Translations under genes and position numbers: made by a program
Source of the DNA: Candidatus Omnitrophota bacterium
GTDB lineage: Bacteria > Omnitrophota > Gorgyraeia > Zapsychrales > Zapsychraceae
Direction of reading: 5' to 3'
Length of the DNA: 64,000 nt
Assembly: GCA_015233405.1 (NCBI GenBank)
Contig: JADFXT010000003.1
Coordinates: 118,591 to 182,590 of the forward strand
The notes under the pieces: model-generated
Databases searched by the model: none
Told to the model about the DNA's origin: nothing
What the model saw: only the letters and a program-made list of their open reading frames with translations
Shown: positions 1 to 64,000 of the stretch, piece after piece
How the letters are laid out: every line of letters starts with the position of its first letter
How positions within the stretch are numbered: the first letter of the stretch is position 1

Positions 1-405
1 GAAGGAAGAAAATATAAAAAAGAAAAGCCACTGAACTTGCGTTGTTAGCTGGGTTGGGATATGAAAGACGTGCGGAGAAAAATATGCGAAAAGGCTAAGA
101 AGCGGCAGAAGGACAATGCACCCGACGCTGATCGTCCAAAACGCGGTATTAAAAAATTTGTTGGCATTGTCTATATCTCCACGCTGAAAATCAATGGTAA
201 AAAACCGCGCTGTCGCGGCATTGAGGCCAAAATTGATCAACCCGACATAAGCTGTAACGGTTGCCGCAAGCGGAATAAACCCATAAGCCTCCGCGCCTAA
301 ATGCCTTATAAAATATGGCACCATGAATATGCCGATAACGACGTTCATGACAAAAGAAATAATATTGGCGGCTAAATTCAATGGAAATTGTTTATGAAGG
401 TCCAT
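1..405 (-). CDS. Polysaccharide flippase (Wzx/PST-like), N-terminal 135 codons; the rest lies beyond the window start
   Basis: Absent from the ORF track because no stop falls in the window. My own translation from the ATG at 405-403 gives MDLHKQFPLNLAANIISFVMNVVIGIFMVPYFIRHLGAEAYGFIPLAATVTAYVGLINFGLNAATARFF... and stays open to position 1. A GGGAG SD-like motif lies just upstream. The hydrophobic helices and N-terminal motif layout are typical of Wzx-type flippases, and the gene sits in a polysaccharide locus. Confidence 0.6.
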   Translation of the reverse strand, partial: MDLHKQFPLNLAANIISFVMNVVIGIFMVPYFIRHLGAEAYGFIPLAATVTAYVGLINFGLNAATARFFTIDFQRGDIDNANKFFNTAFWTISVGCIVLLPLLSLFAYFSPHVFHIPTQLTTQVQWLFFFIFSSF

Positions 406-479
406 CTTCTCCCTTACCTTCTAAAATTTTTGTCCTAACTCTCCGCCGTCAAAGGCATCAGCCATCCCAATAATTTTTT

Positions 480-1448
480 TTACAATTTCACCTTCGTCAG
501 CCATTGTTTATTGTCTAAATACCACTTCACCGTTCGCTTCAATCCTTCTTCGAGGCTGACCTTCGGCTGCCAGCTCAATAAACGTTTGGCTTTGGTAACA
601 TCCGCCCAGGTGGCTTTTAAATCCGTTTTATGAAATGCCTTCTGATTGCGCCTAGCCTTCTTCCCGAGATTCTTTTCCAAAAACGCAATCATGTCATTAA
701 GATCATACGGATGATTCCCGCCCAAATTAATGATTTCAAATCCCACTTTCTTTAAAGCCTTAATTGTCCCGTCGGCGATATCATCTACATACGTAAAGTC
801 CCGGCTTTGCGTCCCGTCGCCAAAAAGTTCCAAAGGTTTTCCTTCATCAATCCATTTGATAAAACGAAAGACGCTCATATCCGGCCGGCCCGCCGGGCCA
901 TAGACGGTAAAATACCGCACAATGGTCACGTCGATATCATAAAGATAATGATAGGTATACGCCATCACCTCTGCGGCTTTTTTACTGGCCGCATACGGCG
1001 AAATAGGCGTATTGACCGGTAAGCTTTCCGTAAAAGGCATTTTTTGTCCCGCATATAAAGACGACGTCGACGCCAAAACAAACTTCTTAACTTTATAATT
1101 TCTGCACATCTCTAAAAGATTTAATGTCCCGTTGCCGTTGGTGGTCATATAGACAAACGGATTTTCCATGCTGTAACGCACCCCGGCGCGCGCCGCTAAA
1201 TTTAGAACAGCATCAAAATGATATTTCTGAAAAATACGCTTTAAAGAAGAAACGTCCTCGATGTCGCATTTATAGAACGTGAAATTCTTATATTGCTTGA
1301 GGATCTTTAGACGATATTCTTTTAAAGTCACGTCGTAATAATCGTTCATGTTGTCGATGCCGATAACACGTGCACCTTTTTTTAAGAGCATCTCTCCCGT
1401 GCGGGCAGCAATAAATCCGGCCGCGCCGGTCAACAGAATCGTCCTCAT
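480..1448 (-). CDS. NAD-dependent sugar epimerase, UDP-glucuronate 4-epimerase-like (extended SDR)
   Basis: Rossmann motif LLTGAAGFIAAR and a YAASK catalytic Tyr/Lys. I prefer the start at MRTILLTG (ATG 1448): it has a GGAGAGGA SD and forms an ATGA overlap with the galE stop. The ORF-track start at 1463 adds 5 aa. Confidence 0.75.
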   Translation of the reverse strand: MRTILLTGAAGFIAARTGEMLLKKGARVIGIDNMNDYYDVTLKEYRLKILKQYKNFTFYKCDIEDVSSLKRIFQKYHFDAVLNLAARAGVRYSMENPFVYMTTNGNGTLNLLEMCRNYKVKKFVLASTSSLYAGQKMPFTESLPVNTPISPYAASKKAAEVMAYTYHYLYDIDVTIVRYFTVYGPAGRPDMSVFRFIKWIDEGKPLELFGDGTQSRDFTYVDDIADGTIKALKKVGFEIINLGGNHPYDLNDMIAFLEKNLGKKARRNQKAFHKTDLKATWADVTKAKRLLSWQPKVSLEEGLKRTVKWYLDNKQWLTKVKL

Positions 1449-2422
1449 AATTTCCTCTCCCACTCGCTTTTCAGGATCGCCTCTAAATCATACTGCGGCT
1501 TCCAGCCCAAAACCTTTTTTGCCTTAGCTGAGGAAGCAATGACGGTCGTGGCATCTCCTGGTCGACGGGAACCTATTTGATACGGGACGGGCTTGCCCGC
1601 CACATCTGCTGCGGTCTTAATAACGTCCATTACAGAAAACCCCTTGCTTGTGCCTAAATTAAACACTTCATTTTTTATGCCTTTATCGAGAGCCTTGAGT
1701 GCCAATAAATGAGCCTGAACAAGGTCCCGGACATCAATAAAATCACGAATCCCTGTTCCGTCGGGCGTATTATAATCGTTACCGCAAACAATCAGTTTTC
1801 CTTGACCATGCAGAGCGCGCATCGCGCATGAAATCAAATGTGTTGGGACTGGACGGCCTTTGATCGGCCAATAACGCCGCGTGTCCCATCCCGCCACGTT
1901 AAAATATCTTAAGACAATAAAATCAATCAACCCAGCTTTGGCACAATCCCGAAGGATTTGTTCTACCATGGCCTTCGATTCGCCATAAGGGCTTAAAGGC
2001 GCAATTGGGGCTGTTTCCATAACAGGCACTTTTTTAGGATTTCCATACACAGCTGCCGTCGAGGAAAAGACAAATTGCCTGACGCGATGCTCTACCATGG
2101 CCTTAAGAAGATTGGATGCCCCACCGACATTATTGGCATAATAGACATGTGGCATTGTTACAGATTCAGGGACAACAAGTTTGGCCGCAAAATTCATTAC
2201 AGCGCTTATCGGAAATTTCTTAAAAACTTTCCGGCAATCCTCAAGAGAGCACAAATCGCCTTGCATAAATTCTGCGCATTTAGGGACCCACGCCCTTACA
2301 CCCGTCGTTAGATTATCCAAGACAACAACACGGTAACCATTTTCCAAAAGAAGCCCCGCCATATGGCCCCCAATGTACCCTGCCCCGCCGGTGACAAGGA
2401 TATATTTCGTTTTCTTAGACAT
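1445..2422 (-). CDS. galE: UDP-glucose 4-epimerase
   Basis: VTGGAGYIGGH Rossmann motif, YGESK catalytic motif, 325 aa, collinear with GalE. Confidence 0.85.
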   Translation of the reverse strand: MSKKTKYILVTGGAGYIGGHMAGLLLENGYRVVVLDNLTTGVRAWVPKCAEFMQGDLCSLEDCRKVFKKFPISAVMNFAAKLVVPESVTMPHVYYANNVGGASNLLKAMVEHRVRQFVFSSTAAVYGNPKKVPVMETAPIAPLSPYGESKAMVEQILRDCAKAGLIDFIVLRYFNVAGWDTRRYWPIKGRPVPTHLISCAMRALHGQGKLIVCGNDYNTPDGTGIRDFIDVRDLVQAHLLALKALDKGIKNEVFNLGTSKGFSVMDVIKTAADVAGKPVPYQIGSRRPGDATTVIASSAKAKKVLGWKPQYDLEAILKSEWERKL

Positions 2423-2435
2423 GCTTAAAAACCTC

Positions 2436-2858
2436 CTATCGGTCCAGAGTGTAAATAACCGGAGCAGGAATTAGCCTCTTAAACTGCTCACAAATTGATT
2501 GATATTCTTTGCTATAAGGTTTTAACCGGGAGGCTTTACAAACTTCTTTGACCGCTTCCTGGTCGCTGATTCGCGTCCTTAACGTGCGATTCATAAGTGC
2601 TAAACCATAATACATCGGATATGCGGGCTTGGTCGGCTCAATCATCATGGCTTCCAGCAAAGCAGCTTCATGGCCTGTCAAACGATACTCCTCATAGAAA
2701 TATTCAGACACAAAAGGATTCAAATGCTGGGCTAGCTTTAAAAGCTTGAGGTCCTTTGTCACCACAGCTTTCTCAAAAACAATCTGGGCGCTTCCCCAAA
2801 AAAGAAGAAAAGTCAGATAAATCATAGTAACAAAAAAGATGATCTTTCGCATATACAT
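2436..2858 (-). CDS. Hypothetical membrane-anchored protein (helical, possibly TPR-like)
   Basis: One N-terminal TM segment (IIFFVTMIYLTFLLFWG). Placed 3 nt downstream of the O-antigen-ligase-like gene. No family recognised. Confidence 0.5.
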   Translation of the reverse strand: MYMRKIIFFVTMIYLTFLLFWGSAQIVFEKAVVTKDLKLLKLAQHLNPFVSEYFYEEYRLTGHEAALLEAMMIEPTKPAYPMYYGLALMNRTLRTRISDQEAVKEVCKASRLKPYSKEYQSICEQFKRLIPAPVIYTLDR

Positions 2859-2860
2859 TT

Positions 2861-4297
2861 CTATTCCAATTTTCTAATGACCCGGACGGCATAAAAGAGA
2901 AACAATCCCAAGAAACAGATAAGAAAAATTACGCCGGCCACGCCTGTTTCCGAAACAAGTTGTAAATAATCGTTGTGGGTGTAACGCAAATAATCGTCGG
3001 TATAATCAAATGTGCGGTATCGCGTGAAATTTGTGCCAAAGGTATTAAGCCCGGTCCCGAACATGGGAAAATCTTTAATAACATGAAGTGTCTGCTGATA
3101 AAATAAAAGCCGAACCCCTATGGGCCCTTCCATCTTAATAATGTTCTCGACGAACAATAAATGAAATTTTTCCAAAAAGACCTCCGGTCCCAGCCACATG
3201 ACCATGACCGTTATTAAAAGGACCATTGTCACGATGGCAGCCGCCAATCTGCCACCTTTACGCGCTCGCCATGCTGCCCAGACCACAATAAAAAAGAAAA
3301 CGAGCTGGCTTAGAACAAAACTCATGATGCCGCCGCGAGAGCTCGAGAGAAAGATCGTCGACACCATCACGGTTGCCATGAATAAATAACGGAGAGTATT
3401 GTTCGCCTCTCTCGTCGAGAACCAGACCACTTTTTTCACTAAGCCCTTTTGATGGAAAAAGGACGTATGAAAAATACTGGCCACAACCATGCTGACCGCA
3501 ACCGCCGCGCACAACTCCATGAACCCGGCATAATGATCATAATTGTAATAAGGCCCGACGGGATCAAGGGCTTTTATCCCGACCCAATAAATCCGGCCGT
3601 TAAAACTGAACTTCTGTGCGATAGCAAAAACAGCGATAAGGAACCCGAAGGTAATAATAAAACTCACGGCCCGGCGGAAAAAAGCATGGTCATAACTTTC
3701 TCTTGATGCCCCAACAGCCAAAGCCAACAAAACCACAAAATAAATCCCGTTAGCCGTAATATGCAGATTGAAGTCATAAATACTGTGAAAAAGAAGGGAT
3801 AAGATTCCGATCAAGCATCCCAATTTCAAATATTGAGATTTTCGAAAACTCACCGGATGGACTGGCTCTGCCTCTTTTTCTTTTAGGGTCAAGCGCATCA
3901 AAACGCTTAAAAACATCAAAGCGTATGTCATAAACTGCATAAGCCCACGCTGTGTATCCGACGGATATAAAGAAAGTGTCTTCGCCTGGATAGAACCGAT
4001 TCCGCCGGGAAAATATTGGGCATAAAATTGATACGTTGACGGAGAAATAGCTTTAAGAAGCGTTACCGGGAGCGGGGCCAATTGAAATAAGATAAAAACA
4101 AGCATCCCCAGCCCCAGCCAAGCAAAAGGAGAACGAAGCTCCTTCGACAAGGCTTCCGGCCTTGAAAAATAAACGGAATTAAAAATAATCACGGAGAGAA
4201 CTGCGAGAAAAATCTGGGAAGAAAAACTGACCGCCCCATACAACAAAGGAGCTGTCACAAGGCTCAAAAACAGAAGGACGTCGGACATGGGCATCAA
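2861..4297 (-). CDS. O-antigen ligase / polymerase family membrane protein (Wzy_C-type)
   Basis: About 10-12 predicted TM helices. C-terminal signature THNDYLQLVSETGVAGVIFL is typical of the O-antigen ligase family. Confidence 0.75.
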   Translation of the reverse strand: MMPMSDVLLFLSLVTAPLLYGAVSFSSQIFLAVLSVIIFNSVYFSRPEALSKELRSPFAWLGLGMLVFILFQLAPLPVTLLKAISPSTYQFYAQYFPGGIGSIQAKTLSLYPSDTQRGLMQFMTYALMFLSVLMRLTLKEKEAEPVHPVSFRKSQYLKLGCLIGILSLLFHSIYDFNLHITANGIYFVVLLALAVGASRESYDHAFFRRAVSFIITFGFLIAVFAIAQKFSFNGRIYWVGIKALDPVGPYYNYDHYAGFMELCAAVAVSMVVASIFHTSFFHQKGLVKKVVWFSTREANNTLRYLFMATVMVSTIFLSSSRGGIMSFVLSQLVFFFIVVWAAWRARKGGRLAAAIVTMVLLITVMVMWLGPEVFLEKFHLLFVENIIKMEGPIGVRLLFYQQTLHVIKDFPMFGTGLNTFGTNFTRYRTFDYTDDYLRYTHNDYLQLVSETGVAGVIFLICFLGLFLFYAVRVIRKLE

Positions 4298-6025
4298 TTA
4301 AGATTTCCTAGACCCGGCAGAGAGCTTGTCAATTATACTTCTTCTTTTTGTCAGATCTTTGGTTTTCTTGGCGGAATCTTTCTGACTATATGGATAATAA
4401 TAACAATAATACGCGCTACTCCGGTCATTAGGATTCACCATATTTAAAACCGCTCCCAAAAGACGTGCATTAACCGCCTTTAAAGAATGAATACTTCGTA
4501 AGGCCGCCTGACACTGCGTGAATCCGGCCTTGACTACCAAAATTGTTGAGTCAACCTTCGCGGATAAAACAACGGCATCCGTCGCAGCCAGGATCGGCGG
4601 CGCGTCAAAAATAACGCGATCATACATCGAAGCAAGCTTGGCGATAAATTCTTCCATTTTTTTAGAACCCAAAAGTTCTGAAGGATTCGGCGGAATTTCC
4701 CCACACGTCAACAGATCAAGGCCCGGAATACTTGTCTTACGGATAAAAGACTGTAAGTCCCCCTTCCCCAAAGCGAGAAAGTCGGTCACTCCATGGGCTC
4801 GCTCCACTTGAAATACCTCATGAAGCCGAGGATTACGTAAGTCCGCATCGACAAGAATCGTTCTTTCATCTCCCTGGACAAAAACAGCCGCCAGATTGAC
4901 AGCAACCGTGGTCTTTCCTTCCGACGGAGATGAACTCGTGACCACAAAAGTTTTTTTGGGCAGATCAGGATTACTAAAAATAATCCCTGTCCTTAAACTG
5001 CGGAAAGCTTCCGCCGCTAACACATTGCCGGAACGCTCGGCAAAATACGCGGTTGTAATATCCGGATGCCTTTCTTCATATTGAAAAACAGGAATAGCCA
5101 CCGGGCAGAAAATTTTAAGCTTTTGTTCTATCTCGACGGACGATTTGACTGTCTGATCCAGCGACTCAAATAAAAAGACCAATGCGCCTCCGGTAAAGAA
5201 ACCAAAAATCAGGCCTAAGAGAAGATTTAAAGTTTTCCTGGGCCGCACTGGCTTTAAAGGAACCTGCCCTTGGTCTAGAATCTTGACATTCGTAATGTCC
5301 TTGTTGTTAGCAGATACGACAGATTGCATCGGGCTATCGGCTTGGCTTAAACGCGCACGCTCATTATTAATCTTCTCATTAATAGCTTCAATCTCATTCT
5401 TTAACCCTAAAATAACCGGATGCTTTTCTTTCAGATATTTTAATTGCTGGGTCATATCCGCCTCAAGTTCACTTCTGTGCTGAACAAGCTGGTCCACGGA
5501 AGAAAAAAGCATATAAGCCCTGACCCAACTGTTGGCGATACGCGCCGCCAATTGAGGGTCCTGGTCTTCGACATCAACTTCAATGACCTGCGTCATCCGC
5601 ACAGGAGAGATCTTCACATGCCTTAACAGATCTTCCAGGCGTTCTTCCTGCGAAATGGCTTTTAGCTTATCGGCGGGTTTCCCTCGACGTCCCCAAGGCT
5701 CATAATCCCCTAAATCCTCAAAAACCATCCCGGCAAGCTTATGACTTTTTAAGATCTCAATTTGGGAATTAAAAAAATTCGTCGTGTCCGTATAATCCGG
5801 CAGGACAACATCTTCGACCTTGACAATTTTAGGGGGTTTTCCTTCGACGAGAATACGGCTTGTGGATTTATAGACAGGCTTGGATGTGAACGAATAAATA
5901 AGCGCCATGACCACACAAATCACCACTGTTGAAATGACCGTTTGCCGATGCTTAAAAAGCTTATTTAAAATTTCCTGTAAATTAATTTCAATGACATCGG
6001 ACGATTCTGAATTCGTTTCCGGCAT
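4298..6025 (-). CDS. Polysaccharide co-polymerase / BY-tyrosine kinase (Wzc/EpsB-like)
   Basis: Wzz-type N-terminal TM plus coiled coil. Walker A SSSPSEGKTTVAVNLA, DADLRNP motif, and a C-terminal Tyr cluster AYYCYYYPY. I prefer the start at MPETNSE (ATG 6025) because of its AGGAGA SD. Confidence 0.85.
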   Translation of the reverse strand: MPETNSESSDVIEINLQEILNKLFKHRQTVISTVVICVVMALIYSFTSKPVYKSTSRILVEGKPPKIVKVEDVVLPDYTDTTNFFNSQIEILKSHKLAGMVFEDLGDYEPWGRRGKPADKLKAISQEERLEDLLRHVKISPVRMTQVIEVDVEDQDPQLAARIANSWVRAYMLFSSVDQLVQHRSELEADMTQQLKYLKEKHPVILGLKNEIEAINEKINNERARLSQADSPMQSVVSANNKDITNVKILDQGQVPLKPVRPRKTLNLLLGLIFGFFTGGALVFLFESLDQTVKSSVEIEQKLKIFCPVAIPVFQYEERHPDITTAYFAERSGNVLAAEAFRSLRTGIIFSNPDLPKKTFVVTSSSPSEGKTTVAVNLAAVFVQGDERTILVDADLRNPRLHEVFQVERAHGVTDFLALGKGDLQSFIRKTSIPGLDLLTCGEIPPNPSELLGSKKMEEFIAKLASMYDRVIFDAPPILAATDAVVLSAKVDSTILVVKAGFTQCQAALRSIHSLKAVNARLLGAVLNMVNPNDRSSAYYCYYYPYSQKDSAKKTKDLTKRRSIIDKLSAGSRKS

Positions 6026-6035
6026 AATTTTTCTC

Positions 6036-6728
6036 CTAAAACAAACTTTCGGGAACAATGACTACGTCCCCAGAATGTAAGACCACATTATCTTTATCGC
6101 CACCTTCTTTATTCATAAGGTCATAAACCCTGACAATGATTTCTTCTTGTGTGCCGTCGGCATTATGACGAATCACTTTCACTTTATTAGGGGATGCGAT
6201 TTTCGTAAACCCTTGGGCAAGAGAAATAAGTTCAACCACCGTGAGCTGTCCTTTGATGGGATACGCCCCCGGCTTCGTAACTTCTCCCATAATAGAAACC
6301 GTGCTATATTCCTCAATAAAAACCGTTACCTGAGGATTCACAAGATAATCTTTCTCAAGAAGAGATGCCAATTTATCCTGAAGTTCGGTCACGGTCAGTC
6401 CAGTCGTATCAACTTCTCCAACTAACGGGAAATTAATAATCCCTCGAGAAGATACACGGACTTTTTGAGAAATTTTTTCATTCTTGCCATAATAGACGTC
6501 GATCTGAAGTGCATTCTCCGGGCCGATCACATATTCTGAAGAATTTATAACTTCCTTTGTTCTTCCTAAACGACCTGCATTGGCGGGAAGCGAAGGCAGA
6601 GGATTTCTTACAACCGCAGAAGATCCGGGAACATCCTGGGCTTGGACTAAGGCATTGATGTCGACAGAGAATATCGCAAGAAAAACAATGCCTATCAAAA
6701 ACAGGCGCGTCGTTTTCATGTTCTTCAT
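6036..6728 (-). CDS. Short outer-membrane polysaccharide export (OPX, Wza-like) protein
   Basis: Signal peptide, Poly_export-type motif (YVIGPENALQIDVY...INFPLVGEV) and one SLBB-like domain. At 230 aa it ends without the C-terminal amphipathic helix domain seen in E. coli Wza. Confidence 0.8.
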   Translation of the reverse strand: MKNMKTTRLFLIGIVFLAIFSVDINALVQAQDVPGSSAVVRNPLPSLPANAGRLGRTKEVINSSEYVIGPENALQIDVYYGKNEKISQKVRVSSRGIINFPLVGEVDTTGLTVTELQDKLASLLEKDYLVNPQVTVFIEEYSTVSIMGEVTKPGAYPIKGQLTVVELISLAQGFTKIASPNKVKVIRHNADGTQEEIIVRVYDLMNKEGGDKDNVVLHSGDVVIVPESLF

Positions 6729-6741
6729 AATTTACTTCTTT

Positions 6742-7962
6742 TTAGAGTAGGAGGTCAAACCGCAGAAAGACAAGATTCCGGTTATAATCCAAATTATCGA
6801 TATTGGAAATATCTTCTTTATATTCGTACCCAAGACTCGCCTTGCCCAAGTCTTTAATCTTATACTGTAAGGTAAGCCCTTCAGTTAAAATGGTGTCGTG
6901 GCGTCGGACATCGAGTGTAGGGTCGAATTCCGGATAGCGATTTCTATCATATTGCGATGCAAGCAAAACGCTATAATTTCCCATAAGCTTTTGCTCTAAC
7001 TCTGCTCTAAACTCATTAGCGTTATAATAGTTATTATTGGCATACGTTGATTCGACAGCCGTGTTTATATATTTTAGCGTCAAATTTGTTCTGTCAGAAA
7101 ACTTGGTAATGGTTCCTGCTTCAGAAACAAATCCGCTAAACCCACTACGGCCCATGACATCATAGTCTCTGGACTGAAAACCAACTTTAACAATCCCGAC
7201 GGTCTTTCCGGTAATATTTCCCTTTAAACCAGTCATCACCTGATTAAAGTTCCCGTCACGGGTTTGATCTTTGATATACCGTATAACACCTCGGTCATAC
7301 TCAAGGAGCGCTTTTGTTTTAGGAAGCATCTGATAAAAAGCGGTGGTGCTAAAAATATGCTCCGTATAATCAAACGGCTGAAACTGTTCATCAACATAAT
7401 TTTCATTGAAGTTCGTATACCCTATTTCATAAGTCAGCTTATTCATCTCAACGCCTAAAGTTGTCTGCGCCGTATTTTGTTTGCGGTGAACCTGTGTAGT
7501 AAACTCTGTCTGGGCGCGGTCAACGGTATCCAAATAATCATCCTGGACGTTAAAATATCCGAACGGCAGGCGCAAATTCAAATTGCCCGCCAAGTCCTGG
7601 TTCACATAATTCTGGCCTCTTTCATCGGAGTATGACCCGACGTCCGCCCCATACATCAATTGAGCAAGGTGGCGTTCATCAATTCCAAAAGGCAAATCCA
7701 ACAAGAATTTGGGGCTTAAGATGTTAAGATAATCCCCTTTTTTATCGTTGGAAGTAAGAAAGATATTCGAATCATAACGCTCTTCAACCGAGACGCCAGC
7801 CTTTAAGCTTGCTTTCCCGATACGAACACCTTTCATTTCTTTAAATTCATTTTGCCCAATACGGCGAATGCCGGCTTCTTCTTCAGTGAGCTGAGCAAAA
7901 GCGCCCTGAACTGAAAATAATCCAAAAACAAACACAAATAATATAATTTTATGTATCTTCAT
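6742..7962 (-). CDS. Outer-membrane beta-barrel protein of the EPS locus (BBP2/EpsL-like)
   Basis: Signal peptide ending AFAQ. Alternating beta-strand pattern rich in Y/N/D/G throughout. Sits directly upstream of the OPX gene. Confidence 0.6.
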   Translation of the reverse strand: MKIHKIILFVFVFGLFSVQGAFAQLTEEEAGIRRIGQNEFKEMKGVRIGKASLKAGVSVEERYDSNIFLTSNDKKGDYLNILSPKFLLDLPFGIDERHLAQLMYGADVGSYSDERGQNYVNQDLAGNLNLRLPFGYFNVQDDYLDTVDRAQTEFTTQVHRKQNTAQTTLGVEMNKLTYEIGYTNFNENYVDEQFQPFDYTEHIFSTTAFYQMLPKTKALLEYDRGVIRYIKDQTRDGNFNQVMTGLKGNITGKTVGIVKVGFQSRDYDVMGRSGFSGFVSEAGTITKFSDRTNLTLKYINTAVESTYANNNYYNANEFRAELEQKLMGNYSVLLASQYDRNRYPEFDPTLDVRRHDTILTEGLTLQYKIKDLGKASLGYEYKEDISNIDNLDYNRNLVFLRFDLLL

Positions 7963-8007
7963 ACTCCCCCTTTTTTCTAATAAAAACTTTTAAGAGCTAA
8001 AAAGATT

Positions 8008-8514
8008 CTATTGTACAGGACTAATATCAGGTTCCGGATCTGGTTTCGGATTAAGCGTGAAATCAGGTCGTGTCGGTGGGGTATAAGGTTCCGCACATCC
8101 ACCCACTCTAGTTTGGTCACCAGGCTTTAAAGTAAGGATATTACCATTTAAAGTTGTAATTTTCACATCACCTTGATCCACTTTGATAAGCGCTGAACAA
8201 GAACTCTCTACTTTCACATTAGCCGTGTTACCCGCAATTAAAGGAATAACTGTCTGCCCGCTCTGGTCGCCCACAATAACGTCGACGGTGGAATTATCTG
8301 TTGTAGCAACTTTCACTGCACCGTTAACGACTTCGATCTTGGCCCCTTGAGGAATTTCAGGTAACGGTTGGTCAACATTCACAATAACCGCAGTTCCATC
8401 CGGCATATCGATCTTGATCGTTCCTGTGCGCTCGACGACATTGATAGCCGCGAACACGCCAGCCTGTAATCCTGCCACCAGCAAACACGTTAAAATTAGG
8501 ATTCTTTTTTTCAT
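8008..8514 (-). CDS. Secreted hypothetical protein with Pro-rich C-terminus
   Basis: I prefer the start at MKKRILILTCLLVAGLQAGVFA (ATG 8514), which has an AAAGGAGA SD. Clear signal peptide, beta-rich repeats (VKV/IKV), and tail PYTPPTRPDFTLNPKPDPEPD. Confidence 0.55.
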   Translation of the reverse strand: MKKRILILTCLLVAGLQAGVFAAINVVERTGTIKIDMPDGTAVIVNVDQPLPEIPQGAKIEVVNGAVKVATTDNSTVDVIVGDQSGQTVIPLIAGNTANVKVESSCSALIKVDQGDVKITTLNGNILTLKPGDQTRVGGCAEPYTPPTRPDFTLNPKPDPEPDISPVQ

Positions 8515-8559
8515 ATGTTCTCCTTTTGTTTTTATATTCATTTTATTACGAATGCGGAA

Positions 8560-8588
8560 ATTATAACATCCTTTCTAAAGAAAAGCAA
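8560..8588 (-). promoter_or_regulatory. Sigma70-type promoter for the 8008-8514 gene
   Basis: The minus strand reads TTGCTT-N17-TATAAT, with TGT immediately 5' of the -10 (extended -10 like), in an AT-rich 145-bp spacer. Confidence 0.45.
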
Positions 8589-8686
8589 AAAATTTATTAA
8601 CACTAATATAATATATAATTTTTTAAAATACTATATATCTATTTCTTTAGAATGGTCTAATTCCACTTTTTATTGACTTTTTTCTA

Positions 8687-9619
8687 CTAAAACTGAAATC
8701 CTGGCTGAAGCTTGTGTCCAACCGTAAAACTATGTGCATCCATAGGATTAGCGTTCTCAAGATGAACGCTCTTAATAAGAATCGCTTCCTTTGCGGTCTG
8801 AACAAGGATTCCGTTCTTTGAAATTTCGAGGACTTCGCCAGGTTTATGATTAGGGTTTAAAGCGGGGATAACTTCGGAAGTTAAAATCTTAAACAGCTTC
8901 TCTTGATAATAGGTATAGGCGCATGGCCAAGGCTGAAGCCCACGGACCTTATTATGAATGTCGACAGCGGAACTATTCCAGTCTATCTTGCCAAATTCCT
9001 TGGTGAGCTTCGGCGCCTTAGTCGCTTTGGTAGCATCCTGGGTCGTTAAGCGGACCATGCCATCATCAATGGCCTTTAAAGTTTCTTTAAGCTGCTCATT
9101 TCCTAAATCGATAAGTTTTTCTCGAAGGGTCACGGCATTATCTTCTGGATCAATGGGCATTGCTTTCTGTTTAATGATATCGCCGGCATCCAAAGAAATA
9201 TTTAGCCGAATGACTGTGACACCGGTCTGGGTTTCACCATTGATGAGCGCCCAGTTAATAGGAGCCGCGCCACGATATTTCGGTAATAGCGACGGATGGA
9301 CATTAAACGCGCCAAAATAAGGAAGTTCCAGAATTTCTTTGGGAAGAAGCTGGCCGTAAGAAACCACAATAAAAACATCCGGCTTAAAGGCCTTAAGCTC
9401 AGCAATAATCTCTTTATTTTCTTTTAAGGAAGCCGGCTGGAGAACTGCGATATGATGCGCTAGAGCAAGCTCTTTAATCGGCGAGACGACCATTTTTAAG
9501 CCACGGTCCTTAGGGCGGTCCGGCTGGGTCACGCAGGCAACAACTTTATGCCCGCCATCAAACAAACTCTTTAAGTGAGCTTCTGCAAAATCGTCGCTGC
9601 CAAAAAAAATAATGTTCAT
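8687..9619 (-). CDS. fmt: Methionyl-tRNA formyltransferase
   Basis: MNIIFFGSDDFA N-terminus, HPSLLPKYRGAAPI signature, C-terminal Fmt domain. The ORF-track start at 9634 adds 5 aa. Confidence 0.9.
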   Translation of the reverse strand: MNIIFFGSDDFAEAHLKSLFDGGHKVVACVTQPDRPKDRGLKMVVSPIKELALAHHIAVLQPASLKENKEIIAELKAFKPDVFIVVSYGQLLPKEILELPYFGAFNVHPSLLPKYRGAAPINWALINGETQTGVTVIRLNISLDAGDIIKQKAMPIDPEDNAVTLREKLIDLGNEQLKETLKAIDDGMVRLTTQDATKATKAPKLTKEFGKIDWNSSAVDIHNKVRGLQPWPCAYTYYQEKLFKILTSEVIPALNPNHKPGEVLEISKNGILVQTAKEAILIKSVHLENANPMDAHSFTVGHKLQPGFQF

Positions 9620-9674
9620 CTTAAAAGACTCCATGAAAAAAGGGCTGTTATTCTTTTCTTAACAGGCTCAATTT

Positions 9675-9956
9675 TTATTCATATTGACAAAGATATGCAG
9701 TATCTTGCGCGACTTTTACCTTAAACTTTGATTGTGCGGAAATTTCAAACGATGAACCCGCGCCATAATCTTCCCATTCGTCATATTCAGGCAAATACAC
9801 CGTCAATTCTCCATCGACAACCGTCATTATTTCTTTGGTCTCGGTATTAAATTCATACTCGCCCGGTTCCATGACCCCGACAGTTTTTTTAATCCCGCCC
9901 GAATTAATAACAAACGATTTCACTTTTCCATCAAAATACTCATTCACTTGAACCAT
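9675..9956 (-). CDS. ppnP: Pyrimidine/purine nucleoside phosphorylase PpnP (DUF1255)
   Basis: 93 aa, collinear with E. coli PpnP (NEYFDGKVKS...GVMEPGEYEF...YLCQY). Confidence 0.85.
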   Translation of the reverse strand: MVQVNEYFDGKVKSFVINSGGIKKTVGVMEPGEYEFNTETKEIMTVVDGELTVYLPEYDEWEDYGAGSSFEISAQSKFKVKVAQDTAYLCQYE

Positions 9957-10133
9957 GTTTATTCCTTTCTCTAATTCGTCTTATTTAAATTTTGTTTAAA
10001 TGATTCTAATATAACTCCTCAAAAGAGCAAATACATTTTACGGTATCATAATGTTTTATCTTTCGCGAGTTCAATACATTCTATTCACATAAAATGCTAT
10101 TTGCCCTCTTACAATTGAAATAAAAAATAATCC

Positions 10134-10454
10134 CTATCCTCTCACCATCACCAACATCATTTTAAACCGTTCGATGGCTTTAAGCGCGTGGGGCTTGTTC
10201 GCCGGCATGATGATCAAATCCCCGGCCTTGAGGCTGGACGGTTTCCCTTCGATCTTGACCTCAGCTTTTCCGTCGAAAACATAGACCATCGCATCAAATG
10301 GCGCGGTGTGCTCGCTTAAACATTGCCCCTTGTCGAAAGCAAAAAAAGATATCGTGCCCTTATCGTTACGGATAATTTCCTTGCTGACGATAGAATCATC
10401 CTGATAATCTACCAATTTGCCCATTTCCTGCGCCTGCCCGATGATATTGACCAT
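10134..10454 (-). CDS. Cupin domain protein
   Basis: Cupin motifs (HTAPFDAMVYVFDGKAEV... PANKPHAL). I prefer the start at MVNIIGQ (ATG 10454), which has a perfect AGGAGG SD. This start removes the overlap with kdpD. Confidence 0.7.
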   Translation of the reverse strand: MVNIIGQAQEMGKLVDYQDDSIVSKEIIRNDKGTISFFAFDKGQCLSEHTAPFDAMVYVFDGKAEVKIEGKPSSLKAGDLIIMPANKPHALKAIERFKMMLVMVRG

Positions 10455-10464
10455 GATTTCCTCC

Positions 10465-12381
10465 TTATTTCTCTCCGAGCGCGAGAGCGCCAAGTCTGCC
10501 GATAGTCTCGAGCAAATTTTGAATATCTTCCGTCAAAACGGAATCTTTTTTCATAAACTTGATTCCCAAGACAATTTGTGTCACATCTTCTTTCTTGACC
10601 GGTAAATAGACCGCTCGTGCCTCGCGTAGCGTCTTGGTCCCAGGACCAGCTGCTTGACCATTCTTATAAACCCAAGAAACAACAGCAAGCTCCTTATCAT
10701 CTAAAACAAACGCTGGGCTTAATTTTTGAAAAACGATTTCCCTTTGTTCCCCAAAAAAGAAAATGCCAGCCTCGCAAGGAATCAAGCTACGAACATGCCG
10801 GATAATAATTTTCGCTACCTCTTCCTTATCCTGGGCGACAAGAAGGTCTTTTGTCAAATCATACAAAGCAGCACTTTGTGCTTCACTATGGCGTAATTCC
10901 TTAAGTTGAAACCTTAAGATCGATGCCAAACTGCTTAAAAAAAATGCAATGGTCGCAAACACTGCGAAAGACAGAAAATACTGGACATCATTAACGGCAA
11001 ACGTGTAATACGGCTTGACGAATAAATAATCAAATACTGCGACGCTTAAAGCCGCAGAAAAAACAGCCGTCCGACGATTAAATCTTATGGAAACAAGAAC
11101 CACCGGCAAGAGCATGAGAAACAACATGTTCGTTTCGCTCAAATAATCCCTGAAAAGTTGTCCAACACCTGCTGCGACAACGACCCAAAGAAAGCCCCAA
11201 CTTAAGCCTTTCCATGGATTAAATAAAATTCTCGACGGGAGGAAGCTTTTTCGAAGTTCATGAGAGAACCAAAAGATATCCATTCCCTTTGTTTCTTTGA
11301 GCATCCGCCACATGAAAGCGAATCCCGTTCTGAAACGATGCGGCTTCCCGAGAATAATTTTAGTGATGTTGTGGTTCTCAGCGTAACGGACCACTTCTTT
11401 AGTAACATCATTTCCATGGACGACAACTACTTCCGCGCCTAAGGCTTTAGAAAGGTCCATGGCTTTCATCAGCCAACCTTTTTCCTGTTCCGTCATATTC
11501 TTATCGCGTTCAGTTTCGACGTGAAGTGCAGTCCATTTAGCGTTCAATTCTGAAGCAAAACGAAATGTTGAACGCACTAAATATTCTGCAGACGGGCTTG
11601 AAAATAAACCGACCAAAAGTTTATCCGTCACAGGCCACGGATCTTTAATGGCCTTGATCCTACGGTATTCGTCGACTTCCTTGTCGACCCGTGAGGTGAT
11701 ACAGCGTAGCGCCAATTCTCTTAACGCGGTCAGATTCCCCTGCGTGAAAAATCTTTCCACAGCGCGCTGGGCCATTTCTCCGATATAAACTTTGCCGTCC
11801 GCCAACCGTTTTAATAATTCTTTGGCAGGAAGGTCGATGATCTTCACCTCATCAGCGCTAAGGAAAATTCCGTCGGGAATGGTTTCCTTGACCTGAATAC
11901 CGGTAATACTAAAAACCAAGTCATTAACGCTTTCCAAGTGCTGGACATTTAAGGTCGAATAGACGTCAATCCCCGCTTTTAAAATCTCTTCCACATCCTG
12001 AAAACGCTTTTCATGACGAGAGCCAGGCGCATTGGTATGGGCCAACTCATCCATAACGACGAGCGAAGGCTTTTTCTGAAGAATTGCATCTAAATTGGCC
12101 TCGTAAAGTTCCAGGCCTTTATACGAAATCTTTTGCGAGGCGATCACCATTAACCCGGCGAGGAGAGCTTCTGTTTCTTTGCGCTTATGTGGTTCCACAT
12201 ACCCGACGATAATATCAACGCCTTCTTTTTTTTGATTCTGTGCCTCCTGAAGCATGGCATACGTCTTGCCTACACCAGGCGCCGCTCCAAAAAATATTGT
12301 CAGCTTGCCCTTTTTGCTTTCCGTTTCATTAGCAACTTTAAGCAAGGACTCCGGGTCTGGCCGTAAGAGTTCATCGTCCAT
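10465..12381 (-). CDS. kdpD: KdpD-like sensor lacking the histidine-kinase transmitter (KdpD-N + USP + 4 TM + GAF-like only)
   Basis: N-terminal KdpD domain with GAAPGVGKTYAML, a USP-like region, a 4-TM block, and a C-terminal ~130-aa GAF-like region. The ORF stops at 638 aa with no HisKA H-box or HATPase motifs. Confidence 0.8.
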   Translation of the reverse strand: MDDELLRPDPESLLKVANETESKKGKLTIFFGAAPGVGKTYAMLQEAQNQKKEGVDIIVGYVEPHKRKETEALLAGLMVIASQKISYKGLELYEANLDAILQKKPSLVVMDELAHTNAPGSRHEKRFQDVEEILKAGIDVYSTLNVQHLESVNDLVFSITGIQVKETIPDGIFLSADEVKIIDLPAKELLKRLADGKVYIGEMAQRAVERFFTQGNLTALRELALRCITSRVDKEVDEYRRIKAIKDPWPVTDKLLVGLFSSPSAEYLVRSTFRFASELNAKWTALHVETERDKNMTEQEKGWLMKAMDLSKALGAEVVVVHGNDVTKEVVRYAENHNITKIILGKPHRFRTGFAFMWRMLKETKGMDIFWFSHELRKSFLPSRILFNPWKGLSWGFLWVVVAAGVGQLFRDYLSETNMLFLMLLPVVLVSIRFNRRTAVFSAALSVAVFDYLFVKPYYTFAVNDVQYFLSFAVFATIAFFLSSLASILRFQLKELRHSEAQSAALYDLTKDLLVAQDKEEVAKIIIRHVRSLIPCEAGIFFFGEQREIVFQKLSPAFVLDDKELAVVSWVYKNGQAAGPGTKTLREARAVYLPVKKEDVTQIVLGIKFMKKDSVLTEDIQNLLETIGRLGALALGEK

Positions 12382-12958
12382 AATTTATTCCTTTTAAAGA
12401 ATCCAGCGCCATATTAAGCTTAAGCACATTAATACGAGGAGAACCTAAAAATCCAAATTGCTGGCCTTGAGCACAAGAGCTAATCAATTCCAAAACCTCC
12501 TTGACTGCAAATTTTCTTGCGAGGGCAACTCGCGGTGCTTGAAGCTGTGCTGATTCTAAACTAATATCAGGGTCCAACCCGCTTGCCGACATAAGAACCA
12601 AATCTCCGGGGATTTCTTTGTCCGCCAAGGACGGATTGTTCCGTTGGAGTACTGCGATCCGCTCTATCACCGCACTTTTAAATTTAGCGCTCGTGGGCCC
12701 AAAATTGCTAGCACCGGAAGCGGATGCGTCGTAATCCACCACCGATGGGCGCCCTTGGAAATAAAAATCCTTGGTAAATTTTTGACCGATCAAAACAGAT
12801 CCCTTGGATTTCCCGTCAACGATTAAGATACTCCCATTAGCTTCAAAAGGAAAGAGTATTTGCCCGACCAGCGTCATGAAGAACGGATAGATGATTCCGG
12901 TCAAGATAGAAAACACAAATAATATTTTTAACGACTTCCATAAACTTTTAAGCATCAT
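12371..12958 (-). CDS. kdpC: K+-transporting ATPase subunit C
   Basis: N-terminal TM plus the SGASNFGPTS motif, positioned after kdpB. I prefer the ATG at 12958 (GAGGAG SD) over the TTG at 12970. Confidence 0.85.
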   Translation of the reverse strand: MMLKSLWKSLKILFVFSILTGIIYPFFMTLVGQILFPFEANGSILIVDGKSKGSVLIGQKFTKDFYFQGRPSVVDYDASASGASNFGPTSAKFKSAVIERIAVLQRNNPSLADKEIPGDLVLMSASGLDPDISLESAQLQAPRVALARKFAVKEVLELISSCAQGQQFGFLGSPRINVLKLNMALDSLKGINYGR

Positions 12959-12966
12959 AAAACTCC

Positions 12967-15003
12967 TCAAACTAAATGTAGGAAATTAAGAACAAGATCA
13001 ATGATCTTGATCCCGATAAATGGCAAAATGATCCCGCCAACGCCATAAATAAGCAAATTCCGATATAAAAGTGCCGTCGGAGAAACCGGTTTATAGCGCA
13101 CCCCGCGTAGCGCCAGTGGAATCAACGCCGGAATAATGAGCGCGTTAAAAATGACTGCGGCCAAAACCGCGCTTTTAGCATTGGACAGCCGCATAATATT
13201 GAGAATCTGCAGCGCCGGATATTTCGCGATAAAGATCGCTGGAATAATGGCAAAATATTTCGCCACGTCATTGGCGATACTAAACGTGGTCAAGGCCCCG
13301 CGCGTGATCAAAATCTGTTTTCCGATCTCGACGATATCCAGAAGCTTTGTCGGATTGGAATCCAGGTCCACCATGTTCGCCGCTTCGCGCGCGACCTGCG
13401 TTCCGGCGTTCATGGCGACCGCCACATCCGCCTGCGCCAAGGCCGGCGCATCATTGGTCCCGTCGCCAATCATCGCGACCAAATAACCTTGCGCCTGATA
13501 TTTACGGATTAAATCAAGTTTCTTGTCCGGCTTGGCCTGGGCAAAAAAATCATCCAACCCTGCCTCGGCCGCTATGGAAGCTGCGGTCAACTGATTGTCG
13601 CCGGTAATCATGACCGACTGAATTCCCATCTTTCTTAGCTGCGAGATCCGTTCATAAATTCCTTTTTTAATAATATCCTTCAGTTGAATGACACCCAAGA
13701 CCTTACCATTCTCGGCGACGACCAAAGGAGTCCCGCCTTCAAAAGAAATATCCTCAATAATCTTATAAACCTCGGGCGAAACCGCACCTCCGTTATTTTT
13801 GACAAACTGGCCAATACCGTCTTCCGCGCCTTTACGAATGCGCCGGCTGCCGATATCAACTCCACTCATTCGGCTCTGGGCGCTAAACGGAATGAAAACT
13901 GATCCTTCCGGCGGTAAAATATCTTTTCCTTCAATCTTTAAACGTTCTTTGGCTAAAACAATGACACTCCGTCCTTCGGGAGTTTCGTCCGCGAGCGATG
14001 AATATATCGCCGCCTCTATCAACTCTTTTTCCGAAATCCCGTCGGCGGCAATAAACTGCGTCGCCATGCGGTTACCTAACGTGAGTGTCCCTGTTTTATC
14101 CAACAAGACCACATCCACATCGCCAGAAGCCTCGACGGCCCGGCCGCTTAACGCAATCACGTTCATCTGGAGTAACCTATCCATGCCTGCAATGCCAATG
14201 GCTGGCAAAAGCCCGCCGATGGTCGTCGGGATCAAACACACCAAAAGCGAGACCAGAACAACAACGGAAACATCCACCTGAATATAATTGGCGAAAAAGA
14301 CAAACGTCACGACGACAGCCAAGAAGATAACAGTAAGCCCTATGATTAAAATTTCCAACGCGACTTCATTGGGAGTTTTCTTTCTAACGGCACCCTCGAC
14401 CATCGCGATCATCTGGTCGATAAATGTCTTACCGGGCTCCGCCGTAATCCGTACTTTGAGTTTACCGGATAAAACTTTTGTCCCGGCTGTGACGCCCGAA
14501 CGGTCTCCGCCCGCCTCACGAATGACCGGCGCGGATTCACCTGTGACTGCGGACTCGTTAATGAGCGCTGTCCCTTCTATAATCTCGCCATCACCGGGAA
14601 TAGTATCGTTGTCCTCAAGAATAATGCAATCGCCCTTCTTAAGCTCAAGTCCCGTGATAACCTCAACTTTACCATCCGTTGTCAATCGTTTAGCTAAAGC
14701 TGTTTCCCGAGAACGTTTCAAACTCTCCGCCTGGGCTTTTCCGCGGCCCTCGGCAATCGCCTCAGAAAAATTCGCAAAAAGGACCGTAAACCACAACCAG
14801 ACTGATATTTGAATATCAAATCCCGCGGCTTGGCCGTGAAAACAGTCTAAGATCGCAATCCCCGTCGTTAAAATAGCACCCAATCCCACGAGGAACATGA
14901 CCGGATTTTTATAAAGCGAACGCGGATCCAATTTTTTAAACGAAACAACGATGGAATCCAGGACAATTTTTTTCTGCCATAATGATTTTTGTGTCTTCGA
15001 CAT
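12967..15003 (-). CDS. kdpB: K+-transporting P-type ATPase subunit B
   Basis: DKTGTLT phosphorylation motif, [21 protein letters not shown], 678 aa. Confidence 0.95.
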
Positions 15004-15014
15004 AATTGTTTCTC

Positions 15015-16718
15015 CTAAAAGACCTTTCCGGCCATCATTTGAAGATGTTCAAGCACAGGCCCAATCGTAAACGGCGGGAAAAAAGTCAGTGCCCCAATAA
15101 CAATGACCGTCGCACAAAGAATACAAATAAAAATCAGACTAGCCGTCGGAAGTGTAGCCCTGTTCTGAGGCGAAATCTTTTTGTGTGCCAGACTTCCTGC
15201 AATGACCAATGCCGGAATGATGGTCGCGAACCGCCCAACTAACATCGCCAAAGAAATGGTCAGATTATAAAACGGCGTGTTGGCATTTAATCCCGCAAAT
15301 GCCGATCCATTATTCCCAACCCCCGAGGCGTAGGCATAGAAAATTTCTGTAAAACCGTGCGGCCCGAAATTATTTAAACCCGTTAATCCGATGGGTAACG
15401 AAATAGCGCACGCCGCCAAGATTTTTAAGGTCACGCTCGGTAACACAATGGCCAAAACTGTCATGATCATCTCGGAAGATCCAAGTTTTTTCCCATAAAG
15501 CTCCGGCGTGCGGCCAATCATTAGCCCGATAATAAAAAGAGCCAGGACCGCATAGAACATCATGCCAATCAAACCGACACCGACGCCGCCGAAAATAACT
15601 TCACCTATTGTAATATTAAATAACGCGACCAAACCCGTCACGGGAAGCAAACTGTCGTGCATGGCATTGACGCTTCCGTTGGAAGTGGCAGAAGTGGCGA
15701 CTTCCCAATACACCGACGGAACGACACCGAATCGGGTTTCTTTGCCTTCCATATTCATACCCTGATGAACGCCAACACTTTGAAGAATGGGGCTTCCCTT
15801 CAACTCAAAAAATAACGCAATACTTAAACCCGCAACCAAAAGAATCAACATCGCAGTAAAAACCGCCCAGCCTTCTTTGCGTTTATTCAAGAGCTCACCG
15901 AGTAAAATAGGGAACGCAAACGGAATAAGCAGGATCGCCATCAGCTCAAGAAAATTCGTTAACGGAGTCGGGTTCTCAAAAGGATGCGCTGAATTGACGT
16001 TAAAAAATCCTCCTCCGTTGGACCCAAGCTGTTTAATAGCGATCTGCGAGGCAGCTGGCCCGACGGCTAAAACCTGTTTCTGGCCTTCCAGCGTTTGGAC
16101 ATTCACATAGGGATGAAGAGTTTGGACAACTCCTTGCGACATCAGTACGACCGCAAAAATAATCGATAAGGGTAAAAGTATATAAAGAATACTTCGCGTG
16201 AGATCCGCCCAAAAGTTTCCAATAGTTTCGCTAGATTGGCGGGAAAAACCTCTTAAGAACGCCACACATGCCGCCATCCCGGCCGCGGCAGAGACAAAAT
16301 TCTGGACGGTCAATCCCACCATCTGAGTTAAATAACTCATAGTGGCTTCTCCACTATAGGATTGCCAATTCGTATTAGTTACGAATGAAACAGCTGTATT
16401 GATGGCGAGATGCCAAGGAACCGCGGATAATTGGGCCGGATTTAAAGGAAGCTTATCCTGAAAAACCTGAATCAAAAAAAGGACGATAAAGCCCCACAAA
16501 TTAAGGAGAAGAAAATCTTTTGTGTAAACCTTCCAAGACATCTCCTCGGCAGGATCTATTCCGCATATTTTATAAAGGAAGGATTCGAGCGGTTTTATCA
16601 AGCAGCTTAAGAACGTTTTCTGCCCGCTGTAGACCAATTTAAAGAACTTTCCCAGCGGAATCGCTGCAAGCGTCAAAAGGGTCAAAGAAAGAAACAATTC
16701 AAAGAAATTGTTAGCCAT
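15015..16718 (-). CDS. kdpA: K+-transporting ATPase subunit A
   Basis: 567-aa polytopic protein collinear with KdpA, and the first gene of kdpABC. Confidence 0.9.
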
Positions 16719-16804
16719 AAAAACCGTCCATTCACCTATCCCCTGCCTTTTAATTTTGCGTGCAGGAACGTTTGATCTCCTTTATAAAAACCATAAAGGC
16801 AGAT

Positions 16805-16836
16805 AAAACAAAAACCAGAGAATGGGATCTCTGGTT
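16805..16836 (-). terminator. Intrinsic terminator (expression platform of the kdp riboswitch)
   Basis: The minus strand reads AACCAGAGA-TCCCAT-TCTCTGGTT followed by TTTGTTTT. It lies directly 3' of the aptamer and 86 nt 5' of the kdpA ATG. Confidence 0.8.
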
Positions 16837-16841
16837 ATATT

Positions 16842-16966
16842 CCCTCATTCGAAGCTGACGGAGTTAGCTGTCGGGTTCGGGCTTGAGCGGCCCTAATCCT
16901 CATCGGATATTCACCCCAAGGTCTTTTTGACCGTGGTCTTGGTTTCCCCGCTTTCGTTTAAGCATC
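16842..16966 (-). promoter_or_regulatory. c-di-AMP riboswitch (ydaO/kimA class) in the kdpA leader
   Basis: The minus strand reads GAUGCUUAAACGAAAGCGGGGAAACCAAGACCACGGUCAAAAAGACCUUGGGGUGAAUAUCCGAUGAGGAUUAGGGCCGCUCAAGCCCGAACCCGACAGCUAACUCCGUCAGCUUCGAAUGAGGG. It contains the conserved blocks GCGGGGA-ACC-A, UGGGGUGAAU, UAGGG and CCCGAACCCGACAGCUAAC-UC-GU-AGC that I remember from ydaO-class aptamers. Confidence 0.8.
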
Positions 16967-17016
16967 TCCTTAAAACTAAAAAATGCCTCAAGCGAAATTA
17001 AGCGTATTTAAAGTTC

Positions 17017-17045
17017 AATAATAATACGAATTTTATTTTTGTCAA
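17017..17045 (-). promoter_or_regulatory. Sigma70-type promoter of the kdp leader
   Basis: The minus strand reads TTGACA-N16-TATTAT (or N17-ATTATT), about 50 nt upstream of the aptamer. Confidence 0.55.
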
Positions 17046-17111
17046 TACCAAAACTGCGAAAATTTATTTTAGAGCTAATTTTCCCGTCAACATTAAAATT
17101 CAAACGGGCTT

Positions 17112-18956
17112 TCATGGATCAACATTTATCGTGATCACAAGGTCACGCTTCTTTTTAAAATCACCCAATACAGACTTGACCAATTTCAAATTATCTTTCG
17201 CTGACTTGGCTTTAAGCATAATCGTAAAGCGGTACTTGTCCCGCAGCTTCGGAACCACGTCGGGATGCGGGTCGGAAATTTCAACCGACTGAGGCGCCTT
17301 GGCCTTAATGGCCTCGCACAATAATTTCACCTGCTCGAGGACAAATTCCTCATTCCTTCCGCGGACGACCAACAAAATAAGATGTTTGGCCGGCGGGAAT
17401 CCCAGCTCTTTTCTAAAAGATAACTCTTTACGATAAAACCCTTCAAAATTCATCTTCTCGATGGCTTTAAGGACATAATCGTTACGCATCATCGTCTGGA
17501 CGAGCAATTTTTCCTTCGCCATTAATCTGAGATTGATGAGCAAAGAAAACACTTTGTTCGCCGAGCGGAAATCAAAACGGTTCAGCTGGGCGTCAAAATC
17601 CACGACGACAATCACATCAAACGCCATATCCTGCTGAACCTTAAGGATCGCTTGTGTGGCGATGATAATATTAGCTTCGACGGGAAACGTTTTTGAGTCG
17701 CGATCATAGAGCCCGACCTTGGCCTGGGGATAATACCGCGCAACATCGCTTTGCAGTTTCTCAATGCCGCCGCCCATGGATTGTAAATATGCCTTCTGGC
17801 ACGACGGACAAACCTTCGGCAATTCCTTAGTTTCTCCGCAATGGCGGCAGACCAGCTTCTGCTGAGCATACATAAAAGTCAAGTTGACATCGCAACGGCT
17901 GCAGCGCATCGTAAACCCGCACGCACAGCGGGTCATGGTCGTAAAACCTTTACGGTTCATCAGCAAGACCACCCGTTTTTTCTGTTCCAGACACTGATAA
18001 AGAACATTCTGAAGCGGAAAAGACAAAAACGTGGATTTGCGGGATTTATAATTGCTCATGTCGATAACCTGAAACCCGCAATATTTCTCCGGCACAAATG
18101 TGACCTTCTCCCATTTATGTGCTGTTGCCTCTTTATAGGTCTCGACCGACGGAGCCGAGCTGATCAAGATCACCTTTGCGCCTTCCAATTGAGAACGAAG
18201 CTCAGCGATCTTTTGCATCCGAAAGAACGGCGACTGTTCTTCTTTATAAACGGTATTTTCCTCTTCAAAGATCGCGATCAATCCCAAATTCGGCGCCGGC
18301 GCGAAGATCGCAGTCAATGTTCCCAAAATAATGGAAGGAGCTCCCTGACGGATCTCGAGCCAAACCTCCAATTCTTTTTTGGGGGTCAACTTTTTATCCA
18401 AAACTAGGATCTTCGACGAGCAATCCTTTTCCAATTTCTGCTTGGCCTGCTCGATCGCCTCCAAAGACGGCATCAAGATAATAATGCTCTGTCCGCGAGC
18501 AAGGATTTCCTTAGCTTTTTCCATCACAAAAACCCATGACTGCCTTAAAGTCTCATCCTGTACAAGACAAAAAGATGAACCGGGCCGCTCAGGAACAGGA
18601 ACAACGACGGGAAGATCAACCGCCTGCCCACGGCGTAATGCATTCGGCAAATAGGAAAAAATCGCCTCTCCTAAAGAGCAGCCATAATACGCACTTAAGG
18701 CCTTGGCGAGGTTAAAAGCATTGTTGTCGACGGATGAGGTTGTCGTATCTAAAATTTCCAAAATAGGATTAAGACGGGGAAACGCACTTTTTTGTTTAAA
18801 TCCCACAACAACTCCGACGGTTTCCCGACGATTGAAAAGGACTTTCACGCGCTGGCCAACGGCAATTTTTTCCTGAAACTCTGTGCCGATGGCATAATCG
18901 AACGGGCCGTCCAAAGGAAGATCGACGACAATTAAAGCAATCTTGGGGGGATTCAT
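17112..18956 (-). CDS. priA: Primosomal protein N' (PriA) homolog with degenerate helicase/ATPase motifs
   Basis: Collinear with PriA: N-terminal DNA-binding domain, Cys-rich Zn region CACG...CSRC...CRHC...CPSC, and C-terminal domain. The Walker A position reads QDETLRQS and the DEEH position reads FEEEN. See findings. Confidence 0.75.
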   Translation of the reverse strand: MNPPKIALIVVDLPLDGPFDYAIGTEFQEKIAVGQRVKVLFNRRETVGVVVGFKQKSAFPRLNPILEILDTTTSSVDNNAFNLAKALSAYYGCSLGEAIFSYLPNALRRGQAVDLPVVVPVPERPGSSFCLVQDETLRQSWVFVMEKAKEILARGQSIIILMPSLEAIEQAKQKLEKDCSSKILVLDKKLTPKKELEVWLEIRQGAPSIILGTLTAIFAPAPNLGLIAIFEEENTVYKEEQSPFFRMQKIAELRSQLEGAKVILISSAPSVETYKEATAHKWEKVTFVPEKYCGFQVIDMSNYKSRKSTFLSFPLQNVLYQCLEQKKRVVLLMNRKGFTTMTRCACGFTMRCSRCDVNLTFMYAQQKLVCRHCGETKELPKVCPSCQKAYLQSMGGGIEKLQSDVARYYPQAKVGLYDRDSKTFPVEANIIIATQAILKVQQDMAFDVIVVVDFDAQLNRFDFRSANKVFSLLINLRLMAKEKLLVQTMMRNDYVLKAIEKMNFEGFYRKELSFRKELGFPPAKHLILLVVRGRNEEFVLEQVKLLCEAIKAKAPQSVEISDPHPDVVPKLRDKYRFTIMLKAKSAKDNLKLVKSVLGDFKKKRDLVITINVDP

Positions 18957-19104
18957 AGGTCAAAAAACCTTATATCAACAAATCGTTCTACAATTATAAA
19001 GCTTGATAATATTTTACACTATCCAAAAAATATCGCTCAAAAATCTCAAATAGAAACATCGTGCGCTGTTGCTAAATGTCACGCATTACTTTTGTGAGGA
19101 AATT

Positions 19105-20181
19105 TTATCCGACCAGTTGAATAATATCTTTAACCGCATGCGGACGGGCAATCTGTTTGAGGGCTGTGAGAAATTTATCATGCGAAGATTGGAGCTCTTT
19201 AACATTTTGAACAATCGCATCTACTGTAAAACCTTTCATTCCAATGCCGTATTGGGCCAAGACGTCAATATTATTCGTTTCCTGCCCGGGAATCGCGCTA
19301 AAAAATATCATCGGCAAGTGGCTGACCAAGCATTCGGAAATGGACAACCCGCCGGGCTTCGTGATCATCACGTCAGAAACAGCCATGAGTTCATGCATAT
19401 TCTCTACATAACCAAACGGCTTGACGAGCGCGGATTGTTTGGCTTGTAACCGAGCGAATAATTCTTTATTATTCCCGCAGACGATGATGATCTGGACCGT
19501 GTTTAAATGTTCCATGATCTCTTCAATGGGCCCGAGGCCAAAAGACCCCGTCGCTAATAACACGGTAAAGACATTGTCCTTAAGACCAAATCTGCGCTTA
19601 AGCCCGGCGACATCCATAGGGCTGCTAAATTTCTCGTCGGTAGGAATACCGGTAACACAAACTTTTTCTTCGGGGACGCCTAAAGATATCATCTTTTTTT
19701 TGGTCAGATCCGTCGCGACTGTATAGATATCAATGCCTTTCGCCAACCATATCCGATGGACATCATAATCGGTCACAACCGTAATGAGCTTGGATTTAAT
19801 GCGGCCTTTGCGTTTTAACGCAGCCCCGATCTCCGTCGACATAAAATGGGTAGAGATGACACAATCATATTGCTCATCAATCAAAAGCTTATGGAATTTG
19901 GAAACATTTAGCGCATTATAAATCCGCCTTGCCAGTTGAACGAATGGCAGTAACCATGGGATATCCAAGAGTCCAAAGAAAAATGCCCAGACCCGAGGAA
20001 GTTTGGTGATCAAGAAGAAATAAGTATTACGGTAAAGGTCTTTAAAAAACGGACTAGAATAATCCAGGATATCAATGCAGCGAACACTATGATTGGTGTG
20101 TTGTTCAATGCCATGGCAGACAGCTTCCGCAGCTTTTTGATGGCCAGCACCTGCAGAGGCATGAACGATGAGAATTTTCAT
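19105..20181 (-). CDS. MGDG synthase / diacylglycerol glycosyltransferase (GT28, UgtP-like)
   Basis: N-terminus MKILIVHASAGAGHQKAAEA, typical of the MGDG-synthase family, plus a C-terminal GT-B domain (ITKPGGLSISE). Confidence 0.8.
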   Translation of the reverse strand: MKILIVHASAGAGHQKAAEAVCHGIEQHTNHSVRCIDILDYSSPFFKDLYRNTYFFLITKLPRVWAFFFGLLDIPWLLPFVQLARRIYNALNVSKFHKLLIDEQYDCVISTHFMSTEIGAALKRKGRIKSKLITVVTDYDVHRIWLAKGIDIYTVATDLTKKKMISLGVPEEKVCVTGIPTDEKFSSPMDVAGLKRRFGLKDNVFTVLLATGSFGLGPIEEIMEHLNTVQIIIVCGNNKELFARLQAKQSALVKPFGYVENMHELMAVSDVMITKPGGLSISECLVSHLPMIFFSAIPGQETNNIDVLAQYGIGMKGFTVDAIVQNVKELQSSHDKFLTALKQIARPHAVKDIIQLVG

Positions 20182-20377
20182 ATTTTCACTCTTTTATCAC
20201 CCTGAAATCATCTCGTTTTCAGGATTCCTCGCCGGATCAAGGAAACCTAAATGGAGCCCCACGGTTTAGCCCGTGGGACCCATCTTCTTGCCCATTGGGG
20301 CGACATCCTGAACCAAGACCGTTCATCCACGGACTGAAGTCCATGGTTTTCTGGTTCATGGATAAAATGCCGGCGCG

Positions 20378-21028
20378 TCATTTTCGCTTAAAAGCCTTGA
20401 CCGTTGTATATCGCATCGATGCGCAGAGATGGACTTTTTTTCTTTTTCCCGGTAAAATCACCGTTTGCACTGCTTCCAATAAATCTTTCACGACAAAATC
20501 CGGTTCGACAACCCATGCGCGCTTATGACGACCATCTTCGCGTCCTGAAAGAGAGAAAATGGTCGAGCATCCTGCGGCAAAACCAGCGACGATATCGCCT
20601 TCCGTATCGCCGACAAAATAGGTATTCTTAGCATAACGGATTGTTTTCCCCAACATCGCCAGCGCTTCGCGCACAGAGCCGGTTTCCGGCTTACGGCAAT
20701 TGCATCCTTGGTCTGAACGGTGAGTGCAATAGAATGTCCGTCGGATACGCCCGCCATTGGCTTCGATTTCCCTGATCATATTCCGATGAATATGGTCGAG
20801 CTTTTGCTGGGAATAAATCCCTTTCCCGACGCCAGCTTGGTTCGAAACAATAAAAATTTCGTAGCCCTGCTCAGTTAAGATCCGTAACGCCTCTAAAACA
20901 CCCGGGATAAAATGGAAATCCTTCACCGTGGTGACATATTTTCCATTGCCCGGGAATTCGTTAATAAGCCCGTCTCTGTCTAAAAAAACAGCCTTGATCA
21001 CTGACCCTTTTCCTTTTTCATCTGCCAA
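20378..21028 (-). CDS. gmhB: D-glycero-D-manno-heptose 1,7-bisphosphate phosphatase (HAD-IIIA)
   Basis: FLDRDGLIN, VSNQAGVGKG, the Zn-site C-x-H...C-N-C-RKP, and GDTEGD. Collinear with E. coli GmhB. Confidence 0.85.
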   Translation of the reverse strand: MADEKGKGSVIKAVFLDRDGLINEFPGNGKYVTTVKDFHFIPGVLEALRILTEQGYEIFIVSNQAGVGKGIYSQQKLDHIHRNMIREIEANGGRIRRTFYCTHRSDQGCNCRKPETGSVREALAMLGKTIRYAKNTYFVGDTEGDIVAGFAAGCSTIFSLSGREDGRHKRAWVVEPDFVVKDLLEAVQTVILPGKRKKVHLCASMRYTTVKAFKRK

Positions 21029-21834
21029 TATTTGGCATAGCTCATGATTTGGTAAAGAGAGGCAAAAAAAGCAACCATAAAGCCAATGAATCCGTCTTTA
21101 TATCCTTTCTTACCAAAATATATTCTTGGGAACCTGTCTAGCGTCCGCCAGACCACTTTGCCCAACCCTATCCGACGATTAGTGTTAATCCATTTCCGGG
21201 CCTCGAGCGTCGTCTGACGATTCAAACTCGCCAGAAAATGTTCAAAATCCGGATAGCCTTTATGCACGATATCTTTGGTTAAGTGCCCTTCCACTCCGGT
21301 CAAAAAAGCGCGCGGATGGACTTCGACTTCCTCATATTTAAAACGGCTTTTCATGAACATGCGCAATTTGCTCGCCGGATACCATCCGGAATGCTTGACC
21401 CAATAGCTGCCGATATATGTCTTGATCGGCATGGAAAACGCATGATATTGTCCGTTATTATTTAAAAGAGCGCTGGTGATTTCTTCGCGCAATTCCGGCG
21501 AGACGCTTTCATCCGCATCTAAACTTAATACCCACTCATTTCTCGCCTGCGCATAACCCCAATTACGATGAATGCCTTCGATATCCATTTTACGCTTAAG
21601 GACCTTGGCGCCGCAGGCTAAAGAGATCTCTGCCGTCTTGTCCGTACTCTCGTCGTCAACAACGATCATTTCATCCGCCCAGCCCGACACGCTTTGAAGG
21701 CAGGCAGCGATATTCGCTTCTTCATTTTTGGCAGACACAACAACTGTTAAAGGAACTTTTTCCACTGAATATAACCCTCTTTTTCTACGCACGACCAATT
21801 CTTTTAAGATTGCTTCTTTTGGGTCATCTCCCAA
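20998..21834 (-). CDS. Glycosyltransferase family 2 (WaaE/KdtX-like), tandem paralog 1
   Basis: VVVSAKNEE...VVDDESTDKT, LDADE, and C-terminal KKGYKDGFIGFMVAFF...YAKYW. Confidence 0.8.
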   Translation of the reverse strand: MGDDPKEAILKELVVRRKRGLYSVEKVPLTVVVSAKNEEANIAACLQSVSGWADEMIVVDDESTDKTAEISLACGAKVLKRKMDIEGIHRNWGYAQARNEWVLSLDADESVSPELREEITSALLNNNGQYHAFSMPIKTYIGSYWVKHSGWYPASKLRMFMKSRFKYEEVEVHPRAFLTGVEGHLTKDIVHKGYPDFEHFLASLNRQTTLEARKWINTNRRIGLGKVVWRTLDRFPRIYFGKKGYKDGFIGFMVAFFASLYQIMSYAKYWQMKKEKGQ

Positions 21835-22565
21835 TATTTTGCATAACTGATAATCTGATAAGCAGAATTAAAGAATGCGACCATAAAACCTATCAATCCA
21901 TCTTTATATCCTTTTTTGGCGACATAAGTCCGGAAAAACCGATCGACCGCGCGCCAAAAATATTTCCCGAACGTGAATTTCTTATTCGATTTAAACATCT
22001 TGGTCGCTTCGGCGGTCGTCTGATTATTGAGCTTCGTAAGATAATGCGTAAAATCCCTGTAACTTTTATGAATCGTATCTTTTGTCAGAAACTTGACCTT
22101 TCCCGTCGCACGGACAATCGGATGAACCTCAACCTCTTCAGATTTAAGATGCCCTTTACGAAAAAGCCTCAGTTGAGGCGCCGGATATTGTCCTCCGTAC
22201 TGAAGCCAATAATCACCAATATAATTACGGTGGGGAATTCCATAAACATCCGCTTGAGGATTGGCTAACTCGTCTTCAATTTCTTTTTTTAATTCTTCCG
22301 TCAGGATTTCATCCGCATCGAGGACTAAAGCCCACTCACATGTCCCTTGGTCATTTGCCCAATTTCTGTGGACGCCTTCGATGTCCATTTTCCTAAAGAG
22401 GATTCGGTCTGTGTACTGTTTAGCGATCTCAACCGTCTTATCCGTACTCTCGTCGTCAATAATGACAATTTCTTTCGCCCAACCATAAACACTTTTTAAG
22501 CAGTCATGCAGGCGCTTTTCTTCATTCTTGACACAAACAATAATGGACAAAGGCACAGGGATCAT
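21804..22565 (-). CDS. Glycosyltransferase family 2 (WaaE/KdtX-like), tandem paralog 2
   Basis: Same motif set as the neighbour (IIDDESTDKT, LDADE, KKGYKDGLIGFMVAFF...YAKYW). Confidence 0.8.
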   Translation of the reverse strand: MIPVPLSIIVCVKNEEKRLHDCLKSVYGWAKEIVIIDDESTDKTVEIAKQYTDRILFRKMDIEGVHRNWANDQGTCEWALVLDADEILTEELKKEIEDELANPQADVYGIPHRNYIGDYWLQYGGQYPAPQLRLFRKGHLKSEEVEVHPIVRATGKVKFLTKDTIHKSYRDFTHYLTKLNNQTTAEATKMFKSNKKFTFGKYFWRAVDRFFRTYVAKKGYKDGLIGFMVAFFNSAYQIISYAKYWEMTQKKQS

Positions 22566-23677
22566 ATTTTCTTGACCACCTCTTTAAGGCTTTCACAAAC
22601 GTATTCGACCTGCTCCTTGGTGATATGAGGGAACATCGGAAGAGACAATATCTCGTCGGAAATCCGTTCAGACACCGGAAGGTCGCCTCTCTTATAGCCT
22701 GCATCTTTATAAGCTTCCTGAAGATGAATAGGAATCGGATAATGGATCAAGGCACTGACGCCTTTTTCTTTAAGCTTATCAACGACCTGGTCACGATTCT
22801 TAAGGATCCTGACCGCGAAGGTTTGAAACGTGTGTGTGCGGCCTTCTTTCATTTTAGGCGCAATCACGCCATCGACATTCTTAAGAAGCTCGCAATAATA
22901 CACGCCCATTTTGTTACGCATGGCATTCCATTCATCCAAATATTTGAGTTTAGCGTCGAGAACAACCGCCTGGACCGTATCCAACCGTGAATTAAACCCC
23001 TTGATTTTATGATCATAACGCCCGGTGCGTCCATAATCCCGAAGCATCCGTGCCAAAGTATTGACATCATCGTCGCTGGTAACAATCATCCCGCCGTCGC
23101 CAAAACCGCCGAGGCCTTTTGTCGGATAAAAACTAAAACAGCTGACTTTGCCCAAAGACCCGATCCTTTTACCCTGATATCTCGCCCCGTGTGCCTGGGC
23201 CGCGTCTTCAACAACCGTGATCCCATGCTTTTTGGCGATCGCACAAATTTCCTCTATATTCCCGGCCTGGCCGTAGAGATGGACCGGCATGATCACCTTA
23301 GTTTTCTTGGTAATGGCCGCTTCCAACTTCTTGGAATCCATATTGTAGGTTTCATCTTCCACATCCACAAAAACCGGTTTAGCGCCGGTGTAGGAAACGC
23401 AAAGGGCGGTCGCGATAAACGTAAACGATGGTAAAATGACTTCATCTCCAGGCCCGACGTGAAGCGCGCCTAATGCCAGATAAAGGGCGTCCGTCCCAGA
23501 GTTAACGCCGATCCCATATTTTGATTCGCAATATTTCGCAAAATTTTCTTCAAAGGATTTGACCTGCGGGCCTAAAATGAAACTCCCTTTTTCAAAAACC
23601 TCTTTTAATCCGCGGTCGACTTCCTCTTTAACAATTTTATGTTGCTGGCTAAAATCTACAAATGGCACATTCATCAT
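22562..23677 (-). CDS. DegT/DnrJ/EryC1/StrS-family PLP sugar aminotransferase
   Basis: Family-typical N-terminus, and FSFYPTKGLGGFGDGG with the Schiff-base Lys at aa 187. Confidence 0.85.
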   Translation of the reverse strand: MMNVPFVDFSQQHKIVKEEVDRGLKEVFEKGSFILGPQVKSFEENFAKYCESKYGIGVNSGTDALYLALGALHVGPGDEVILPSFTFIATALCVSYTGAKPVFVDVEDETYNMDSKKLEAAITKKTKVIMPVHLYGQAGNIEEICAIAKKHGITVVEDAAQAHGARYQGKRIGSLGKVSCFSFYPTKGLGGFGDGGMIVTSDDDVNTLARMLRDYGRTGRYDHKIKGFNSRLDTVQAVVLDAKLKYLDEWNAMRNKMGVYYCELLKNVDGVIAPKMKEGRTHTFQTFAVRILKNRDQVVDKLKEKGVSALIHYPIPIHLQEAYKDAGYKRGDLPVSERISDEILSLPMFPHITKEQVEYVCESLKEVVKKI

Positions 23678-23689
23678 GGAACTTTCACC

Positions 23690-24784
23690 TTATCCTTTCT
23701 CAAAAAGGGTGGACAATATGTCTTCCACATTTTTTAAAACATTTTCTATCGTAATGTCGTTTAAACAACTCACATGGCTACAAGAAGCCCGTCGGAACTT
23801 TCGATAACAAGGCCTGCATAACGTCGCGGCAGTCACAACAGCATGTCCCTTTTGGGGATATGGCCCGTAAACATTCTCATTGACCGGTCCAAAAATGGAG
23901 ACCGTTTTGGCACCCGAGGCGACGGCAATATGCAGCGGACCTCCGTCGTTGACAATAACCAATGAACACTTTTTGGCTAATGCCCCGAACTGTGAAAGCG
24001 TGGTTCTGCCGACGGCCAAAACCGGGCGTTTATGCATCAAATGAGCGATTCTTAAACACAAATCATGCTCAAAAGCATCACCCATCAGTATAATGGCCGC
24101 GGAATGTTTTTCAATCATTTTATCCGCTATTTTCGCCCATTTCTCCGCGGGCCAGCGTTTAAAACTAGCATCTTTGCCCCAACTCGCCCCGCCGCCAGGG
24201 ACCAGACCGATTAAGACCGGCTGAGATGTCAACCCATGGTCTTTCATAAAGGAATCCGCCCAAGCCTCATCTTCATTTGTGATGGTCAATTCCAGCCTTC
24301 TATCTTCAACCGGGATCCCGATCTCATTTAAGAGGTCCAAATAATATTCGACGACATGCTGACGGTCGTAGCCTGTTAATTTAATTCTTTTATTAAGAAG
24401 TATACTTCTATTTTTATAATTAAATCCTATGCGCACTTTGATACCGGCCAGCCAGCCGATAAAAGCGGTAAAAGAACTCAATGAAACATCAATGACGATG
24501 TCGTAATGTTCTTTTCTAATATCATTGACCAATTCAAAAAACTTTCTTAAGAATAAAATTTTCGATTCTTTGGAGATCTGGACGAACTCATCTCGTTCAT
24601 AGACAAAAACCTTGTCGATCTTGGGGTTGCTCTTTACGACATCTTCCGCCCGGCGGTTACACAAATAGCCGATCGAAGAATCTTTAAAATGACTTTTAAT
24701 ATTGTGAATGATCGGCGTCGTAAAAAGGACGTCGCCTATCCCAAAAATATTAATAATGAGAACTTTTTTAGACATACGGTTCAA
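23690..24784 (-). CDS. Glycosyltransferase family 9 (LPS heptosyltransferase-like)
   Basis: VLIINIFGIGDVLFTTP N-terminus and NDGGPLHIA motif, 364 aa. Confidence 0.8.
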   Translation of the reverse strand: MNRMSKKVLIINIFGIGDVLFTTPIIHNIKSHFKDSSIGYLCNRRAEDVVKSNPKIDKVFVYERDEFVQISKESKILFLRKFFELVNDIRKEHYDIVIDVSLSSFTAFIGWLAGIKVRIGFNYKNRSILLNKRIKLTGYDRQHVVEYYLDLLNEIGIPVEDRRLELTITNEDEAWADSFMKDHGLTSQPVLIGLVPGGGASWGKDASFKRWPAEKWAKIADKMIEKHSAAIILMGDAFEHDLCLRIAHLMHKRPVLAVGRTTLSQFGALAKKCSLVIVNDGGPLHIAVASGAKTVSIFGPVNENVYGPYPQKGHAVVTAATLCRPCYRKFRRASCSHVSCLNDITIENVLKNVEDILSTLFEKG

Positions 24785-25826
24785 ACGCTTTCTGTTTTGA
24801 AAGATGAGCGACCAACTGTTTAACGTTTTGGGATTGCTCCTTCGGGCAAATCAAAAGCGCGTCATGCGTGTCGATGACGATAAGATCTTTAAGCCCGACG
24901 GCAGAAACGACTTTTCTCTCCCCAGAAATAAATGTATTATGGCAATCCAGGAAAACGCCCTTGGCCTTAAAGACATTACCATCCTTATCTTTTGGCAGAA
25001 TATCCATTAATGATTCCCAACTTCCGACATCCGACCAGCCAATATTCTCCGCCGGAATGATAACGACATTGTCTGCCTTTTCCAAAATACCGTAATCAAT
25101 GGAGATGGACGGTAATTTTTCCCAATCATCTTCAACATTTTTGATTCGCGGCAAATATTTCTTAAAAGCCGCCAAAATCGCCTCTGCCTTAAAAATAAAT
25201 ATCCCCGCGTTCCAATAATAATTCCCGTCTTGGACATATTGCTTTGCTTTGGCCGCATCAGGCTTTTCAATAAACCGTTCAACCCTCCTGGCTCCTTTGC
25301 CCTTTCCTCTGGCGCCTTTAATATAGCCATAGCCTGTCTCCGGTCTCGTCGGAATAATGCCTAATGTCACCAGATAACCCAAAGCCGCCTGACTTGCGGC
25401 CGCATCCAAAACTTTTAAGAATTCCTTGGGTTGAGCAATAAAATGGTCCGACGGAAGAACGACGATCACCGCGTCAGGATCTCTGTTCAGGATCAAAGAG
25501 GCCGCCCAGTAAATTGCCGGAGCAGTATTCTTCGACGACGGCTCAAGCAATACATTTTGTTTTAGGATCTTAAACGCTTCGGATTGGCGGAAAATCTCCG
25601 CCTTATATATTTTATTCGTGACGACAAAAATATGATCGCCGGAAATCCGGGATTGAACGCGCTTGAGGGTTTGTTGATATAAAGATTCCGGCCCAAGGAT
25701 ATTTAAGAATTGTTTAGGCTTATGCTTCCGGCTTTGGGGCCAAAACCGCGTGCCTGTGCCGCCGGCGAGAATAATGGCAAACAAATGTTTCTTCATGTCC
25801 GATGTTTCCGATGATTTCTTTTTCAT
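24768..25826 (-). CDS. Mannose-1-phosphate guanylyltransferase-like nucleotidyltransferase (no PMI/cupin domain)
   Basis: IILAGGTGTRFWPQSR motif. I prefer the start at ATG 25826, which forms an ATGA overlap with the upstream GT9 stop. The ORF-track N-terminal 49 aa is out-of-frame overlap with that GT9. Confidence 0.8.
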   Translation of the reverse strand: MKKKSSETSDMKKHLFAIILAGGTGTRFWPQSRKHKPKQFLNILGPESLYQQTLKRVQSRISGDHIFVVTNKIYKAEIFRQSEAFKILKQNVLLEPSSKNTAPAIYWAASLILNRDPDAVIVVLPSDHFIAQPKEFLKVLDAAASQAALGYLVTLGIIPTRPETGYGYIKGARGKGKGARRVERFIEKPDAAKAKQYVQDGNYYWNAGIFIFKAEAILAAFKKYLPRIKNVEDDWEKLPSISIDYGILEKADNVVIIPAENIGWSDVGSWESLMDILPKDKDGNVFKAKGVFLDCHNTFISGERKVVSAVGLKDLIVIDTHDALLICPKEQSQNVKQLVAHLSKQKAFEPYV

Positions 25827-26875
25827 AAGCTTCCTCTCTGAACCAAAATATCTTTCAATTGTCCTCGAACTTGTTCTACCGTTATAGATGCCATGCAGGC
25901 CGGGATTTTCCCGTCGAGACAATTCTTTTTCTCTTCGAAGCGGTATGCGGCAGAATAATTGCACGGGCCACAAACAAAATCATTACGGATAAAACGATGA
26001 ATCCCCGGCCCAAGTCCTCCGGTATGATGCGGATTCGACGGGCCAAATAATCCTAGCACAGGAATGTTAAGCGCCCTGGCGATATGAAGTATCCCCGTAT
26101 CCGAGCATAAGACCACCGTCGCACGCTTTATAAACAAAGCCAAATCTTCAAAGCTTCTGTCCACAACCAAATGAACATGTTTTCTTTCCTCTAAAGAACA
26201 ATGCTTAACAATTTCTTCTAACAACTTTTGGTCATTCTTTTGCCCCGTCAGAACAATATCCAATTTTTCTTCTCTTAAAAACCGAATGGTTTGTGCTATG
26301 GACTCTGCCCTCCAACCTCGATAGGGCAAATTCTGCGTGACTCCAGGATGGATAAGCGCATACCGGCCCGGCATCGTTGAAAGCTTACACTCGTCGGAAT
26401 TCGGCAAAACAAAATCCATCAACAAATCTTCGCCTGTTAAGGAAATCTGATAATAATCCCTGACCAGATGTAAATTATTTTCAATCACATGCTTGTCATG
26501 AGAAAACTTGTTGTGAAAATTGAGTCCCTGTTCCCCTTCGCCGGAAAACCCGATGCGAATGCATTGTTTTCCCGTCGAGTGAAAAGCAAATTCCTTATAT
26601 TGCGGGTGTTCTTCTAGAATAAAACACGCATCGTATTTACGCCGCAATAAACACCCGATCAGAAAGTTCCGTCTTAACGCCCCTAAGAAATTTTTGCACT
26701 TACGGTAAACAAAAATACGTCGGACATATGAATTATTCTTAACTGCACAATGCGCTTGCGGAGAGGTGACAAAATCAATGGCACTGTCGGGAAACGTCTT
26801 TCTTAACGCCCGCACCACAGGAGTCGCCATAAAAACGTCGCCGATATTACCAACCCGAATCACCAAAAAATTCAT
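25823..26875 (-). CDS. Glycosyltransferase family 9 (LPS heptosyltransferase-like)
   Basis: IRVGNIGDVFMATP N-terminus and SDTGILHIARA motif, 350 aa. Confidence 0.8.
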   Translation of the reverse strand: MNFLVIRVGNIGDVFMATPVVRALRKTFPDSAIDFVTSPQAHCAVKNNSYVRRIFVYRKCKNFLGALRRNFLIGCLLRRKYDACFILEEHPQYKEFAFHSTGKQCIRIGFSGEGEQGLNFHNKFSHDKHVIENNLHLVRDYYQISLTGEDLLMDFVLPNSDECKLSTMPGRYALIHPGVTQNLPYRGWRAESIAQTIRFLREEKLDIVLTGQKNDQKLLEEIVKHCSLEERKHVHLVVDRSFEDLALFIKRATVVLCSDTGILHIARALNIPVLGLFGPSNPHHTGGLGPGIHRFIRNDFVCGPCNYSAAYRFEEKKNCLDGKIPACMASITVEQVRGQLKDILVQRGSL

Positions 26876-26890
26876 ACGATAACCCTTTTA

Positions 26891-28543
26891 TTATAATTTC
26901 CGTTGCCAGATATTTAGAGACGGCGTGCTGTCGATGATCTGATAATTCTCGTGCACGTAGTTCATCACGCCCGTATATTTCTCTTGGTTCGCAGGGACAA
27001 CAAGTTGCGTCGTCGGTAAATAGTCCGGTAGTTGTTTATACATCACAACATACTTGGGTGTTTGGGCTTCAAGCGCTGTCATAAACTCCCGGTGCCATTG
27101 AGGGCTTATCCACGAAAGAGATACAATTGGAAAACGACCGACAAAAGGACGGTTCACGATAAAATGATACACACCTAAATCAGGGAAAAAAACAATTCTG
27201 TCTTGAGGCTGCGTATGGCTGTTGATGAAATAAGATACTTCCTGGAAATCACGGGCCTGCTGTTCCGGCACGACCATTCCCTGCATACCGGGTAACGACA
27301 GCGAGACCAAATCCTGGTCGGAAAACGGGAATAATTTCGACAAGCGTTTCATCTTTCCCATCAGGCAAGACGTCATTTGAGCCGCATAAAAACGTTTTTG
27401 GTAGCGTGGTAGTGCATAGACCACGGTAGATAAAAAAATGCTCACTAATAAAATTCCCGCCATCACTTGTCGACGGCGCTGGTGGCTGTCTTTCATCCAA
27501 GTCCATAATCGCTCCAATAAGAAAAAGAACAAAAGCTTTTCCGGCTGAAGCGCCGATTCAAATGCCGGACCCCACAAACTGCGCATCGAACCTATGAATA
27601 AAAATAGTCCATATAAAGCTAAACATAAGATGTCCAGACGAACGGCTTTGCGGCGATAAAGATAAATCCCATAGACGAGAACGCCAACGTAGCAAAACAA
27701 AGGCGTCATTTGTTTAAAATTCACATCTTTTGGATTTACCATGGCCGCCAGAACTCCGCCTAACCCTTGCGGGACAGGATCGACCTGCGGAAAAGTTTTG
27801 ATCATATTGGCGCTGATTTGATAATAACTATCTAACATCGGGATAAAAGCTCCCTTGAGCTGTAAAAATAAACACATCGGGAAAAGAATGATAGCTGCTC
27901 CGATGCTGTAAAACAAAATTGAAGACTTAAATAATTTTTCCCGGATTAAAAAACAAAGCGTCAAAAAAATACTGCCAAACGCATAAACGCCGATTTCGAT
28001 GCTGGTCATCAATCCTATGGCGGAAAAAATGCCAGCCATGACCATCCAAAGACCTTTCTTGTTTTTCAGATATTGAAGGACGCAATAGACCGCGGCCAAA
28101 CCCCAGGCGAAACGGAATCCTCCTCCTATGGTAAACGAAACCCGGGGAAAAGTTCGGGCGACAAAGGCGAGCGTCATAGAATATAAAAAAATCCGCGAGC
28201 TGAAAATTTCTTTGGCGATCAAAATACAGACGATCAGCGTGACTAAAGTCCCGAGATAAAAATACGTCGGTATGACCAAAAAATTCCTGCCAACAATATG
28301 CATGGCCCACGCCGGGATATAAAGTTCAAACGGCCCTCTTAAATGCAAAAAATCCCGATAAGGGATTTGCCCGTGGAGAATCGCGTCCACCCCAGGAAGA
28401 TAAAGCCCCATTTCAAAAAGGTTGATTCTCCCCCACAGATAAAACGGATGCCAGGTAATCAAAAGAATAAATACGGACAAAATTCCCGCATCCCATTTGC
28501 CCGGCGCTGAGAGCGCCCATTTTTTTAAATTTTCTATAAACAA
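26891..28543 (-). CDS. Large polytopic membrane protein, paralog A (GT-C/ArnT-like candidate)
   Basis: About 11 TM helices plus a ~190-aa C-terminal soluble domain. Collinear similarity to the ORF at 33308-35197 (LPGVDAILHGQIPYRDF vs LPGVDAVLKGLVPYRDF; ...GRFPIVSLSW vs GRFPMATLSW). Confidence 0.6.
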   Translation of the reverse strand: MFIENLKKWALSAPGKWDAGILSVFILLITWHPFYLWGRINLFEMGLYLPGVDAILHGQIPYRDFLHLRGPFELYIPAWAMHIVGRNFLVIPTYFYLGTLVTLIVCILIAKEIFSSRIFLYSMTLAFVARTFPRVSFTIGGGFRFAWGLAAVYCVLQYLKNKKGLWMVMAGIFSAIGLMTSIEIGVYAFGSIFLTLCFLIREKLFKSSILFYSIGAAIILFPMCLFLQLKGAFIPMLDSYYQISANMIKTFPQVDPVPQGLGGVLAAMVNPKDVNFKQMTPLFCYVGVLVYGIYLYRRKAVRLDILCLALYGLFLFIGSMRSLWGPAFESALQPEKLLFFFLLERLWTWMKDSHQRRRQVMAGILLVSIFLSTVVYALPRYQKRFYAAQMTSCLMGKMKRLSKLFPFSDQDLVSLSLPGMQGMVVPEQQARDFQEVSYFINSHTQPQDRIVFFPDLGVYHFIVNRPFVGRFPIVSLSWISPQWHREFMTALEAQTPKYVVMYKQLPDYLPTTQLVVPANQEKYTGVMNYVHENYQIIDSTPSLNIWQRKL

Positions 28544-28553
28544 TTTAGCCCTC

Positions 28554-29399
28554 TTACCGCTCTAATCGTTCTTTGACCCGCCCGAATGTTTTATACCTTA
28601 GCCTAAAAATCCTCGCCGGATGATACCAGTATTGCCGGCAAATGTTGTCCCAATCCTGCATACTAAAACGATGCTGCGCAATAATGGATTTCATGACCGA
28701 CGGATGCGTGCCGAAATAGACCGGGAACTGGTTCACATCTCCATAACGATATTGTTCTTGTCCCGAAAGGGCTTCTTTTTTGGCAAAACCAATCTGAATG
28801 GCATTTAATCGACGCTGCGCCATGATCTCCTCGGAATTCACCCAGCCATAATGATAAAGTAAACAAAGGCTATTTTTACGTCGTAACGGTTGGCCGTCCT
28901 TGCGGCGAAATCCGCCGGCATCTCCGTAAGATTCCACTTGTCCGTTATTACGGATCATCCGGTCATTTTTTTGATACCATCCGGCGTCCACCCGATAACG
29001 GAAATAACTGCCGTAAAAATGCAGCCATCTTAATCGAATAACATCGACGCTGTCCTGGGCCATACATCGCGCCATCGTTCCTTTTAAAATAGCCAGATCA
29101 TCTTCGTGTATGACTTCATCGGCCTGGAGATAAAATAGCCAATCTCCCTTGCACTCGTTCATAGCTAAATTGGTCTGTCGGGATAATACTTCATACCCCG
29201 TCGACATGTCCCAGGCATTTTGAATGATCCTGATCTTGGGGCTCGAAATTGATTGGACAATCTTTAACGTGTCATCCTCGCTGTCGCCGACATTGACGAT
29301 AAACTCGTCGCAGATCGGCAAAATGGATTGAATGGATTCCACCAAAGGATAATGATATTTCCTGATATTCCGGACAATAGTAAAACCGCTGATTTTCAT
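28554..29399 (-). CDS. Putative glycosyltransferase (GT2-like)
   Basis: FTIVRNIRKYHYPLVESIQSILPICDEFIVNVGDSEDDT and LQADEVIHEDD resemble a GT2-related family. Confidence 0.55.
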   Translation of the reverse strand: MKISGFTIVRNIRKYHYPLVESIQSILPICDEFIVNVGDSEDDTLKIVQSISSPKIRIIQNAWDMSTGYEVLSRQTNLAMNECKGDWLFYLQADEVIHEDDLAILKGTMARCMAQDSVDVIRLRWLHFYGSYFRYRVDAGWYQKNDRMIRNNGQVESYGDAGGFRRKDGQPLRRKNSLCLLYHYGWVNSEEIMAQRRLNAIQIGFAKKEALSGQEQYRYGDVNQFPVYFGTHPSVMKSIIAQHRFSMQDWDNICRQYWYHPARIFRLRYKTFGRVKERLER

Positions 29400-29411
29400 A
29401 AACTTTACACC

Positions 29412-30248
29412 TTAGAATTTTTTTAAACTGCTCAAAAAAAACTTTATGAAATATCCAAGATTAACGGGATATGCAAAAAATGCTTTAAGATAGCATTGTC
29501 GAGCCTCATCTTTTCGGCCAGCCCCCCACAAATCTTTTCCCAGCAGAAGCAATTGACGCGCATAAAGACGCCGGTCCTGACGGACATTAAACACCGTTTC
29601 CCGTCTTAATTGAATGATCTTTTCTTTATCGACAAAGAAATTATCGGGCGTCACATACTTAATCACCAAGGGCTCCTTGATAAAATGAAAAGAATATTTC
29701 TCGCGCACCCGGGCGAAGAAATCCGTGTCCTCAGAAGCACGGATCCGTAAATCAAAAAGACCGATCTTTTTAAAAACATCCCTGCGAAGGACCCAGGTCG
29801 ACGGCATCGGCCAGACCCGCTTTAATTTTTTTTCATTGATAGCCACAACCGACCGGCCATCTGCGGATTGCAAATAATGATTGGAAGACACTAATCCGAC
29901 GCGTCGAGAAGCCCTGTCAAATATCTTCAAGCTTTTTTCGATCTTGTCAGACAAAAATTCATCATCCGAATCCAACAAGGCCACAAAATTCCCCCGAGCC
30001 ACCTCAATGCCGGTATTACGGGCAGCAGAAATTCCTAAATTCTGAGGATGACGGATATAACGAACCCGAGGATCTAAAAAATTTCTGACAATCTCTTGGG
30101 TATTATCCGTCGAGCCATCATCAACAACAAAGATTTCCACATTCTGATGAGTCTGATTCAGAACGGAATTGATCGCGCGCCGTAAGGTATACGCACGATT
30201 ATAGGCAGGAATGACCACCGAAACCAGATTTTGCTTGTCCAGGAACAT
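29412..30248 (-). CDS. Glycosyltransferase family 2
   Basis: VSVVIPAYNRAYTLRRAINSVLNQT, VVDDGSTDNT, LDSDDEF. Confidence 0.85.
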   Translation of the reverse strand: MFLDKQNLVSVVIPAYNRAYTLRRAINSVLNQTHQNVEIFVVDDGSTDNTQEIVRNFLDPRVRYIRHPQNLGISAARNTGIEVARGNFVALLDSDDEFLSDKIEKSLKIFDRASRRVGLVSSNHYLQSADGRSVVAINEKKLKRVWPMPSTWVLRRDVFKKIGLFDLRIRASEDTDFFARVREKYSFHFIKEPLVIKYVTPDNFFVDKEKIIQLRRETVFNVRQDRRLYARQLLLLGKDLWGAGRKDEARQCYLKAFFAYPVNLGYFIKFFLSSLKKF

Positions 30249-30260
30249 AGATTTAAGAAA

Positions 30261-31370
30261 TTATTGTTTGAGCGATTGGTAGATCTTTAACGTCTCACGG
30301 GCTGTTTTCTCAAAATTAAAATCCTGAGCGCGCTTAAATCCCTTTTGAGAAAGCTCCTCCCGATAAACCCGGTCATTTAAAACACGGACGATTTTTGCAT
30401 AAAGATCGTCGGGATTATAGGGATCAACGAGCGCCGCCGCATCCTGGGCCACTTCCGGACAAGAGGAAATTTGAGAGGTCACCACAGGCGCCCCGCAGCT
30501 AAAAGCCTCGATGATAGGAAAACCAAACCCTTCGTAAAATGACGGGAACACAAAAACTTCCGCTTCATTATATAATGCCCTGAGTTCTTCATCGGTCACA
30601 AACCCGGGGAAAAGAACCTCGGTCTCCAGCTGATATTTCTTAATGATATTAGCGATATCCTCCGAAAGCCAACCTTTCATGCCAGCGGCGACCAGCTTTC
30701 CCTTAAATAGGCCTTGGTCCTTTAATTTTGAGAACGCCACGAGAAGATTCTTTAAGTTCTTCCTGGGTTCGATCGTTCCCACGAACAGAATAAAAGGGTC
30801 TTGAATGCCTTTTAAACGAAGCAATGCCTTGGCCCTCGGCTTTTCCGACGGACTTAGCTGGTAAAACATCTGATGATCAATGCCTTGATAAATCAGCTCG
30901 ATCTTGCCTTCTTCCACAGAAAAATATTTTTTTAAGTCCGCGATGGTGTTTTGGGAACAGCAGATGATCTTTCGGGCATTCTTCACGCTAAAAGCGATCT
31001 TTCGATCCGTTTCCGCACAGGCCGTATCCGTATGCCCCTGAGGGAATGTCTTATAGATCAAATCGTGGACCGTTACGACCATCTTCGCGCCATTCACCGA
31101 AATATCGTCGGGGCTTGGCGAATGATACACATCGATCTTCCCTAAAGTTTTTTCAACACCAGCCTTAAAATGGTCGACCTTGACAAAAAAATTCTTCGCA
31201 TTGACCTTCGGCGTCCTGCGGCGCAAATGAAAAAGCGCCCGAGGAACATAAAGCAGATACCGATTTTCGGAATCAATCTTAGCCAAATGCTGAAACAAAT
31301 TCCATGTATAACGGCCAATACCGGTATAGTTACGATTGACGATAGAACGACAATGAATTCCGATTTTCAT
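30261..31370 (-). CDS. Glycosyltransferase family 4 (GT-B)
   Basis: C-terminal EGFGFPIIEAFSCGAPVVTS motif. I prefer the ATG at 31370 (MKIGIH) over the TTG at 31385. Confidence 0.85.
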   Translation of the reverse strand: MKIGIHCRSIVNRNYTGIGRYTWNLFQHLAKIDSENRYLLYVPRALFHLRRRTPKVNAKNFFVKVDHFKAGVEKTLGKIDVYHSPSPDDISVNGAKMVVTVHDLIYKTFPQGHTDTACAETDRKIAFSVKNARKIICCSQNTIADLKKYFSVEEGKIELIYQGIDHQMFYQLSPSEKPRAKALLRLKGIQDPFILFVGTIEPRKNLKNLLVAFSKLKDQGLFKGKLVAAGMKGWLSEDIANIIKKYQLETEVLFPGFVTDEELRALYNEAEVFVFPSFYEGFGFPIIEAFSCGAPVVTSQISSCPEVAQDAAALVDPYNPDDLYAKIVRVLNDRVYREELSQKGFKRAQDFNFEKTARETLKIYQSLKQ

Positions 31371-31399
31371 AAAATTATATCTCAATATAGGTTATTAAA

Positions 31400-31516
31400 A
31401 AATCCGAAACACGAAGCACAAAATACGAAACAAATCCGAAATCAGAAAATTTTAAATATTGGATTTTGCATTCTTGCTTTCCTTGTTTCGAATTTCGACA
31501 TTCGAATTTCGGATTT
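31400..31516. repeat. Palindromic intergenic element, family 2 (AAATCCGAAA / TTTCGGATTT arms)
   Basis: The 32-nt arms 31400-31431 and 31485-31516 are imperfect inverted repeats. An inner AAATCC...GGATTT pair sits at 31432-31466. The element shares the 16-mer AAATCCGAAATTCGAA with 35228-35243. Confidence 0.7.
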
Positions 31517-32690
31517 AAAGGATATTTTTGACTCGCAAAAACTCCTCGACTACTTCCGCGACGTAATCGCAGTTTTTCAGCTCAATGTCTTGATGTATGC
31601 CGATATGTGTCCCGTTATTCGAGCAATATTCCGCTTCCGGAAAATCCCCGAGCTTATATCCCATAAATGCGTAACCGGCGCACTGAGTCGGAATGGAGTA
31701 GAACAAATTCCGCGAATCAATGCCAGAGGCTTCCAGATACTGAACAAATTCATTTTTAGTAAATCCCGCGTTTTCCTTGACGATGATGGCAAACGCATGC
31801 GGACCGACTTTTTCGTGCGGTTCCTCTTTTGTATAAATAAAATATTTGCTGAACCGTTCGAATTTCTTAGAAAGATACTTTAAATTCCGCCGGCGCTTCT
31901 CCAAAATCTTCTTAAAAATAGCGACGTTGCCCAATCCGACCGCCGCCTCAAGCTCGTTCATCTTGGCGGAAAATCCTATTCTACGAAATTCAAATTTATT
32001 GACTATGCCGTGATTGCGAAGCGAGCGTAACACTTCCGCCATTTTGGGATTATTCGTAATCACAATGCCGCCTTCGATGGTCGTGATAATATGCGCGGCA
32101 TAAAGACTAAACGCCGCCATGTCGCCGATGGTCCCCAGCATCTTTCCTTTATATTCCCCGCCGTGCGCCTCAGCCGTATCCTCAATGATAAAAAGTTTGT
32201 ATTTTTTTGCGATCTGCTGAATCTTATCCATCTGGGCGGGTTTTCCCATCAAATGGACCGGCATGATCGCCCGTGTTCGTTTGGTAATGGCCGCCTCTAT
32301 TTTATCCGCGTCGATATTAAGTGTTTCGCGTTTCACGTCGACAAAGACCGGTTTAAACCCGGCCTGAAAAACCGCACTGGCTGTCGCCACAAACGTCAAG
32401 GCGGGGACAATGATCTCATCGCCACGCTGGGCGCCAAAATCATAAAGCGTTGCACACGCCAGGGCATTGGCATCCGTGCCGCTTGAAACGGCCACGGCTT
32501 CTTTGACGCCAAAGATCGCAGCGAATTTCTGTTCGAATTCCTGAACATATTTGCCGCGCGTTACCCATTTCGACTTTAGCGCTTCATTGATCAACTTGAC
32601 CGCTTTGTCGGTAATAGAAACAGTTCCAAACGGAACTTTATATTTGGCCTTGGCTGAAAATGTCGAGCTTTTATTATGATCAATCTTCAA
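31515..32690 (-). CDS. DegT-family PLP enzyme of the ColD/RfbH type (probable nucleotide-sugar 3-dehydratase); His replaces the Schiff-base Lys
   Basis: DegT-fold motifs are present, but the active-site segment reads FSLYAAHIITTIEGG (His200, codon at 32091-32093). The in-window paralog has FSFYPTKGLG at the same place. Confidence 0.7.
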   Translation of the reverse strand: MKIDHNKSSTFSAKAKYKVPFGTVSITDKAVKLINEALKSKWVTRGKYVQEFEQKFAAIFGVKEAVAVSSGTDANALACATLYDFGAQRGDEIIVPALTFVATASAVFQAGFKPVFVDVKRETLNIDADKIEAAITKRTRAIMPVHLMGKPAQMDKIQQIAKKYKLFIIEDTAEAHGGEYKGKMLGTIGDMAAFSLYAAHIITTIEGGIVITNNPKMAEVLRSLRNHGIVNKFEFRRIGFSAKMNELEAAVGLGNVAIFKKILEKRRRNLKYLSKKFERFSKYFIYTKEEPHEKVGPHAFAIIVKENAGFTKNEFVQYLEASGIDSRNLFYSIPTQCAGYAFMGYKLGDFPEAEYCSNNGTHIGIHQDIELKNCDYVAEVVEEFLRVKNIL

Positions 32691-32709
32691 TTTCGTAACT
32701 CCTTTCGTC

Positions 32710-33417
32710 CTAAAATTTCAAAACACTTTGCGCTTTTTGATAGCGCTCAGGGGTTCCGATATCGTAAAACGGCTTATCTGTGATAAAACCGAAAAACTGT
32801 TTGCCGAGAAGCGTCGGGAAAAAATTAGTCTCAAGAGAAAACCTGTCTTCCTGGGGCATGAGCTTAAAGACTTCCGACGACAAACAATAAATCCCCGCAT
32901 TCACATAAGAAGGCCCACCGACTTGCTTTTCCTTAAACGAAACAATTTCCTGATGGTCATTAAGCGTAATGCCGCCAAAATCCCTGCTGTCGTCGGTTTT
33001 TGATACGGCCAAACACGCTTGGGCATTTTTCTTTAAGAAATAATCCAAAAACTCCTCTAGATCAAGCGCGCAAAAAGAATCTCCATTGAATACGAAAAAT
33101 GGATTGCCTTTAACTAAGGGTTGGGCATTTTTGATAGCACCTCCCGTCCCGAGCGGCGTCTCTTCCCGGGAAAAAACAATATCCACGCCTGGAAAATGGC
33201 CAGCATAATGATTTTCTAAAATATCAGCTTTGTATCCCGTGCACAAGACAATATTACGGATTCCTTGGTTTTTGAGATATCCGATGAGAATATCCAAAAA
33301 CGGCTTGTCATTGACCTTTGCGAGGACTTTTGGAGCGCCTTGCGTGACCGCCTGAAGACGCTGGCCGAGCCCTCCGCACAGGATGAGTGCTGATATTTTG
33401 CTTAGGTTTTTTTCCAT
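32710..33417 (-). CDS. Sugar-1-phosphate nucleotidyltransferase (HddC-like)
   Basis: ALILCGGLGQRL, PLGTGGAI and the ~235-aa size match the HddC/short NTP-transferase family. I prefer the ATG at 33417 over the TTG at 33420. Confidence 0.75.
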   Translation of the reverse strand: MEKNLSKISALILCGGLGQRLQAVTQGAPKVLAKVNDKPFLDILIGYLKNQGIRNIVLCTGYKADILENHYAGHFPGVDIVFSREETPLGTGGAIKNAQPLVKGNPFFVFNGDSFCALDLEEFLDYFLKKNAQACLAVSKTDDSRDFGGITLNDHQEIVSFKEKQVGGPSYVNAGIYCLSSEVFKLMPQEDRFSLETNFFPTLLGKQFFGFITDKPFYDIGTPERYQKAQSVLKF

Positions 33418-35197
33418 CAAGGCTCTTTCGTTGATAAATAACCGATTTGCTCGTCGTAGCCTTCATCACATAATTCTGGGCGACAAACCAGAGCATATCG
33501 TTAAATTTGATCCTATTATTGTCGTTGAGGAAATAGACATCATTATATTTCGCGCTAAACACTTTCGGCAGAACAATATATTGCGGCGGATTTTCTTTTA
33601 AATCCGTCATCAGCTGTTGATGCCACCGATCATTAAGCCAAGACAATGTTGCCATGGGAAAACGCCCGTACACCGACCTTTGCGCTAGAAAATAAAGCGC
33701 GCCTTCTTCAGGGTACATAAAAATCCGGTCTTTATCGCTAATAAATTTTTGCATCATGGCCGTCAAGGATTCCAAGTCCTCGGCTTGAACAGCTGGAACG
33801 ACCATCCCCTGGGCTCTCAAAATCCGTAAAGGCCTTTCGACAGTCGGCGCAGCTTTCAAACAAATTTGCTGACCTAGAAGGATTTTCGTCATCGGGAATT
33901 TTTTATAATAGCGGATGAGCGCAAAGCCTAAAGAAGAGCCGATAAATAAAAACATTAAAACAGGAATGACCATTTTCCTCAGGCACAACGGAACTTCTTG
34001 CTTCGCTGGCTCAACAGTCCCAAATAAATCTGGTGTCGTCTCTCGACGGGATTTGGAGGTTTTTAATGGCAAATCCGCCGGCTGATTGAGGATGGTCTTC
34101 TCTGGACATAACGCGTGTTTGAAATCGCTCAGAAAAAAAACAAAAAATCGTTCCAAAAGATAAAACAAGATAATTTTCTCCGGCTGAAGTGCCATAAGAA
34201 ATCCGGCCCCTTCCTTATGGCCAAGTGCCAGGACAAACAAGGTCGCCCCATAACCCGCCAACGTCACTAAAATCGCGTGGTCTTTGGTAACACGATTATT
34301 TTTAAACTCCTGGTAACAAAAAATACTAAAAGCCAGATAGAGATATGCGGGCGTCAAGAATTTAAAATGCGGATTTCCCGGAATCAGCCACGCTATAAAC
34401 TCTAACGCTGTTTTAGGATATGTCCCGGGAGCCATGACCTTTGCCGCACCCAAGATAACCGTCCCCAACGAATTAAGGTAAGCGACCAACGATCCCGTGA
34501 GGATCAAATAAAAAACATACGGCAGAAAAATAAAAAGAATGCCACGGCCAAAAACGTCAAAATGTTCTCGGAAAAGTTCTCGCGAAATGATCTTGAACAT
34601 ATAGGCAAAACATAGCCCTAGAACAATCCCGACAAAAGCACAAACGCCGATCTCCCAATTTGAGAGAAATGCGCAGGCTGTGAGAATTCCCGCCGATAAC
34701 AACCACCCCTTTTTTTGTTTCTGAATATATTTTACGGCAGAGTAAACAATCCATAAGCCAAAAACATATCCCAATCCGTCTGCACAGGTAAAAATACCCT
34801 GAGGAAATGTCCTGGCAATCAAAACAACCATGCAAAGTGCATAAACAAATTTTGTCTTAAAGACATCTTTAGCGATCAAGACACAGAGCAAAAATGTCAG
34901 GACATTGCTGATATAAAAATAAAGCGAAAGCGTCGGAATATTGACCCCAAAGAATTTCATAACAAGGGCCGGCAAGTATAAGGTCAGAGGGCCATACAAA
35001 TGAAAGAAATCCCGGTAAGGCACCAGCCCTTTTAACACGGCATCTACGCCGGGAAGAAATAAGCCGTATTGATAAAGATTCATTTCCCCATTGAGATAAT
35101 TAGGGAATATGCAGATAAAGACCGTGAACAGGGCCAAGGCAAGAGCATTCCCATAAGTCGGTAAACCATAGAGCCAGTCTGTCTTTATTCTTTTCAT
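33308..35197 (-). CDS. Large polytopic membrane protein, paralog B (GT-C/ArnT-like candidate)
   Basis: Paralog of 26891-28543. The last ~38 aa (SLDGKKPKQNISTHPVRRARPASSGGHARRSKSPRKGQ) overlap the next gene out of frame and extend past the paralog's homologous end. Confidence 0.6.
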   Translation of the reverse strand: MKRIKTDWLYGLPTYGNALALALFTVFICIFPNYLNGEMNLYQYGLFLPGVDAVLKGLVPYRDFFHLYGPLTLYLPALVMKFFGVNIPTLSLYFYISNVLTFLLCVLIAKDVFKTKFVYALCMVVLIARTFPQGIFTCADGLGYVFGLWIVYSAVKYIQKQKKGWLLSAGILTACAFLSNWEIGVCAFVGIVLGLCFAYMFKIISRELFREHFDVFGRGILFIFLPYVFYLILTGSLVAYLNSLGTVILGAAKVMAPGTYPKTALEFIAWLIPGNPHFKFLTPAYLYLAFSIFCYQEFKNNRVTKDHAILVTLAGYGATLFVLALGHKEGAGFLMALQPEKIILFYLLERFFVFFLSDFKHALCPEKTILNQPADLPLKTSKSRRETTPDLFGTVEPAKQEVPLCLRKMVIPVLMFLFIGSSLGFALIRYYKKFPMTKILLGQQICLKAAPTVERPLRILRAQGMVVPAVQAEDLESLTAMMQKFISDKDRIFMYPEEGALYFLAQRSVYGRFPMATLSWLNDRWHQQLMTDLKENPPQYIVLPKVFSAKYNDVYFLNDNNRIKFNDMLWFVAQNYVMKATTSKSVIYQRKSLDGKKPKQNISTHPVRRARPASSGGHARRSKSPRKGQ

Positions 35198-35227
35198 AAG
35201 CGCATCGCCTTTAAAGCCTTAAAATCT

Positions 35228-35308
35228 AAATCCGAAATTCGAAACAAATTTTAAATTTTGAAAGCCCAAATTTTTAATTTTCGAATTTATTTCGGATTTC
35301 GAAATTCG
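35228..35308. repeat. Palindromic intergenic element, family 2
   Basis: AAATCCGAAATTCGAAAC (35228-35245) is inverted against TTTTCGAATTTATTTCGGATTT (35278-35299), followed by the CGAAATTCG palindrome. Confidence 0.65.
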
Positions 35309-35335
35309 TATTTCATATTTTCAATCTTAAAACTG

Positions 35336-36319
35336 TTACGTTGGTTGATAAAAAATAATTTGCGTCCCCAGGTTTTCAAATTTAAACGGCACAAAAAGAA
35401 GTTTTCGCAGTGTCTGCCGGACTTTCCGCTGGTTTTCCGGAGGAACGAATAACAGCATAAAGCCGCCGCCACCGGCGCCCAACAATTTTCCGCCGATTGC
35501 TCCCGATGCCCGGGCTGCTTTATAAATATCATCGATATGCGATGTTGAAATTTTGTCCGAAAGGGTTTTCTTAATGCGCCAAGATTCATGCAAAAGCTTT
35601 CCGAATCGACGGATATTGCCCTTTTGTAGAATATCTGTGGCTTCAAAGACCATGTCATACATCGCCTTAAGTTCGGCTTTTTTATTAGGGATATTTTGTA
35701 TCTGATGCGCCGCGATCGTCGAGGCGATCCGGGAAAAACCGGTGAAATACAGCATGAAATGGTTTTCCAATTCCTTGATGCGCTCCGGAGCGATGGTCAC
35801 ACTTTGCAGCTGAAAATCATTCTTTCCGTCAAACTGGATGAGATTAAGACCGCCGAACGCCGCTTGGATCTGGTCCTGACAACCGACATTTTCCCGGCAC
35901 ATATTTTGTTCAATATAGATCGCTTCCTTAGCCAATTGCCGCTTGGTCGTCATTTTTCCTTTTAAAGCATAAAGGGCATTTAAAAGCCCGACGGTAAATG
36001 AGGAACTCGACCCAAGTCCTGTGCGGGCAGGCAGATCGCCATCGTGATGGATTTCCAAGCCTTCTTTGATTTTTAAAAACCGCATAACTTCACGCACCGC
36101 CGGGTGATCAATTTCATCAATGGCTTTGATATGTTCCATTTTGGAATAAATAATACGGGACTTGTAGCCAAAAAAGGGCGGCAAATACCGGCACGTGATG
36201 TAACAATACTTATTGATGGTCGTGGCAAGAACAGCCCCCTTATTATCAGCAAACCATCCCGGATAGTCCGTGCCTCCTCCAAAAAAAGAAACGCGAAACG
36301 GTGTGCGGCTGATGATCAT
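35336..36319 (-). CDS. GHMP-family sugar kinase (HddA-like, heptose-7-phosphate kinase type)
   Basis: MIISRTPFRVSFFGGGTDYP N-terminus, GHMP motif PARTGLGSSSSF, 327 aa. Confidence 0.75.
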   Translation of the reverse strand: MIISRTPFRVSFFGGGTDYPGWFADNKGAVLATTINKYCYITCRYLPPFFGYKSRIIYSKMEHIKAIDEIDHPAVREVMRFLKIKEGLEIHHDGDLPARTGLGSSSSFTVGLLNALYALKGKMTTKRQLAKEAIYIEQNMCRENVGCQDQIQAAFGGLNLIQFDGKNDFQLQSVTIAPERIKELENHFMLYFTGFSRIASTIAAHQIQNIPNKKAELKAMYDMVFEATDILQKGNIRRFGKLLHESWRIKKTLSDKISTSHIDDIYKAARASGAIGGKLLGAGGGGFMLLFVPPENQRKVRQTLRKLLFVPFKFENLGTQIIFYQPT

Positions 36320-36353
36320 AATCGTGACTCCTTTTTATCGACGAGATTAAGTG

Positions 36354-37832
36354 CTAATCTTTCGGGTAATTGTTCCGAACAAGTTTGACCATACACATCT
36401 TTTTAATATTGTTGACCGCCTCAAGCCCAAAACGTTCTTCAATTCGCGCGAGGTATCGCGGGTCTGTAAAATAATTATCAAAAGCCTCGTCGCGGAACTT
36501 AAGGACTTGTGGGCCGGACAAATATTTGGTGGCCAGCGGTAAGCAATCTTTACTGAACTGGGAATACGCGCTCCAGCTTTTCGGAAGCGGCGTTCCCTGT
36601 TGGACGGCATCCGCATAAAGCTTCGAGCCCGGATAGGCCATGGCGCAATAAAGGTTCGCGTACGCACAATTGAGTTCCTTGGCCAGATCAAGGGTTTCCT
36701 GCATGGTTTCCATATCATCATCGGGAAGCCCGAAAATAAAATTCGAAACGACCTCAATCCCAGCGTCGTGCGTCATGGCAATGACCCGCTTGATGTCGTC
36801 TTGCGTGAATCGTCCTTTCGTCACCCCGTCGCGGACCTTTTTACTTCCAGCTTCAATCCCATAAGCAAGCCAGTTGATTCCCGCCTGCTTCATTTTTTTA
36901 AGCATATGTTCCTTGACCGAATCAATTCGTCCGTAAGCCCAAAAATTTAATTTCTCGCCCAAGCCTTTGGCAATGATCCCGTCACAAATCGCCTCCACAT
37001 GGCTCCATTTGGAGACAAACAGCTCGTCGAGAATTTTAATATTTCTCATCCCATAATGTTTAACCAAATATTCGACTTCCTCGACCACTTGCTGTGGCGG
37101 ACGATACCGAATTCCGGGCTTGCCGAAAATCGAATTGATGCAGCAAAAATCGCAATGAAATGGACAGCCTAAGCTGGTATAAATCACGGCATACGGCTGA
37201 CGCTCTTTAATGTGCGAAAAACAATGCCAATTGTGCGCGCGATACTTATCCATCGGCAAGAGATCCCACGCCGGCATGGGCAAAATCCCTAAGTCATCGA
37301 TATTTTCCGCTCGAGGATTAGAAAAAATTCTCCTATCTTTCCGGTACCAAAGTCCTTTGATGCAAAATTCATCGCCAATGTCTTTCTTTGACTTTAATGC
37401 GGCAACCAGCTCAAGATGCGTCGTAAATCCTTCGCCCTCGACAACAAAATCAGCAGCCTCTTCTTTCATCGTTTGTTCGGGCAAAGCCGAAGGGTGAAGC
37501 CCGCAAAGAACCGTTGGGATATCTTGAGCGACTTTTTTTATTTCTTGTAAAAAAAGACCGGCGCCCGGCATATTGATCGTCGAGGCTGACGGATTTGTCC
37601 CGGATACAACCACGGAAACCAAAACAGGCTTAAGCGTCACTGCACGTTCTATGGTTTCTTCAACACTTAAATTCTCCGCCTCTGCATCAATAACAGAAAC
37701 CGTGGCGCCACTTTCACGCAGATACGCGGCCATTAAAATAAGCCATAACGGCGGCTCGATCCCCGAAAAATCTTCGCTTAACGCCTGAAAGACTTTCTTT
37801 TGATTATTGGGCTTGATAAGAACGATATCCAT
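36354..37832 (-). CDS. B12-binding-domain radical SAM enzyme (class B)
   Basis: N-terminal B12-binding-like Rossmann domain, followed by the radical SAM cluster motif CPFHCDFC (CxxxCxxC). Confidence 0.8.
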   Translation of the reverse strand: MDIVLIKPNNQKKVFQALSEDFSGIEPPLWLILMAAYLRESGATVSVIDAEAENLSVEETIERAVTLKPVLVSVVVSGTNPSASTINMPGAGLFLQEIKKVAQDIPTVLCGLHPSALPEQTMKEEAADFVVEGEGFTTHLELVAALKSKKDIGDEFCIKGLWYRKDRRIFSNPRAENIDDLGILPMPAWDLLPMDKYRAHNWHCFSHIKERQPYAVIYTSLGCPFHCDFCCINSIFGKPGIRYRPPQQVVEEVEYLVKHYGMRNIKILDELFVSKWSHVEAICDGIIAKGLGEKLNFWAYGRIDSVKEHMLKKMKQAGINWLAYGIEAGSKKVRDGVTKGRFTQDDIKRVIAMTHDAGIEVVSNFIFGLPDDDMETMQETLDLAKELNCAYANLYCAMAYPGSKLYADAVQQGTPLPKSWSAYSQFSKDCLPLATKYLSGPQVLKFRDEAFDNYFTDPRYLARIEERFGLEAVNNIKKMCMVKLVRNNYPKD

Positions 37833-37859
37833 AATAAATATTCCCGTCTAAAACAAGAT

Positions 37860-37960
37860 TGTCATCCCCGCGTAAGCGGGGATCCAGTAAATGTTTTAAG
37901 ATCCTGAAACGCCACGAAATTTACCCTATATCCTGGATTCCCGCTTACGCGGGAATGACA
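37860..37960. repeat. Composite palindromic element, family 1, copy A
   Basis: TGTCATCCCCGCGTAAGCGGGGATCCAG ... 45 nt ... CTGGATTCCCGCTTACGCGGGAATGACA. Each arm is itself a hairpin. Confidence 0.85.
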
Positions 37961-37981
37961 GACAGGAGGAAAAATACTAAC

Positions 37982-38914
37982 TTAAATGTTCGCGTACTGA
38001 TTGCGCTTGATGACCTGATACCCTTTGATAAGTTCCTTAAGCCCGTCGGGTAAAGAGACCTGCGGCTTAAATCCCGTCTTCTCTATCTTTGCGTTACTAA
38101 CGATATAATCACGCTTGTCCGGGTCTTCGCCGATCGCGGATTCCACAAAATAAAAATCCGGAATCAGTTTCTTGATCTCCTCGCAGAGTTCCATCTTGCT
38201 TAAATTCGCATCGCTTAAGCCCACATTATATGGCTCATTTTTCATGGCGCTAAAATTCTTCAAACTATGGATAAACGCACGGGCCACGTCGCGGGTATGG
38301 ATATAATTACGCTTAAAATGCGCCTCAAATAAGACGACATAACGATCATAAACAGCGCGGTACGTAAAATCGTTGACCAAAAGGTCGAGGCGCATCCGCG
38401 GGCTTATGCCGAAGGCTGTTGCCAGACGAAGCGTAATGGCATTACCTGACGATAAAAGGGCATTCTCGGCGTCAACTTTAAGCTTGCCGTATAAAGAGAT
38501 CGGCCTTAAAGGGGTTTCTTCCGTACAGAATTTTCCTTTTTCTCCTATACCATAACCGCTATTGGTCGTCGGAAAAATGATCATCTGGTCCTTGCTGCGC
38601 AACTTTAAGATCATTTCAATAGCGCCGAGCAAGATTGCCTGGGCGGCCTCAGGCTCTTTTTTACACAAGGGCGCACCGGTCAAACACGCTAACGGAAAAA
38701 TCGCATCGGCATTCTTTATGAGGCGCGCCAAAAGTTCTTTATCCCGCGTGTCTCCTCGGATGATCGTCAATTTTGGGTCATAGCAGCAGTCCAATAAAGA
38801 CGATTGATTGTACATAAAATTATCCAATACCGTCACTGTATGATTTTCTTTTAAAAGTTCCGGCACCATCACTGACCCTAAATACCCTGCCCCACCTGTC
38901 ACTAAAATGTTCAT
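37982..38914 (-). CDS. NAD(P)-dependent sugar epimerase/dehydratase/reductase (extended SDR)
   Basis: VTGGAGYLGS Rossmann motif and YGKLK catalytic pair, 310 aa. Confidence 0.75.
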   Translation of the reverse strand: MNILVTGGAGYLGSVMVPELLKENHTVTVLDNFMYNQSSLLDCCYDPKLTIIRGDTRDKELLARLIKNADAIFPLACLTGAPLCKKEPEAAQAILLGAIEMILKLRSKDQMIIFPTTNSGYGIGEKGKFCTEETPLRPISLYGKLKVDAENALLSSGNAITLRLATAFGISPRMRLDLLVNDFTYRAVYDRYVVLFEAHFKRNYIHTRDVARAFIHSLKNFSAMKNEPYNVGLSDANLSKMELCEEIKKLIPDFYFVESAIGEDPDKRDYIVSNAKIEKTGFKPQVSLPDGLKELIKGYQVIKRNQYANI

Positions 38915-38918
38915 TGCA

Positions 38919-39854
38919 TTACTCCTTCTTTTTATTTAAAAACCACTGATACGTTTCTTTAATGCCTTCCTTTAGTTCCTTCTTGGCTTTCCAACCCAAA
39001 TGCGCGATGCGGCTATTATCCAACAATTTCCTCATCGCTCCATCGGGCTTAGAGGAATCAAAAACTAATTTTCCTTTAAATCCCGCCGCATTTGCAATCA
39101 GACTTGCCAAATCCTTAATCGACACATCCGACCCGCAGCCGATATTGATAACCGCTTCTTCATCATAATGCTCCATCAAAAATGAACACGCCTGGGCAAA
39201 ATCATCCTTAAACAAAAATTCTCGCCGGGGATTTCCAGTTCCCCAAATGACGACTTCGGGCTGATTATTCTTCATGGCGTTCGCGAATTTGCCAATCAAC
39301 GCACCCATCACATGCGCCGTCTCTAAATTCACATCGCTTCCGGGACCATAGACGGTTGGTGGAATAGCTACGATGGCATTTAATCCATATTGCCGATGGA
39401 ACATCTGGGCTAATTTTATACCGGCAAGCTTCGCTAGCGAATACGCTTCGCTGGTCTCTTCCATCTTTCCCGTGCCGATATATTCTTCTTTCATAGGTTG
39501 ATCACAAACCTTGGGATATACACACGAGCCTGCCAAATAAAGCAATTTCTTGACGCCAAACTTTTGTGCGGCGTAAATGATATTGTTTTGGCTCTCGAGG
39601 TTGTGATACATAAATTCCGCACCCATCTTCTGGTTGGCTTCGATCCCGCCGGAGCGCGTGGAACCTAAGAAGACATAATCCGGCCGCTCAGAGGCGAAAA
39701 AGCCATAAACAGAAGCCTGAATGGTTGTATTGATTCCTATTTTCGACGACGAAATGATATGGGTATAACCGCTGGCCTCGAAATACTCCACCAGCGAGTT
39801 TTCGATGATATCATTATGCCCGACGACAAATATTTTGGAATTTTTATCCATCAC
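38919..39854 (-). CDS. GDP-L-fucose synthase / ColC-like SDR with atypical N-terminal nucleotide-binding motif
   Basis: Collinear with Fcl (GSCVYP, YSLAKLAGIK, WGTGNPRREFL, FDSSKPDG, YQWFL). The GxxGxxG position reads GHNDIIE. Confidence 0.75.
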   Translation of the reverse strand: MMDKNSKIFVVGHNDIIENSLVEYFEASGYTHIISSSKIGINTTIQASVYGFFASERPDYVFLGSTRSGGIEANQKMGAEFMYHNLESQNNIIYAAQKFGVKKLLYLAGSCVYPKVCDQPMKEEYIGTGKMEETSEAYSLAKLAGIKLAQMFHRQYGLNAIVAIPPTVYGPGSDVNLETAHVMGALIGKFANAMKNNQPEVVIWGTGNPRREFLFKDDFAQACSFLMEHYDEEAVINIGCGSDVSIKDLASLIANAAGFKGKLVFDSSKPDGAMRKLLDNSRIAHLGWKAKKELKEGIKETYQWFLNKKKE

Positions 39855-39862
39855 ACACCCAC

Positions 39863-39962
39863 TGTCATTCCCGAAATTTTTTACCTGCCGGCCGGCAGTG
39901 CAGGTCGGGAATCCATACTTTCAACCCTTGTGGTTCCCCGACTAAAGCATTCGGGGATGACA
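39863..39962. repeat. Composite palindromic element, family 1, copy C (variant)
   Basis: TGTCATTCCCGA...TCGGGAATCCA ... TGGTTCCCCGACTAAAGCATTCGGGGATGACA. The left hairpin loop carries a CTGCCGGCCGGCAG palindrome. Confidence 0.75.
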
Positions 39963-39965
39963 ACT

Positions 39966-41006
39966 CTATTTTATAACCTTCTTAACCGCTTCGACGATGT
40001 CTTTGACTCCCGGATAGAATGCATCCTCGAGCGTATACCCGCTCGGCGTTGGAATATCAGGAAACGCGACCCGAACCGGCGGCTTCTTTAAGTATGAAAA
40101 TCCTTTTTCCGCGACGATCGCAAGCACCTCGGCTGAGAATCCGCCGGTCTTCCAACTCAAATCCGCCATGACCAGCTTGCCGGTTTTCTTGACCGAATTT
40201 AAAATCATTTCTTCATCCAGGGGTTTGAGTGTGCGCGGGTCAATCACCTCGACGTCAACACCTTCTTTTGCTAACTCATCCGCTGCTCGCAAACTTTCCG
40301 GCACCATGTGTGAGACCGCGACGATCGTCACATCTTTTCCTTCCCGACGGATAACGCCCTGCCCAAAAGGAATGGCATAAATTTTTTCCGGCACATAGCC
40401 TTGGTGTTTATAGAGCCAGCGCTGTTCGATAAAAATAACCGGATTATTGTCCGCGATGGCCGTGATCAAAAGTCCTTTAGCATCATACGCCGTCGTCGGC
40501 ATCACAACTTTCAATCCCGGAATATGTACAAATAACGACTGAAGTGCCTGAGAATGCTGCGCCGCCGAGCCCCAGCCTCGTCCGATGCAGGTGCGAATGA
40601 CCAAAGGAATCGGGACCTGGCCGTTAAACATATAGCTCCACTTGGAGGCGTGATTAACGATCTGGTCCATGGCCAAAAGAAGAAAATCCGGACGGTTGTG
40701 AATATAAACGGGGCGCATGCCAGCCATGGCCGAGCCCACGGCAATACCCATTAACCCATTCTCGGAAAGGGGCGTGTCAAAAACACGCTTGATGCCATGT
40801 TTTTTATAAAGCCCGTCGGTAGAACCAAACATTCCAGCCGGGTCGTTGATGCCTTGTCCCATCACATAAACGCGCGGGTCATTGGCCAAAGCCTGGTCCA
40901 AGGCTTCACGCAAAGCGTCGCCATAGGAAAGTTTACGCACATCTTTCCCCTTGTCCGCATCAAAATGCGGCTCTTGGCGTTCCATATGTAATTTTGTCCA
41001 GGGCAT
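39966..41006 (-). CDS. TPP-dependent 2-oxoacid dehydrogenase E1 component, beta-subunit-like
   Basis: Transketolase pyrimidine-binding and C-terminal domains (RVFDTPLSENGLMGIAVGSAMAGMRP...). Confidence 0.85.
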   Translation of the reverse strand: MPWTKLHMERQEPHFDADKGKDVRKLSYGDALREALDQALANDPRVYVMGQGINDPAGMFGSTDGLYKKHGIKRVFDTPLSENGLMGIAVGSAMAGMRPVYIHNRPDFLLLAMDQIVNHASKWSYMFNGQVPIPLVIRTCIGRGWGSAAQHSQALQSLFVHIPGLKVVMPTTAYDAKGLLITAIADNNPVIFIEQRWLYKHQGYVPEKIYAIPFGQGVIRREGKDVTIVAVSHMVPESLRAADELAKEGVDVEVIDPRTLKPLDEEMILNSVKKTGKLVMADLSWKTGGFSAEVLAIVAEKGFSYLKKPPVRVAFPDIPTPSGYTLEDAFYPGVKDIVEAVKKVIK

Positions 41007-41018
41007 TTAATGAGTCCT

Positions 41019-41095
41019 TAATTTATGGAGCGAAGCGAACATAAATTAGACGGACGAATTAATCCCGCGTTTCCTTGCGAAGCAAGGTTGCGGGA
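41019..41095. repeat. Two intergenic hairpins between the E1 alpha and beta genes
   Basis: First hairpin: TAATTTATG-N12-CATAAATTA (41019-41048). Second, nested hairpin: TCCCGC..CCTTGC-GAA-GCAAGG..GCGGGA (41063-41095). Confidence 0.6.
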
Positions 41096-42070
41096 CTACT
41101 TCGCAAACAAATATTTTTCCAACTCTTCATTTTTCGGCAGCGGACTGTCTTGGCCGAACTTAAAGGCTTCTTCGACTTCCTCGTCGATCTTCTGATAAAT
41201 AGCGTCAAGCTTTTCTCTCGACGATATCTTTTGCTTAATTAGATATTTCTCCAAGCTCGCTAATGGATCGCGCATCGTTTTTTCATCCAGGATATCTTCC
41301 GGATTACGGTAAAGCTTGGCCTGCGGATCACCGGCTCCCGCATGCGCTCGCCAACGCTGGACATTAAACTCCAAAAAATACGGGCCTTTGCCTCGACGGG
41401 CGTGGGTAACAGCAGCCTCCGCCGCTGCATAGACTTTAAAAATATCCATCCCGTCCACGGTCTTAGCAGGAATATCAAACCCTAAAGCGCGGGTGGCTAT
41501 CGGCATCTCGGCCTGACGGACTTGTATCGGCGAGCAGACAGAATATTTATTGTTCTCACAAACAAAAATAACAGGAAGATTATGGAGTTTCGCCCAGTTC
41601 ATGCTCTCCTGCAAAACACCCTCTTCCGAGGCCGCATCGCCGAAAAAGCTGACCGCCACATTCTTTTTCTTTTGCATGACAAACGCCATGGCCGCTCCGA
41701 CCGCGTGGGGAATAGATCCTGCCACGATCGCCGACGAGCCATAATGCCCGACGGACGTGTCGATCAAATGCATGGAGCCGCCCCGGCCTTTCGCGCAGCC
41801 GGTTTCCTTACAGAACAATTCCGCAAAAAGCGCCTTTAAGTCCCCGCCTTTGGCCAAATAATGCCCGTGCCCGCGGTGGTTACTAAAGATCATATCGCTT
41901 GTTTTAAGATGTGCAGAGACCCCGACGGACACAGCTTCTTCGCCTAAGCATAAATGGACCGGCGTTTTCATCTGGTCTTCATGATAATGCTTTTCGATCT
42001 TTAGCTGGGTCTTACGGATACGCGCCAAAGATATCAATAACTTAAATAATTTTTCTTTAGATAAACGCAT
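41096..42070 (-). CDS. TPP-dependent 2-oxoacid dehydrogenase E1 component, alpha-subunit-like
   Basis: TPP-binding motif FFGDAASEEGVLQESMNWAKLHNLPVIFVCENNKYS, 324 aa. Confidence 0.85.
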   Translation of the reverse strand: MRLSKEKLFKLLISLARIRKTQLKIEKHYHEDQMKTPVHLCLGEEAVSVGVSAHLKTSDMIFSNHRGHGHYLAKGGDLKALFAELFCKETGCAKGRGGSMHLIDTSVGHYGSSAIVAGSIPHAVGAAMAFVMQKKKNVAVSFFGDAASEEGVLQESMNWAKLHNLPVIFVCENNKYSVCSPIQVRQAEMPIATRALGFDIPAKTVDGMDIFKVYAAAEAAVTHARRGKGPYFLEFNVQRWRAHAGAGDPQAKLYRNPEDILDEKTMRDPLASLEKYLIKQKISSREKLDAIYQKIDEEVEEAFKFGQDSPLPKNEELEKYLFAK

Positions 42071-42089
42071 AAAAATGACTGTGTGTTAT

Positions 42090-43034
42090 TTAAGAATGAT
42101 GGACTTTAAACCATTGCACGGTCTTTGTTAATCCCTCGGCAAGGGGAACTTGCGGTGTCCACTTAAGATATTGTTTCGCTAAGGAGATGTCAGGCTTGCG
42201 CTGTTTGGGGTCGTCCGTCGGTAAAGGCTCAAAAATAATCTTACTTTTAGAGTTGGCTTCTTTAATAACCAATTTAGCGAATTCCAAAATCGTAAATTCA
42301 TCCGGATTACCGATATTAACGGGGCCGGAGATCGAGGAATAAAGGAGCCTGACAATACCATCGATCAAATCCGAATAATAACAAAATGACCTGGTTTGTT
42401 TCCCGTCGCCATAAACCGTAATATTTTTTCCATGAAGCGCTTGATAAATAAAATTTGGAACCACACGGCCGTCGTTAATACGCATCCGCGGCCCGTAAGT
42501 ATTAAAAATACGGACAATCTTGGTATCCATTTTATGAAAACGCCGATAAGCGAACACAATGGCCTCGGCAAACCGCTTGGCCTCGTCATAAACACCGCGC
42601 GGGCCGATGGGATTGACATGCCCCCAATAGGTTTCTTTCTGCGGATGTTCCAACGGGTCCCCATAAACTTCTGACGTCGACGCTAAAAGATACCTGGCCT
42701 TCTTAAGCTTGGCCAACCCTAAAGTATTGTGCGAGCCCAACGACCCGACTTTTAATGTTGGAATAGGATGCTTCAAATAATCCACCGGGCTTGCCGGCGA
42801 GGCAAAATGAAGCACATAATCGACCGGCCCTGCGATGCGGAACTCTTTCGAGACATCGTGCTTGATAAACTCAAAATTCTTTTCTTTTTTCAAATGCTTG
42901 ATATTATTCAGATTTCCGGTGATAAGGTTATCGACGGCAATGACCTTAACCCCATCACTTAAAAGCCGGTCGCTCAAATGGCTTCCCAAGAAACCAGACC
43001 CGCCGGTGATGACTGCAACTTTCTTTCTGGACAT
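42090..43034 (-). CDS. UDP-glucuronate decarboxylase (UDP-xylose synthase-like SDR)
   Basis: [18 protein letters not shown], 314 aa, collinear with UXS. Confidence 0.85.
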
Positions 43035-43051
43035 ACAAACTCCTTCTATTC

Positions 43052-44353
43052 TTAAAATCGAATAACTTTTTTGTTCTGATTTTTTCCGTAAACATTACGG
43101 ATATCAAAAATACACTGGGCATGTTTTAGAATAAGATCATAATCCACCGCCGTATGGTCAACGGCGATAAGAACGGCATCATATCCACAGACCGCCTTCG
43201 GTCCAAGCACAACAGATTCCTGATTGATCTTGCCGATCTTTAGATATGGGATCACCGGGTCAAAATAATCCACAGCGCATCCGTGAGCCTTAAGATGCTC
43301 GATGAGTTTTAACGACGGCGATTTCCGGAGGTCCTTGACGTCTTTTTTATACGTCACACCCACAACAAGCACCCGGGCTTTCGACAAAGTTTTCTTCTGA
43401 AATGTTAAGATTTGCCCCAGGCGTTCGACCGCATACATCGGCATCGCAGCATTAATGTCCGCCGACAATTTGATAAATTTTGAGTTAAACCCATACCGTT
43501 TGGCTTTCCAATATAAATAAAGCGGGTCTTCGGGGATACAATGCCCGCCGACGCCTAAGCCCGGATAAAACGGCATGAACCCGAACGGTTTGGTTTTCGC
43601 TGCCTCAATGACCTCCCAGATATCAATGCCCATCTTATGGCACATCATGGCCACTTCATTGATCCAGCCAATATTGACGATACGAAAAGAATTCTCCAAG
43701 AGCTTCGTCATTTCCGCGGCCTTGGCCGTCGAGACAAGATGAACGTCTTTAATGATCTTTTCATAAAGAGACTTAGTCAGCTGCCCGCTCTTAAGACTTA
43801 GTCCGCCGACGACCTTAGGGATCAACGTCACGTCATATTTCTTATTGCCGGGATCAATTCTCTCCGGAGAAAACGCCAGAAAGAAATCTTTCTCCGCCTT
43901 TAGCCCTCTTTTTTCCAGCTCGGGACGAATGAGCTCCTCGGTCGTGCCCGGATAGGTCGTACTTTCCAAGACGACCAAAGTATTTTTCTTAAGATGCTGG
44001 GACACGGCTTTAACGGCACTGAGAATAAAAGAAATATCGGGTGTATATTTCCGCTTTAATGGCGTTGGCACGCAGATGATAATGACATCCGCATCTTTAA
44101 TGACGGAAAAATCCGTCTGGGCCCTTAAAAAACCTTTTTTAACAACGCCCGCCAACTCTGACGTAGGGATATCGAGAATATAGCTTTTCTTCTGATTTAC
44201 CTGATTGACACGATCGACGTCATTATCAAGCCCAACGACCGTAAATCCTCTTTTCGCAAAACTAACGGCCAAAGGTAGTCCAACATACCCAAGCCCCACG
44301 ACGGCGATCTTGGCTTTATGCAAAGAAATTTTCTTTTCTAGAATGGTTGACAT
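43052..44353 (-). CDS. Nucleotide-sugar 6-dehydrogenase (UDP-GlcNAc/ManNAc dehydrogenase, WbpA/TviB/WecC-like)
   Basis: [12 protein letters not shown], catalytic GGHCIPEDP, 433 aa. Confidence 0.8.
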
Positions 44354-44355
44354 CT

Positions 44356-45690
44356 CTAAGCTCTTTCTCTATTAAGCCCACGGCCGATGCCGTAATACTC
44401 AAAGCCCAAATCTTCCATTTTCTGATGGTCGTAAAAATTACGGCCGTCAAAGAGCATCGGATGGCGCATCAAACTTTTGATTTTGTGAAAATCCAAGTGT
44501 TTAAATTCTTCCCATTCCGTCAACAAAAGCAGACAATCACATCCCTTGGCAAGCACGTACGGGTCTTGACAAAAACTGACATGAGGGATAACTTTTTTGG
44601 CATTGTCAACAGCCTGCGGGTCATAGGCCTTCACTTTTGCGCCTTCATGCTGAAGAATCCGTATGATATCAGCCGACGGGGCGTTTCGCATATCGTCGGT
44701 GTTCGGTTTAAACGCAAGCCCTAAGACCCCGATGACCTTGTTCTTTACGATCCAAAGCTTGTCTTCCATTAATTTAATGAAATTTTGTTTTTGTTCTTCA
44801 TTAATACGCCGGACTTCCTCTAGAAGATGAAACTTATATCCGCTTTCTTCGCTAAGACGAATAAAGGCATCCACATCCTTCGGGAAACAACTTCCGCCAT
44901 AACCAATACCCGCGTCCAGGAAACTACGCCCGATGCGTTTATCCAGCCCCATGCCTTCTGCCACTTTTAAAACATCCGCGCCAACCTCGTCACAGATTCT
45001 AGATAGTGCATTAATAAATGATATCTTTGTTGCCAAAAAAGAATTCGACGCGTGCTTGATAAGCTCGGCGGAGTTAATGTTGGTCACAACCATCTTAGGA
45101 TTGAGTGGCGCGTAAATTTCCCTCAAAAGATTTTCCGCTTTCTTGGACTCAACGCCGATGACCACACGGTCCGGGTTCATAAAATCTTCCACAGCGGAAC
45201 CCTCTCGCAGGAATTCCGGATTAGAAGCGACATCGAAATCCAGGGTGATCTTTTTTCCTTGTTTATATTTTTTCGGAAGGTTAAGCCGGATGGTGCGCGC
45301 AACTTTCTGTCCGGTCTCTGCCGGAACGGTTGACTTCTCAACGATCAATTTGTAGGAGTCCATATTTGTAGCAATTTGGCGCGCGACATTTTCGACATAC
45401 GTCAAATCCGCATCCCCATTTTTCTTAGATGGCGTCCCGACGGCAATAAAAATTACGGTCGATTTTTGAACCCCTTCTTTGATAGAGGTCGTAAAAGAAA
45501 TCCGTTTGCTCTTTAAGTATTTTTTAAGAAGAGGCTCTAAGCCCGGCTCATAAATCGGCGTATGCCCCTGCCTCATTTTTTTAACTTTGTCCTGGTCCAT
45601 ATCAATACAAACAACCTCATGTCCGATATGGGCCAGACATACGCCAGTCACCAGCCCGACGTACCCTGAACCAATAATAGCAATTTTCAT
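44356..45690 (-). CDS. ugd: UDP-glucose 6-dehydrogenase
   Basis: IIGSGYVGLVTG, GGSCFPKD, 444 aa. The start overlaps the lptD stop by 1 nt (TAATG). Confidence 0.9.
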   Translation of the reverse strand: MKIAIIGSGYVGLVTGVCLAHIGHEVVCIDMDQDKVKKMRQGHTPIYEPGLEPLLKKYLKSKRISFTTSIKEGVQKSTVIFIAVGTPSKKNGDADLTYVENVARQIATNMDSYKLIVEKSTVPAETGQKVARTIRLNLPKKYKQGKKITLDFDVASNPEFLREGSAVEDFMNPDRVVIGVESKKAENLLREIYAPLNPKMVVTNINSAELIKHASNSFLATKISFINALSRICDEVGADVLKVAEGMGLDKRIGRSFLDAGIGYGGSCFPKDVDAFIRLSEESGYKFHLLEEVRRINEEQKQNFIKLMEDKLWIVKNKVIGVLGLAFKPNTDDMRNAPSADIIRILQHEGAKVKAYDPQAVDNAKKVIPHVSFCQDPYVLAKGCDCLLLLTEWEEFKHLDFHKIKSLMRHPMLFDGRNFYDHQKMEDLGFEYYGIGRGLNRERA

Positions 45691-47894
45691 TAGTAGATCT
45701 CCCCTGATGGCGTGCTTTGCGTGCCTGCTTTACGCCGGTTAAAACCAGAACCAATATCAAACCCGAGGTCAGGAAATGCTTTGAGTTGAAAAACGATCAT
45801 GACCTCGCTGCCTTCTCCCCGGCGTTCGCTGAACCTTAGATCCATTTTCCAGGAATGCAAATCACGGGAAATAATATATTCATGTTCTTTCATCGTGCCG
45901 GACGCGGCATCGACGCGTTCGAGAATGCTCACCGCCCATTTGGAATTGATCTTATACGCTAACTGTGTTGTGATCTGGTCATCCACCGCTCGATTAAATC
46001 TTTTTCCGATATCAAAGGACCATTTGTCTTTATCATGAATGGCGACATCCACATTCGCGGTCGTCAAATATTCTTCCTGCGTATCATATGTGGAGTCTGA
46101 ATAAAGGGTCAACCAATCTGTCGGGTTAAAATCCATTTCAGAATTAATGATGCTAAAGCCTCCCTTGCCGGGATCTTCCTTCAGAAGAAAATCTATATCC
46201 GAACGGACTCGAAAGATGTCTCGGGTGGTCTTCCCTTGTTTAACTTGAATCTTATTTTCCAAAGCAAAATTAATTTTATGGCTTCTGGCCCGGCTGTCAA
46301 TATCATCAAAGATATCGAGTGTGGAGGATGGCACCGTCGGATCCGGCGCAAAAACATACCCAACGCTTGGAGTAATAATATGCCGCATTCGGTCGACCGG
46401 AATTCCCAGAAAATTATTCCCATCCAAGACCTTAAAGATTTTCGTACTGATACTTGCCCCGGTCTGAAAATAATTCCGAAGAATGCTATACCGGTCAGGG
46501 CCCTGGGTTTTGCTGTAATAGGTCTGTTCCGTCGATACAAACGGCCGAAATTCCAAAAACGCCACCTTCATCGGGTAAGACAACTCCTGGTTCACATCAA
46601 AACGCTTGGTTTCTCTCCGGATTTCCGTCGGAGAAGAATCCTTGATAGACAAATTCGATGCGGTCGTTGTATTTTTAAAATAAAAGCCCGTGTCGCCTAG
46701 TTTCTGATTGGCCAAGTCATAACGAATTTCCGGCAGGCGTTCGACAACGCCGCTGACAAACCGGTTGACGCGGTCATCAATACGGAAACTTAACGTGCTG
46801 TTGGTGAATCGCCGCGTGACCAGAGCATACGACGGCGGATTGGAATCTTTCTCGTACTCTTTCTTAAAATAATCTTTTAACAAATTTGCATCGCTAATTT
46901 TATAATATTGCCAGATCGCGTCGGTCTTATTATCAATCGCCCATTGATGCCGCCACTGGATCTTAAACCGTTCCCGATAGATGGGTTTAGGAATTTGCTT
47001 CTGATAAAAATGATGAAATGCGTTACGCTCATCCATGTAATAAGTTTTGATAAGGCCATTACCCCAAGACGGCGTCTTATAGTTAAAATCAACACCCCAT
47101 GCCAGCCCCTTTTTCTCTCGGAGATCCAAGTGAAGAGTGGTCGTGAGATTATCATTAAAAGCATACCGGTATTGCGTCAGTAAGAACGCCCCCCAGGTTT
47201 TATAATATCCAGGAGTAAAAGTAAAAGCGGATTTCTTTTGATTAAGGCTTTGCACAAATTTAGGGAAATACATGACCGGCACATGCCCCATCAAGACCTG
47301 GACATCCCGGGCGATGAGCTTATCTTTTGGATAGATCTCGACCTTAGGGGATTTCATGCAATATCCCGGCTTATCATAATCGGACGTCGTAAAAGATCCG
47401 TTCTCCACTAAAATCTTATTGTCCCCGACCTTGGAAATCTTTTCCCCTTTCCCATAGTAAGGATAGGCCTTGAAATTCCCGTTATAAAAATCACCGGTCA
47501 TTGTTTCAAAATTAAAATCCAATTTGTCCCCAGAAAGATCGCCTTGTTCAGAGACGAGCCGGACATGGCCTGTGGCGTGGGCAATTTTTGTATCGCGATA
47601 AAATTCCAGGTCATCGCAAGTTAACGTCGCCCCTTTATAAATGATCACGACATTGCCTTTGGCATTCACTTTATTATTGTCGGTCGCAGAATACTCGACG
47701 GTATCAGCATTCAATTCTACCGTTTGAGGGCCTTCTACTTTCTTAAAAGAAGCTTTCGGAATAGCGGGCGATTTTGTGTTTGCGGGAGTCTCTTCGGAAA
47801 AAGAAAGCGTGAGAAATCCCCTCGAGACCGGGAAGATCAAAAGAAGAATAAAAATAAGAAGGATAAAATTTTTGTGTTTGCTTAACAACGTCAA
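45690..47894 (-). CDS. lptD: LPS-assembly outer-membrane protein LptD
   Basis: Signal/anchor, OstA-like N-terminal domain (ADTVEY..., ATGHVRL) and a large C-terminal beta-barrel, 734 aa. Confidence 0.8.
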   Translation of the reverse strand: MTLLSKHKNFILLIFILLLIFPVSRGFLTLSFSEETPANTKSPAIPKASFKKVEGPQTVELNADTVEYSATDNNKVNAKGNVVIIYKGATLTCDDLEFYRDTKIAHATGHVRLVSEQGDLSGDKLDFNFETMTGDFYNGNFKAYPYYGKGEKISKVGDNKILVENGSFTTSDYDKPGYCMKSPKVEIYPKDKLIARDVQVLMGHVPVMYFPKFVQSLNQKKSAFTFTPGYYKTWGAFLLTQYRYAFNDNLTTTLHLDLREKKGLAWGVDFNYKTPSWGNGLIKTYYMDERNAFHHFYQKQIPKPIYRERFKIQWRHQWAIDNKTDAIWQYYKISDANLLKDYFKKEYEKDSNPPSYALVTRRFTNSTLSFRIDDRVNRFVSGVVERLPEIRYDLANQKLGDTGFYFKNTTTASNLSIKDSSPTEIRRETKRFDVNQELSYPMKVAFLEFRPFVSTEQTYYSKTQGPDRYSILRNYFQTGASISTKIFKVLDGNNFLGIPVDRMRHIITPSVGYVFAPDPTVPSSTLDIFDDIDSRARSHKINFALENKIQVKQGKTTRDIFRVRSDIDFLLKEDPGKGGFSIINSEMDFNPTDWLTLYSDSTYDTQEEYLTTANVDVAIHDKDKWSFDIGKRFNRAVDDQITTQLAYKINSKWAVSILERVDAASGTMKEHEYIISRDLHSWKMDLRFSERRGEGSEVMIVFQLKAFPDLGFDIGSGFNRRKAGTQSTPSGEIY

Positions 47895-47900
47895 GGTTCC

Positions 47901-48824
47901 TTAGAATTTTTCTTTGACGAGAACAAAAGCTCCGATTAAAGCCGCGTCATTGCCGAGCTTGGCCCGCACGACTTTAACCATATCCGCCTGCGTTTTCATG
48001 GATCGCTTTTTAATAACGTCTGCGATCGTTTTTCCTAAAAATTGATAACTATTGGAAACGCCTCCCCCGATAATGATCAGCCGCGGATTCAGAAGATTGA
48101 CCACTCCGACTAAAGCGTTGCCGATATGCGCTGCGGCTTCTTCCCAAAATTGAATGGCACGGCTGTTATCCTTCTTGGCTAAATCAAAAACATCTTCAAG
48201 GGCAATGGCCTTATTCTTAAAAATTTTAGCAGCTTTTTCCTGGAGGGTCTGGTTGCCGACATATCGCTCAAAACATCCCTCTCCGCCGCAATTGCACACC
48301 GGCCCTTTTTCATTAAGCGGCATGTGCCCGATTTCTCCGGCGGCAAATCCTTCGCCTCGGTATAAAGTATTATCCAAAATCATTCCTCCGCCGACACCGG
48401 TCCCCAGCGTGATACAAATAAGATTTTGATATCCCTTGCCCGCCCCATATTTCCATTCACCCAACGCCATGACATTCACATCGTTATCGATAAACACCGG
48501 CAACTTTGTTGCGTTTTGCATGATGTTTCTTAAAGGAACATTGCGCCAGCCCGGAACATTCGGAAGGAATAAAACTATGCCGTTCTTAGGATCAATCAGC
48601 CCCGGCAAGCCCATGCCGATGCCTAAAATATTGTTCTTGGTTAATCGGTTTTCTTCAATGAGCTTATCAATACTTTGAACAATGGTCCGGATAAGTTTCT
48701 GTTTATTACTGGCAAAATTCTTTGTGGCAAGATTCGCTCTCGAAACGATCTTTCCGCTGGTGTTCACCAGGCCTAATTTAATATTGGTTCCGCCGAAATC
48801 GACGCTAATAACGAATTTTTTCAT
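47901..48824 (-). CDS. ROK-family sugar kinase (glucokinase-like)
   Basis: DFGGTNIK ATP motif and ROK Zn motif GHMPL...CNCGGEGCFE. Confidence 0.85.
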   Translation of the reverse strand: MKKFVISVDFGGTNIKLGLVNTSGKIVSRANLATKNFASNKQKLIRTIVQSIDKLIEENRLTKNNILGIGMGLPGLIDPKNGIVLFLPNVPGWRNVPLRNIMQNATKLPVFIDNDVNVMALGEWKYGAGKGYQNLICITLGTGVGGGMILDNTLYRGEGFAAGEIGHMPLNEKGPVCNCGGEGCFERYVGNQTLQEKAAKIFKNKAIALEDVFDLAKKDNSRAIQFWEEAAAHIGNALVGVVNLLNPRLIIIGGGVSNSYQFLGKTIADVIKKRSMKTQADMVKVVRAKLGNDAALIGAFVLVKEKF

Positions 48825-48835
48825 ATTATCCCAAT

Positions 48836-49016
48836 TTTTGCATTACAACGTTTTGCGCGACGATTCGTCGCGCATTAAAAGATGTAATGCAAAATTTGCC
48901 TTCGGTTGCGGCGGAGCCGCGAGGATTAATCCTTTCAAATCTCTCCAGGGCAGAGATTTGAAACCCTGTGGGCGGATTTTGCGTAACCCCGCAGGAGCGG
49001 GGCTAATGCAAAATCC
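48836..49016. repeat. Cluster of three intergenic hairpins
   Basis: First: 48836-48894, TTTTGCATTACA...TGTAATGCAAAA enclosing GCGCGACGA-T-TCGTCGCGC. Second: 48936-48960, CAAATCTCT-N7-AGAGATTTG. Third: 48974-49016, GGATTTTGC..CCCCGC-AGGA-GCGGGG..GCAAAATCC. Confidence 0.7.
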
Positions 49017-49225
49017 GGGATTATTTTGATATATATTTATATTCTTAAAAATATTTAAAAATTAAAATAACAAATTATTTTATAGGACGGAAAACATTTT
49101 ACATGATAAATACGGCAGGTTCAACCCAAATTTCAGGCGTTTGCACACTGATAAAGAGGCTGGAAAACGCTCAAAAATCAAAGAAAAACAGGCAAGTTTT
49201 GTATCGCGGGATAAAGGAACAGGCT

Positions 49226-50251
49226 CTACTTTTTATCTGTGATTTCGGCAAAGCAGAAAACTTTGTTGCGACCATATTTTTTGGCTCGGTATAAAGCAAA
49301 ATCCGCTTTATCAACCAAATCATTGATGTTCTGGCCATCGGAAGGATAATTCGAAACACCAATACTCACGGTGGTCTGAACAAGCGTGTCATAAGCTTTA
49401 ATGGCGGATTCTTCAACGGATTTACGAATACGTTCCGCGACATACTGCGCGCCTAAATAATCCGTATCGGGAAGGACAATACAAAATTCTTCTCCGCCGT
49501 AACGCCCCGGGATATCAATTTCACGGATGCTATCTTTGATAATATTACCGATTTCCCTTAACACTTGATCGCCGGTCAAATGGCCATGCGTATCATTAAC
49601 AGCTTTAAAGAAATCCACATCCATCATCAAGAAAGACAATTTGATATTACGAGCCTTAGACCGTTTGACTTCTTCCTGAAAACGCTCCATGACATACCGG
49701 CGCGTATAAACATCCGTTAAACTATCCATGATCGCGACTTGCTCGATTTCTTCATAAAGCGCCACGCGCCTTAAGGCCAGAACAAACTGATTGCCAAGAA
49801 TCATGACCTTTTCTTTATCCTCCTCGGCAATTCCTTCTAAAACCAGATATCCTATCAATCTCTTTTTTTCTTGCAGAATAAAAACAAACTGCTCCTTTAA
49901 GGCCTGGAATTCTTTTTCTCCCTCTAATCCTGCCTTAACAAGCTGACAGGATTTAAAACGGACATGCTGTGCAAGCTGCTTTTTGAAAATATCAAACGCC
50001 TCTTTTTCTGTTAGACTTTTGGTGATCTCACGGGTGATTTCATATAAGGTAAAAATCTTGATCGCTTCTTCTTCAAATTTCATTTTTTCCTGATAACGCG
50101 CTTCTTTCTTCTCGCGAAATTCCTGCAAATCTTTCTTATGGGCTAAGAGATCTTTCTCGAGTTCTTCTTCAAAAGAAACCGCAGACCTTTTCGCACAATA
50201 AAGGACAAAGGCGGCATAAGCTGCAACGATGATTAACGAAACAACGATCAT
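49226..50251 (-). CDS. Diguanylate cyclase (TM + coiled coil + GAF-like + GGDEF), I-site present
   Basis: REID-IPGRY-GGEEF (RxxD five residues before GGEEF), N-terminal TM. Confidence 0.85.
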   Translation of the reverse strand: MIVVSLIIVAAYAAFVLYCAKRSAVSFEEELEKDLLAHKKDLQEFREKKEARYQEKMKFEEEAIKIFTLYEITREITKSLTEKEAFDIFKKQLAQHVRFKSCQLVKAGLEGEKEFQALKEQFVFILQEKKRLIGYLVLEGIAEEDKEKVMILGNQFVLALRRVALYEEIEQVAIMDSLTDVYTRRYVMERFQEEVKRSKARNIKLSFLMMDVDFFKAVNDTHGHLTGDQVLREIGNIIKDSIREIDIPGRYGGEEFCIVLPDTDYLGAQYVAERIRKSVEESAIKAYDTLVQTTVSIGVSNYPSDGQNINDLVDKADFALYRAKKYGRNKVFCFAEITDKK

Positions 50252-50269
50252 AAAAAACCTCTTCTTTTA

Positions 50270-51565
50270 TCAAGCACAACAGACGCGATTACGCCCGGCT
50301 TTCTTTGCGTTATAAAGCGCCAGGTCGGCTTGATGAATAATCTCGTCTTTCATTTGGGCGTCTTCGGGAAACGAGGCGACTCCAATAGAAACCGTCACCC
50401 CGGTTTTCGTACGCCGCAAAAGAATACTTTGTTCTTCAATCTTTTTCCGAAATTCCTCAGCCAATTTAACAGCTTTTTCTTTAGGGCAATCGGGAATAAG
50501 AACACAAAATTCCTCTCCCCCATAACGACACACCAAACTCCCTGGCTCGTTAAAAAAATCTTTTAATAACAACCCCACCGTCCTTAAAACAATATCCCCG
50601 GCCATGTGGCCGTATTTGTCGTTATAATCTTTAAAATGATCCAGGTCCATCATCAAGAAAGACAACTCACCTTTTCCTCGAATATGCCGGCTGATTTCTT
50701 CCGGCAGACGCTCTTGAAGATAGCGCCTTAAATATAAATTTGTCAAACTGTCATGGATCGCCAGCTGCTCGACGTGTTCATACAGCTGGGCATTTTCAAT
50801 AGCGACCGCGCCTAAGTCACTGATGGTCGTCAAGAATCTTAAATCTTCCGTCGTAAAACAATGCTCGGCGGGACAATCTACCCGTAAAATCCCCAGCGCC
50901 TTGTGGCCGACCATTAAAGGCGTGCTGATCAAAGAGCGCACCGGGCGTGTTTGTTCCTGCGCGATTTTATCCGCGTCAAAACGATAATCTGTTTTTGCAT
51001 CATCAATTAGTAAAGGCTGCATGGTTTTCACAAGCCACCGATCAAAGATGTCCCCCTTTTTTTCTTTGATATTGACCTCCATCCGGCCTTTGTGAGATGA
51101 AGAAATTCCCAAGTCCCCTGTTTTGGAATGGAACAGGTACAGGATAATCGTGGAATCTTTGCCGCCAAAAAGTTTATTGACTTCCGAGGAAAGCGTTTTG
51201 GACGTATCTTCCGTCGAGAGGCACATGCCTAATTTTTCGGTCAACCCTTTGAGTTCGGAGAAGCTGACAATTTTTTCCCGAAAAGAATCAATCGCGATTT
51301 CTTCTTTGGAGATTTCCAGCTCCAGAAGATTTTTCTGTTCTGAAAGATCCTGCAGCTGGAGTTCGACATCGGCTTTTTTCTGCTGAAGATGATTTTGGAG
51401 CGGGATCAAATACGCCATGATCCCGACAAACGCTAATCCTAAAAATATGAAAAATTTAACAGCAAAGAACGTGGCAATAAGAAAGAAGACGACCAGCGGC
51501 AGAATAAGCGCGGCGATTAATAAACTGCGGGATTTAGATGATAGTATTTTCGGTTTCTCGGTCAA
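50270..51565 (-). CDS. Diguanylate cyclase (2 TM + coiled coil + GAF-like + GGDEF), no RxxD I-site
   Basis: RYGGEEF preceded by NEPGSLVC, with no RxxD. The GAF-like middle domain is present. Confidence 0.85.
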   Translation of the reverse strand: MTEKPKILSSKSRSLLIAALILPLVVFFLIATFFAVKFFIFLGLAFVGIMAYLIPLQNHLQQKKADVELQLQDLSEQKNLLELEISKEEIAIDSFREKIVSFSELKGLTEKLGMCLSTEDTSKTLSSEVNKLFGGKDSTIILYLFHSKTGDLGISSSHKGRMEVNIKEKKGDIFDRWLVKTMQPLLIDDAKTDYRFDADKIAQEQTRPVRSLISTPLMVGHKALGILRVDCPAEHCFTTEDLRFLTTISDLGAVAIENAQLYEHVEQLAIHDSLTNLYLRRYLQERLPEEISRHIRGKGELSFLMMDLDHFKDYNDKYGHMAGDIVLRTVGLLLKDFFNEPGSLVCRYGGEEFCVLIPDCPKEKAVKLAEEFRKKIEEQSILLRRTKTGVTVSIGVASFPEDAQMKDEIIHQADLALYNAKKAGRNRVCCA

Positions 51566-52637
51566 AGAAGTGCACCTTGCTCATGTCAAAGACAAGATCC
51601 ATGTCTTTATTGACATCCGGTCTGTTGTGAGCTCCTACCCTAGCGATGAATGAATTCTTGCCGGAATTTAAATAGAGATAAACCTCAGATCCTAATGGCT
51701 CAACAACTTCGCAAGCTGCGCGAACAGTGGTTTCTAAAGACGCCTCTGAAACAAACAATTTATCGTAAATATCCTCGGAACGAATGCCCATAATGACTTC
51801 TTTTCCAACATAAGAAAGGACATCTTTGTGCATTTCTTCGACGATCTTAACCTGGAATTTTCCTTCGTCAAAGAAATATTTCCGCTCTTTCTTAATAATA
51901 CGGCCCTGCATCAGGTTGATCGGCGGCGAGCCAATGAAACTGGCCACAAATTTATTGGCCGGCTTATCATAGATCGTCATCGGATCCGCACATTGCTGAA
52001 TTTTCCCGTCGCGCATAACAATAATTCTGTCGCCTAACGTCATGGCTTCCACCTGATCATGCGTGACATAAATAAAAGTGGTTTGAAGGCGCATCCGAAG
52101 CTTATGGATTTCGGTGCGCATCTGCACGCGCATTTTGGCGTCCAGGTTGCTTAAAGGCTCGTCGAATAAAAAGACCTGCGGCTTACGGACAATGGCGCGG
52201 CCTAAGGCAACGCGTTGGCGTTCCCCGCCGGAAAGCTGGCGAGGGCGGCGGTCGAGCATGCTGCGGATCCCTAAGATCTCCGCGGCCTCGACGACACGGC
52301 GTTCAATTTCCTGTTTAGGATATTTTCTTAAACGTAATCCAAAAGACATGTTTTCAAAAACTGTCATGTGAGGATAAAGCGAATAATTCTGAAAGACCAT
52401 GGCAATATCGCGGTCTTTGGCAGGGATATCATTAACGAGGGTATTACCGATCCAAATTTTTCCGCTGGAGATTTCTTCTAACCCGGCGATCATTCTCAGC
52501 GTCGTCGATTTTCCGCATCCGGAAGGCCCGACCAGCACTAGAAATTCTTTGTTCTCAACACCAAGGCTGATGGAATCAACCGCCGGAACGCCCGCACGAT
52601 AAAATTTAGAAACATCTTTAAGACTGACTTGGGCCAT
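51534..52637 (-). CDS. Sugar-type ABC transporter ATP-binding protein (MalK/UgpC/MsmX family)
   Basis: GPSGCGKST, LSGGERQRV, LFDEPLSNLD, and a C-terminal TOBE-like domain. No permease or binding-protein gene is adjacent. Confidence 0.9.
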   Translation of the reverse strand: MAQVSLKDVSKFYRAGVPAVDSISLGVENKEFLVLVGPSGCGKSTTLRMIAGLEEISSGKIWIGNTLVNDIPAKDRDIAMVFQNYSLYPHMTVFENMSFGLRLRKYPKQEIERRVVEAAEILGIRSMLDRRPRQLSGGERQRVALGRAIVRKPQVFLFDEPLSNLDAKMRVQMRTEIHKLRMRLQTTFIYVTHDQVEAMTLGDRIIVMRDGKIQQCADPMTIYDKPANKFVASFIGSPPINLMQGRIIKKERKYFFDEGKFQVKIVEEMHKDVLSYVGKEVIMGIRSEDIYDKLFVSEASLETTVRAACEVVEPLGSEVYLYLNSGKNSFIARVGAHNRPDVNKDMDLVFDMSKVHFFDRETENTII

Positions 52638-52655
52638 AAAAAATTTTATTCCTGA

Positions 52656-53507
52656 TTACTTTCGCACAGGACTCTTCGTAAAATCAATGATTTGAGAAAG
52701 CACTGCTTTTAAATCCCGACGATCGACGATTTGGTCAATCAATCCATGCGCTAAAAGAAATTCCGAACTCTGGAATCCTTTAGGTAGTTTTTGACGGATG
52801 GTCTGTTCAATAACGCGCGGACCGGCAAACCCGACCAGAGCCTTGGGTTCCGCGATGATCACATCGCCCACGCCCGCAAAAGAGGCCATGATCCCGCCCA
52901 TTGTCGGATTTGTTAAAATAGAAATATGTAACAAGCCGGCGTCCTGATGTCGCCCTAAAGCCGCACAGGTCTTGGCCATCTGCATCAGAGAGATCGCGCC
53001 TTCATACATTCTTGCCCCGCCGCCGGATCCTGACACAATAATCGCGGGAAGTTTATTTTTGGTGGCAAATTCTACGATTCTCGCGACCCTTTCACCGACG
53101 ACAGATCCCATGGATCCCATAATAAAACGCGAATCTGTGACCGCCAAAGCAATGCGCTCGCCATTCAGCAAACCTTCCCCGGTAATGACCGCGTCCCGTA
53201 AACTCGTTTTCTTTTGATCTTCAGCTAATTTTTCTTTATATGTCTTGGGCCCTTTAAATTCCAACGGGTCGGCGGAAATCATATCCGCATCTTTTTCCTC
53301 AAACGTTCCTTTATCGATCAACAAATCAATCCGTTCATGGACGGTCAGCGTAAAATGCCAGCTGCATTTTAAGCACACGCTAAAATTGTTCTCAAGCTCT
53401 TTATTATAGTTAACGGCGTCGCACTCCGGGCATTTGGTCCACAAAGCCGGCATGCTTTTCTTTTTAACGTTAACCAGGGTATATCGTTCTCGACCGAATA
53501 AAGTCAT
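52656..53507 (-). CDS. accD: Acetyl-CoA carboxylase carboxyltransferase beta subunit
   Basis: Zn ribbon CPEC...CLKC and the carboxyltransferase domain (GGARMYEG). Confidence 0.9.
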   Translation of the reverse strand: MTLFGRERYTLVNVKKKSMPALWTKCPECDAVNYNKELENNFSVCLKCSWHFTLTVHERIDLLIDKGTFEEKDADMISADPLEFKGPKTYKEKLAEDQKKTSLRDAVITGEGLLNGERIALAVTDSRFIMGSMGSVVGERVARIVEFATKNKLPAIIVSGSGGGARMYEGAISLMQMAKTCAALGRHQDAGLLHISILTNPTMGGIMASFAGVGDVIIAEPKALVGFAGPRVIEQTIRQKLPKGFQSSEFLLAHGLIDQIVDRRDLKAVLSQIIDFTKSPVRK

Positions 53508-53634
53508 AGATGGAAGGCCTTCCCTTTCTTATTAAGAAATTCGAATCAATATACAACCAAACATCTAAACAATCAACCCAAATTTTTGCCGTATCCGTCT
53601 AAAACCCGGAGGCAGGCCAAAATAATAATATGAA

Positions 53635-54894
53635 TTAATCCATTTTATAGACAGTTAAACCTGATAGGACCTTAGGATAGAAATAGGTCGTCTTGGGCGG
53701 CATCCGCTCCCCATTGAGGGCAATGGCCTTAAGCTGAGAGATCTTGACGGGATTGAGAACAAAACCGGCATCGGCTTTTTGTTCATTAACCATAGATGTC
53801 ACGTCATTTAAATCTTTTGTATAAATGATGTCGTGAGAACTGATCCCAAGACGGTCAAAAACAAAAGTCTTTAAAATAGTCGCATCCAGGCTTTTATAAT
53901 CCAAAGAGCCTTCTTTGACATGGTCATTGATCAGCCTTTTGTTTTTAAGCCGCATGAGCCACACTCCACCGCGCATATACAGGCCAAAGGCGTTCTCATT
54001 TTTTCCGGCTTGCGCCAAAAGAATGACCAAATCTTCCTTACGGATCTTGTCAATTCTAAAAAATTCCTCGAGCGGGCTTAAATCCTGCGGGAATTCTTTG
54101 ACGATACGGTGCATCGGGAATATTTTCAAGTCCTTCGAATCAATATTGGTAAAATACGTGAGGACATAATTATACGGCTCTTCGCCGGTTGTCTGCTTAT
54201 GCAGGGCCATTTGCTGTTGGCGGTATTCCATGGCCACCTTAAAACGATGATGCCCGTCGGCTATAAAAATATGCTGGTCTTCCAATGTATCATTGATTTC
54301 CTTAATAGCATCCGGATCGGTCAATTGCCATATGGTATGCTGCACATCATCTTTATCTTTCACATTGGCCAAAGGCGGATTGGACTGGATCCTGTTAAAA
54401 ATTTTCTCCACTTTTTTCCCGCGGTCAGAATAGCAGACGAAAATGCAGCTTAAGCTCGAATGAAGGCTTTTTAATAACTTTAACCTATCCTCGACGGCAT
54501 GGGCATGGGTATTTTCATGAGGGACAACCTTGGATTCCTCCTCATTTTCAAGCGTCATCAGCGAAATAAATCCTGTGCGGCTATATTTCTGCCCCTGGAT
54601 CTTATATTCCTGCTTATAAAAATAAATCCCGGGTTTGTCATCCTGCTTTAAAATCCCTTTCTTCAGCCATTCTTCATATAAATCTTTAGCTCGGGTATAT
54701 TTATTATGATCTTTATCGTCCTCGGCAGTTTCTTTTGCCAAATCAATTCGCACAAAGTTGTAGGGACTTTTCTTCTCCAGTTCCGCCTGCTCGTCCGCAT
54801 TAATGACATCATACGGCGGGCTGACGACCTTGGAGATATCCTGCACTTTCTCGGAATTATAGCGAACCGCTCGAAATGGTTTGATCGTTGACAT
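53635..54894 (-). CDS. DUF1015 family protein
   Basis: I prefer the start at MSTIKPFRAVRYN (ATG 54894), the typical DUF1015 N-terminus. ADGHHR motif present. Confidence 0.8.
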   Translation of the reverse strand: MSTIKPFRAVRYNSEKVQDISKVVSPPYDVINADEQAELEKKSPYNFVRIDLAKETAEDDKDHNKYTRAKDLYEEWLKKGILKQDDKPGIYFYKQEYKIQGQKYSRTGFISLMTLENEEESKVVPHENTHAHAVEDRLKLLKSLHSSLSCIFVCYSDRGKKVEKIFNRIQSNPPLANVKDKDDVQHTIWQLTDPDAIKEINDTLEDQHIFIADGHHRFKVAMEYRQQQMALHKQTTGEEPYNYVLTYFTNIDSKDLKIFPMHRIVKEFPQDLSPLEEFFRIDKIRKEDLVILLAQAGKNENAFGLYMRGGVWLMRLKNKRLINDHVKEGSLDYKSLDATILKTFVFDRLGISSHDIIYTKDLNDVTSMVNEQKADAGFVLNPVKISQLKAIALNGERMPPKTTYFYPKVLSGLTVYKMD

Positions 54895-55001
54895 ATTTCT
54901 TAAAATCCTTGGGTTAAATTCACTTTCAAAATCATACCAGAATAACCTGGTGCGGAAAATCAAAATTTAAAGAATTTGATTAGGCAAAGCTTCTGTCCTC
55001 T

Positions 55002-55277
55002 TTATTTGGACATAGGACAACACGCACACGAAGAATGGGAATCCTTTTTGTCCGATTTAGGACATTTTGGCGCATTGCCTGACGAGGGAGACTTCTTTTT
55101 ATAATCCGTCTCATAAAAGCCCGTGCCTTTAAAAATAACCCCGGTCCCTGCACCGATAAGACGAGTTAACTCATTCTTTCCGCATTTCGGACACTTCTTG
55201 AGTTTCTTCTCAGACATCGACTGAAGCGCCTCTAAGGTATGCCCACAGCTGGAGCACTCATATTGATAGGTCGGCAT
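55002..55277 (-). CDS. FmdB-family zinc-ribbon protein
   Basis: MPTYQYECSSCGH...KCPKCG (CxxC-CxxC type). Confidence 0.8.
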   Translation of the reverse strand: MPTYQYECSSCGHTLEALQSMSEKKLKKCPKCGKNELTRLIGAGTGVIFKGTGFYETDYKKKSPSSGNAPKCPKSDKKDSHSSCACCPMSK

Positions 55278-55302
55278 AATTCTCCTTTAATTGCTTTATG
55301 TT

Positions 55303-55407
55303 TGTCATCCCCGCGAAAGCGGGGATCCAGAACCAAGGGTTGAACTTCCAGCAACGATAAAAAATTTTAAAAGCATTTACTGGATTTCCGCTTCCGCGGG
55401 AATGACA
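55303..55407. repeat. Composite palindromic element, family 1, copy B
   Basis: TGTCATCCCCGCGAAAGCGGGGATCCAG ... 49 nt ... CTGGATTTCCGCTTCCGCGGGAATGACA. Confidence 0.85.
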
Positions 55408-55418
55408 GCCCTGGAACT

Positions 55419-56576
55419 TTACTTAAAAACCTTCTTGATTTTTTCCTTAATACTTTCCGATGAGCCGGAAATATTTTCACCGCTAACCCTGGCAAATTCT
55501 TCCAGTAATTTCTTCTGCTCCGTGGTTAAACTTTTCGGAACTTGGACCATGACCTTGGCATATTGATCGCCGGTCGCCCCGCCGTGAACGTTCGGCATTC
55601 CTTTATCTTTTAATCGAAAGACCCGACCGCTTTGTGTCCCCGAGGGGATTTTCATCGAGACCGGTCCGCCTAAAGTTGGCACAGAAACCTCACCGCCTAA
55701 AGCCGCGACAACAAAACTCACCGGAAGTTCAAGAGCAATATCGTCTCCATTGCGCTCAAAAGTATTGTGCGGGAGAACGTGAATATAAAGATAAAGATCG
55801 CCGTTGCCGTCACGTCCGACTTCGCCTTCATGCCGGACACGCAGCCGAGACGAATTATCAACTCCCGCCGGAATGGACACGTCGATGTTTCGCATGATCT
55901 TGACAGCGCCGCGGCCGCTACATTTCGGGCAATATTCGGTAATGACTTTCCCGGCGCCGTGACATTGATGGCACGTCTGTGCCATTCTAAAAAATCCGTT
56001 GGACATCACGACCTGGCCCCGGCCTCCGCAGGTAGTACAATTCTTTAATGCCGACGCATTCTTTGCGCCCGTTCCATTACACACCGAGCAAAACTCATTA
56101 CGGGGAACAGAGATCTTTCGTTTAGCGCCATGAAAGGCATCCTCAAGCGAGATCTCCATCTCATATTGAATATCCCGGCCTCTTTGAGCTCGACGGGAAG
56201 AACGGCCGCCAGCGCCTTCGCTAAAGAAATCAAATCCTCCTCCGCCTCCGCCGCCAAAAAATTGATTTAAAATGTCCCCTAAACCAGCTTCTTCAAAAAT
56301 ACTGCTAAAATCTGCGCCGCGGAAAATGTCATCTGCCGTAAAATTCTGGTCAATACCGGCATGCCCATGCTGGTCATATAATTGACGTTTCTTGGGATCA
56401 GATAAAACGCCATACGCCTCGGAAATTTCTTTAAACTTCTCCTCAGCTTCTTTTTTCTCCGCCTCGGGAACGCGGTCCGGATGGAATTTGAGCGCCATCG
56501 AACGATAAGCCTTCTTGATGTCCTGAAGGTCGGCCTTTTTATCAACCCCTAAAATTTCGTAGTAGTCTCTTTTCAT
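55419..56576 (-). CDS. dnaJ: Chaperone DnaJ
   Basis: J domain (DYYEILGV...HPDR), G/F region, four CxxCxGxG Zn motifs. I prefer the ATG at 56576 over the GTG at 56594. Confidence 0.95.
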   Translation of the reverse strand: MKRDYYEILGVDKKADLQDIKKAYRSMALKFHPDRVPEAEKKEAEEKFKEISEAYGVLSDPKKRQLYDQHGHAGIDQNFTADDIFRGADFSSIFEEAGLGDILNQFFGGGGGGGFDFFSEGAGGRSSRRAQRGRDIQYEMEISLEDAFHGAKRKISVPRNEFCSVCNGTGAKNASALKNCTTCGGRGQVVMSNGFFRMAQTCHQCHGAGKVITEYCPKCSGRGAVKIMRNIDVSIPAGVDNSSRLRVRHEGEVGRDGNGDLYLYIHVLPHNTFERNGDDIALELPVSFVVAALGGEVSVPTLGGPVSMKIPSGTQSGRVFRLKDKGMPNVHGGATGDQYAKVMVQVPKSLTTEQKKLLEEFARVSGENISGSSESIKEKIKKVFK

Positions 56577-56615
56577 ATTTAATCCTGATTGCACACACCT
56601 TAGAGCGCTATGATT

Positions 56616-56768
56616 TTACTTCACTGTATTTGGCGAAATACGAATGGTCTTACCATTCTCCCATATCGCAAGAGGGCGTCCTGTCTTTTTATGCCGCTCC
56701 ACAACTCCCCGCACCGCTTTCTTTAACGCGGCTTCAGCCTTATCCTGCAATGACATCCTTTTTTTCAT
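56616..56768 (-). CDS. Small 50-aa protein, third gene of the Bro-N / zeta-like module
   Basis: Below the ORF-track size cutoff. My own translation gives MKKRMSLQDKAEAALKKAVRGVVERHKKTGRPLAIWENGKTIRISPNTVK. Its ATG directly abuts the upstream TAA stop (TAAATG). Confidence 0.5.
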   Translation of the reverse strand: MKKRMSLQDKAEAALKKAVRGVVERHKKTGRPLAIWENGKTIRISPNTVK

Positions 56769-57347
56769 TTATGACCTCACACTTCTTTGAACTATTTCGA
56801 ACAAACAATCATTAAGCACTTCCCTGTGGCCGTTGTGCCTTTTCGCAATAAGTATCGGCTTTGCCTTGGAATTATCAAACAACATCCAGGAATCAAATAA
56901 CGGCTCGTACAGGGTAAAGAAATTATTGACGCCGCGGGAAAACCGCCGACGGACATCTTCGGCAGGGACATAATGCCCGCCTTCCTGAACTCTTTCTTTA
57001 ATACGGGCTATCGCCAATTCCGCGCTTGGAAGCCACAGAAAAAAAAGATGCGGCGCGTAACCTCTCCTCTTTAACTCAGTCAACAAGCCCACATAAGACT
57101 TGCCGGACAATGTCGTTTCAAACGCGAAATCAACACCACGCTTAGCGTATTCATCAATTTGCTGAAGCACGAGTTTACCGGCTTTAATGGCGGCAGCGCG
57201 AGGCCCAAAGGGGGCTAATCCTTGCGCTATCAGATCGGCATTTACAAAATTCGGGCAATTCACATATTCAGGCAGAAACATTCGGGCAAACGTCGTCTTA
57301 CCCGATCCGTTCGGCCCCGCAATAATGTAAACTGCCTTATTTTTCAT
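56769..57347 (-). CDS. Zeta-toxin-like / COG4185-type P-loop ATPase
   Basis: Walker A IIAGPNGSGKTT, 192 aa, zeta/AAA_33-like layout. Confidence 0.7.
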   Translation of the reverse strand: MKNKAVYIIAGPNGSGKTTFARMFLPEYVNCPNFVNADLIAQGLAPFGPRAAAIKAGKLVLQQIDEYAKRGVDFAFETTLSGKSYVGLLTELKRRGYAPHLFFLWLPSAELAIARIKERVQEGGHYVPAEDVRRRFSRGVNNFFTLYEPLFDSWMLFDNSKAKPILIAKRHNGHREVLNDCLFEIVQRSVRS

Positions 57348-57607
57348 ATTGTCCCAATTAGGTTTTTCATCCGTTGTTTATCGCCCGCTATCTCAACAGC
57401 AAGGGTATGTACAATTTGCACCCACCCTTTGGAAAGTTCAGGGTCACGCCTACGCATATCTTTAATATATCCATCCGGCTGGACAGAATCTGTTAAAGCC
57501 GCTACCACGTCAACGATAACAAGCCACCATTCTTTATTATGGATGGTCTTGCGAATTTCCTGTTTTCTAAATATCGCAATTTTGGTTGCGGTTATTTCTT
57601 GGTTCAT
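57344..57607 (-). CDS. Bro-N-like small DNA-binding protein
   Basis: IAIFRKQEIRKTIHNKEWWLVIVDVVAALTDS fits the Bro-N pattern (IR..., WW/WF, DV..AL). ATGA overlap with the downstream ATPase. Confidence 0.55.
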   Translation of the reverse strand: MNQEITATKIAIFRKQEIRKTIHNKEWWLVIVDVVAALTDSVQPDGYIKDMRRRDPELSKGWVQIVHTLAVEIAGDKQRMKNLIGTI

Positions 57608-57712
57608 ATTGTCTTACCTTCGACTCATAACACCCTTGGCCAATTACGCCTACAGCCCATTGAAACACCGCTGCTTATAGAAATCCATCGAAAACGTAGT
57701 GTAGTATGGAAA

Positions 57713-58543
57713 CTAATTCTTACTTAGCTTAATAAATTCATCCAATGACAAATAATCTTTATCCGGGAATAAAACTCGTGCCGATTCTTTCATAAAGCCC
57801 TTTTCATTTGAAACAATGCCATCAACGTCATTTAAATATACGAGATGCTCAATATCATCTTGTGAATTATTATCTAACTTCTGCTTCGTTACCGCAGCAT
57901 TCCATATAACAAACAATTCTCCTTCAACAAACTTATTGAAATGCGAGCAGCGATCTTTATGCTGTTGCCAATATTCAATAATGACCTCTTTAGAATCATG
58001 GGAGTTAATGCTTTTTTTAATTTTATAAATAGCTGTTGTTTCAAAAACACTATTAAAATACTCTTTAAATGAAGGATTACATTTTGAACCAAACATATCA
58101 CGAATTTCGCATAGCACTTTCCTATTTTGATCCTTCCTAGCTTCCCAGTTTTCAATATATTGTTGAATTTCTTTTTTCCCGTTATCTTCAATCTCATTTC
58201 CTTGAACCAGATTTTGAATACCCTCCCGTAAATAGGCATATGGAGAAAATAAATACTCGCTGGGACATTTCCCTTTCAACTCCATCGCATAAATTCCTTC
58301 AGAACCGCTTATCTCATTAAATATTCTCTGCCACTTGAAACCAAGAAGATATTTGATACAAGTTTTTAACTCTTCAGGCATTTTACCCCTGGAAGCAAAA
58401 TGAAAACACTCTTTCAATAAAGGCGGTGTAACATAAAATGACAACTTACCGCTCAAACATGCCCTTTCCAATCCAGCGGCTTTTAACTCATCTATTGACT
58501 TTTCATCGATTACACTAGAATCAAGAATAAACTTATAGCTCAT
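57713..58543 (-). CDS. Hypothetical protein (weak PIN-like termini)
   Basis: The 276-aa ORF is AT-rich. The N-terminus FILDSSVI and C-terminal DDIEHLVYLNDVDGIVSNEKGF loosely resemble the acidic-residue placement of PIN domains. ATGA overlap with the upstream gene. Confidence 0.5.
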   Translation of the reverse strand: MSYKFILDSSVIDEKSIDELKAAGLERACLSGKLSFYVTPPLLKECFHFASRGKMPEELKTCIKYLLGFKWQRIFNEISGSEGIYAMELKGKCPSEYLFSPYAYLREGIQNLVQGNEIEDNGKKEIQQYIENWEARKDQNRKVLCEIRDMFGSKCNPSFKEYFNSVFETTAIYKIKKSINSHDSKEVIIEYWQQHKDRCSHFNKFVEGELFVIWNAAVTKQKLDNNSQDDIEHLVYLNDVDGIVSNEKGFMKESARVLFPDKDYLSLDEFIKLSKN

Positions 58544-59112
58544 TTTTTCTTAGTTGTATAAATTCCCATCAACTTTTCCCCACTATCAAGATGAGCGTTC
58601 CACACGCCCTTTTTCCCATCCATCTCATATTCACCAATCAAAGTGGCTGATTTATTATTCCGATCAAGTCGTAAGGTTAATCTTCCGCCACCAATAGAAT
58701 ACCCCATGACACTATAAGGATCTGATTTTTGATAAGCTTCGACTTCATCCTTATCCCATCTACTTATTTGATACACAAATGATTGAACTATTAAATTACC
58801 CGACACAGGGCTTACCTCTGCCCTAGATTCAATGCATACACCGTCGGATTTATTGCAAGAGATATCGACCGTATTTACTGTTGGCGTTCCGTTATAAACA
58901 AACTGCCCGCCAGCATCACCAATCCAACTACCTTTTATTAAAATACTGCTAAGATCCGGATCATCAACAAATTGATACTTCGGCCAAAGAGTAATCGAAA
59001 CCTTTGCATCCTCTTGGCCAATTTGATTGTTAGTTTCAGCATAAATATGACTACCGAAACACAAAATCATGAAAATGACCCAGATTAAAGCTGTTATTTT
59101 TTTATAGAGAAT
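58540..59112 (-). CDS. Secreted hypothetical beta-rich protein, probably initiated at a non-canonical ATT
   Basis: The ORF track starts at ATG 59070, inside a signal peptide. The in-frame extension ILYKKITALIWVIF begins at ATT 59112, which lies 7 nt after a perfect AGGAGG. No ATG, GTG or TTG occurs in the open upstream stretch. Confidence 0.5.
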   Translation of the reverse strand: MLYKKITALIWVIFMILCFGSHIYAETNNQIGQEDAKVSITLWPKYQFVDDPDLSSILIKGSWIGDAGGQFVYNGTPTVNTVDISCNKSDGVCIESRAEVSPVSGNLIVQSFVYQISRWDKDEVEAYQKSDPYSVMGYSIGGGRLTLRLDRNNKSATLIGEYEMDGKKGVWNAHLDSGEKLMGIYTTKKK

Positions 59113-59304
59113 TTTACTTCCTCCTTCCCCAATGACGAAATCTATGAAATTCTGCTGTTGAGGTTATTATTAAAGTATCTAACTTCTCAAAATAATTTAA
59201 GCCAAAAACAGCCCTACAACGGCGCCTCTGAATCCCCGCTTTAGTTCGCCCTTCAATCACCATCCCGATTTGTTGTGGGATCGCCGAGGATCACAGAAGG
59301 ATAG

Positions 59305-61242
59305 TTATTTCCCATCCTCTGCTTTAAAATCAGCGTCGATGATATCGTCTTTCCCCTTACCAGAGCCATGATCTGTATCGGCTTGCGGCCCTGCATCTGG
59401 CCCGGCTTGAGGCTCAGCTTGTGGACCGCCTTGTTCCTGTCCGCCGCCAGCTGCCTGCTGAGACGCGGTTGATTTATAAACTTCCTCGGCGAGCTTATGG
59501 CTGGCCTTCTGCAATTCCTGCATCGCAGGTTCAATCTTGGCCCGGTCTTTGGTCTTGATCGCTTCGCGGAATTTCTCCAACTCTTTTTCCACGTTCGCTT
59601 TCTCGTCGGCGGAAATCTTGTCACCGTAATCCTTGACCGCTTTTTCCGTCGAATACAAAACCGCGTTCGCCTGATTTAATAGCTCAGCTTCTTCTTTACG
59701 CTTTTTATCATCCGCGGCATACTTTTCCGCTTCCTTGACCATTTTATCAATTTCCGCCTCGGACAATTTCGTCGACGCCGTGATCTTGATCGTCTGCTCT
59801 TTGCCGGTGCCTTTGTCCTTGGCCGTGACGTGAACAATTCCGTTGGTGTCGATATCAAACGTGACCTCGATCTGAGGAAGGCCGCGCGGTGCCGGCGGAA
59901 TGCCGACCAAGTCAAAGCGTCCTAATTCCGTATTGTCATTGGCCATCGGTCGTTCACCCTGAAGAACGCGGATGGTGACCGCGGTCTGATTTTCTTCTGC
60001 CGTCGAGAAAACCTGACTTTTCCTGACCGGAATGGTTGTATTTCTTTCAATTAATTTCGTAAAAACCCCACCTAAGGTCTCAATCCCTAAGGTCAAAGGA
60101 GTCACGTCGAGTAAAAGCATTTCCTTGGCTTCACCTTTAATGATGCCCGCCTGAATGGCCGCACCTAACGCTACGCATTCCATCGGGTCAATGCCGCGCT
60201 CGATCTTTTGTCCGACCTCGCGTTCCACAAACTCTTGCACGATCGGCATGCGCGTTGGACCTCCGACGAGAATGACACGGTCAACCTTGACATCGCTTCC
60301 TAATTTTCCAGAAGCATCTTTAAGTGCTTGGACAATAGGCCCACGGCAGCGCTCGATAATCGGAGCAACTAAGCTTTCCAATTTCGCGCGTTCAATTTTT
60401 AAATTCAAATGTTTTGGGCCCGATGCGTCCGCCGTAATAAACGGCAGGTTCACGTCGGTAGAAACCGTGCTGGAGAGTTCCACTTTGGCTTTTTCCGCGG
60501 CTTCGCGAAGACGCTGAAACGCCATTTTGTCATTCTTTAGATCAATGCCGGATTCTTTCTTGAATTCCTGCGTAATATAATCGATAAGGACATTATCCAT
60601 ATCGGTACCGCCTAAAAGATTGTCTCCATGCGTCGAGAGAACTTCAAACGTCGCGGCCTTGTGGTCATTGTCCCAACCCATTTCAAGAATGGTGACGTCG
60701 AGAGTTCCGCCGCCGAAATCAAAGACCATGATCTTTTGTTCTTTGCCGGCCTTGTCCAATCCATAAGCCAAACAGGCAGCCGTCGGTTCGTTGATAATGC
60801 GAAGCACCTTAAGACCTGCAATTTCCCCTGCGTCTTTGGTGGCTTGACGCTGGTTGTCATTAAAATAAGCCGGCACCGTAATGACCGCCTCGTCAATGGT
60901 GTCGCCTAAAAATTTCTCCGCGTCCGCCTTGATCTTCTGTAAAATAAAAGAACTGATCTGTTGGGGCGTAAATTCTTTATCAAAAACTTTAAATTTTTCG
61001 TTGGTGCCCATTTTTCTCTTGGCTGCATACACCGTGCCTTCCGAATTAACCGGCGCCTGACGACGAGCAGGTTCGCCCACGAGCCTTTGTCCGTCCTTGG
61101 TAAACGCCACGAACGACGGGAATGCCTTTCCCGATGCCACTCCCGCGCCTTCGGCGGAAGGAATAATGACGGGTCGGCCGCCTTCCATCACGGCAGCAGC
61201 TGAGTTTGAAGTTCCTAAGTCGATTCCGATTGCTTTAGCCAT
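59305..61242 (-). CDS. dnaK: Chaperone DnaK (Hsp70)
   Basis: [30 protein letters not shown], 645 aa. Confidence 0.97.
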
Positions 61243-61296
61243 ATCATGCCTCCTACATTTGAGAAATCGCCTTTCAAAGCGATCCTGTGAATTTTG

Positions 61297-61875
61297 TTAT
61301 TTTAAATTTTCTTCCTTGGTTTCTTGAGGAATTTGTACCTCGACGGGTTTCTTGGCCAATTTCACTTTGGCTGTCCGAACCACGCGGTCGTGATAATAAT
61401 ATCCTTTTTGAAATTCTTCCAATACGGTTCCTTCCGGTTCTTTCGCGGACTCTTCTTGAAGCAAAGGCTCATGGCAATGAGGATCAAACATCTTGCCTTT
61501 AGCGTCCATCGGTTTAACACCACTTTTTTTGAGCATATCATGAAGCCGGCTCATGACCAGCTCAATCCCTTTTAAGAACGATTCATAATCCTCGTGCTTC
61601 TCTTCGGCCGCCTTAACGGTCCGCTCCAGGTCGTCGAGAATATCCAAAAATTGGGCAATCAATCCTTCATTGGCGTACTTAATAAATTCCTGGCGTTCAC
61701 GCTCCATGCGTTTACGCGCATTATCGAATTCCGCGCACAACCGGACATATTTATCCTTATAGTCCGCAATCTCGGCCAAGAGGTTTTTGCGCTCTAAATC
61801 TTCCAAAACCTCTTCATCAGACAGAGGCTCAAGTTCAGGCGTTTCAGGATTATCTTTAAATTCTTCGTCGGCCAT
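61297..61875 (-). CDS. grpE: Nucleotide exchange factor GrpE
   Basis: Acidic N-terminus, coiled coil, GrpE core (FDPHCHEPL...RTAKV). Confidence 0.9.
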   Translation of the reverse strand: MADEEFKDNPETPELEPLSDEEVLEDLERKNLLAEIADYKDKYVRLCAEFDNARKRMERERQEFIKYANEGLIAQFLDILDDLERTVKAAEEKHEDYESFLKGIELVMSRLHDMLKKSGVKPMDAKGKMFDPHCHEPLLQEESAKEPEGTVLEEFQKGYYYHDRVVRTAKVKLAKKPVEVQIPQETKEENLK

Positions 61876-61883
61876 ATTTTTCC

Positions 61884-62621
61884 TTAAAAAACTTTTTCTA
61901 AAAGTTCCGAGAAATACTCTAATGTGGAAACAACACGTTCATAGTTCATGCGTGTGGGCCCTAAAATAGCAATGCGGCCACTCGGCCCGTGCTTGGTATG
62001 ATACTGCGACACCACCAAAGAACAGCTGCGGATCTCTTTAAAAGGCAGCTCCTTCCCGATAAAAATCTCTATGCGCTGCGCAAGTTCTTTATTGATGATC
62101 TCCAGCAGATGTTTTTTTTCATCCAACGCTCTTAGAATATTTCTAATATTATTAATATCTTGATATTCCGAATACCCAACCACAAAACTTGTCCCCTGGC
62201 AAAAAACTTTGTTTCCCCATCCATCAACCGAAACAATGCTCGTATAATGCGTCATGTCCGATAAAACGCGCGACGTTTTTTCCAAAAGGGATTCCAGCTC
62301 AAGCTTTTCCTGTTCATACGCCGATTTAATGCGGACTTTTTCTTCTTCCAAAAGCTGAATTTCCGTTAAAAAATGGTCGACATAATAACGGTACCCTTCC
62401 TGCGTCGGGATCCTTCCCGCGGAAGTATGCGGATGGGTCAGAAATCCCTCTTCCTCAAGCTCAGAAAGAACGTTACGGATCGTGGCCGAGCTTAAATCCA
62501 AGTGGAATTCTTCGACGATAGATTTAGAACTCACCGGCGCCATGGTTCGGATATATTGACCAATGGTCAAGCGCAAGATGTCTTCTTTACGTTCTTTTGA
62601 ATTTGTTTGACGCGGAGTCAT
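61884..62621 (-). CDS. hrcA: Heat-inducible repressor HrcA (compact, 245 aa)
   Basis: wHTH N-terminus (SSATIRNVLSELEEEGFLTHPHTSAGRIPT..GYRYYVDH) and C-terminal ILGPTRMNYERVVS. The middle region is about 100 aa shorter than B. subtilis HrcA as I remember it. Confidence 0.85.
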   Translation of the reverse strand: MTPRQTNSKERKEDILRLTIGQYIRTMAPVSSKSIVEEFHLDLSSATIRNVLSELEEEGFLTHPHTSAGRIPTQEGYRYYVDHFLTEIQLLEEEKVRIKSAYEQEKLELESLLEKTSRVLSDMTHYTSIVSVDGWGNKVFCQGTSFVVGYSEYQDINNIRNILRALDEKKHLLEIINKELAQRIEIFIGKELPFKEIRSCSLVVSQYHTKHGPSGRIAILGPTRMNYERVVSTLEYFSELLEKVF

Positions 62622-62641
62622 AATGATCTCACTTTTTTATA

Positions 62642-62668
62642 TTAGCACTCTAGTGACATGAATGCTAA
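62642..62668. promoter_or_regulatory. CIRCE operator
   Basis: TTAGCACTC-TAGTGACAT-GAATGCTAA has one mismatch to TTAGCACTC-N9-GAGTGCTAA. It lies 20 nt upstream of the hrcA ATG. Confidence 0.9.
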
Positions 62669-62674
62669 CAGTGA

Positions 62675-62702
62675 ATTATAACAAAAGATTTTCTCTTGTC
62701 AA
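62675..62702 (-). promoter_or_regulatory. Consensus sigma70 promoter of the hrcA-grpE-dnaK operon
   Basis: The minus strand reads TTGACA-N16-TATAAT with TGT 5' of the -10. CIRCE begins about 6 nt downstream of the -10. Confidence 0.75.
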
Positions 62703-62731
62703 CAGGCAAATTTCTTGAGAATTCAAAGCAG

Positions 62732-63406
62732 TTATAGCAGTGATTTGATTTTACGGGCAAGCAGCAAAAGCTGGTCTGCGTAATTCTCTAGCGAATGGAT
62801 ATCCCTCTTAAAGACGAGAAGATTGGGATGGCCGGACTTTAACGGAGAAAATTCCAGAATAATCGTACCGGTTAAAACCTTTAAGGAAAGGAACGTAAAT
62901 CCTTGTGCATTGGTATTTTTAAAAGAATCCAAGACGCGGACCACTTTTCTATCGTCAAAAAGCTTATTAACCAAGGCAGGCTTATTGGTGTAAATTTCCA
63001 AATCTCTTAAACTGGGCGGGACATGCAAGGATTCTGCGTAAGGCATGCTGGCCTGCGAATTTTTTACGGCCCCCGGCATCGACGATTGCGTCATCACGCT
63101 TCTTTGCTTCTTCTCCGTGGACTGGATCGTCAACGGTACTTGCGTTTCGATCTTTAGAAAAGCCTTTTCCACCTCCTGCTCTAATCCTTTGATCAGAAAA
63201 TATTCAAAAAGAAATTCTTCGCCTTCAAAAGAAAAACGGATCCTCTGCGCATTTTCTTCGCCGAGAATCGGCTCCGATTTGCCCTCAGTCAATTTCTCAA
63301 CACGTTTCATGAATTCCAGAGAAGTCTCTGGTTTCTGCGAATGGCTGTTGATCCAAATGATAGCGACAAGAAAAACAATGCTGATAATAACGGAGAAGAT
63401 GATCAT
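62732..63406 (-). CDS. Hypothetical membrane-anchored protein
   Basis: N-terminal TM (IIFSVIISIVFLVAIIW). No family recognised. Confidence 0.5.
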   Translation of the reverse strand: MIIFSVIISIVFLVAIIWINSHSQKPETSLEFMKRVEKLTEGKSEPILGEENAQRIRFSFEGEEFLFEYFLIKGLEQEVEKAFLKIETQVPLTIQSTEKKQRSVMTQSSMPGAVKNSQASMPYAESLHVPPSLRDLEIYTNKPALVNKLFDDRKVVRVLDSFKNTNAQGFTFLSLKVLTGTIILEFSPLKSGHPNLLVFKRDIHSLENYADQLLLLARKIKSLL

Positions 63407-63412
63407 ATATTC

Positions 63413-64000
63413 TCAATCACTAAAATCCTGGTTCCCATACTTATCATAATTTTTACTGACGATCTTTGCGCCATTTTTAAAAACCTTTTCATTTTGCACA
63501 ATCCCATCGGGATAAAATGTGCGAAAAACGCCGTGGCGCTTATCGTCGACAAACTGGCCGACGGCTTTGAGAGTCCCATCTTTATAGAATTCCTCATACA
63601 AGCCTTGTCTTTTGCCGTCTTTTATAATCACTTCGCTCATGAGTTCCCCGGTGTCATAAAATTCTTTGGCAATTCCATCCTGGACTTTATCGCCGGAGAC
63701 AATCGCCTCCCGATGAAACATGGTCTCGGGGTCATATTCCAGCATCACGCCATGCGGCATGCCGTTTGACGCTTCAAAAGTCCTCACGAGTTTGCCTTTA
63801 AGATTGAACTCCCGGATAATTCCCTGCTGAATACCATCTTTAAACGTTCCGGTTCTTATCACATAACCTTCTGGAGCATATTCCTTGGCCGGCCCATTTT
63901 CCAAACCATGAAGATACCTGCGCTCGAACTTGGGTTTCCCGTCGCTATAATATTCTTTCATGAGCCCTTCCAGAACCCCGAACTCATAATAACATTCCAT
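63413..64000 (-). CDS. MORN-variant repeat protein (YwqK-like), C-terminal part; 5' end beyond the window
   Basis: Repeated YxxGxxxGxxxEY/F units (e.g. EYYSDGKPKFERRYLHGLENGPAKEY, EFYKDGTLKAVGQFVDDKRHGVFRTFY). Confidence 0.7.
   Translation of the reverse strand: MECYYEFGVLEGLMKEYYSDGKPKFERRYLHGLENGPAKEYAPEGYVIRTGTFKDGIQQGIIREFNLKGKLVRTFEASNGMPHGVMLEYDPETMFHREAIVSGDKVQDGIAKEFYDTGELMSEVIIKDGKRQGLYEEFYKDGTLKAVGQFVDDKRHGVFRTFYPDGIVQNEKVFKNGAKIVSKNYDKYGNQDFSD

Follow-up and report, generated by a model that had tools for sequence, protein, structure and literature searches.

A ydaO-class (RF00379) riboswitch with its own promoter and terminator upstream of kdpABC in an Omnitrophota genome, predicted to act as a transcription-terminating OFF switch

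Background

Is the potassium-uptake operon kdpABC of a bacterium from the uncultured diderm phylum Omnitrophota placed under the control of a c-di-AMP riboswitch and, if so, would binding of the ligand turn the operon on or off? The question is raised by the 393-bp spacer that separates priA (17112-18956) from kdpA (15015-16718, minus strand) in a stretch of 64,000 nucleotides from a metagenome-assembled genome, hereafter referred to as the window. A preliminary description, made from the letters of the window alone, had put this spacer at about 390 bp and had recognised in it a promoter, a ydaO-class aptamer and a terminator hairpin, arranged as an OFF-switch attenuator. Block et al. in 2010 and Nelson et al. 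in 2013 reportedly found riboswitches of the ydaO class in several phyla, in association with potassium transporters.

The ydaO (kimA) and ktrAB riboswitches of Bacillus subtilis mediate a c-di-AMP-responsive transcription termination on potassium-uptake genes (PMC7288161, PMC9960051), and in the kdpFABC leader of Bacillus thuringiensis BMB171 the binding of c-di-AMP promotes intrinsic termination (Wang et al. 2019, PMC6488665). The combination of a kdp riboswitch with a truncated KdpD and without kdpE was found in 12 species and described as restricted to the Bacillales (PMC6488665). The N-terminal domain of KdpD is a serine kinase, which inhibits KdpB by phosphorylating the serine of its TGES motif (Silberberg et al. 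2024, PMC11018627). Where KdpE is missing, KdpD mostly takes a form without the histidine-kinase domains, and in some Bacillota a riboswitch places the whole Kdp system under c-di-AMP control (PMC11018627). A literature search retrieved no paper on c-di-AMP riboswitches in Omnitrophota.

Methods

The whole window was matched to Rfam 15 and the base pairs of the aptamer were assessed on the parsed RF00379 alignment. The genes kdpA, kdpB and kdpC were identified with NCBIfam equivalog models, other domains were predicted with Pfam and promoters and the terminator were located by a simple consensus scan. Small hydrophobic open reading frames (ORFs) resembling kdpF were sought with a hydrophobic-ORF screen.

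Related leaders were collected from metagenomes with the pattern CAGCTAACYYCGTNAG-N(8-30)-ACCAGAG-N(3-10)-CTCTGGTTTT. The 44 loci obtained, together with the window and two of its relatives (L082 and L083), constitute 47 units with 40 unique leaders. Base pairs between the 3' tail of the aptamer and the loop of the terminator were counted, with the register taken into account, over 39 leaders, since one of the 40 repeats the tail/loop pair of another. A MAFFT alignment of the expression platforms was not used for the counting of pairs, as it did not bring the tails, whose spacers differ in length (0 to 3 nt), into register.

Results and discussion

Promoter, aptamer and terminator of the kdp leader

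Sequence analysis confirmed that the spacer upstream of kdpABC contains a genuine riboswitch of the RF00379 class with a promoter and a terminator of its own. The aptamer (16837-16974, minus strand), which is the single match of the whole window to Rfam 15, scores 73.1 bits against a gathering score of 38 (E 4.8e-15) and spans model positions 1-134 of 134 without truncation; its core, from P1 to P1 (16964-16853), measures roughly 112 nt. The pseudo-two-fold helices, on which the preliminary description had let its assignment depend, can be formed by the sequence: canonical or G-U pairs are found at 22 of the 26 consensus pairs; of the other four, three belong to the optional P2 hairpin and one, a U-U, is the outermost of P1. 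The window aptamer is devoid of this P2 hairpin and carries an insertion of 15 nt in P3. The junction blocks GGGGUGAAU, UAGGG, CCCGAACCCG and CAGCUAAC agree with the consensus at every base, and every one of the conserved ydaO-class blocks quoted in the preliminary description is present. Two usually conserved positions depart from the Rfam consensus, with A for G at 16945 and C for A at 16857; the latter substitution is also seen in 13 of 40 related leaders, the best-scoring one (92 bits) included, and the former in several of them. Minimum-free-energy folding of the aptamer alone (z -1.05) does not reproduce the consensus fold and that of the whole leader likewise misses it; such folding was rejected as a test of the aptamer because the fold is pseudoknotted, multi-junction and stabilised by its ligand.

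The aptamer is preceded by a sigma-70-type promoter on the minus strand (17018-17045), in which a -35 element TTGACA (17045-17040) and a -10 element TATTAT (17023-17018) are separated by 16 nt. This is the promoter named in the preliminary description, and it agrees with the consensus at 11 of 12 positions. Consensus matches of this kind are by themselves not significant (3 found against 1.4 +/- 1.1 in shuffles); a similar promoter, TTGACA-N17-TAATGT, occupies the equivalent place in the relatives L081 and L082. Transcription would start near 17011. A second promoter-like site, TTGACG-N18-TAAATT (17090-17061), has only 9 of 12 matches and was not taken as the main promoter.

Directly 3' of the aptamer lies an intrinsic terminator (16803-16836, minus strand), reading AACCAGAGA-TCCCAT-TCTCTGGTT in the DNA (16836-16813) and followed by TTTGTTTTAT. 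The arms AACCAGAGA (16836-16828) and UCUCUGGUU (16821-16813) form a stem of 9 bp closed by a 6-nt loop, and the U-tract UUUGUUUUAU occupies 16812-16803, in agreement with the 9-bp-stem hairpin and U-tract reported earlier. The folding energy of the hairpin is -13.3 kcal/mol (z = -6.0), a value which none of 200 dinucleotide shuffles attained. The start codon of kdpA is situated about 85 nt past the U-tract. The same stem sequence recurs in the relatives L081, L082 and L083 and in the 44 metagenomic loci.

Genes downstream of the leader

The NCBIfam equivalog models bear out the earlier identification of kdpABC downstream of the leader, all three scores lying above the cut-offs. The first gene of the operon, kdpA, encodes a protein of 567 aa (TIGR00680, 708.5 bits, cut-off 387.7) and is followed on the minus strand by kdpB (12967-15003, 678 aa; TIGR01497, 990.9 bits) and kdpC (12371-12970, 199 aa; NF001454, 213.2 bits, cut-off 178). 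KdpB retains the TGES (residues 154-157) and DKTGT (302-306) motifs.

A kdpD-like gene (10465-12381, minus strand) overlaps kdpC and encodes 638 aa, which correspond to positions 1-642 of the 895 of the KdpD model. PF02702 (KdpD N-terminal), PF00582 (Usp, a weak match of 27.5 bits) and PF13493 (DUF4118) are the only Pfam domains of this protein, with neither HisKA nor HATPase_c detected by Pfam. Homologues with the same architecture, 637-643 aa in length and likewise without kinase domains, were found in L081, L082 and a further locus (P0004). Neither KdpE nor another response regulator adjoins the operon or was found among the other window ORFs scanned. No match to DisA_N or CdaA, indicative of a diadenylate cyclase, was obtained among the window ORFs scanned, the window representing 64 kb of a 186-kb contig.

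The arrangement can be compared with that of B. thuringiensis. In both, the kdp 5' leader carries an RF00379 aptamer and, after it, an intrinsic terminator, the logic being OFF (as predicted for the window), and the operon is followed by a KdpD devoid of histidine-kinase domains, with no kdpE nearby. The arrangement of the window differs in its host, which is an Omnitrophota genome with LPS-core genes and not a member of the Bacillales, in the absence of the kdpF that the B. thuringiensis kdpFABC operon possesses, and in the extent of KdpD: the B. thuringiensis protein comprises 365 aa with the N-terminal part only (PMC6488665), whereas that of the window comprises 638 aa and includes Usp, the transmembrane DUF4118 and the region following it. 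It also resembles the KdpD forms analysed by Silberberg et al. in keeping the N-terminal and Usp domains without DHp and CA domains and with no KdpE nearby. The KdpB of the window keeps the TGES serine, as in those systems; the serine-kinase activity of its KdpD and the binding of c-di-AMP by the Usp domain are predictions by analogy.

The preliminary description had also stated that no kdpF-like mini-ORF exists between the terminator and kdpA. The hydrophobic-ORF screen identified none in the window, L082, L083, L092 or L099. As a positive control, the same screen was applied to more distant loci, nine of which (L088, L096, L100, L107, L110, L117, L118, L119 and L123) have a clear KdpF (M.VIYWIGG...YLLIALLKPEIF) placed between their riboswitch and kdpA, and the statement on the absence of kdpF is therefore correct. 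It carries one caveat, a 32-aa ORF (16848-16750, MREYNQRSHSLVFVLSAFMVFIKEIKRSCTQN) that spans the terminator and contains a hydrophobic run of 12 residues, partly encoded by the U-tract. This ORF was rejected as kdpF: it lacks a Shine-Dalgarno sequence, matches nothing in Pfam and is without a counterpart in the three closest leaders (L081, L082 and L083).

Distribution of the riboswitch and its expression platform

The window encodes LPS heptosyltransferases, GmhB and polysaccharide-export proteins, which fits a diderm host. A protein of a Candidatus Omnitrophica bacterium MAG is 100% identical to its KdpA, although a look-up of the exact KdpA sequence retrieved no contig. The nearest further KdpA sequences are from two other Omnitrophica MAGs (76% identity), one JGI contig (73%) and one Logan contig (65%). 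Upstream of kdpA in L082 (an Omnitrophica MAG, KdpA 76% identical) and in L083 to L085 (65%), RF00379 is matched at 61-71 bits and is followed by a terminator with the stem sequence of the window. In L081 (KdpA 76%), the promoter leads directly into AACTCCGTCAGC, the tail and the terminator; this locus has no Rfam match, the aptamer having been lost. Among the 80 closest KdpA loci of the GTDB species representatives (50-61% identity), neither a strict nor a loose motif of the riboswitch core found a match, the loose motif being one that could miss divergent aptamers, and the riboswitch therefore does not track the KdpA phylogeny there.

The expression platform itself is more widely distributed. 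Forty-six related leaders possess the same aptamer and an ACCAGAG/CUCUGGU terminator, and the 19 metagenomic loci that were examined with the covariance model all proved to be RF00379 (62-92 bits). About 17 of the 47 units are located upstream of kdpA. Others precede a P-type cation ATPase of about 1075 aa with an N-terminal PTS_EIIA_2 domain, and the remaining downstream genes include TrkH, a KimA-like protein of the amino-acid-permease family, a subunit of an Mrp/Nuo-type antiporter, DUF475/TerC and MotA/ExbB-family proteins and a DUF4118-HisKA-HATPase kinase. Homologues of the EIIA-fused ATPase for which a source is named come nearly always from Omnitrophica/Omnitrophota, with a few labelled Phycisphaerae. 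The unit of the window is thus a copy of a riboswitch cassette whose sequence is conserved across the lineage.

Compared with the type members of RF00379, ydaO (kimA) and ktrAB of B. subtilis, the leader of the window belongs to the same aptamer family and would likewise subject potassium-uptake genes to transcription termination. It differs from them in the downstream gene and the phylum, in the absence of P2 and in the 15-nt insertion in P3. With the crystallised ydaO (4QLM/4QLN; sequence in PMC5393176) it shares the junction sequences, and the P2 hairpin is absent from both.

Pseudoknot and antiterminator

The 3' tail of the aptamer, GAAUGAGGGAAU (16839-16850, minus strand), is proposed to be the switching strand on the basis of the register counts over the relatives, with two possible partners. 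One of these is the loop of the P6 hairpin (stem 16893-16890/16882-16879). The sequence of 4QLM given in PMC5393176 shows complementarity between ACUCCUUCG, the loop of its second-to-last hairpin, and the 3' tail CGAAGGAG, and the pseudoknot is described as stable (PMC5393176). By homology, the CUCA (16884-16887, minus strand) in the 7-nt P6 loop of the window, CGCUCAA, would be the pseudoknot partner of the tail. A pairing of CUCA (16887-16884) with UGAG (16847-16844) is possible and amounts to 4 bp only, against a loop/tail complementarity of 8 nt in 4QLM. Most of the 39 relatives could likewise pair CUC[A/G] with [U]GAG, over 3-8 bp; the two sides are nearly invariant, and covariation between them is consequently not seen.

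The other partner is a candidate antiterminator 3' strand (16817-16827, minus strand), which consists of residues of the terminator loop together with the 4 nt that begin the 3' arm. In the register common to the family, to which the loop contributes from its 3' half, AGGGAAU (16845-16839) of the window pairs with AUUCUCU (16823-16817) over 7 bp (-4.2 kcal/mol); in a register specific to the window, GAAUG-A-GGG (16850-16842) pairs with UCCCAUUC (16827-16820) over 8 bp with a bulge (-5.1 kcal/mol). Each of the 39 unique leaders can form the candidate antiterminator with 7-9 pairs. Position 7 of the helix is paired in 39 of 39 leaders and shows compensatory changes (U-A 22, C-G 13, U-G 4), position 8 is represented by G-C in 21, A-U in 3, A-C in 14 and G-G in 1, and position 9 by C-G in 16, U-A in 9 and U-G in 2 with 12 unpaired, while at position 10 pairing is practically absent (1 of 21); all these counts are inflated by relatedness among the leaders. 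The occurrence of several tail/loop classes over different downstream genes would argue for more than one independent change. The covariation was not imposed by the search, because the covarying nucleotides correspond to unconstrained Ns in the pattern. The duplex energy of cognate tail and loop (-8.74 kcal/mol) is also better than that of shuffled combinations (-7.99 kcal/mol), with 2 of 2000 permutations as good.

Through its 5' strand the antiterminator shares tail bases with the pseudoknot, and through its 3' strand it overlaps the 3' arm of the terminator; the three structures are therefore mutually exclusive. The conservation of the terminator sequence may be understood from the same overlaps, because its 3' arm must resemble the loop of the pseudoknot (CUCU) and its 5' arm the tail (AGAG). 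The mean energies in the family are -6.6 kcal/mol for the antiterminator and -12.4 kcal/mol for the terminator; since the terminator is always the more stable at equilibrium, any read-through would have to be kinetic. The antiterminator of the window belongs to the weaker third of the family, and antitermination in the window may be inefficient.

Proposed mechanism and alternative explanations

Taken together, the leader is very probably a transcription-terminating OFF riboswitch of the ydaO/c-di-AMP class, which controls kdpABC and the kinase-less kdpD-like gene. The similarity to the B. thuringiensis kdp riboswitch and the covarying antiterminator support the OFF-switch attenuator that the preliminary description had proposed from the architecture of the leader. 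Transcription would begin at the TTGACA/TATTAT promoter and the aptamer would fold, leaving the tail with a choice between its two partners. When c-di-AMP, a signal of potassium sufficiency, is bound, the P6 loop would keep the tail in the pseudoknot; formation of the AACCAGAGA/UCUCUGGUU hairpin and the U-tract would follow and transcription would terminate about 85 nt before kdpA, the OFF state. Without c-di-AMP, the free tail would pair with the loop of the terminator and the beginning of its 3' arm, and this antiterminator would delay the terminator long enough for read-through into kdpA. At the level of the protein, the KdpD-like product probably inhibits KdpB post-translationally via its N-terminal serine-kinase domain.

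The departures from the family norm admit other readings. The aptamer might have ceased to switch; the terminator would then attenuate constitutively or under some other regulation, and the leader would be approaching the aptamer-deleted state of L081. This reading would account for the two substituted positions and for the weakness of the window antiterminator relative to the terminator, and L081 itself indicates that the lineage tolerates the loss of the aptamer. However, at 73 bits the aptamer greatly exceeds the gathering score, its junction blocks are all intact and at least the substitution at 16857 is shared with relatives scoring as high as 92 bits, which makes a loss of switching very unlikely. 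The same two positions might instead reflect a ligand other than c-di-AMP. A reversal of the logic, with the ligand turning expression on, could be considered as well: JGI names one class of downstream gene in the relatives a potassium/sodium efflux ATPase, and a pump of that kind would not be expected to be shut down by high c-di-AMP. RF00379, however, is not known to include variants with another ligand specificity. Most of the downstream genes are concerned with potassium uptake (kdp, TrkH, KimA-like), which fits repression by c-di-AMP, and the sharing of tail bases between the pseudoknot and the antiterminator points to OFF logic; another ligand or an ON response is accordingly regarded as very unlikely.

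Control might also be exerted mainly through translation or Rho and not through the intrinsic terminator, since some ydaO-class riboswitches of Actinobacteria are without a canonical terminator and apparently act on translation (PMC9960051). In the window, however, a canonical hairpin with a U-tract, conserved in 47 leaders, follows immediately upon the aptamer, the start of kdpA is removed from the U-tract by some 85 nt and no pairing of the aptamer tail with the ribosome-binding site of kdpA was seen, all of which render such control very unlikely.

On a wider scale, Omnitrophota, and perhaps some Phycisphaerae, may possess a sizeable c-di-AMP riboswitch regulon built on one conserved platform, in which the arms of the terminator imitate the P6 loop and the tail. 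Such a regulon would comprise kdp, the EIIA-fused P-type ATPase, TrkH, KimA-like permeases, an Mrp-type antiporter subunit, TerC/DUF475, ExbB-like proteins and a KdpD-type kinase; we regard the proposal as evenly balanced between being right and wrong. If this is true, the conservation of the terminator before unrelated genes would follow from a three-way competition for the tail, and the pairing of a kdp riboswitch with a kinase-less KdpD would extend well beyond the Bacillales, contrary to the distribution described in 2019.

Conclusions

The switch is of a known kind on kdp, already demonstrated in B. thuringiensis, and its unusual aspect is the Omnitrophota host. For genome annotation, it represents a routine and correct riboswitch call; the leader goes beyond routine in reaching past the Bacillales, in being paired with a kinase-less KdpD and in having a conserved three-way platform that is supported by covariation. 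The 47 leaders with one terminator provide a natural covariation data set for the ydaO tail, in which its roles in the pseudoknot and in the antiterminator can be compared. Control of Kdp by c-di-AMP thus appears not to be peculiar to the Bacillus cereus group, as the same arrangement, a riboswitch for transcription together with a kinase-less KdpD for a likely post-translational control, is present in an uncultured diderm phylum, and would imply that potassium homeostasis in Omnitrophota is governed by c-di-AMP signalling.

Leaders and translation starts of the kdp operons

Deletion of the aptamer was found in L081 (3880-4000), a sister Omnitrophica MAG with a KdpA 76% identical to that of the window, where about 125 nt of the element are missing and the leader gave no match to RF00379, the c-di-AMP riboswitch family, in the Rfam search. 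A TTGACA-N17-TAATGT promoter is here followed directly by AACTCCGTCAGC, the 3' tail of the aptamer and an intact terminator.

In the more distant loci that carry the riboswitch unit (aptamer and terminator) ahead of kdp, two conserved small hydrophobic peptides are encoded between the terminator and kdpA (L088, L096, L100, L110, L117, L118, L119 and L123). One of these, of 29-30 aa, is a clear KdpF (...YLLIALLKPEIF). The second, encoded upstream of KdpF, has a conserved core of 26 aa (MDILFV.IIIGLA..SF.FI.LCSKV); in L117 and L123, additional N-terminal residues bring it to 33-35 aa. Shine-Dalgarno-like sequences were observed for both peptides in several of these loci, and the related locus L107 encodes the KdpF peptide only, without the second. 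At the kdpA start of the window, a six-codon ORF (ATG GAC GGT TTT TAT GGC TAA; 16711-16731, minus strand), preceded by GGGGAUAGGUGA, runs across the start codon of kdpA in a different reading frame; it could reflect translational coupling to kdpA or chance.

Gene neighbourhood and cyclic dinucleotide genes

The genes priA and fmt are often found near each other, with def in between. In the corresponding part of the window (8687-18956) no def was seen, and the two are separated by the kdp operon together with genes for a cupin (10134-10493) and a PpnP-like protein (9675-9956); model matches to the PriA ORF start only at about residue 145. The window (1-64000) contains 56 non-overlapping ORFs with a length of 110 aa or more, of which 55 lie on the minus strand; the remaining one, on the plus strand (57222-57680), had no match in the family search. 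Two adjoining minus-strand genes for GGDEF-domain diguanylate cyclases (49226-50251 and 50270-51565) indicate, by their predicted domains, that the Omnitrophota host uses c-di-GMP, and c-di-AMP is presumably in use besides it.

Other genes downstream of the riboswitch unit

The riboswitch unit also precedes genes for a stand-alone DUF4118-HisKA-HATPase protein (L122, 243-1274, minus strand), DUF475/TerC proteins (L089, L119), Mrp/Nuo-type antiporter subunits (L097, L103) and MotA/ExbB-family proteins (L115, L127), the last being not obvious as a c-di-AMP target. It is followed by a P-type cation ATPase of about 1075 aa with an N-terminal PTS_EIIA_2 domain in L093 (1688-3865, minus strand), and this type of ATPase lies behind the unit in L086, L090, L094, L098, L101, L105, L106, L111, L120, L125 and L129 as well. 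The source names of the homologues are Omnitrophica or Omnitrophota for most, and JGI labels them as potassium/sodium efflux ATPases. If the EIIA-fused ATPase is truly an efflux pump, its repression by c-di-AMP would be unexpected.

What the first reader, a model, noticed from the sequence alone, without database searches (positions are those of the whole stretch)
17112..18956. PriA homolog in which every ATPase/helicase motif is degenerate (candidate pseudo-helicase)
I aligned this ORF by eye to E. coli PriA as I remember it.
- Walker A: GVTGSGKT is QDETLRQS here (inside LVQDETLRQS, aa 131-140, nt 18537-18566).
- Walker B: IDEEHD is IFEEEN.
- Motif III: SAT is SSA.
- Motif V: GTQMLAKGHHFP is ATQAILKVQQDM.
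- Motif VI: QVAGRAGRA is NLRLMAKE, so the Arg fingers are lost.

The flanking framework stays collinear. This includes VLMPSLEAIEQ, GTLTAIF, LLMNRKGF and all eight Cys of the Zn-binding region. The N-terminal DNA-binding and C-terminal domains are also present. The protein is about 120 aa shorter than E. coli PriA, mostly between the N-terminal domain and lobe 1. The pattern suggests a PriA kept as a DNA-binding or primosome-loading scaffold without motor activity.
Basis: partly seen in the sequence, partly recalled or inferred. Interest (0 to 1): 0.6.

Follow-up and report, generated by a model that had tools for sequence, protein, structure and literature searches.

The report
Motor-dead PriA replication-restart protein, Omnitrophota
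This gene is the bacterium's own PriA replication-restart protein, and in a large branch of the uncultured phylum Omnitrophota it has lost every ATP-binding motif while keeping its DNA-recognition parts; this is a second natural "pseudohelicase" PriA lineage after the one known in Deinococcus.

Summary
ORF 17112-18956 (-), 614 aa, is a clear PriA homologue: TIGR00595 scores 303 bits, PDB PriA hits reach E~1e-55, and the AlphaFold model (pLDDT 95) matches E. coli PriA at TM 0.89. It has no Walker A, Walker B Asp, motif III, motif V Gly/Met or motif VI Arg fingers, and it also lacks the Q-motif helix and the winged-helix domain.

This is not an assembly error or a pseudogene. None of 94 close relatives, and about 210 representatives at 29-66% identity, has a P-loop. 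They still keep the 3'-end-binding domain, DNA-contact motifs Ia, Ib and IV, the aromatic-rich loop, eight Zn-binding Cys and the C-terminal domain.

Other Omnitrophota carry canonical PriAs of about 665 aa (105 of 105 with a P-loop) in the same locus (HAD, MGDG-synthase, priA, fmt). The dead form is therefore a positional orthologue that decayed in place, not an extra paralogue.

The best reading is an ATP-independent fork-recognition and helicase-recruiting adaptor, like E. coli priA300 (K230R) and the D. radiodurans PriA pseudohelicase (Lopper 2015). It is a new, more eroded member of a known kind. No biochemistry was done, and a second priA elsewhere in the genome was not excluded.

The parts
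17112..18956 (-). priA coding sequence, 614 aa plus stop; P-loop-less PriA (pseudohelicase candidate)
   Evidence: ORF list. TIGR00595 priA 303 bits against a cut-off of 230. PDB PriA chains at E~1e-55. AlphaFold model pLDDT 94.9, best match 8fak_H with TM 0.89.
18645..18932 (-). 3'-DNA-binding domain (aa 9-104), with the F19-D20-Y21 pocket equivalent to E. coli F16-D17-Y18
   Evidence: Pfam PF17764 72.8 bits. F-D-Y is invariant in 94 of 94 clade members. The E. coli K61 equivalent is Asn63 here.
18534..18566 (-). Former Walker A / motif I: LVQDETLRQSW in place of LLhGVTGSGKT
   Evidence: The clade consensus is LLHD..x.KRW, with D in 83 of 101 and W in 92 of 101. No glycine-rich loop is present.
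18459..18476 (-). Motif Ia remnant LMPSLE (canonical LVPEI; Pro kept, Glu replaced by Ser here)
   Evidence: Pro is kept in 98 of 101 clade members and Glu in 76 of 101. Glu is Ser in this protein and in its two closest relatives.
18297..18323 (-). Motif Ib GTLTAIFAP (canonical G-[AT]-R-S-A-x-F-A-P; the Arg is Leu here)
   Evidence: Arg is kept in 98 of 101 clade members. R to L is shared only by P0001, P0002 and P0003.
18255..18278 (-). Former Walker B / motif II: IAIFEEEN in place of I-V-V-D-E-E-H-E
   Evidence: The Asp is kept in only 21 of 101 clade members. The second Glu of DEEH (canonical E-3, E232 here) is kept in 98 of 101.
18219..18248 (-). Aromatic-rich loop (motif IIa) YKEEQSPFFR; the clade consensus is YKQEQxPHYH(AR)
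   Evidence: For the role of the ARL in E. coli see PMC5175346.
18150..18164 (-). Former motif III: ISSAP in place of GSATP
17943..17960 (-). Motif IV MNRKGF (canonical LNRRGF), an ssDNA-contacting motif that is retained
   Evidence: The E. coli equivalents R427/R428 bind ssDNA in the PriA pore (PMC13594977).
17799..17927 (-). Cys-rich region with all eight Zn-ligand cysteines (aa 344-386)
   Evidence: Pfam PF18319 25.4 bits. All eight Cys are present in 282 of 297 aligned sequences, this one included.
17637..17660 (-). Former motif V: ATQAILKV in place of GTQMIAKG (Thr-Gln kept; Gly, Met and Gly lost)
17514..17543 (-). Former motif VI: LLINLRLMAK in place of LLTQVAGRAGRG. Both Arg fingers are gone and there is a 5-residue deletion.
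17115..17387 (-). PriA C-terminal domain (aa 524-614)
   Evidence: Pfam PF18074 54.6 bits.
19105..20181 (-). Upstream neighbour: MGDG-synthase-like glycosyltransferase, a conserved synteny marker of the priA locus
   Evidence: Pfam. The same neighbour sits beside pseudo-PriA P0102 and canonical PriA P0365.
20378..21028 (-). HAD-family phosphatase, a second synteny marker
   Evidence: Pfam. Loci L003 and L006.
8687..9634 (-). fmt (methionyl-tRNA formyltransferase-like), the usual downstream partner of priA. Here it is separated from priA by the kdpABCD genes.
   Evidence: Pfam. priA-fmt or priA-def-fmt adjacency in L003, L005 and L006.

Best explanation
This is the organism's own priA gene, sitting in the ancestral priA locus. 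In a large sub-lineage of the phylum Omnitrophota it has turned from an SF2 helicase into a pseudohelicase.

**What was lost.** The nucleotide site was dismantled:
- The Q-motif helix is deleted.
- The P-loop is replaced by a glycine-free D...(K)RW segment.
- The Walker B Asp is replaced by Tyr or Phe.
- Motif III, and the Gly and Met of motif V, are replaced.
- The motif VI Arg fingers are deleted.

The protein therefore cannot bind or hydrolyse ATP, and cannot translocate or unwind. This step is inferred from sequence.

**What is kept under purifying selection.** This is what PriA uses to recognise an abandoned fork or D-loop and hold the lagging-strand template:
- the 3'-end-binding domain
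- the ssDNA-contact motifs Ia, Ib and IV, and the Thr-Gln of motif V
- the aromatic-rich loop
- the zinc-binding Cys-rich region
- the C-terminal domain

**Most likely mechanism (inferred).** The protein binds forks that already expose single-stranded lagging-strand template. It then acts as a static platform that recruits the replicative helicase DnaB and its loader. This parallels the ATPase-dead E. coli PriA K230R, which still assembles primosomes, and D. radiodurans PriA, which binds fork DNA and DnaB.

This particular protein and its two nearest relatives have gone one step further. They have also lost the motif Ib Arg and the motif Ia Glu.
For: **Homology and fold (shown).** Pfam 3'BD, CRR and CTD domains. 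TIGR00595 above its cut-off. PDB PriA chains at E~1e-55. AlphaFold model with pLDDT 94.9, best match E. coli PriA 8fak_H at TM 0.89.

**Motif loss (shown).**. No DEAD or Helicase_C Pfam hit.

**Shared across the clade, intact ORFs, selective conservation (shown).**
- 0 of 94 clade members have a P-loop, against 105 of 105 canonical Omnitrophota PriAs.
- About 125 of the best 150 representatives in an exhaustive search of 1.84 billion proteins lack one.
- Canonical-invariant residues split cleanly. ATP-contact positions are kept in 10% or fewer of clade members (25% or fewer counting the motif I Thr and Walker B Asp). Ia-Pro, Ib G-R-S-F-P, ARL Y-K-Q-P-Y, IV N-R-G, the eight Cys, V-Thr and many CTD residues are kept in 90% or more.
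- Mean identity per domain is inverted relative to canonical PriAs.

| Domain | Pseudo clade | Canonical Omnitrophota |
|---|---|---|
| Lobe 1 | 0.44 | 0.68 |
| 3'BD | 0.56 | 0.49 |

**Positional orthology (shown).** The order HAD, MGDG_synth, priA, fmt, GalT, GalT, GAPDH is shared by pseudo-PriA P0102, canonical PriAs P0365 and P0337 and the window. In NJ trees on non-lobe columns, pseudo and canonical Omnitrophota PriAs group together apart from outgroups.

**Functional precedent (literature).**
- priA300 (K230R) has no ATPase yet supports PriA-PriB restart (PMC5778457; PMC13594977).
- D. radiodurans PriA has no ATPase or helicase activity but binds ssDNA, fork DNA and DnaB (PMC4504706).
Against: - No biochemical data exist for any member. 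Loss of ATP binding is inferred from motif loss, and I could not inspect the model's coordinates to check the pocket.
- I could not scan a whole genome that carries the dead form for a second, canonical priA. Only the 64-kb window and four ~6-22 kb loci from relatives were checked.
- The former P-loop is not random. D134 and W141 are conserved in 88-93% of the close clade, so that site may have some new role.
- In this protein the motif Ib Arg and motif Ia Glu are also lost. That weakens the claim that ssDNA binding by lobe 1 is preserved in this particular member.
- The partners (DnaB, loader, SSB) were not identified in the window.
Confidence: 0.7

Rival explanations
1. It is a specialised paralogue. 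These genomes keep a canonical PriA helicase elsewhere, and this motor-dead copy does something else, for example regulating, capping or competing at forks, or serving a mobile element.
For: Canonical PriAs do exist within Omnitrophota. No complete genome carrying the dead form could be scanned (one search used the only genome scan). The clade has its own conserved residues (D134, W141, E195, Q241, N302, Y303 and others), which could mark a new interface.
Against: The dead form occupies the same locus as the canonical form in other members of the phylum: HAD, MGDG_synth, priA, fmt. On non-lobe domains the two forms group together in trees. No second priA was found in the window or the fetched loci. 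No contig length is shared between the pseudo and canonical hit lists. Named MAGs carry one form or the other in the few cases where names are visible.
Confidence: 0.12
2. It is still an NTPase or translocase that uses a non-canonical site. For example, the conserved K/R-R-W segment together with the retained E-E of the former Walker B would bind nucleotide without a glycine-rich loop.
For: The close clade conserves D134, K139 or R140 (in most members) and W141, and keeps E232 in 98 of 101. Motifs Ia, Ib and IV and the ARL, which couple DNA binding to the motor in active PriA, are retained.
Against: All glycines of the P-loop are gone. The Q-motif helix is deleted. Both motif VI Arg fingers are deleted. 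The Walker B Asp is Tyr or Phe in most members. Across the wider family the motif I segment is hypervariable, which does not fit a ligand-binding loop. In this protein the Lys/Arg positions are Gln-Ser. In E. coli the single change K230R already abolishes ATPase (PMC5778457).
Confidence: 0.06
3. It is a decaying gene, either a pseudogene in progress or an artefact of MAG assembly, and has no function.
For: Every catalytic motif is lost. This member and its two nearest relatives show extra losses: Ib Arg, Ia Glu and ARL changes.
Against: The ORF is full length with no internal stops. Relatives at 29-66% identity, about 210 representatives from independent assemblies, keep the same length and domain order. 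113 positions are conserved at 90% or more within the clade, and this protein violates only 7 of them. The AlphaFold model is very confident at pLDDT 94.9.
Confidence: 0.03

Closest known systems
Deinococcus radiodurans / Deinococcus-Thermus PriA pseudohelicase (Lopper, Boone & Morrow 2015, PLoS One, PMC4504706)
   Same: A PriA orthologue whose Walker A and Walker B motifs are degenerate across a whole lineage. The Walker A Lys is commonly Arg in both: 78 of 101 members here, and K to R in Deinococcus-Thermus. The DNA-binding architecture is retained in both, and both are interpreted as restart factors without a motor.
   Different: The phylum differs (Omnitrophota, PVC group). The origin appears to be independent, because this clade groups with canonical Omnitrophota PriAs and shares their locus. 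The erosion goes further: no glycine-rich loop at all, the Q-motif helix deleted, motif VI deleted, motifs III and V changed, and no winged-helix domain. The Deinococcus protein has been assayed. It has no ATPase or helicase activity and binds ssDNA, fork DNA and DnaB. Nothing has been assayed here, and no Deinococcus-Thermus sequence was available to me for direct comparison.
E. coli PriA K230R (priA300) and K230A/D ATPase-dead variants
   Same: PriA without ATPase, helicase or translocase activity that still assembles primosomes and supports restart through the PriA-PriB route (PMC5778457; PMC13594977). This is the functional model for what the protein can still do.
   Different: Those are laboratory point mutants with every other motif intact, and they depend on PriB and DnaT. 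Here the whole nucleotide site has been remodelled in nature, and the partner set is unknown.
Canonical Omnitrophota PriA (about 660-680 aa; e.g. P0365, P0337, P0298)
   Same: Same phylum and same locus (MGDG_synth, priA, fmt). Same architecture without a winged-helix domain. Same 3'BD, CRR and CTD domains. Both AlphaFold models best match 8fak_H.
   Different: The canonical forms keep the Q motif, GxxxxGKT (105 of 105), DE[EQ]H (99 of 105) and GRxGR (105 of 105). Their lobes are about 60% identical to outgroup PriAs, against about 31% for this clade.
E. coli / K. pneumoniae PriA helicase (PDB 4NL4, 6DGD, 8FAK)
   Same: Overall fold and domain order: 3'BD, lobe 1, lobe 2 with the inserted CRR, then CTD. 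TM 0.89 to 8fak_H.
   Different: 22-24% identity. The winged-helix domain is absent. All ATP-site motifs are absent. The E. coli K61 and H455 equivalents are changed, to Asn and to Leu/Met.

Membership tests
PriA (primosomal protein N') family | N-terminal 3'-DNA-binding domain with the F-D-Y 3'-end pocket | tested here: met
   PF17764 72.8 bits over aa 9-104. F19-D20-Y21 present and invariant in the clade.
PriA (primosomal protein N') family | Two RecA-like lobes with a Cys-rich Zn-binding insertion in lobe 2 (8 Cys) | tested here: met
   AlphaFold model matches 8fak_H at TM 0.89. All eight Cys are present. PF18319 scores 25.4 bits, just under its cut-off of 26.
PriA (primosomal protein N') family | PriA C-terminal domain | tested here: met
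   PF18074 54.6 bits over aa 524-614.
PriA (primosomal protein N') family | Score above the curated family threshold (NCBIfam TIGR00595 priA equivalog) | tested here: met
   303 bits against a cut-off of 230, covering aa 145-614. The narrower PRK05580.x equivalog models are all far below their cut-offs.
PriA (primosomal protein N') family | Orthologous genomic position (priA next to def/fmt) | tested here: met
   Same locus as canonical Omnitrophota PriAs. In the window, fmt lies downstream after an inserted kdpABCD block.
PriA (primosomal protein N') family | Winged-helix DNA-binding domain between the 3'BD and lobe 1 | tested here: not met
   The linker is about 30 aa here, about 56 aa in canonical Omnitrophota PriAs and about 160 aa in outgroups. 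The domain is also absent from the canonical PriAs of this phylum, so it does not define membership in this lineage.
Active SF2 DNA helicase / 'replication restart helicase PriA' | Walker A GxxxxGK[ST] and Q motif | tested here: not met
   No match anywhere in the ORF. The aligned segment is QDETLRQSW. The Q-motif helix is deleted.
Active SF2 DNA helicase / 'replication restart helicase PriA' | Walker B DExH, motif III SAT, motif V GTQM..KG, motif VI Q..GR.GR | tested here: not met
   These read FEEEN, SSA, ATQAILKV and NLRLMA plus a 5-aa deletion. No Pfam DEAD, ResIII or Helicase_C hit.
Active SF2 DNA helicase / 'replication restart helicase PriA' | DNA-dependent ATPase and 3'-5' unwinding activity | not testable with these tools
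   Needs purified protein.
PriA pseudohelicase (as defined for Deinococcus-Thermus, PMC4504706) | PriA orthologue with lineage-wide degenerate Walker A/B | tested here: met
   0 of 94 clade members have a P-loop and the Walker B Asp is kept in 21 of 101.
PriA pseudohelicase (as defined for Deinococcus-Thermus, PMC4504706) | No ATPase or helicase activity, but ssDNA, fork DNA and DnaB binding retained | not testable with these tools
   Support is indirect only: retention of Ia, Ib, IV, the ARL, the 3'BD, the CRR and the CTD.
PriA pseudohelicase (as defined for Deinococcus-Thermus, PMC4504706) | Common descent with the Deinococcus-Thermus proteins | not tested
Grouping with canonical Omnitrophota PriAs and the shared locus argue for an independent origin.

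The most novel reading that the evidence does not exclude
A whole, species-rich branch of Omnitrophota restarts replication with a PriA that has no motor at all and no second PriA. The branch includes sub-lineages that have also discarded the Cys-rich region. The conserved replacement residues at the former nucleotide site and nearby (D134, W141, E195, Q241, N302/Y303) would then form a new fixed interface that substitutes for ATP-driven conformational switching, for example by holding the lobes in a loading-competent state or by docking DnaB or its loader directly. Canonical, intermediate and fully eroded forms sit at one locus within one phylum. That would give a stepwise natural series for how a helicase becomes a pure adaptor.
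Probability: 0.3. Interest if true: 0.65.

Novelty: new member of a known kind. Interest (0 to 1): 0.45.

Why it matters
The field's working view is that PriA helicase motifs are conserved across bacteria, with Deinococcus as the single exception (review PMC5778457). These results add a second, apparently independent lineage that is much more eroded and very diverse.

This lineage is useful for three reasons:
- Active orthologues sit at the same locus in sister lineages.
- Partly degenerate intermediates exist.
- Some derivatives have also lost the zinc-binding region.

Together these form a natural comparative series for two questions. Which PriA functions need the motor? What compensates when it is gone, for example which other helicase, which loader, or which fork structures?

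There is also a practical annotation point. Pipelines name these proteins 'primosomal protein N'' or 'replication restart helicase' because they pass TIGR00595, yet they almost certainly are not helicases.

The concept is not new, given priA300 and DrPriA. The value lies in the breadth and in the built-in evolutionary controls.

Tried and rejected
1. **Constitutive 'CRR-UP' conformation.** The pseudo-PriA model matched fork- and PriB-bound E. coli PriA (8fak_H, TM 0.89) better than apo structures (about 0.78). I asked whether the dead form is locked in the loading-competent state. The control was an AlphaFold model of a canonical Omnitrophota PriA (P0365). It gave the same ranking, 0.88 against 0.75. 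The preference is therefore not specific to the dead form, and I rejected the idea.

2. **Organism names for the nearest canonical and intermediate representatives.** Two cluster look-ups returned no names at all. Taxonomy came from the names in the two homologue searches instead.

3. **Exact look-up of the window protein's contig.** Not on record.

4. **Genome-collection scan.** I ran it with the single protein rather than an alignment. Whole-genome checks for a second priA were therefore not possible.

5. **Full-size bootstrapped NJ with Biopython.** It timed out. I redid it with a numpy NJ on 140 taxa.

6. **Shortness as a novelty.** Rejected. Canonical Omnitrophota PriAs also lack the winged-helix domain, and a 612-position NCBIfam PriA model exists (NF004069).

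7. **Pseudogene or assembly error.** Rejected on conservation.

8. **Literature search for prior reports.** Searches for Omnitrophota together with PriA, and for other PriA pseudohelicases, turned up only the Deinococcus paper and works citing it.
Full report
**1. What is in the sequence**

ORF 17112..18956 on the minus strand encodes 614 aa with an ATG start and no internal stop. Pfam finds the three PriA-specific domains:
- PriA_3primeBD, aa 9-104, 72.8 bits
- Zn_ribbon_PriA, aa 352-377, 25.4 bits against a cut-off of 26
- PriA_C, aa 524-614, 54.6 bits

Pfam finds no DEAD, ResIII or Helicase_C domain. NCBIfam TIGR00595 (priA) scores 303 bits against a cut-off of 230. phmmer against all PDB chains finds only PriA at significant E-values: K. 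pneumoniae and E. coli chains 4nl4, 6dgd, 6dcr, 8fak and 9zbu at about 1e-55. The alignment covers aa 6-113 and 148-586. It skips the stretch that holds the winged-helix domain and Walker A in those proteins.

An AlphaFold2 model built on an 81-sequence alignment is very confident (pLDDT 94.9, pTM 0.92). Its best structural matches are all PriA, led by 8fak_H at TM 0.89. The next family is Mfd at E~1e-12.

**2. The motifs**

| Motif | Canonical | This protein |
|---|---|---|
| I (Walker A) | LLhGVTGSGKT | LVQDETLRQSW |
| II (Walker B) | DEEH | FEEE |
| III | GSAT | ISSA |
| V | GTQMxAKG | ATQAILKV |
| VI | QVAGRAGRG | NLRLMA, with five residues deleted |

There are two further losses. The helix carrying the Q motif (L-T/N-x-E-Q) is gone, and so is the winged-helix domain. 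The linker from the 3'BD to motif I is about 30 aa here. It is about 56 aa in canonical PriAs of the same phylum, which keep the Q-motif helix but have no winged helix. It is about 160 aa in outgroup PriAs.

All eight Zn-ligand cysteines are present.

The 'framework' string GTLTAIF is motif Ib with its conserved Arg replaced by Leu. Motif Ia has Ser in place of Glu.

**3. It is a lineage, not an accident**

The protein is identical to an NCBI MAG protein labelled Candidatus Omnitrophica. The word-indexed search returned about 110 cluster representatives at 30-66% identity. Nearly all are 608-632 aa. Their organism labels are Omnitrophica/Omnitrophota, apart from one partial sequence labelled Methanomicrobia and one from an unclassified hydrothermal-vent metagenome. 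None has GxGK[ST].

An exhaustive phmmer search of 1.84 billion representatives gave the same picture. About 125 of the best 150 lack a P-loop.

In an NJ tree, 210 P-loop-less sequences form one clade with no canonical member. Partly degenerate forms sit at its base, and canonical PriAs of about 660-680 aa lie just outside. Examples of the partly degenerate forms are P0209 (NTTAQAKT, with DEEH and GTQM kept) and P0219 (GKPGSGKM).

**4. What is lost and what is kept**

I took the positions that are at least 90% invariant in canonical PriAs and asked how often the close clade keeps them. The result is bimodal.

Kept in 10% or fewer of members, except where a figure is given:
- motif I G, S, G, K, T (the internal Thr is kept in 25%)
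- motif Ia Thr
- Walker B Asp (21%)
- ARL Arg
- motif III G, A, T
- motif IV Gln
- motif V G, M, G
- motif VI Q, V, G, R, G, R

Kept in 90% or more of members:
- 3'BD Y21, G34, R36
- Ia Pro
- Ib G212, R214, S215, F218, P220
- E232
- ARL Y237, K238, Q239, P243, Y245
- R254
- IV N334, R335, G337
- the eight Cys
- V Thr434
- D455, D462, R464, Q487
- F507, E511, R515, P521-P522

The retained set corresponds to DNA-contact and structural elements. The literature links the ARL and motif IV to ssDNA binding in the PriA pore (PMC5175346; PMC13594977).

Mean pairwise identity per domain shows that the hierarchy of constraint has inverted.

| Domain | Within canonical Omnitrophota | Within pseudo clade |
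|---|---|---|
| 3'BD | 0.49 | 0.56 |
| Lobe 1 | 0.68 | 0.44 |
| CRR | 0.60 | 0.58 |
| Lobe 2 (second part) | 0.70 | 0.51 |
| CTD | 0.45 | 0.51 |

Against outgroups, the lobes are about 0.61 identical for canonical forms and about 0.31 for dead forms. The 3'BD and CTD differ only slightly between the two groups.

The E. coli D17-equivalent pocket residue is invariant in the dead clade (94 of 94), whereas it varies among T, H and D in canonical Omnitrophota PriAs.

The clade also has its own conserved residues: D134 and W141 in the former P-loop, E195, Q241, W274, N302, Y303, S393, A436, L476, D566 and D573.

**5. Orthologue or paralogue?**

A profile of the nearest canonical sequences retrieved about 100 PriAs of 659-690 aa carrying Pfam DEAD and Helicase_C domains. 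Every organism name among them is Omnitrophica or Omnitrophota. Scalindua (Planctomycetota) PriAs come next. Canonical PriA therefore exists within the phylum.

| Protein (locus) | Form | Gene order |
|---|---|---|
| P0102 (L003) | pseudo | Carbam_trans, SxtJ..., GT2..., HAD, MGDG_synth, priA, fmt, GalT, GalT, GAPDH |
| P0365 (L006) | canonical | Carbam_trans, SxtJ, x, GT2, HAD, x, MGDG_synth, priA..., fmt..., GalT, GalT, GAPDH |
| P0337 (L005) | canonical | priA, def, fmt, GalT, GalT, GAPDH |
| Window | pseudo | DegT, GT2, GT2, HAD, MGDG_synth, priA, kdpA, kdpB, kdpC, kdpD..., fmt |

On non-lobe columns only, which avoids circularity from the motif columns, 114 of 120 Omnitrophota sequences (dead plus canonical) fall in one split without outgroups. 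Within that set, 84 of 90 dead forms fall in one split.

The dead form is thus a positional orthologue that decayed in place. The winged-helix loss came earlier and is shared with the canonical forms.

I could not scan a whole genome for a second copy. None is present in the window or in the fetched loci.

**6. Mechanism**

*Shown:* homology, fold, motif loss, selective conservation and orthologous position.

*Inferred:* the protein cannot bind or hydrolyse ATP, so it cannot translocate or unwind. It still recognises fork or D-loop DNA through the 3'BD, lobe DNA-contact motifs, CRR and CTD, and it recruits the replicative helicase.

The inference rests on two precedents:
- E. coli PriA K230R/A/D lacks ATPase yet assembles primosomes and supports the PriA-PriB pathway. 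It fails in the PriA-PriC pathway, which needs unwinding (PMC5778457; PMC13594977).
- D. radiodurans PriA has degenerate Walker motifs and no ATPase or helicase activity. It has near-normal ssDNA and fork binding and a direct DnaB interaction (PMC4504706).

The 2026 Keck-lab model says unwinding is needed only when the lagging-strand arm is duplex. A motor-less PriA would then be limited to forks that already expose ssDNA, roughly 9-11 nt or more by the E. coli figures, or it would rely on another helicase. This step is my inference.

This protein and its two closest relatives also lack the Ib Arg and the Ia Glu. Lobe 1 ssDNA contacts may therefore be weaker in this sub-branch.

**7. Control that removed an attractive idea**

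The model's preference for the fork/PriB-bound 'CRR-UP' structure 8fak over apo structures is matched by a model of a canonical Omnitrophota PriA. It says nothing specific about the dead form.

**8. Comparison and novelty**

The kind, a natural PriA pseudohelicase, is known from Deinococcus-Thermus. The 2017 review calls Deinococcus the exception to otherwise conserved PriA helicase activity. Searches of the held literature found no report linking Omnitrophota to PriA degeneracy, and no other PriA pseudohelicase lineage.

This is therefore a new member of a known kind. It is apparently independent in origin, far more eroded, and accompanied by in-phylum canonical orthologues and intermediates.

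Interest is moderate. It would not overturn the current picture, but it offers a ready-made comparative system, and it flags a systematic mis-annotation of these proteins as helicases.

Noticed in passing
Relatives only: P0096, P0110, P0160, P0169, P0171, P0174, P0178, P0179, P0180, P0206, P0208, P0221, P0224, P0257: Fourteen P-loop-less family members (551-589 aa) have also lost the whole Cys-rich zinc-binding region. It is replaced by a linker of 0-30 aa with none of the 8 Cys. In E. coli that region forms the ssDNA pore and the PriB docking site, so these are even more reduced PriAs.
   Followed up: partly
Relatives only: P0209, P0219, P0225, P0236, P0238, P0243, P0267 (about 645-700 aa): These are partly degenerate PriAs at the base of the dead clade in the NJ tree. 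P0209 has NTTAQAKT with DEEH and GTQM kept and motif VI lost. P0219 has GKPGSGKM with YEEHD. They look like intermediate stages of motif loss. Their taxonomy is unknown because no names were returned.
   Followed up: partly
window 10465-16718 (-): A complete kdp potassium-uptake block lies between priA and fmt: kdpA 15015-16718, kdpB 12967-15003, kdpC 12371-12970 and a kdpD-like sensor 10465-12381. In relatives (L003, L005) priA and fmt or def-fmt are adjacent, so this looks like an insertion into the conserved locus. The KdpD ORF shows the KdpD, Usp and DUF4118 domains, but no histidine-kinase domain was reported at E<=1e-5.
   Followed up: partly
window 1-64000: 47 of the 48 ORFs of 200 aa or more are on the minus strand, and GC skew is negative in every 2-kb bin. 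The whole window appears to be one strongly co-oriented stretch of a single replichore.
   Followed up: no
window 20998-21834 and 21804-22565 (-): Two adjacent, overlapping family-2 glycosyltransferase genes have clearly similar sequences (shared ...DESTDKT...MDIEG.HRNW...KKGYKDG.IGFMVAFF...YAKYW). This is a tandem duplication within a large envelope or LPS-type gene cluster (DegT, GT9 heptosyltransferase, NTP-transferase, Wzz, Wzy, Poly_export, LptD).
   Followed up: no
window 26891-28543 (-): A 550-aa ORF has no Pfam match at E<=1e-5.
   Followed up: no
L003 3641-4839 and 16513-17749; L004 likewise: Two AbiE-type toxin-antitoxin pairs (AbiEii with an HTH, and AbiEi_4 with AbiEii) flank the priA locus of the relative that encodes P0102.
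   Followed up: no
P0005: A partial member of the dead clade (64% identity) is labelled 'Methanomicrobia archaeon' at NCBI. On a 1.4-kb contig this is most likely a mis-binned Omnitrophota fragment. It may be worth remembering because some Omnitrophota are reported to associate with methanogens (my own recollection, not checked).
   Followed up: no

Follow-up and report, generated by a model that had tools for sequence, protein, structure and literature searches.

Can a DegT-family protein that carries histidine in place of the Schiff-base lysine be assigned to the nucleotide-sugar 3-dehydratases, and if so, to which type and to which pathway? The question is raised by a gene at positions 31515-32690 (minus strand) of a 64,000-nucleotide stretch from a Candidatus Omnitrophota genome (contig JADFXT010000003.1; the whole stretch is called the window below, and all positions refer to it), for which an earlier note had predicted a sugar 3-dehydratase of the ColD type.

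Histidine at the Schiff-base position

The ORF encodes 391 amino acids from a TTG start, with AAAGGAG 8 nt 5' of the start, and its product (DegT-H) matches Pfam PF01041 over residues 26-381 (348.5 bits against a cutoff of 19.8). Translation agreed with what the earlier note had read from the DNA, namely a histidine at the catalytic-base position (His200) within FSLYAAH(200)IITTIEGG, encoded by CAT on the coding strand (32091-32093, reading ATG on the plus strand), and a canonical FSFYPTK(187)GLG with Lys187 in a second DegT ORF (22562-23677, minus strand, 371 aa), an aminotransferase which lies outside the module and served as outgroup in the tree. In a phmmer search against the PDB, H200 aligned with the catalytic Lys186 of GDP-perosamine synthase (PerA FSFFGNK-IITTGEGG paired with DegT-H FSLYAAH-IITTIEGG), and in a MAFFT alignment it fell in the column of ColD His188 and E1 His220; the alignment check proposed with the original prediction was thereby run, and found histidine and no lysine in the Schiff-base column. 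His200 was kept in 120 of 120 homologs at 70-100% identity and in all 80 species-level Omnitrophota genome loci. As judged from these sequences, the Lys-to-His change is neither a sequencing error nor a chance substitution. Peptide patterns of the family matched 396 GTDB species genomes, identity among DegT-H proteins was 70-84% over hundreds of species, and the PLP-site residues D171 and S195 and the S70-G71-T72 motif were invariant. The absence of a Cys cluster, also pointed out earlier, held up, DegT-H having only four cysteines (79, 337, 356 and 374; two of them invariant) and no E1-type Cys-rich loop.

The top NCBIfam match of DegT-H was RfbH (NF011936), in two stretches and at 268.6 bits, below the cutoff of 423, and every score against the NCBIfam aminotransferase equivalogs was below cutoff as well. 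Homologs carry "aminotransferase" names in databases (hundreds of entries). An AF2 model (pLDDT 88) had the DegT fold, and as Foldseek returned TM scores of 0.83-0.90 for PerA, E1 and ColD alike, the fold search cannot separate dehydratase from aminotransferase. Lists of active-site residues for DegT-H, ColD and E1 were derived from the alignments.

Position among the His-type dehydratases

Histidine in place of the Schiff-base lysine is the hallmark of the nucleotide-sugar 3-dehydratases E1, ColD and SpnQ, as the earlier note had argued and as is recognised in a review (PMC8987622). In a neighbour-joining tree of 119 sequences (371 columns, 100 bootstraps; sampling biased to DegT-H relatives), all 73 His proteins, with ColD, E1, 9WVY and DegT-H among them, formed one clade (bootstrap 92), and the Lys aminotransferases all lay outside it. 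The phylogenetic check thus grouped DegT-H with the His dehydratases and not with aminotransferases, and this single clade, together with the signature residues that DegT-H has in common with it (A199, K243, G364, H366, Q367 and Q109), lends support to the prediction of a sugar 3-dehydratase.

A subclade of 63 members around DegT-H left out ColD (bootstrap of the separation 78), and identity to characterised 3-dehydratases was 30-32% (31.6% to ColD). The ColD-family enzymes of Campylobacter are 62-67% identical to ColD (PMC10440746). On sequence grounds DegT-H is a distinct, so far uncharacterised subclade of the His-type (E1/ColD/SpnQ) enzymes, and its membership in the ColD family is not supported by identity, by subclade or by a colitose context. 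Of the "ColD type" proposed earlier, the lack of an Fe-S site stood, whereas the assignment itself gave way to the 32% identity, the position outside the ColD/E1 subclade, the missing loop and the absence of gmd. DegT-H has deleted the loop that reaches the partner subunit's active site in ColD and E1, and has Ser241 where the G-[FY]-N-x-[RK] motif has its conserved Asn, so that it may bind nucleotide and substrate in another way.

Loss of the cysteine loop in Omnitrophota

The nearest relatives of DegT-H outside Omnitrophota (51-62% identity) carry an E1-like 4-Cys loop, and in sister lineages with the same cassette the pattern CxCx2-3C...CxKRF was present in 117-120 of 120; the four-Cys [2Fe-2S] site was carried by 120 of 120 relatives of the type found in Solidesulfovibrio magneticus RS-1. 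Within the Omnitrophota DegT-H clade, the Fe-S Cys loop was found in 0 of 120 homologs and 0 of 80 loci; it is deleted, and EDTAEA or EDAAEA stands where E1 has EDCC. Neither in the window nor in the inspected loci did the 10 kb flanking DegT-H on each side contain an E3-like (flavin/2Fe-2S) or ferredoxin-reductase-like gene; a partner might still be encoded elsewhere. From these alignments the clade looks like an E1-like lineage after loss of the Cys loop, and because the nearest relatives with the same cassette have the E1-like 4-Cys loop, the ancestral chemistry may have been reductase dependent.

Genes of the operon

The genes assigned around DegT-H are all on the minus strand. Directly upstream is an HddC-like gene for a sugar-1-phosphate (guanylyl)transferase (32710-33420; NCBIfam HddC 178 bits against a cutoff of 300), with the Yersinia 6-deoxy-D-mannoheptose pathway protein as top PDB match (6jq8/5xhw, E = 2.5e-40). 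It is followed by a gene for a PMT_2-family membrane glycosyltransferase (33308-35197; Pfam PMT_2), which lies between nucleotidyltransferase and kinase, is missing from that position in most other loci and belongs to the variable genes of the operon rather than to its core. The GHMP kinase (35336-36319) is HddA-like, of the heptose-7-phosphate 1-kinase type (NCBIfam HddA 149 bits, below cutoff), and its top PDB matches (4usm/4usk, 3k85 and 4n3o) are all heptose phosphate kinases; the best matches of kinase and nucleotidyltransferase are thus HddA/WcbL and HddC, respectively. Farther downstream, in the same LPS region, is a gene for a GmhB-like heptose 1,7-bisphosphate phosphatase (20378-21028; NF006506, 146 bits against a cutoff of 178). 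The HddA, HddC and GmhB matches are all below the curated cutoffs, which counts against a heptose-pathway reading. No GmhA was found in the window, and LhgO, SIS and NUDIX homologs were found neither in the window nor in the 80 loci.

Upstream of the kinase, a B12-binding radical-SAM enzyme (36354-37832; Pfam B12-binding and Radical_SAM) scored 160 bits for NCBIfam HpnJ and 150 bits for BchE, both below cutoff. The next gene encodes an SDR of the Cj1427 type (37982-38914), matching 6vo6/6vo8 (Cj1427 according to the Foldseek entry titles, the GDP-heptose C4-dehydrogenase of C. jejuni) with E = 4e-119 and 57% identity over 308 ungapped residues; it has PTTNSGYG in place of the T-x-E motif of 4,6-dehydratases, and its model had a pLDDT of 43, the structural scores of which were left unused. 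A second SDR (38919-39854) is GDP-fucose-synthase-like (ColC/MlghC-like; Fcl 364 bits against a cutoff of 500; 264 bits to PDB 1bws and 198-231 bits to MlghC/DdahC) with a degenerate Rossmann motif (G-H-N-D-I-I-E at the NADPH site, G-H-R-G-M-V-G in Fcl), and is a possible epimerase and/or reductase for the 4-keto intermediate. It is preceded by genes for the beta-like (39966-41006; Transket_pyr and Transketolase_C) and alpha-like (41096-42070; assigned from family matches) subunits of a thiamine-dependent E1, 59% and 45% identical, respectively, to their RS-1 orthologs (the former on the RS-1 plasmid), with no E2 or E3 nearby; the alpha-like subunit corresponds in size and type to AviB1/Pau11. 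On the other side, directly downstream of DegT-H, a GT4 glycosyltransferase (30261-31385; Pfam Glycos_transf_1 and Glyco_transf_4) is the likely transferase of the product. A search of the window from 19 to 48 kb brought up no 4,6-dehydratase of the Gmd/RmlB type, and the SDR at 42090-43034 is a UDP-glucuronate decarboxylase of the UXS type. A ManC gene is also present in the region.

Conservation and spread of the cassette

Of the Omnitrophota loci, 46 extended at least 8 kb upstream of the DegT-H gene. In this set the nucleotidyltransferase was present in 46, the kinase in 45, the Cj1427-like SDR and a thiamine (TPP) subunit, mostly of a mini-E1 form, in 44 each, the radical-SAM enzyme in 43 and the Fcl-like SDR in 37. 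The thiamine enzyme was a full E1 alpha/beta pair, a mini E1 alpha/beta pair or a single-chain transketolase. The HddC-like gene was the direct upstream neighbour in 67 of 76 loci and GT4 the direct downstream neighbour in 38 of 70, while the GmhB-like gene kept its synteny in 33 of 80. Among the conserved genes of the module in the Omnitrophota loci there was no N-acyl or N-methyl transferase.

The same partner set was found beside DegT-H homologs of 41-55% identity (loci L003, L089, L090 and L091, and L093 from Geobacter), and the same cassette lies on plasmid pDMC1 of the cultured bacterium S. magneticus RS-1, with WP_148208558.1 as the DegT-H ortholog and WP_012750635.1 as the neighbouring SDR; genome editing is available for RS-1 (PMC6210102). 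The pDMC1 cassette also includes a GmhA-like gene and an L-2-hydroxyglutarate oxidase (327.7 bits, above the cutoff of 299). Cj1427 works by an alpha-ketoglutarate/L-2-hydroxyglutarate ping-pong, with which the predicted oxidase would fit. A correlation of LhgO with the kind of dehydratase (Fe-S where LhgO is present, glutamate-dependent where it is missing) was considered and dropped, as the dehydratase of the Geobacter locus is of the Fe-S type although LhgO is not there. pDMC1 gave the only close match to DegT-H in the plasmid collection, matches in the phage collection had at most 40% identity, and a search of the pDMC1 literature turned up no mention of the gene cluster. Homologs P0128, P0130, P0141, P0123 and P0147 were on contigs of 1.6-4 kb, which gave no neighbourhood information. 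Overall, the spread takes in Omnitrophota species genomes (at least 396), Desulfobacterota including Geobacter, marine contigs and the plasmid of a magnetotactic bacterium.

Predicted reaction and pathway

The observed His substitution, the clade, the missing Cys loop, the conserved neighbourhood and the homology of the partners lead us to propose, with moderate confidence, that DegT-H is a PMP/PLP-dependent, cluster-independent nucleotide-sugar C3-dehydratase, most likely acting on GDP-D-glycero-4-keto-heptose. Here we depart from the earlier note, which had expected a GDP-4-keto-6-deoxy sugar; the predicted substrate is instead the GDP-4-keto-heptose supplied by the Cj1427-type dehydrogenase. 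To judge from its gene content, the operon as a whole appears to convert GDP-heptose to a cell-envelope sugar of an unusual kind, deoxygenated and possibly branched.

For the substrate, a ColD-like turnover and all steps past the dehydratase, we infer the following course. The Cj1427-type SDR would oxidise C4 and keep the 6-OH, the C4 carbonyl would form a ketimine with PMP on DegT-H, and His200 would take the C4' proton as the 3-OH leaves. With the Fe-S loop missing from the Omnitrophota clade and no gene for an E3-like reductase nearby, the enamine would most likely be hydrolysed as in ColD, to GDP-3-deoxy-4-keto-heptose and ammonia. L-glutamate would then restore PMP with release of alpha-ketoglutarate, which the Cj1427-type dehydrogenase would use. 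A ColD-type C3-dehydratase accepts the Cj1427 product in vitro, the mixture having given GDP-3-deoxy-heptoses (PMC10680097). The 3-deoxy-4-keto sugar would be the probable acceptor of the thiamine E1 alpha/beta enzyme, with a C-C bond formed at C4 in a yersiniose-like manner; there is precedent for PDH-like alpha/beta pairs that attach two carbons as a branch to C4 of a 4-keto sugar (PMC4425429, PMC4753412), and a 3-dehydratase combined with a ThDP enzyme is an established route to C4-acyl-branched 3-deoxy sugars (PMC9306805, PMC4753412). Further changes would fall to the Fcl-like protein and the B12 radical-SAM enzyme, which, like the thiamine enzyme, might also come in at another point relative to the dehydratase, and the adjacent GT4 would move the product into an LPS-core-like glycan.

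Alternative functions

The reading favoured by the earlier note, that DegT-H is a genuine ColD ortholog which acts in GDP-L-colitose synthesis on GDP-4-keto-6-deoxy-D-mannose, with the Fcl-like protein as ColC, draws on the histidine in the Lys column, the lack of a Cys cluster, the near-identical length (391 aa against 390 aa for ColD) and the presence of an Fcl-like SDR and a ManC gene in the region. It is nevertheless very unlikely, as 32% identity compares poorly with the 62-67% of the Campylobacter enzymes, DegT-H lies outside the ColD/E1 subclade and has no ColD loop insertion, the search from 19 to 48 kb gave no GDP-mannose 4,6-dehydratase, the NADPH motif of the Fcl-like protein is degenerate, and the conserved heptose-pathway, TPP and radical-SAM partners are not needed for colitose. 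Also quite improbable is a reaction of the E1/SpnQ type, in which a partner reductase or ferredoxin would supply the electrons for reducing the PMP-glucoseen, in place of its hydrolysis: the loop is gone (0 of 120 homologs, 0 of 80 loci; EDTAEA/EDAAEA for EDCC), only two Cys are invariant and the inspected loci have no E3-like gene, even though RfbH is the top NCBIfam match, Ala precedes His as in E1, and sister lineages with the same cassette keep the E1-like loop (117-120 of 120).

A His-dependent aminotransferase, making GDP-4-amino-4-deoxy-heptose or applying PMP chemistry to another carbonyl (such as one that the thiamine enzyme had installed), would agree with the database names, with the perosamine synthase-like structures that are closest in both sequence and fold, with the PerA-like surroundings of the dimer loop, and with the transamination half-reaction that ColD runs and the transamination by SpnQ when it is without its reductase (PMC8987622). 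We hold it to be rather unlikely, given that all Lys-type aminotransferases fall outside the His clade, that the module has no conserved N-acyl or N-methyl transferase and that the steady pairing with a ThDP enzyme matches pathways requiring a 3-deoxy-4-keto acceptor. ColD gains aminotransferase activity by the double change S187N/H188K. That DegT-H is without a Schiff-base Lys, without the dimer loop and without the conserved Asn of G-F-N could also be taken to indicate a dead pseudo-enzyme serving as scaffold or regulator of the heptose pathway, which is scarcely credible for a protein with 70-84% identity over hundreds of species and with invariant PLP-site residues and His200, histidine being the very residue of the active dehydratases (PMC8987622). 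A phosphonate pathway (TPP decarboxylase and B12 P-methylase) was rejected, there being no PEP mutase and the heptose-type partners fitting better.

Returning to the C3-dehydratase that we prefer, its pathway might be extended to caryose, a 4,8-cyclo-3,9-dideoxy-nonose that combines a heptose, a pyruvate-derived C2 unit, 3-deoxygenation and ring closure, and whose biosynthesis is, to our knowledge, reported as unknown. The conserved core (nucleotide-heptose synthesis, Cj1427-type dehydrogenase, His-type dehydratase, ThDP enzyme and HpnJ/BchE-like radical-SAM enzyme) would then supply the pathway still missing for sugars of the caryose type, 3-deoxy higher sugars derived from a heptose and either C4-branched or carbocyclic. 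In it, DegT-H would give the 3-deoxy-4-keto acceptor, the thiamine enzyme would add C8-C9 at C4 and the radical-SAM enzyme would close C7-C8. This extension is unlikely; a homolog search with the RS-1 DegT-H returned no named Burkholderia or Trinickia among its matches. If it were true, a caryose-type sugar would be a phylum-wide envelope component of Omnitrophota, and the Omnitrophota dehydratase, having lost its Fe-S loop, would exemplify a natural passage from E1 to a ColD-like enzyme within one orthologous cassette.

Significance

DegT-H marks a widespread, uncharacterised cassette of 7-8 genes. As the cassette joins oxidation of a GDP-heptose, 3-deoxygenation, thiamine C-C chemistry and a B12 radical-SAM enzyme, it probably makes a sugar of a type to which no pathway is assigned, and it leads one to expect, in the LPS region of the uncultivated phylum Omnitrophota, a component that is both conserved and unusual. 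Since the evidence points to deoxygenases, the "aminotransferase" names of hundreds of entries should change. Dehydratases with and without the Fe-S loop in orthologous cassettes constitute a natural experiment on the need for a cluster and a reductase in C3 deoxygenation. So far, only in vitro mixtures of enzymes have yielded 3-deoxy-heptoses that retain the 6-OH (PMC10680097), and the operon may be the natural route to them.

Comparison with known systems

ColD (PDB 2GMS/3B8X, and the C3-dehydratases of C. jejuni HS:5/HS:11) and DegT-H have in common the DegT fold with His in the Lys column, the lack of an Fe-S cluster and of a dedicated reductase gene and, probably, a GDP-linked 4-keto sugar as substrate. 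They differ in the inter-subunit loop of about 20 residues after R-x-H-G, which only ColD has, in Ser before His and Asn248 (Ala199 and Ser241 in DegT-H), and in the enzyme that makes the 4-keto sugar, a 4,6-dehydratase for ColD and a Cj1427-type C4-dehydrogenase, with the 6-OH retained, for DegT-H. E1 (RfbH/DdhC/AscC; PDB 3BCX), the CDP-6-deoxy-L-threo-D-glycero-4-hexulose 3-dehydrase and the top NCBIfam family, has the His-clade signatures and the Ala-His pair in common with DegT-H (P-A-H in E1), and a loop homologous to its Cys loop, ending in C-x-KRF, is kept in the nearest non-Omnitrophota orthologs; the DegT-H clade is without the loop, the EDCC cysteines and the E3 partner, and the nucleotidyltransferase encoded alongside it is HddC-like (GDP) and not of the CDP-glucose type. 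GDP-perosamine synthase (PDB 3BN1) and a metagenomic sugar transaminase (7B0M) gave the top pairwise scores (36-37% identity) and the best fold matches of the model (TM 0.85/0.90), and the loop after R-x-x-G is equally short in these enzymes and DegT-H, but enzymes of this type have the Schiff-base Lys after Asn where DegT-H has Ala-His, lie outside the His clade, and have Tyr and Pro at the positions of Gln109 and Gly364.

At the level of the pathway, capsular heptose modification in C. jejuni (HddA, HddC, GmhA/B, Cj1427 and MlghC/DdahC) has homologs here of its kinase, nucleotidyltransferase, phosphatase and C4-dehydrogenase (57% identity), and its C4-reductase family, which is Fcl-like, is represented as well. 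Natural 3-deoxygenation in Campylobacter, however, comes after a 4,6-dehydratase and leads to 3,6-dideoxy-heptoses; no cupin epimerase is present in the window operon, and the Campylobacter pathways are without the ThDP E1 alpha/beta pair and the B12 radical-SAM enzyme that the operon has. The pathways to C4-acyl-branched 3-deoxy sugars (yersiniose, erwiniose and caryophyllose, with E1 and YerE/ErwE/MMAR_2332, as well as AviB1/AviB2 and Pau11/Pau12) resemble the operon in encoding a His-type 3-dehydratase together with a thiamine enzyme, which in those pathways attacks the C4 carbonyl of a 3-deoxy-4-keto sugar, and the E1 alpha/beta subunits of the window (324/346 aa) match Pau11/Pau12 (325/345 aa) in size and type. 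YerE-type enzymes, on the other hand, are single-chain AHAS-like flavoproteins acting on CDP-3,6-dideoxy-4-keto-glucose, whereas the operon's sugar is probably a GDP-heptose with the 6-OH kept, and the B12 radical-SAM enzyme in its core sets the operon apart from the yersiniose-type pathways.

Histidine at the Schiff-base position

The DegT-family protein DegT-H is encoded on the minus strand at 31515-32690 (391 aa; TTG start, with AAAGGAG 8 nt before it), and its residue 200 is a histidine, specified by CAT (coding strand) at 32091-32093 within FSLYAAH-IITTIEGG. H200 was matched to Lys186 of GDP-perosamine synthase (PerA) by phmmer against the PDB, and to His188 of ColD and His220 of E1 (RfbH) by multiple alignment. 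Histidine occupied this column in all of the 120 homologs listed (70-100% identity to DegT-H) and at 80/80 genome loci, these being the best of 396 GTDB species genomes encoding a DegT-H relative. Codon, alignments, homologs and loci thus confirm the replacement of the catalytic Lys proposed in an earlier note, and the substitution is neither chance nor error; the second DegT gene (22562-23677), which that note used as a comparator, does carry the canonical FSFYPTK(187). Two antisense ORFs of 237 and 131 aa, at 31170-31883 (+) and 32091-32486 (+), overlap the DegT-H and GT4 genes; their translations are of low complexity and rich in Lys, Arg and Ile, and they are almost certainly not genes.

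DegT-H matched Pfam DegT_DnrJ_EryC1 (348 bits), and no NCBIfam equivalog reached its cutoff, the top model being RfbH (E1) with 268.6 bits against a cutoff of 423. Identities to DegT-H were 37% for the metagenomic sugar transaminase 7B0M, 36% for PerA, 33% for the window's Lys-type DegT, 32% for ColD, 31% for 9WVY and 30% for E1. The family was isolated among 1.84 billion cluster representatives, the closest being 55% identical and the others at most 45%; within the top 150, the column held His in 87 and Lys in 60. In a neighbour-joining tree (119 full-length sequences, 371 columns, 100 bootstraps; ColD, E1, 9WVY, PerA and 7B0M transcribed from HMMER alignments), all 73 His proteins formed one clade (bootstrap 92) with the Lys enzymes, including PerA, outside it, and DegT-H fell within a subclade of 63 His proteins (bootstrap 78), with ColD, E1 and 9WVY outside it; because sampling was biased to DegT-H relatives, this placement is supportive, not definitive. 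DegT-H has all of the residues that covary with the His (A199, K243, P297, H362, G364, H366, Q367, M148, and Gln109 for Tyr). Its AF2 model (pLDDT 88, pTM 0.89) contained a single internal low-confidence stretch, the shortened loop 234-240, and Foldseek searches with this model did not separate aminotransferases from dehydratases. Sequence, phylogeny and gene context all lend good support to the assignment as a sugar 3-dehydratase, also proposed earlier.

A conserved, putative GDP-heptose cassette around DegT-H

The window genes described here all lie on the minus strand and read, in transcription order, LptD (45690-47894), two NDP-sugar dehydrogenases (43052-45690), a UXS-type decarboxylase (42090-43034), E1 alpha-like (41096-42070) and E1 beta-like (39966-41006) proteins, an Fcl-like SDR (38919-39854), a Cj1427-like SDR (37982-38914), a B12 radical-SAM enzyme (36354-37832), a GHMP kinase (35336-36319), a PMT_2 glycosyltransferase (33308-35197), a nucleotidyltransferase (32710-33420), DegT-H and a GT4 (30261-31385). 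Further downstream follow GT2s, PMT_2, GT9s, ManC, the Lys-type DegT, a GT2, a GmhB-like phosphatase, an MGDG-synthase-like protein and PriA. No Gmd or RmlB-type 4,6-dehydratase was found in the window region around DegT-H.

The SDR at 37982-38914 is the decisive partner for pathway assignment: it matched PDB 6VO6/6VO8 (E = 4e-119; 57% identity over 308 ungapped residues), whose entry titles name C. jejuni Cj1427 with NADH and GDP-D-glycero-D-manno-heptose. Cj1427 leaves the 6-OH in place, and its bound NADH is re-oxidised with alpha-ketoglutarate (PMC10680097; PMC7949155). The same GDP-heptose pathway fits the kinase, best matched by the heptose-7-phosphate kinases 4usm/4usk, 3k85 and 4n3o, the nucleotidyltransferase, best matched by Yersinia HddC, and the Fcl-like protein, of the GDP-fucose synthase/MlghC/DdahC family. 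In the latter (38919-39854, minus strand) the dinucleotide motif is degenerate (G-H-N-D-I-I-E-N vs G-H-R-G-M-V-G-S in E. coli Fcl) and Fcl His179 is replaced by Gly (YGPG), with the S-C and YxxxK catalytic residues kept. This degenerate motif recurs in other Omnitrophota (loci L001, 1303-2268, and L006, 4848-5780) and in the RS-1 plasmid copy (L092, 11054-11983), and the protein may be an epimerase that has lost NADPH binding.

Partner genes were counted in 46 Omnitrophota species loci that extend 8 kb or more upstream of the DegT-H gene, giving the nucleotidyltransferase (46/46), the kinase (45/46), the Cj1427-like SDR and a thiamine-enzyme subunit (44/46 each), the B12 radical-SAM enzyme (43/46) and the Fcl-like protein (37/46). 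The nucleotidyltransferase lay directly upstream of DegT-H in 67/76 loci and GT4 directly downstream in 38/70. The thiamine enzyme was most commonly a mini E1 alpha (~210 aa) plus mini E1 beta (~178 aa), the full-size pair of the window occurring in 5-6 loci. At least three architectures occupy this position, namely PDH-E1 alpha/beta (324/346 aa), the mini pair (alpha ~210 aa, beta ~175 aa) lacking the Transketolase_C domain, and a single-chain or split transketolase (39966-42070 in the window; L001 14-1204, L003 2421-3545, L089 4647-6485, L091 8841-10004 and L093 4822-6602 in other loci).

The association persists despite large divergence of DegT-H. L003 (55% identity) has the SDR, mini-E1 pair and radical-SAM enzyme; L089 (41%) the kinase, a single-chain transketolase, Cj1427-like SDR, nucleotidyltransferase, radical-SAM enzyme and GT4; and the marine L090 (41%) an E1-like pair, Cj1427-like SDR, kinase, radical-SAM enzyme and RmlC-like epimerase. 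L091 (41%) has a mini-E1 pair and Cj1427-like SDR, with heptose activation by an HldE-type route (PfkB kinase and adenylyltransferase) and no radical-SAM gene within 10 kb. Its cassette, of low GC (38%), directly adjoins genes for RecA, DnaB and a PD-(D/E)XK nuclease and a primase-like gene (L091 15916-21149), and this contig may come from a phage or other mobile element. L093, from a Geobacter sp. MAG, has the SDR, nucleotidyltransferase, kinase, a split transketolase-like pair, the radical-SAM enzyme and DegT-H beside flaG, with a 1682-aa protein fusing radical-SAM/SPASM, GT2 and GT1 domains and methyltransferase-GT fusions in the vicinity (features at 1411-1785 and 10159-19319); its sugar may decorate flagellin rather than LPS. 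Many of the 80 best-matching MAGs (L021, L022, L024, L025 and others) are labelled 'uncultured Planctomycetales' and carry the same operon (69-75% identity) as those labelled Omnitrophota; these labels are probably taxonomic errors of an automated pipeline.

The DegT-H module is flanked by an Ara4N-like lipid A/core modification set (21804-28543 and 42090-47894, minus strand), comprising two NDP-sugar dehydrogenases, a UXS/ArnA-type decarboxylase (STSEVYGDP...YDEAKR), a Lys-type, ArnB-like DegT, an ArnC-like GT2 and PMT_2/ArnT-like glycosyltransferases; two GT9 heptosyltransferases and LptD lie in the same stretches, and 19-48 kb of the window looks like an LPS core supercluster. The PMT_2 insertion between kinase and nucleotidyltransferase is absent from most other Omnitrophota loci; the 3' end of its ORF overlaps the nucleotidyltransferase start by ~110 nt (33308-33420, minus strand), and its final ~40 residues, rich in Arg, Ser and Pro, look like out-of-frame read-through. 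Elsewhere in the window are a heat-shock operon upstream (HrcA, GrpE, DnaK, DnaJ; 55419-62621, minus strand), a Zeta-toxin/AAA_33-like kinase ORF between DnaJ and unknown ORFs (56769-57347, minus strand), two GGDEF proteins (49226-51565) and a KdpC gene (12371-12970, minus strand) marking a downstream Kdp K+-ATPase operon.

A cultured carrier

One close plasmid match was obtained by tblastn, on pDMC1 of Solidesulfovibrio (Desulfovibrio) magneticus RS-1, where a complete cassette lies between IS66 elements (L092; NC_012797.1, 22.5-39.7 kb). It encodes homologs of the radical-SAM enzyme (50% identity to the window protein), kinase (59%), E1 alpha (45%), E1 beta (59%), Fcl-like protein (43%), DegT-H (FSLYVAH...; 51%), SDR (57%, and 65% to Cj1427) and nucleotidyltransferase (37%), together with two GT2s, a NUDIX protein, a PMT-like glycosyltransferase, a SIS/GmhA-like protein (GmhA match below cutoff) and an L-2-hydroxyglutarate oxidase (NCBIfam equivalog, 327.7 bits against a cutoff of 299). 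This oxidase adjoins the Cj1427 homolog, as an alpha-ketoglutarate/L-2-hydroxyglutarate ping-pong reaction predicts, and so independently supports the substrate assignment. The arrangement suggests a self-contained mobile sugar-synthesis island, and genome editing works in RS-1 (PMC6210102).

Proposed chemistry

The Cj1427-like SDR would oxidise GDP-heptose at C4, and DegT-H would then remove the 3-OH by way of a PMP ketimine, His200 serving as the base. Its turnover would be ColD-like, with the enamine hydrolysed and PMP remade from glutamate, and the resulting alpha-ketoglutarate could feed the dehydrogenase. Cj1427 and a ColD-type C3-dehydratase have yielded GDP-D-glycero-3-deoxy-4-keto-heptose in vitro, and the authors presented such 3-deoxy-heptoses as novel (PMC10680097).

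More speculatively, the thiamine enzyme might take the 3-deoxy-4-keto sugar as acceptor. YerE, ErwE and MMAR_2332 place acyl branches at C4 of E1-made CDP-3,6-dideoxy-4-keto-glucose (PMC9306805); in AviB1/B2 and Pau11/12 (325/345 aa), a PDH-like alpha/beta pair attaches a C2 unit derived from pyruvate to C4 of 4-keto sugars (PMC4425429, PMC4753412). Alternatively, it could act earlier in the pathway, making a ketose phosphate in the manner of transketolase or DXS. The top family matches of the radical-SAM enzyme were HpnJ and BchE, and a role in making five-membered carbocycles from sugars has been implied for HpnJ-type enzymes. Caryose is an LPS carbocyclic sugar (4,8-cyclo-3,9-dideoxy-nonose) whose biosynthesis is reported as unknown (PMC9092360); a retrosynthetic scheme for a sugar of this type would be compatible with the enzymes of the cassette.

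Comparison with ColD and E1

What defines E1, ColD and SpnQ is histidine in place of lysine; of the three, E1 and SpnQ have a four-Cys 2Fe-2S site and ColD does not (PMC8987622, a 2022 review of nucleotide-sugar dehydratases). The 20-30-residue insertion that follows R-x-[HW]-G in ColD and E1 is absent from DegT-H, which has no Cys at the site. The closest relatives outside Omnitrophota (51-62% identical to DegT-H), including the homologs P0123 and P0128, the RS-1 plasmid protein, and Geobacter and Pseudodesulfovibrio proteins, do carry an insertion, and its CxCx2-3Cx5-12CxKRF aligns with CyCapgCdntCkkrf of E1. CxCxxC occurred in 120/120 RS-1-type homologs (full motif in 117/120) and was absent from the Omnitrophota homologs (0/120) and loci (0/80). 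From this distribution, the Omnitrophota DegT-H is most aptly seen as a derivative that has no cluster, within an E1-like lineage whose Fe-S loop it appears to have lost. No ferredoxin-reductase-like gene was present in any inspected locus, and ColD-like turnover would be the sole precedented completion of the reaction. The ColD type favoured earlier holds in part: the missing Cys residues agree with it, and the separate subclade, the E1-like relatives with an Fe-S loop and a cassette for heptose rather than colitose speak against it.

The enzyme itself, of a known kind, will not surprise a specialist, but its cassette is conserved, widely distributed and uncharacterised, and together with the pair of Fe-S-plus and Fe-S-minus orthologs this makes the system moderately interesting and experimentally tractable. 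DegT-H belongs to a subclade distinct from ColD, and its cassette is of the GDP-heptose/Cj1427/ThDP/B12-radical-SAM kind, not a colitose pathway.
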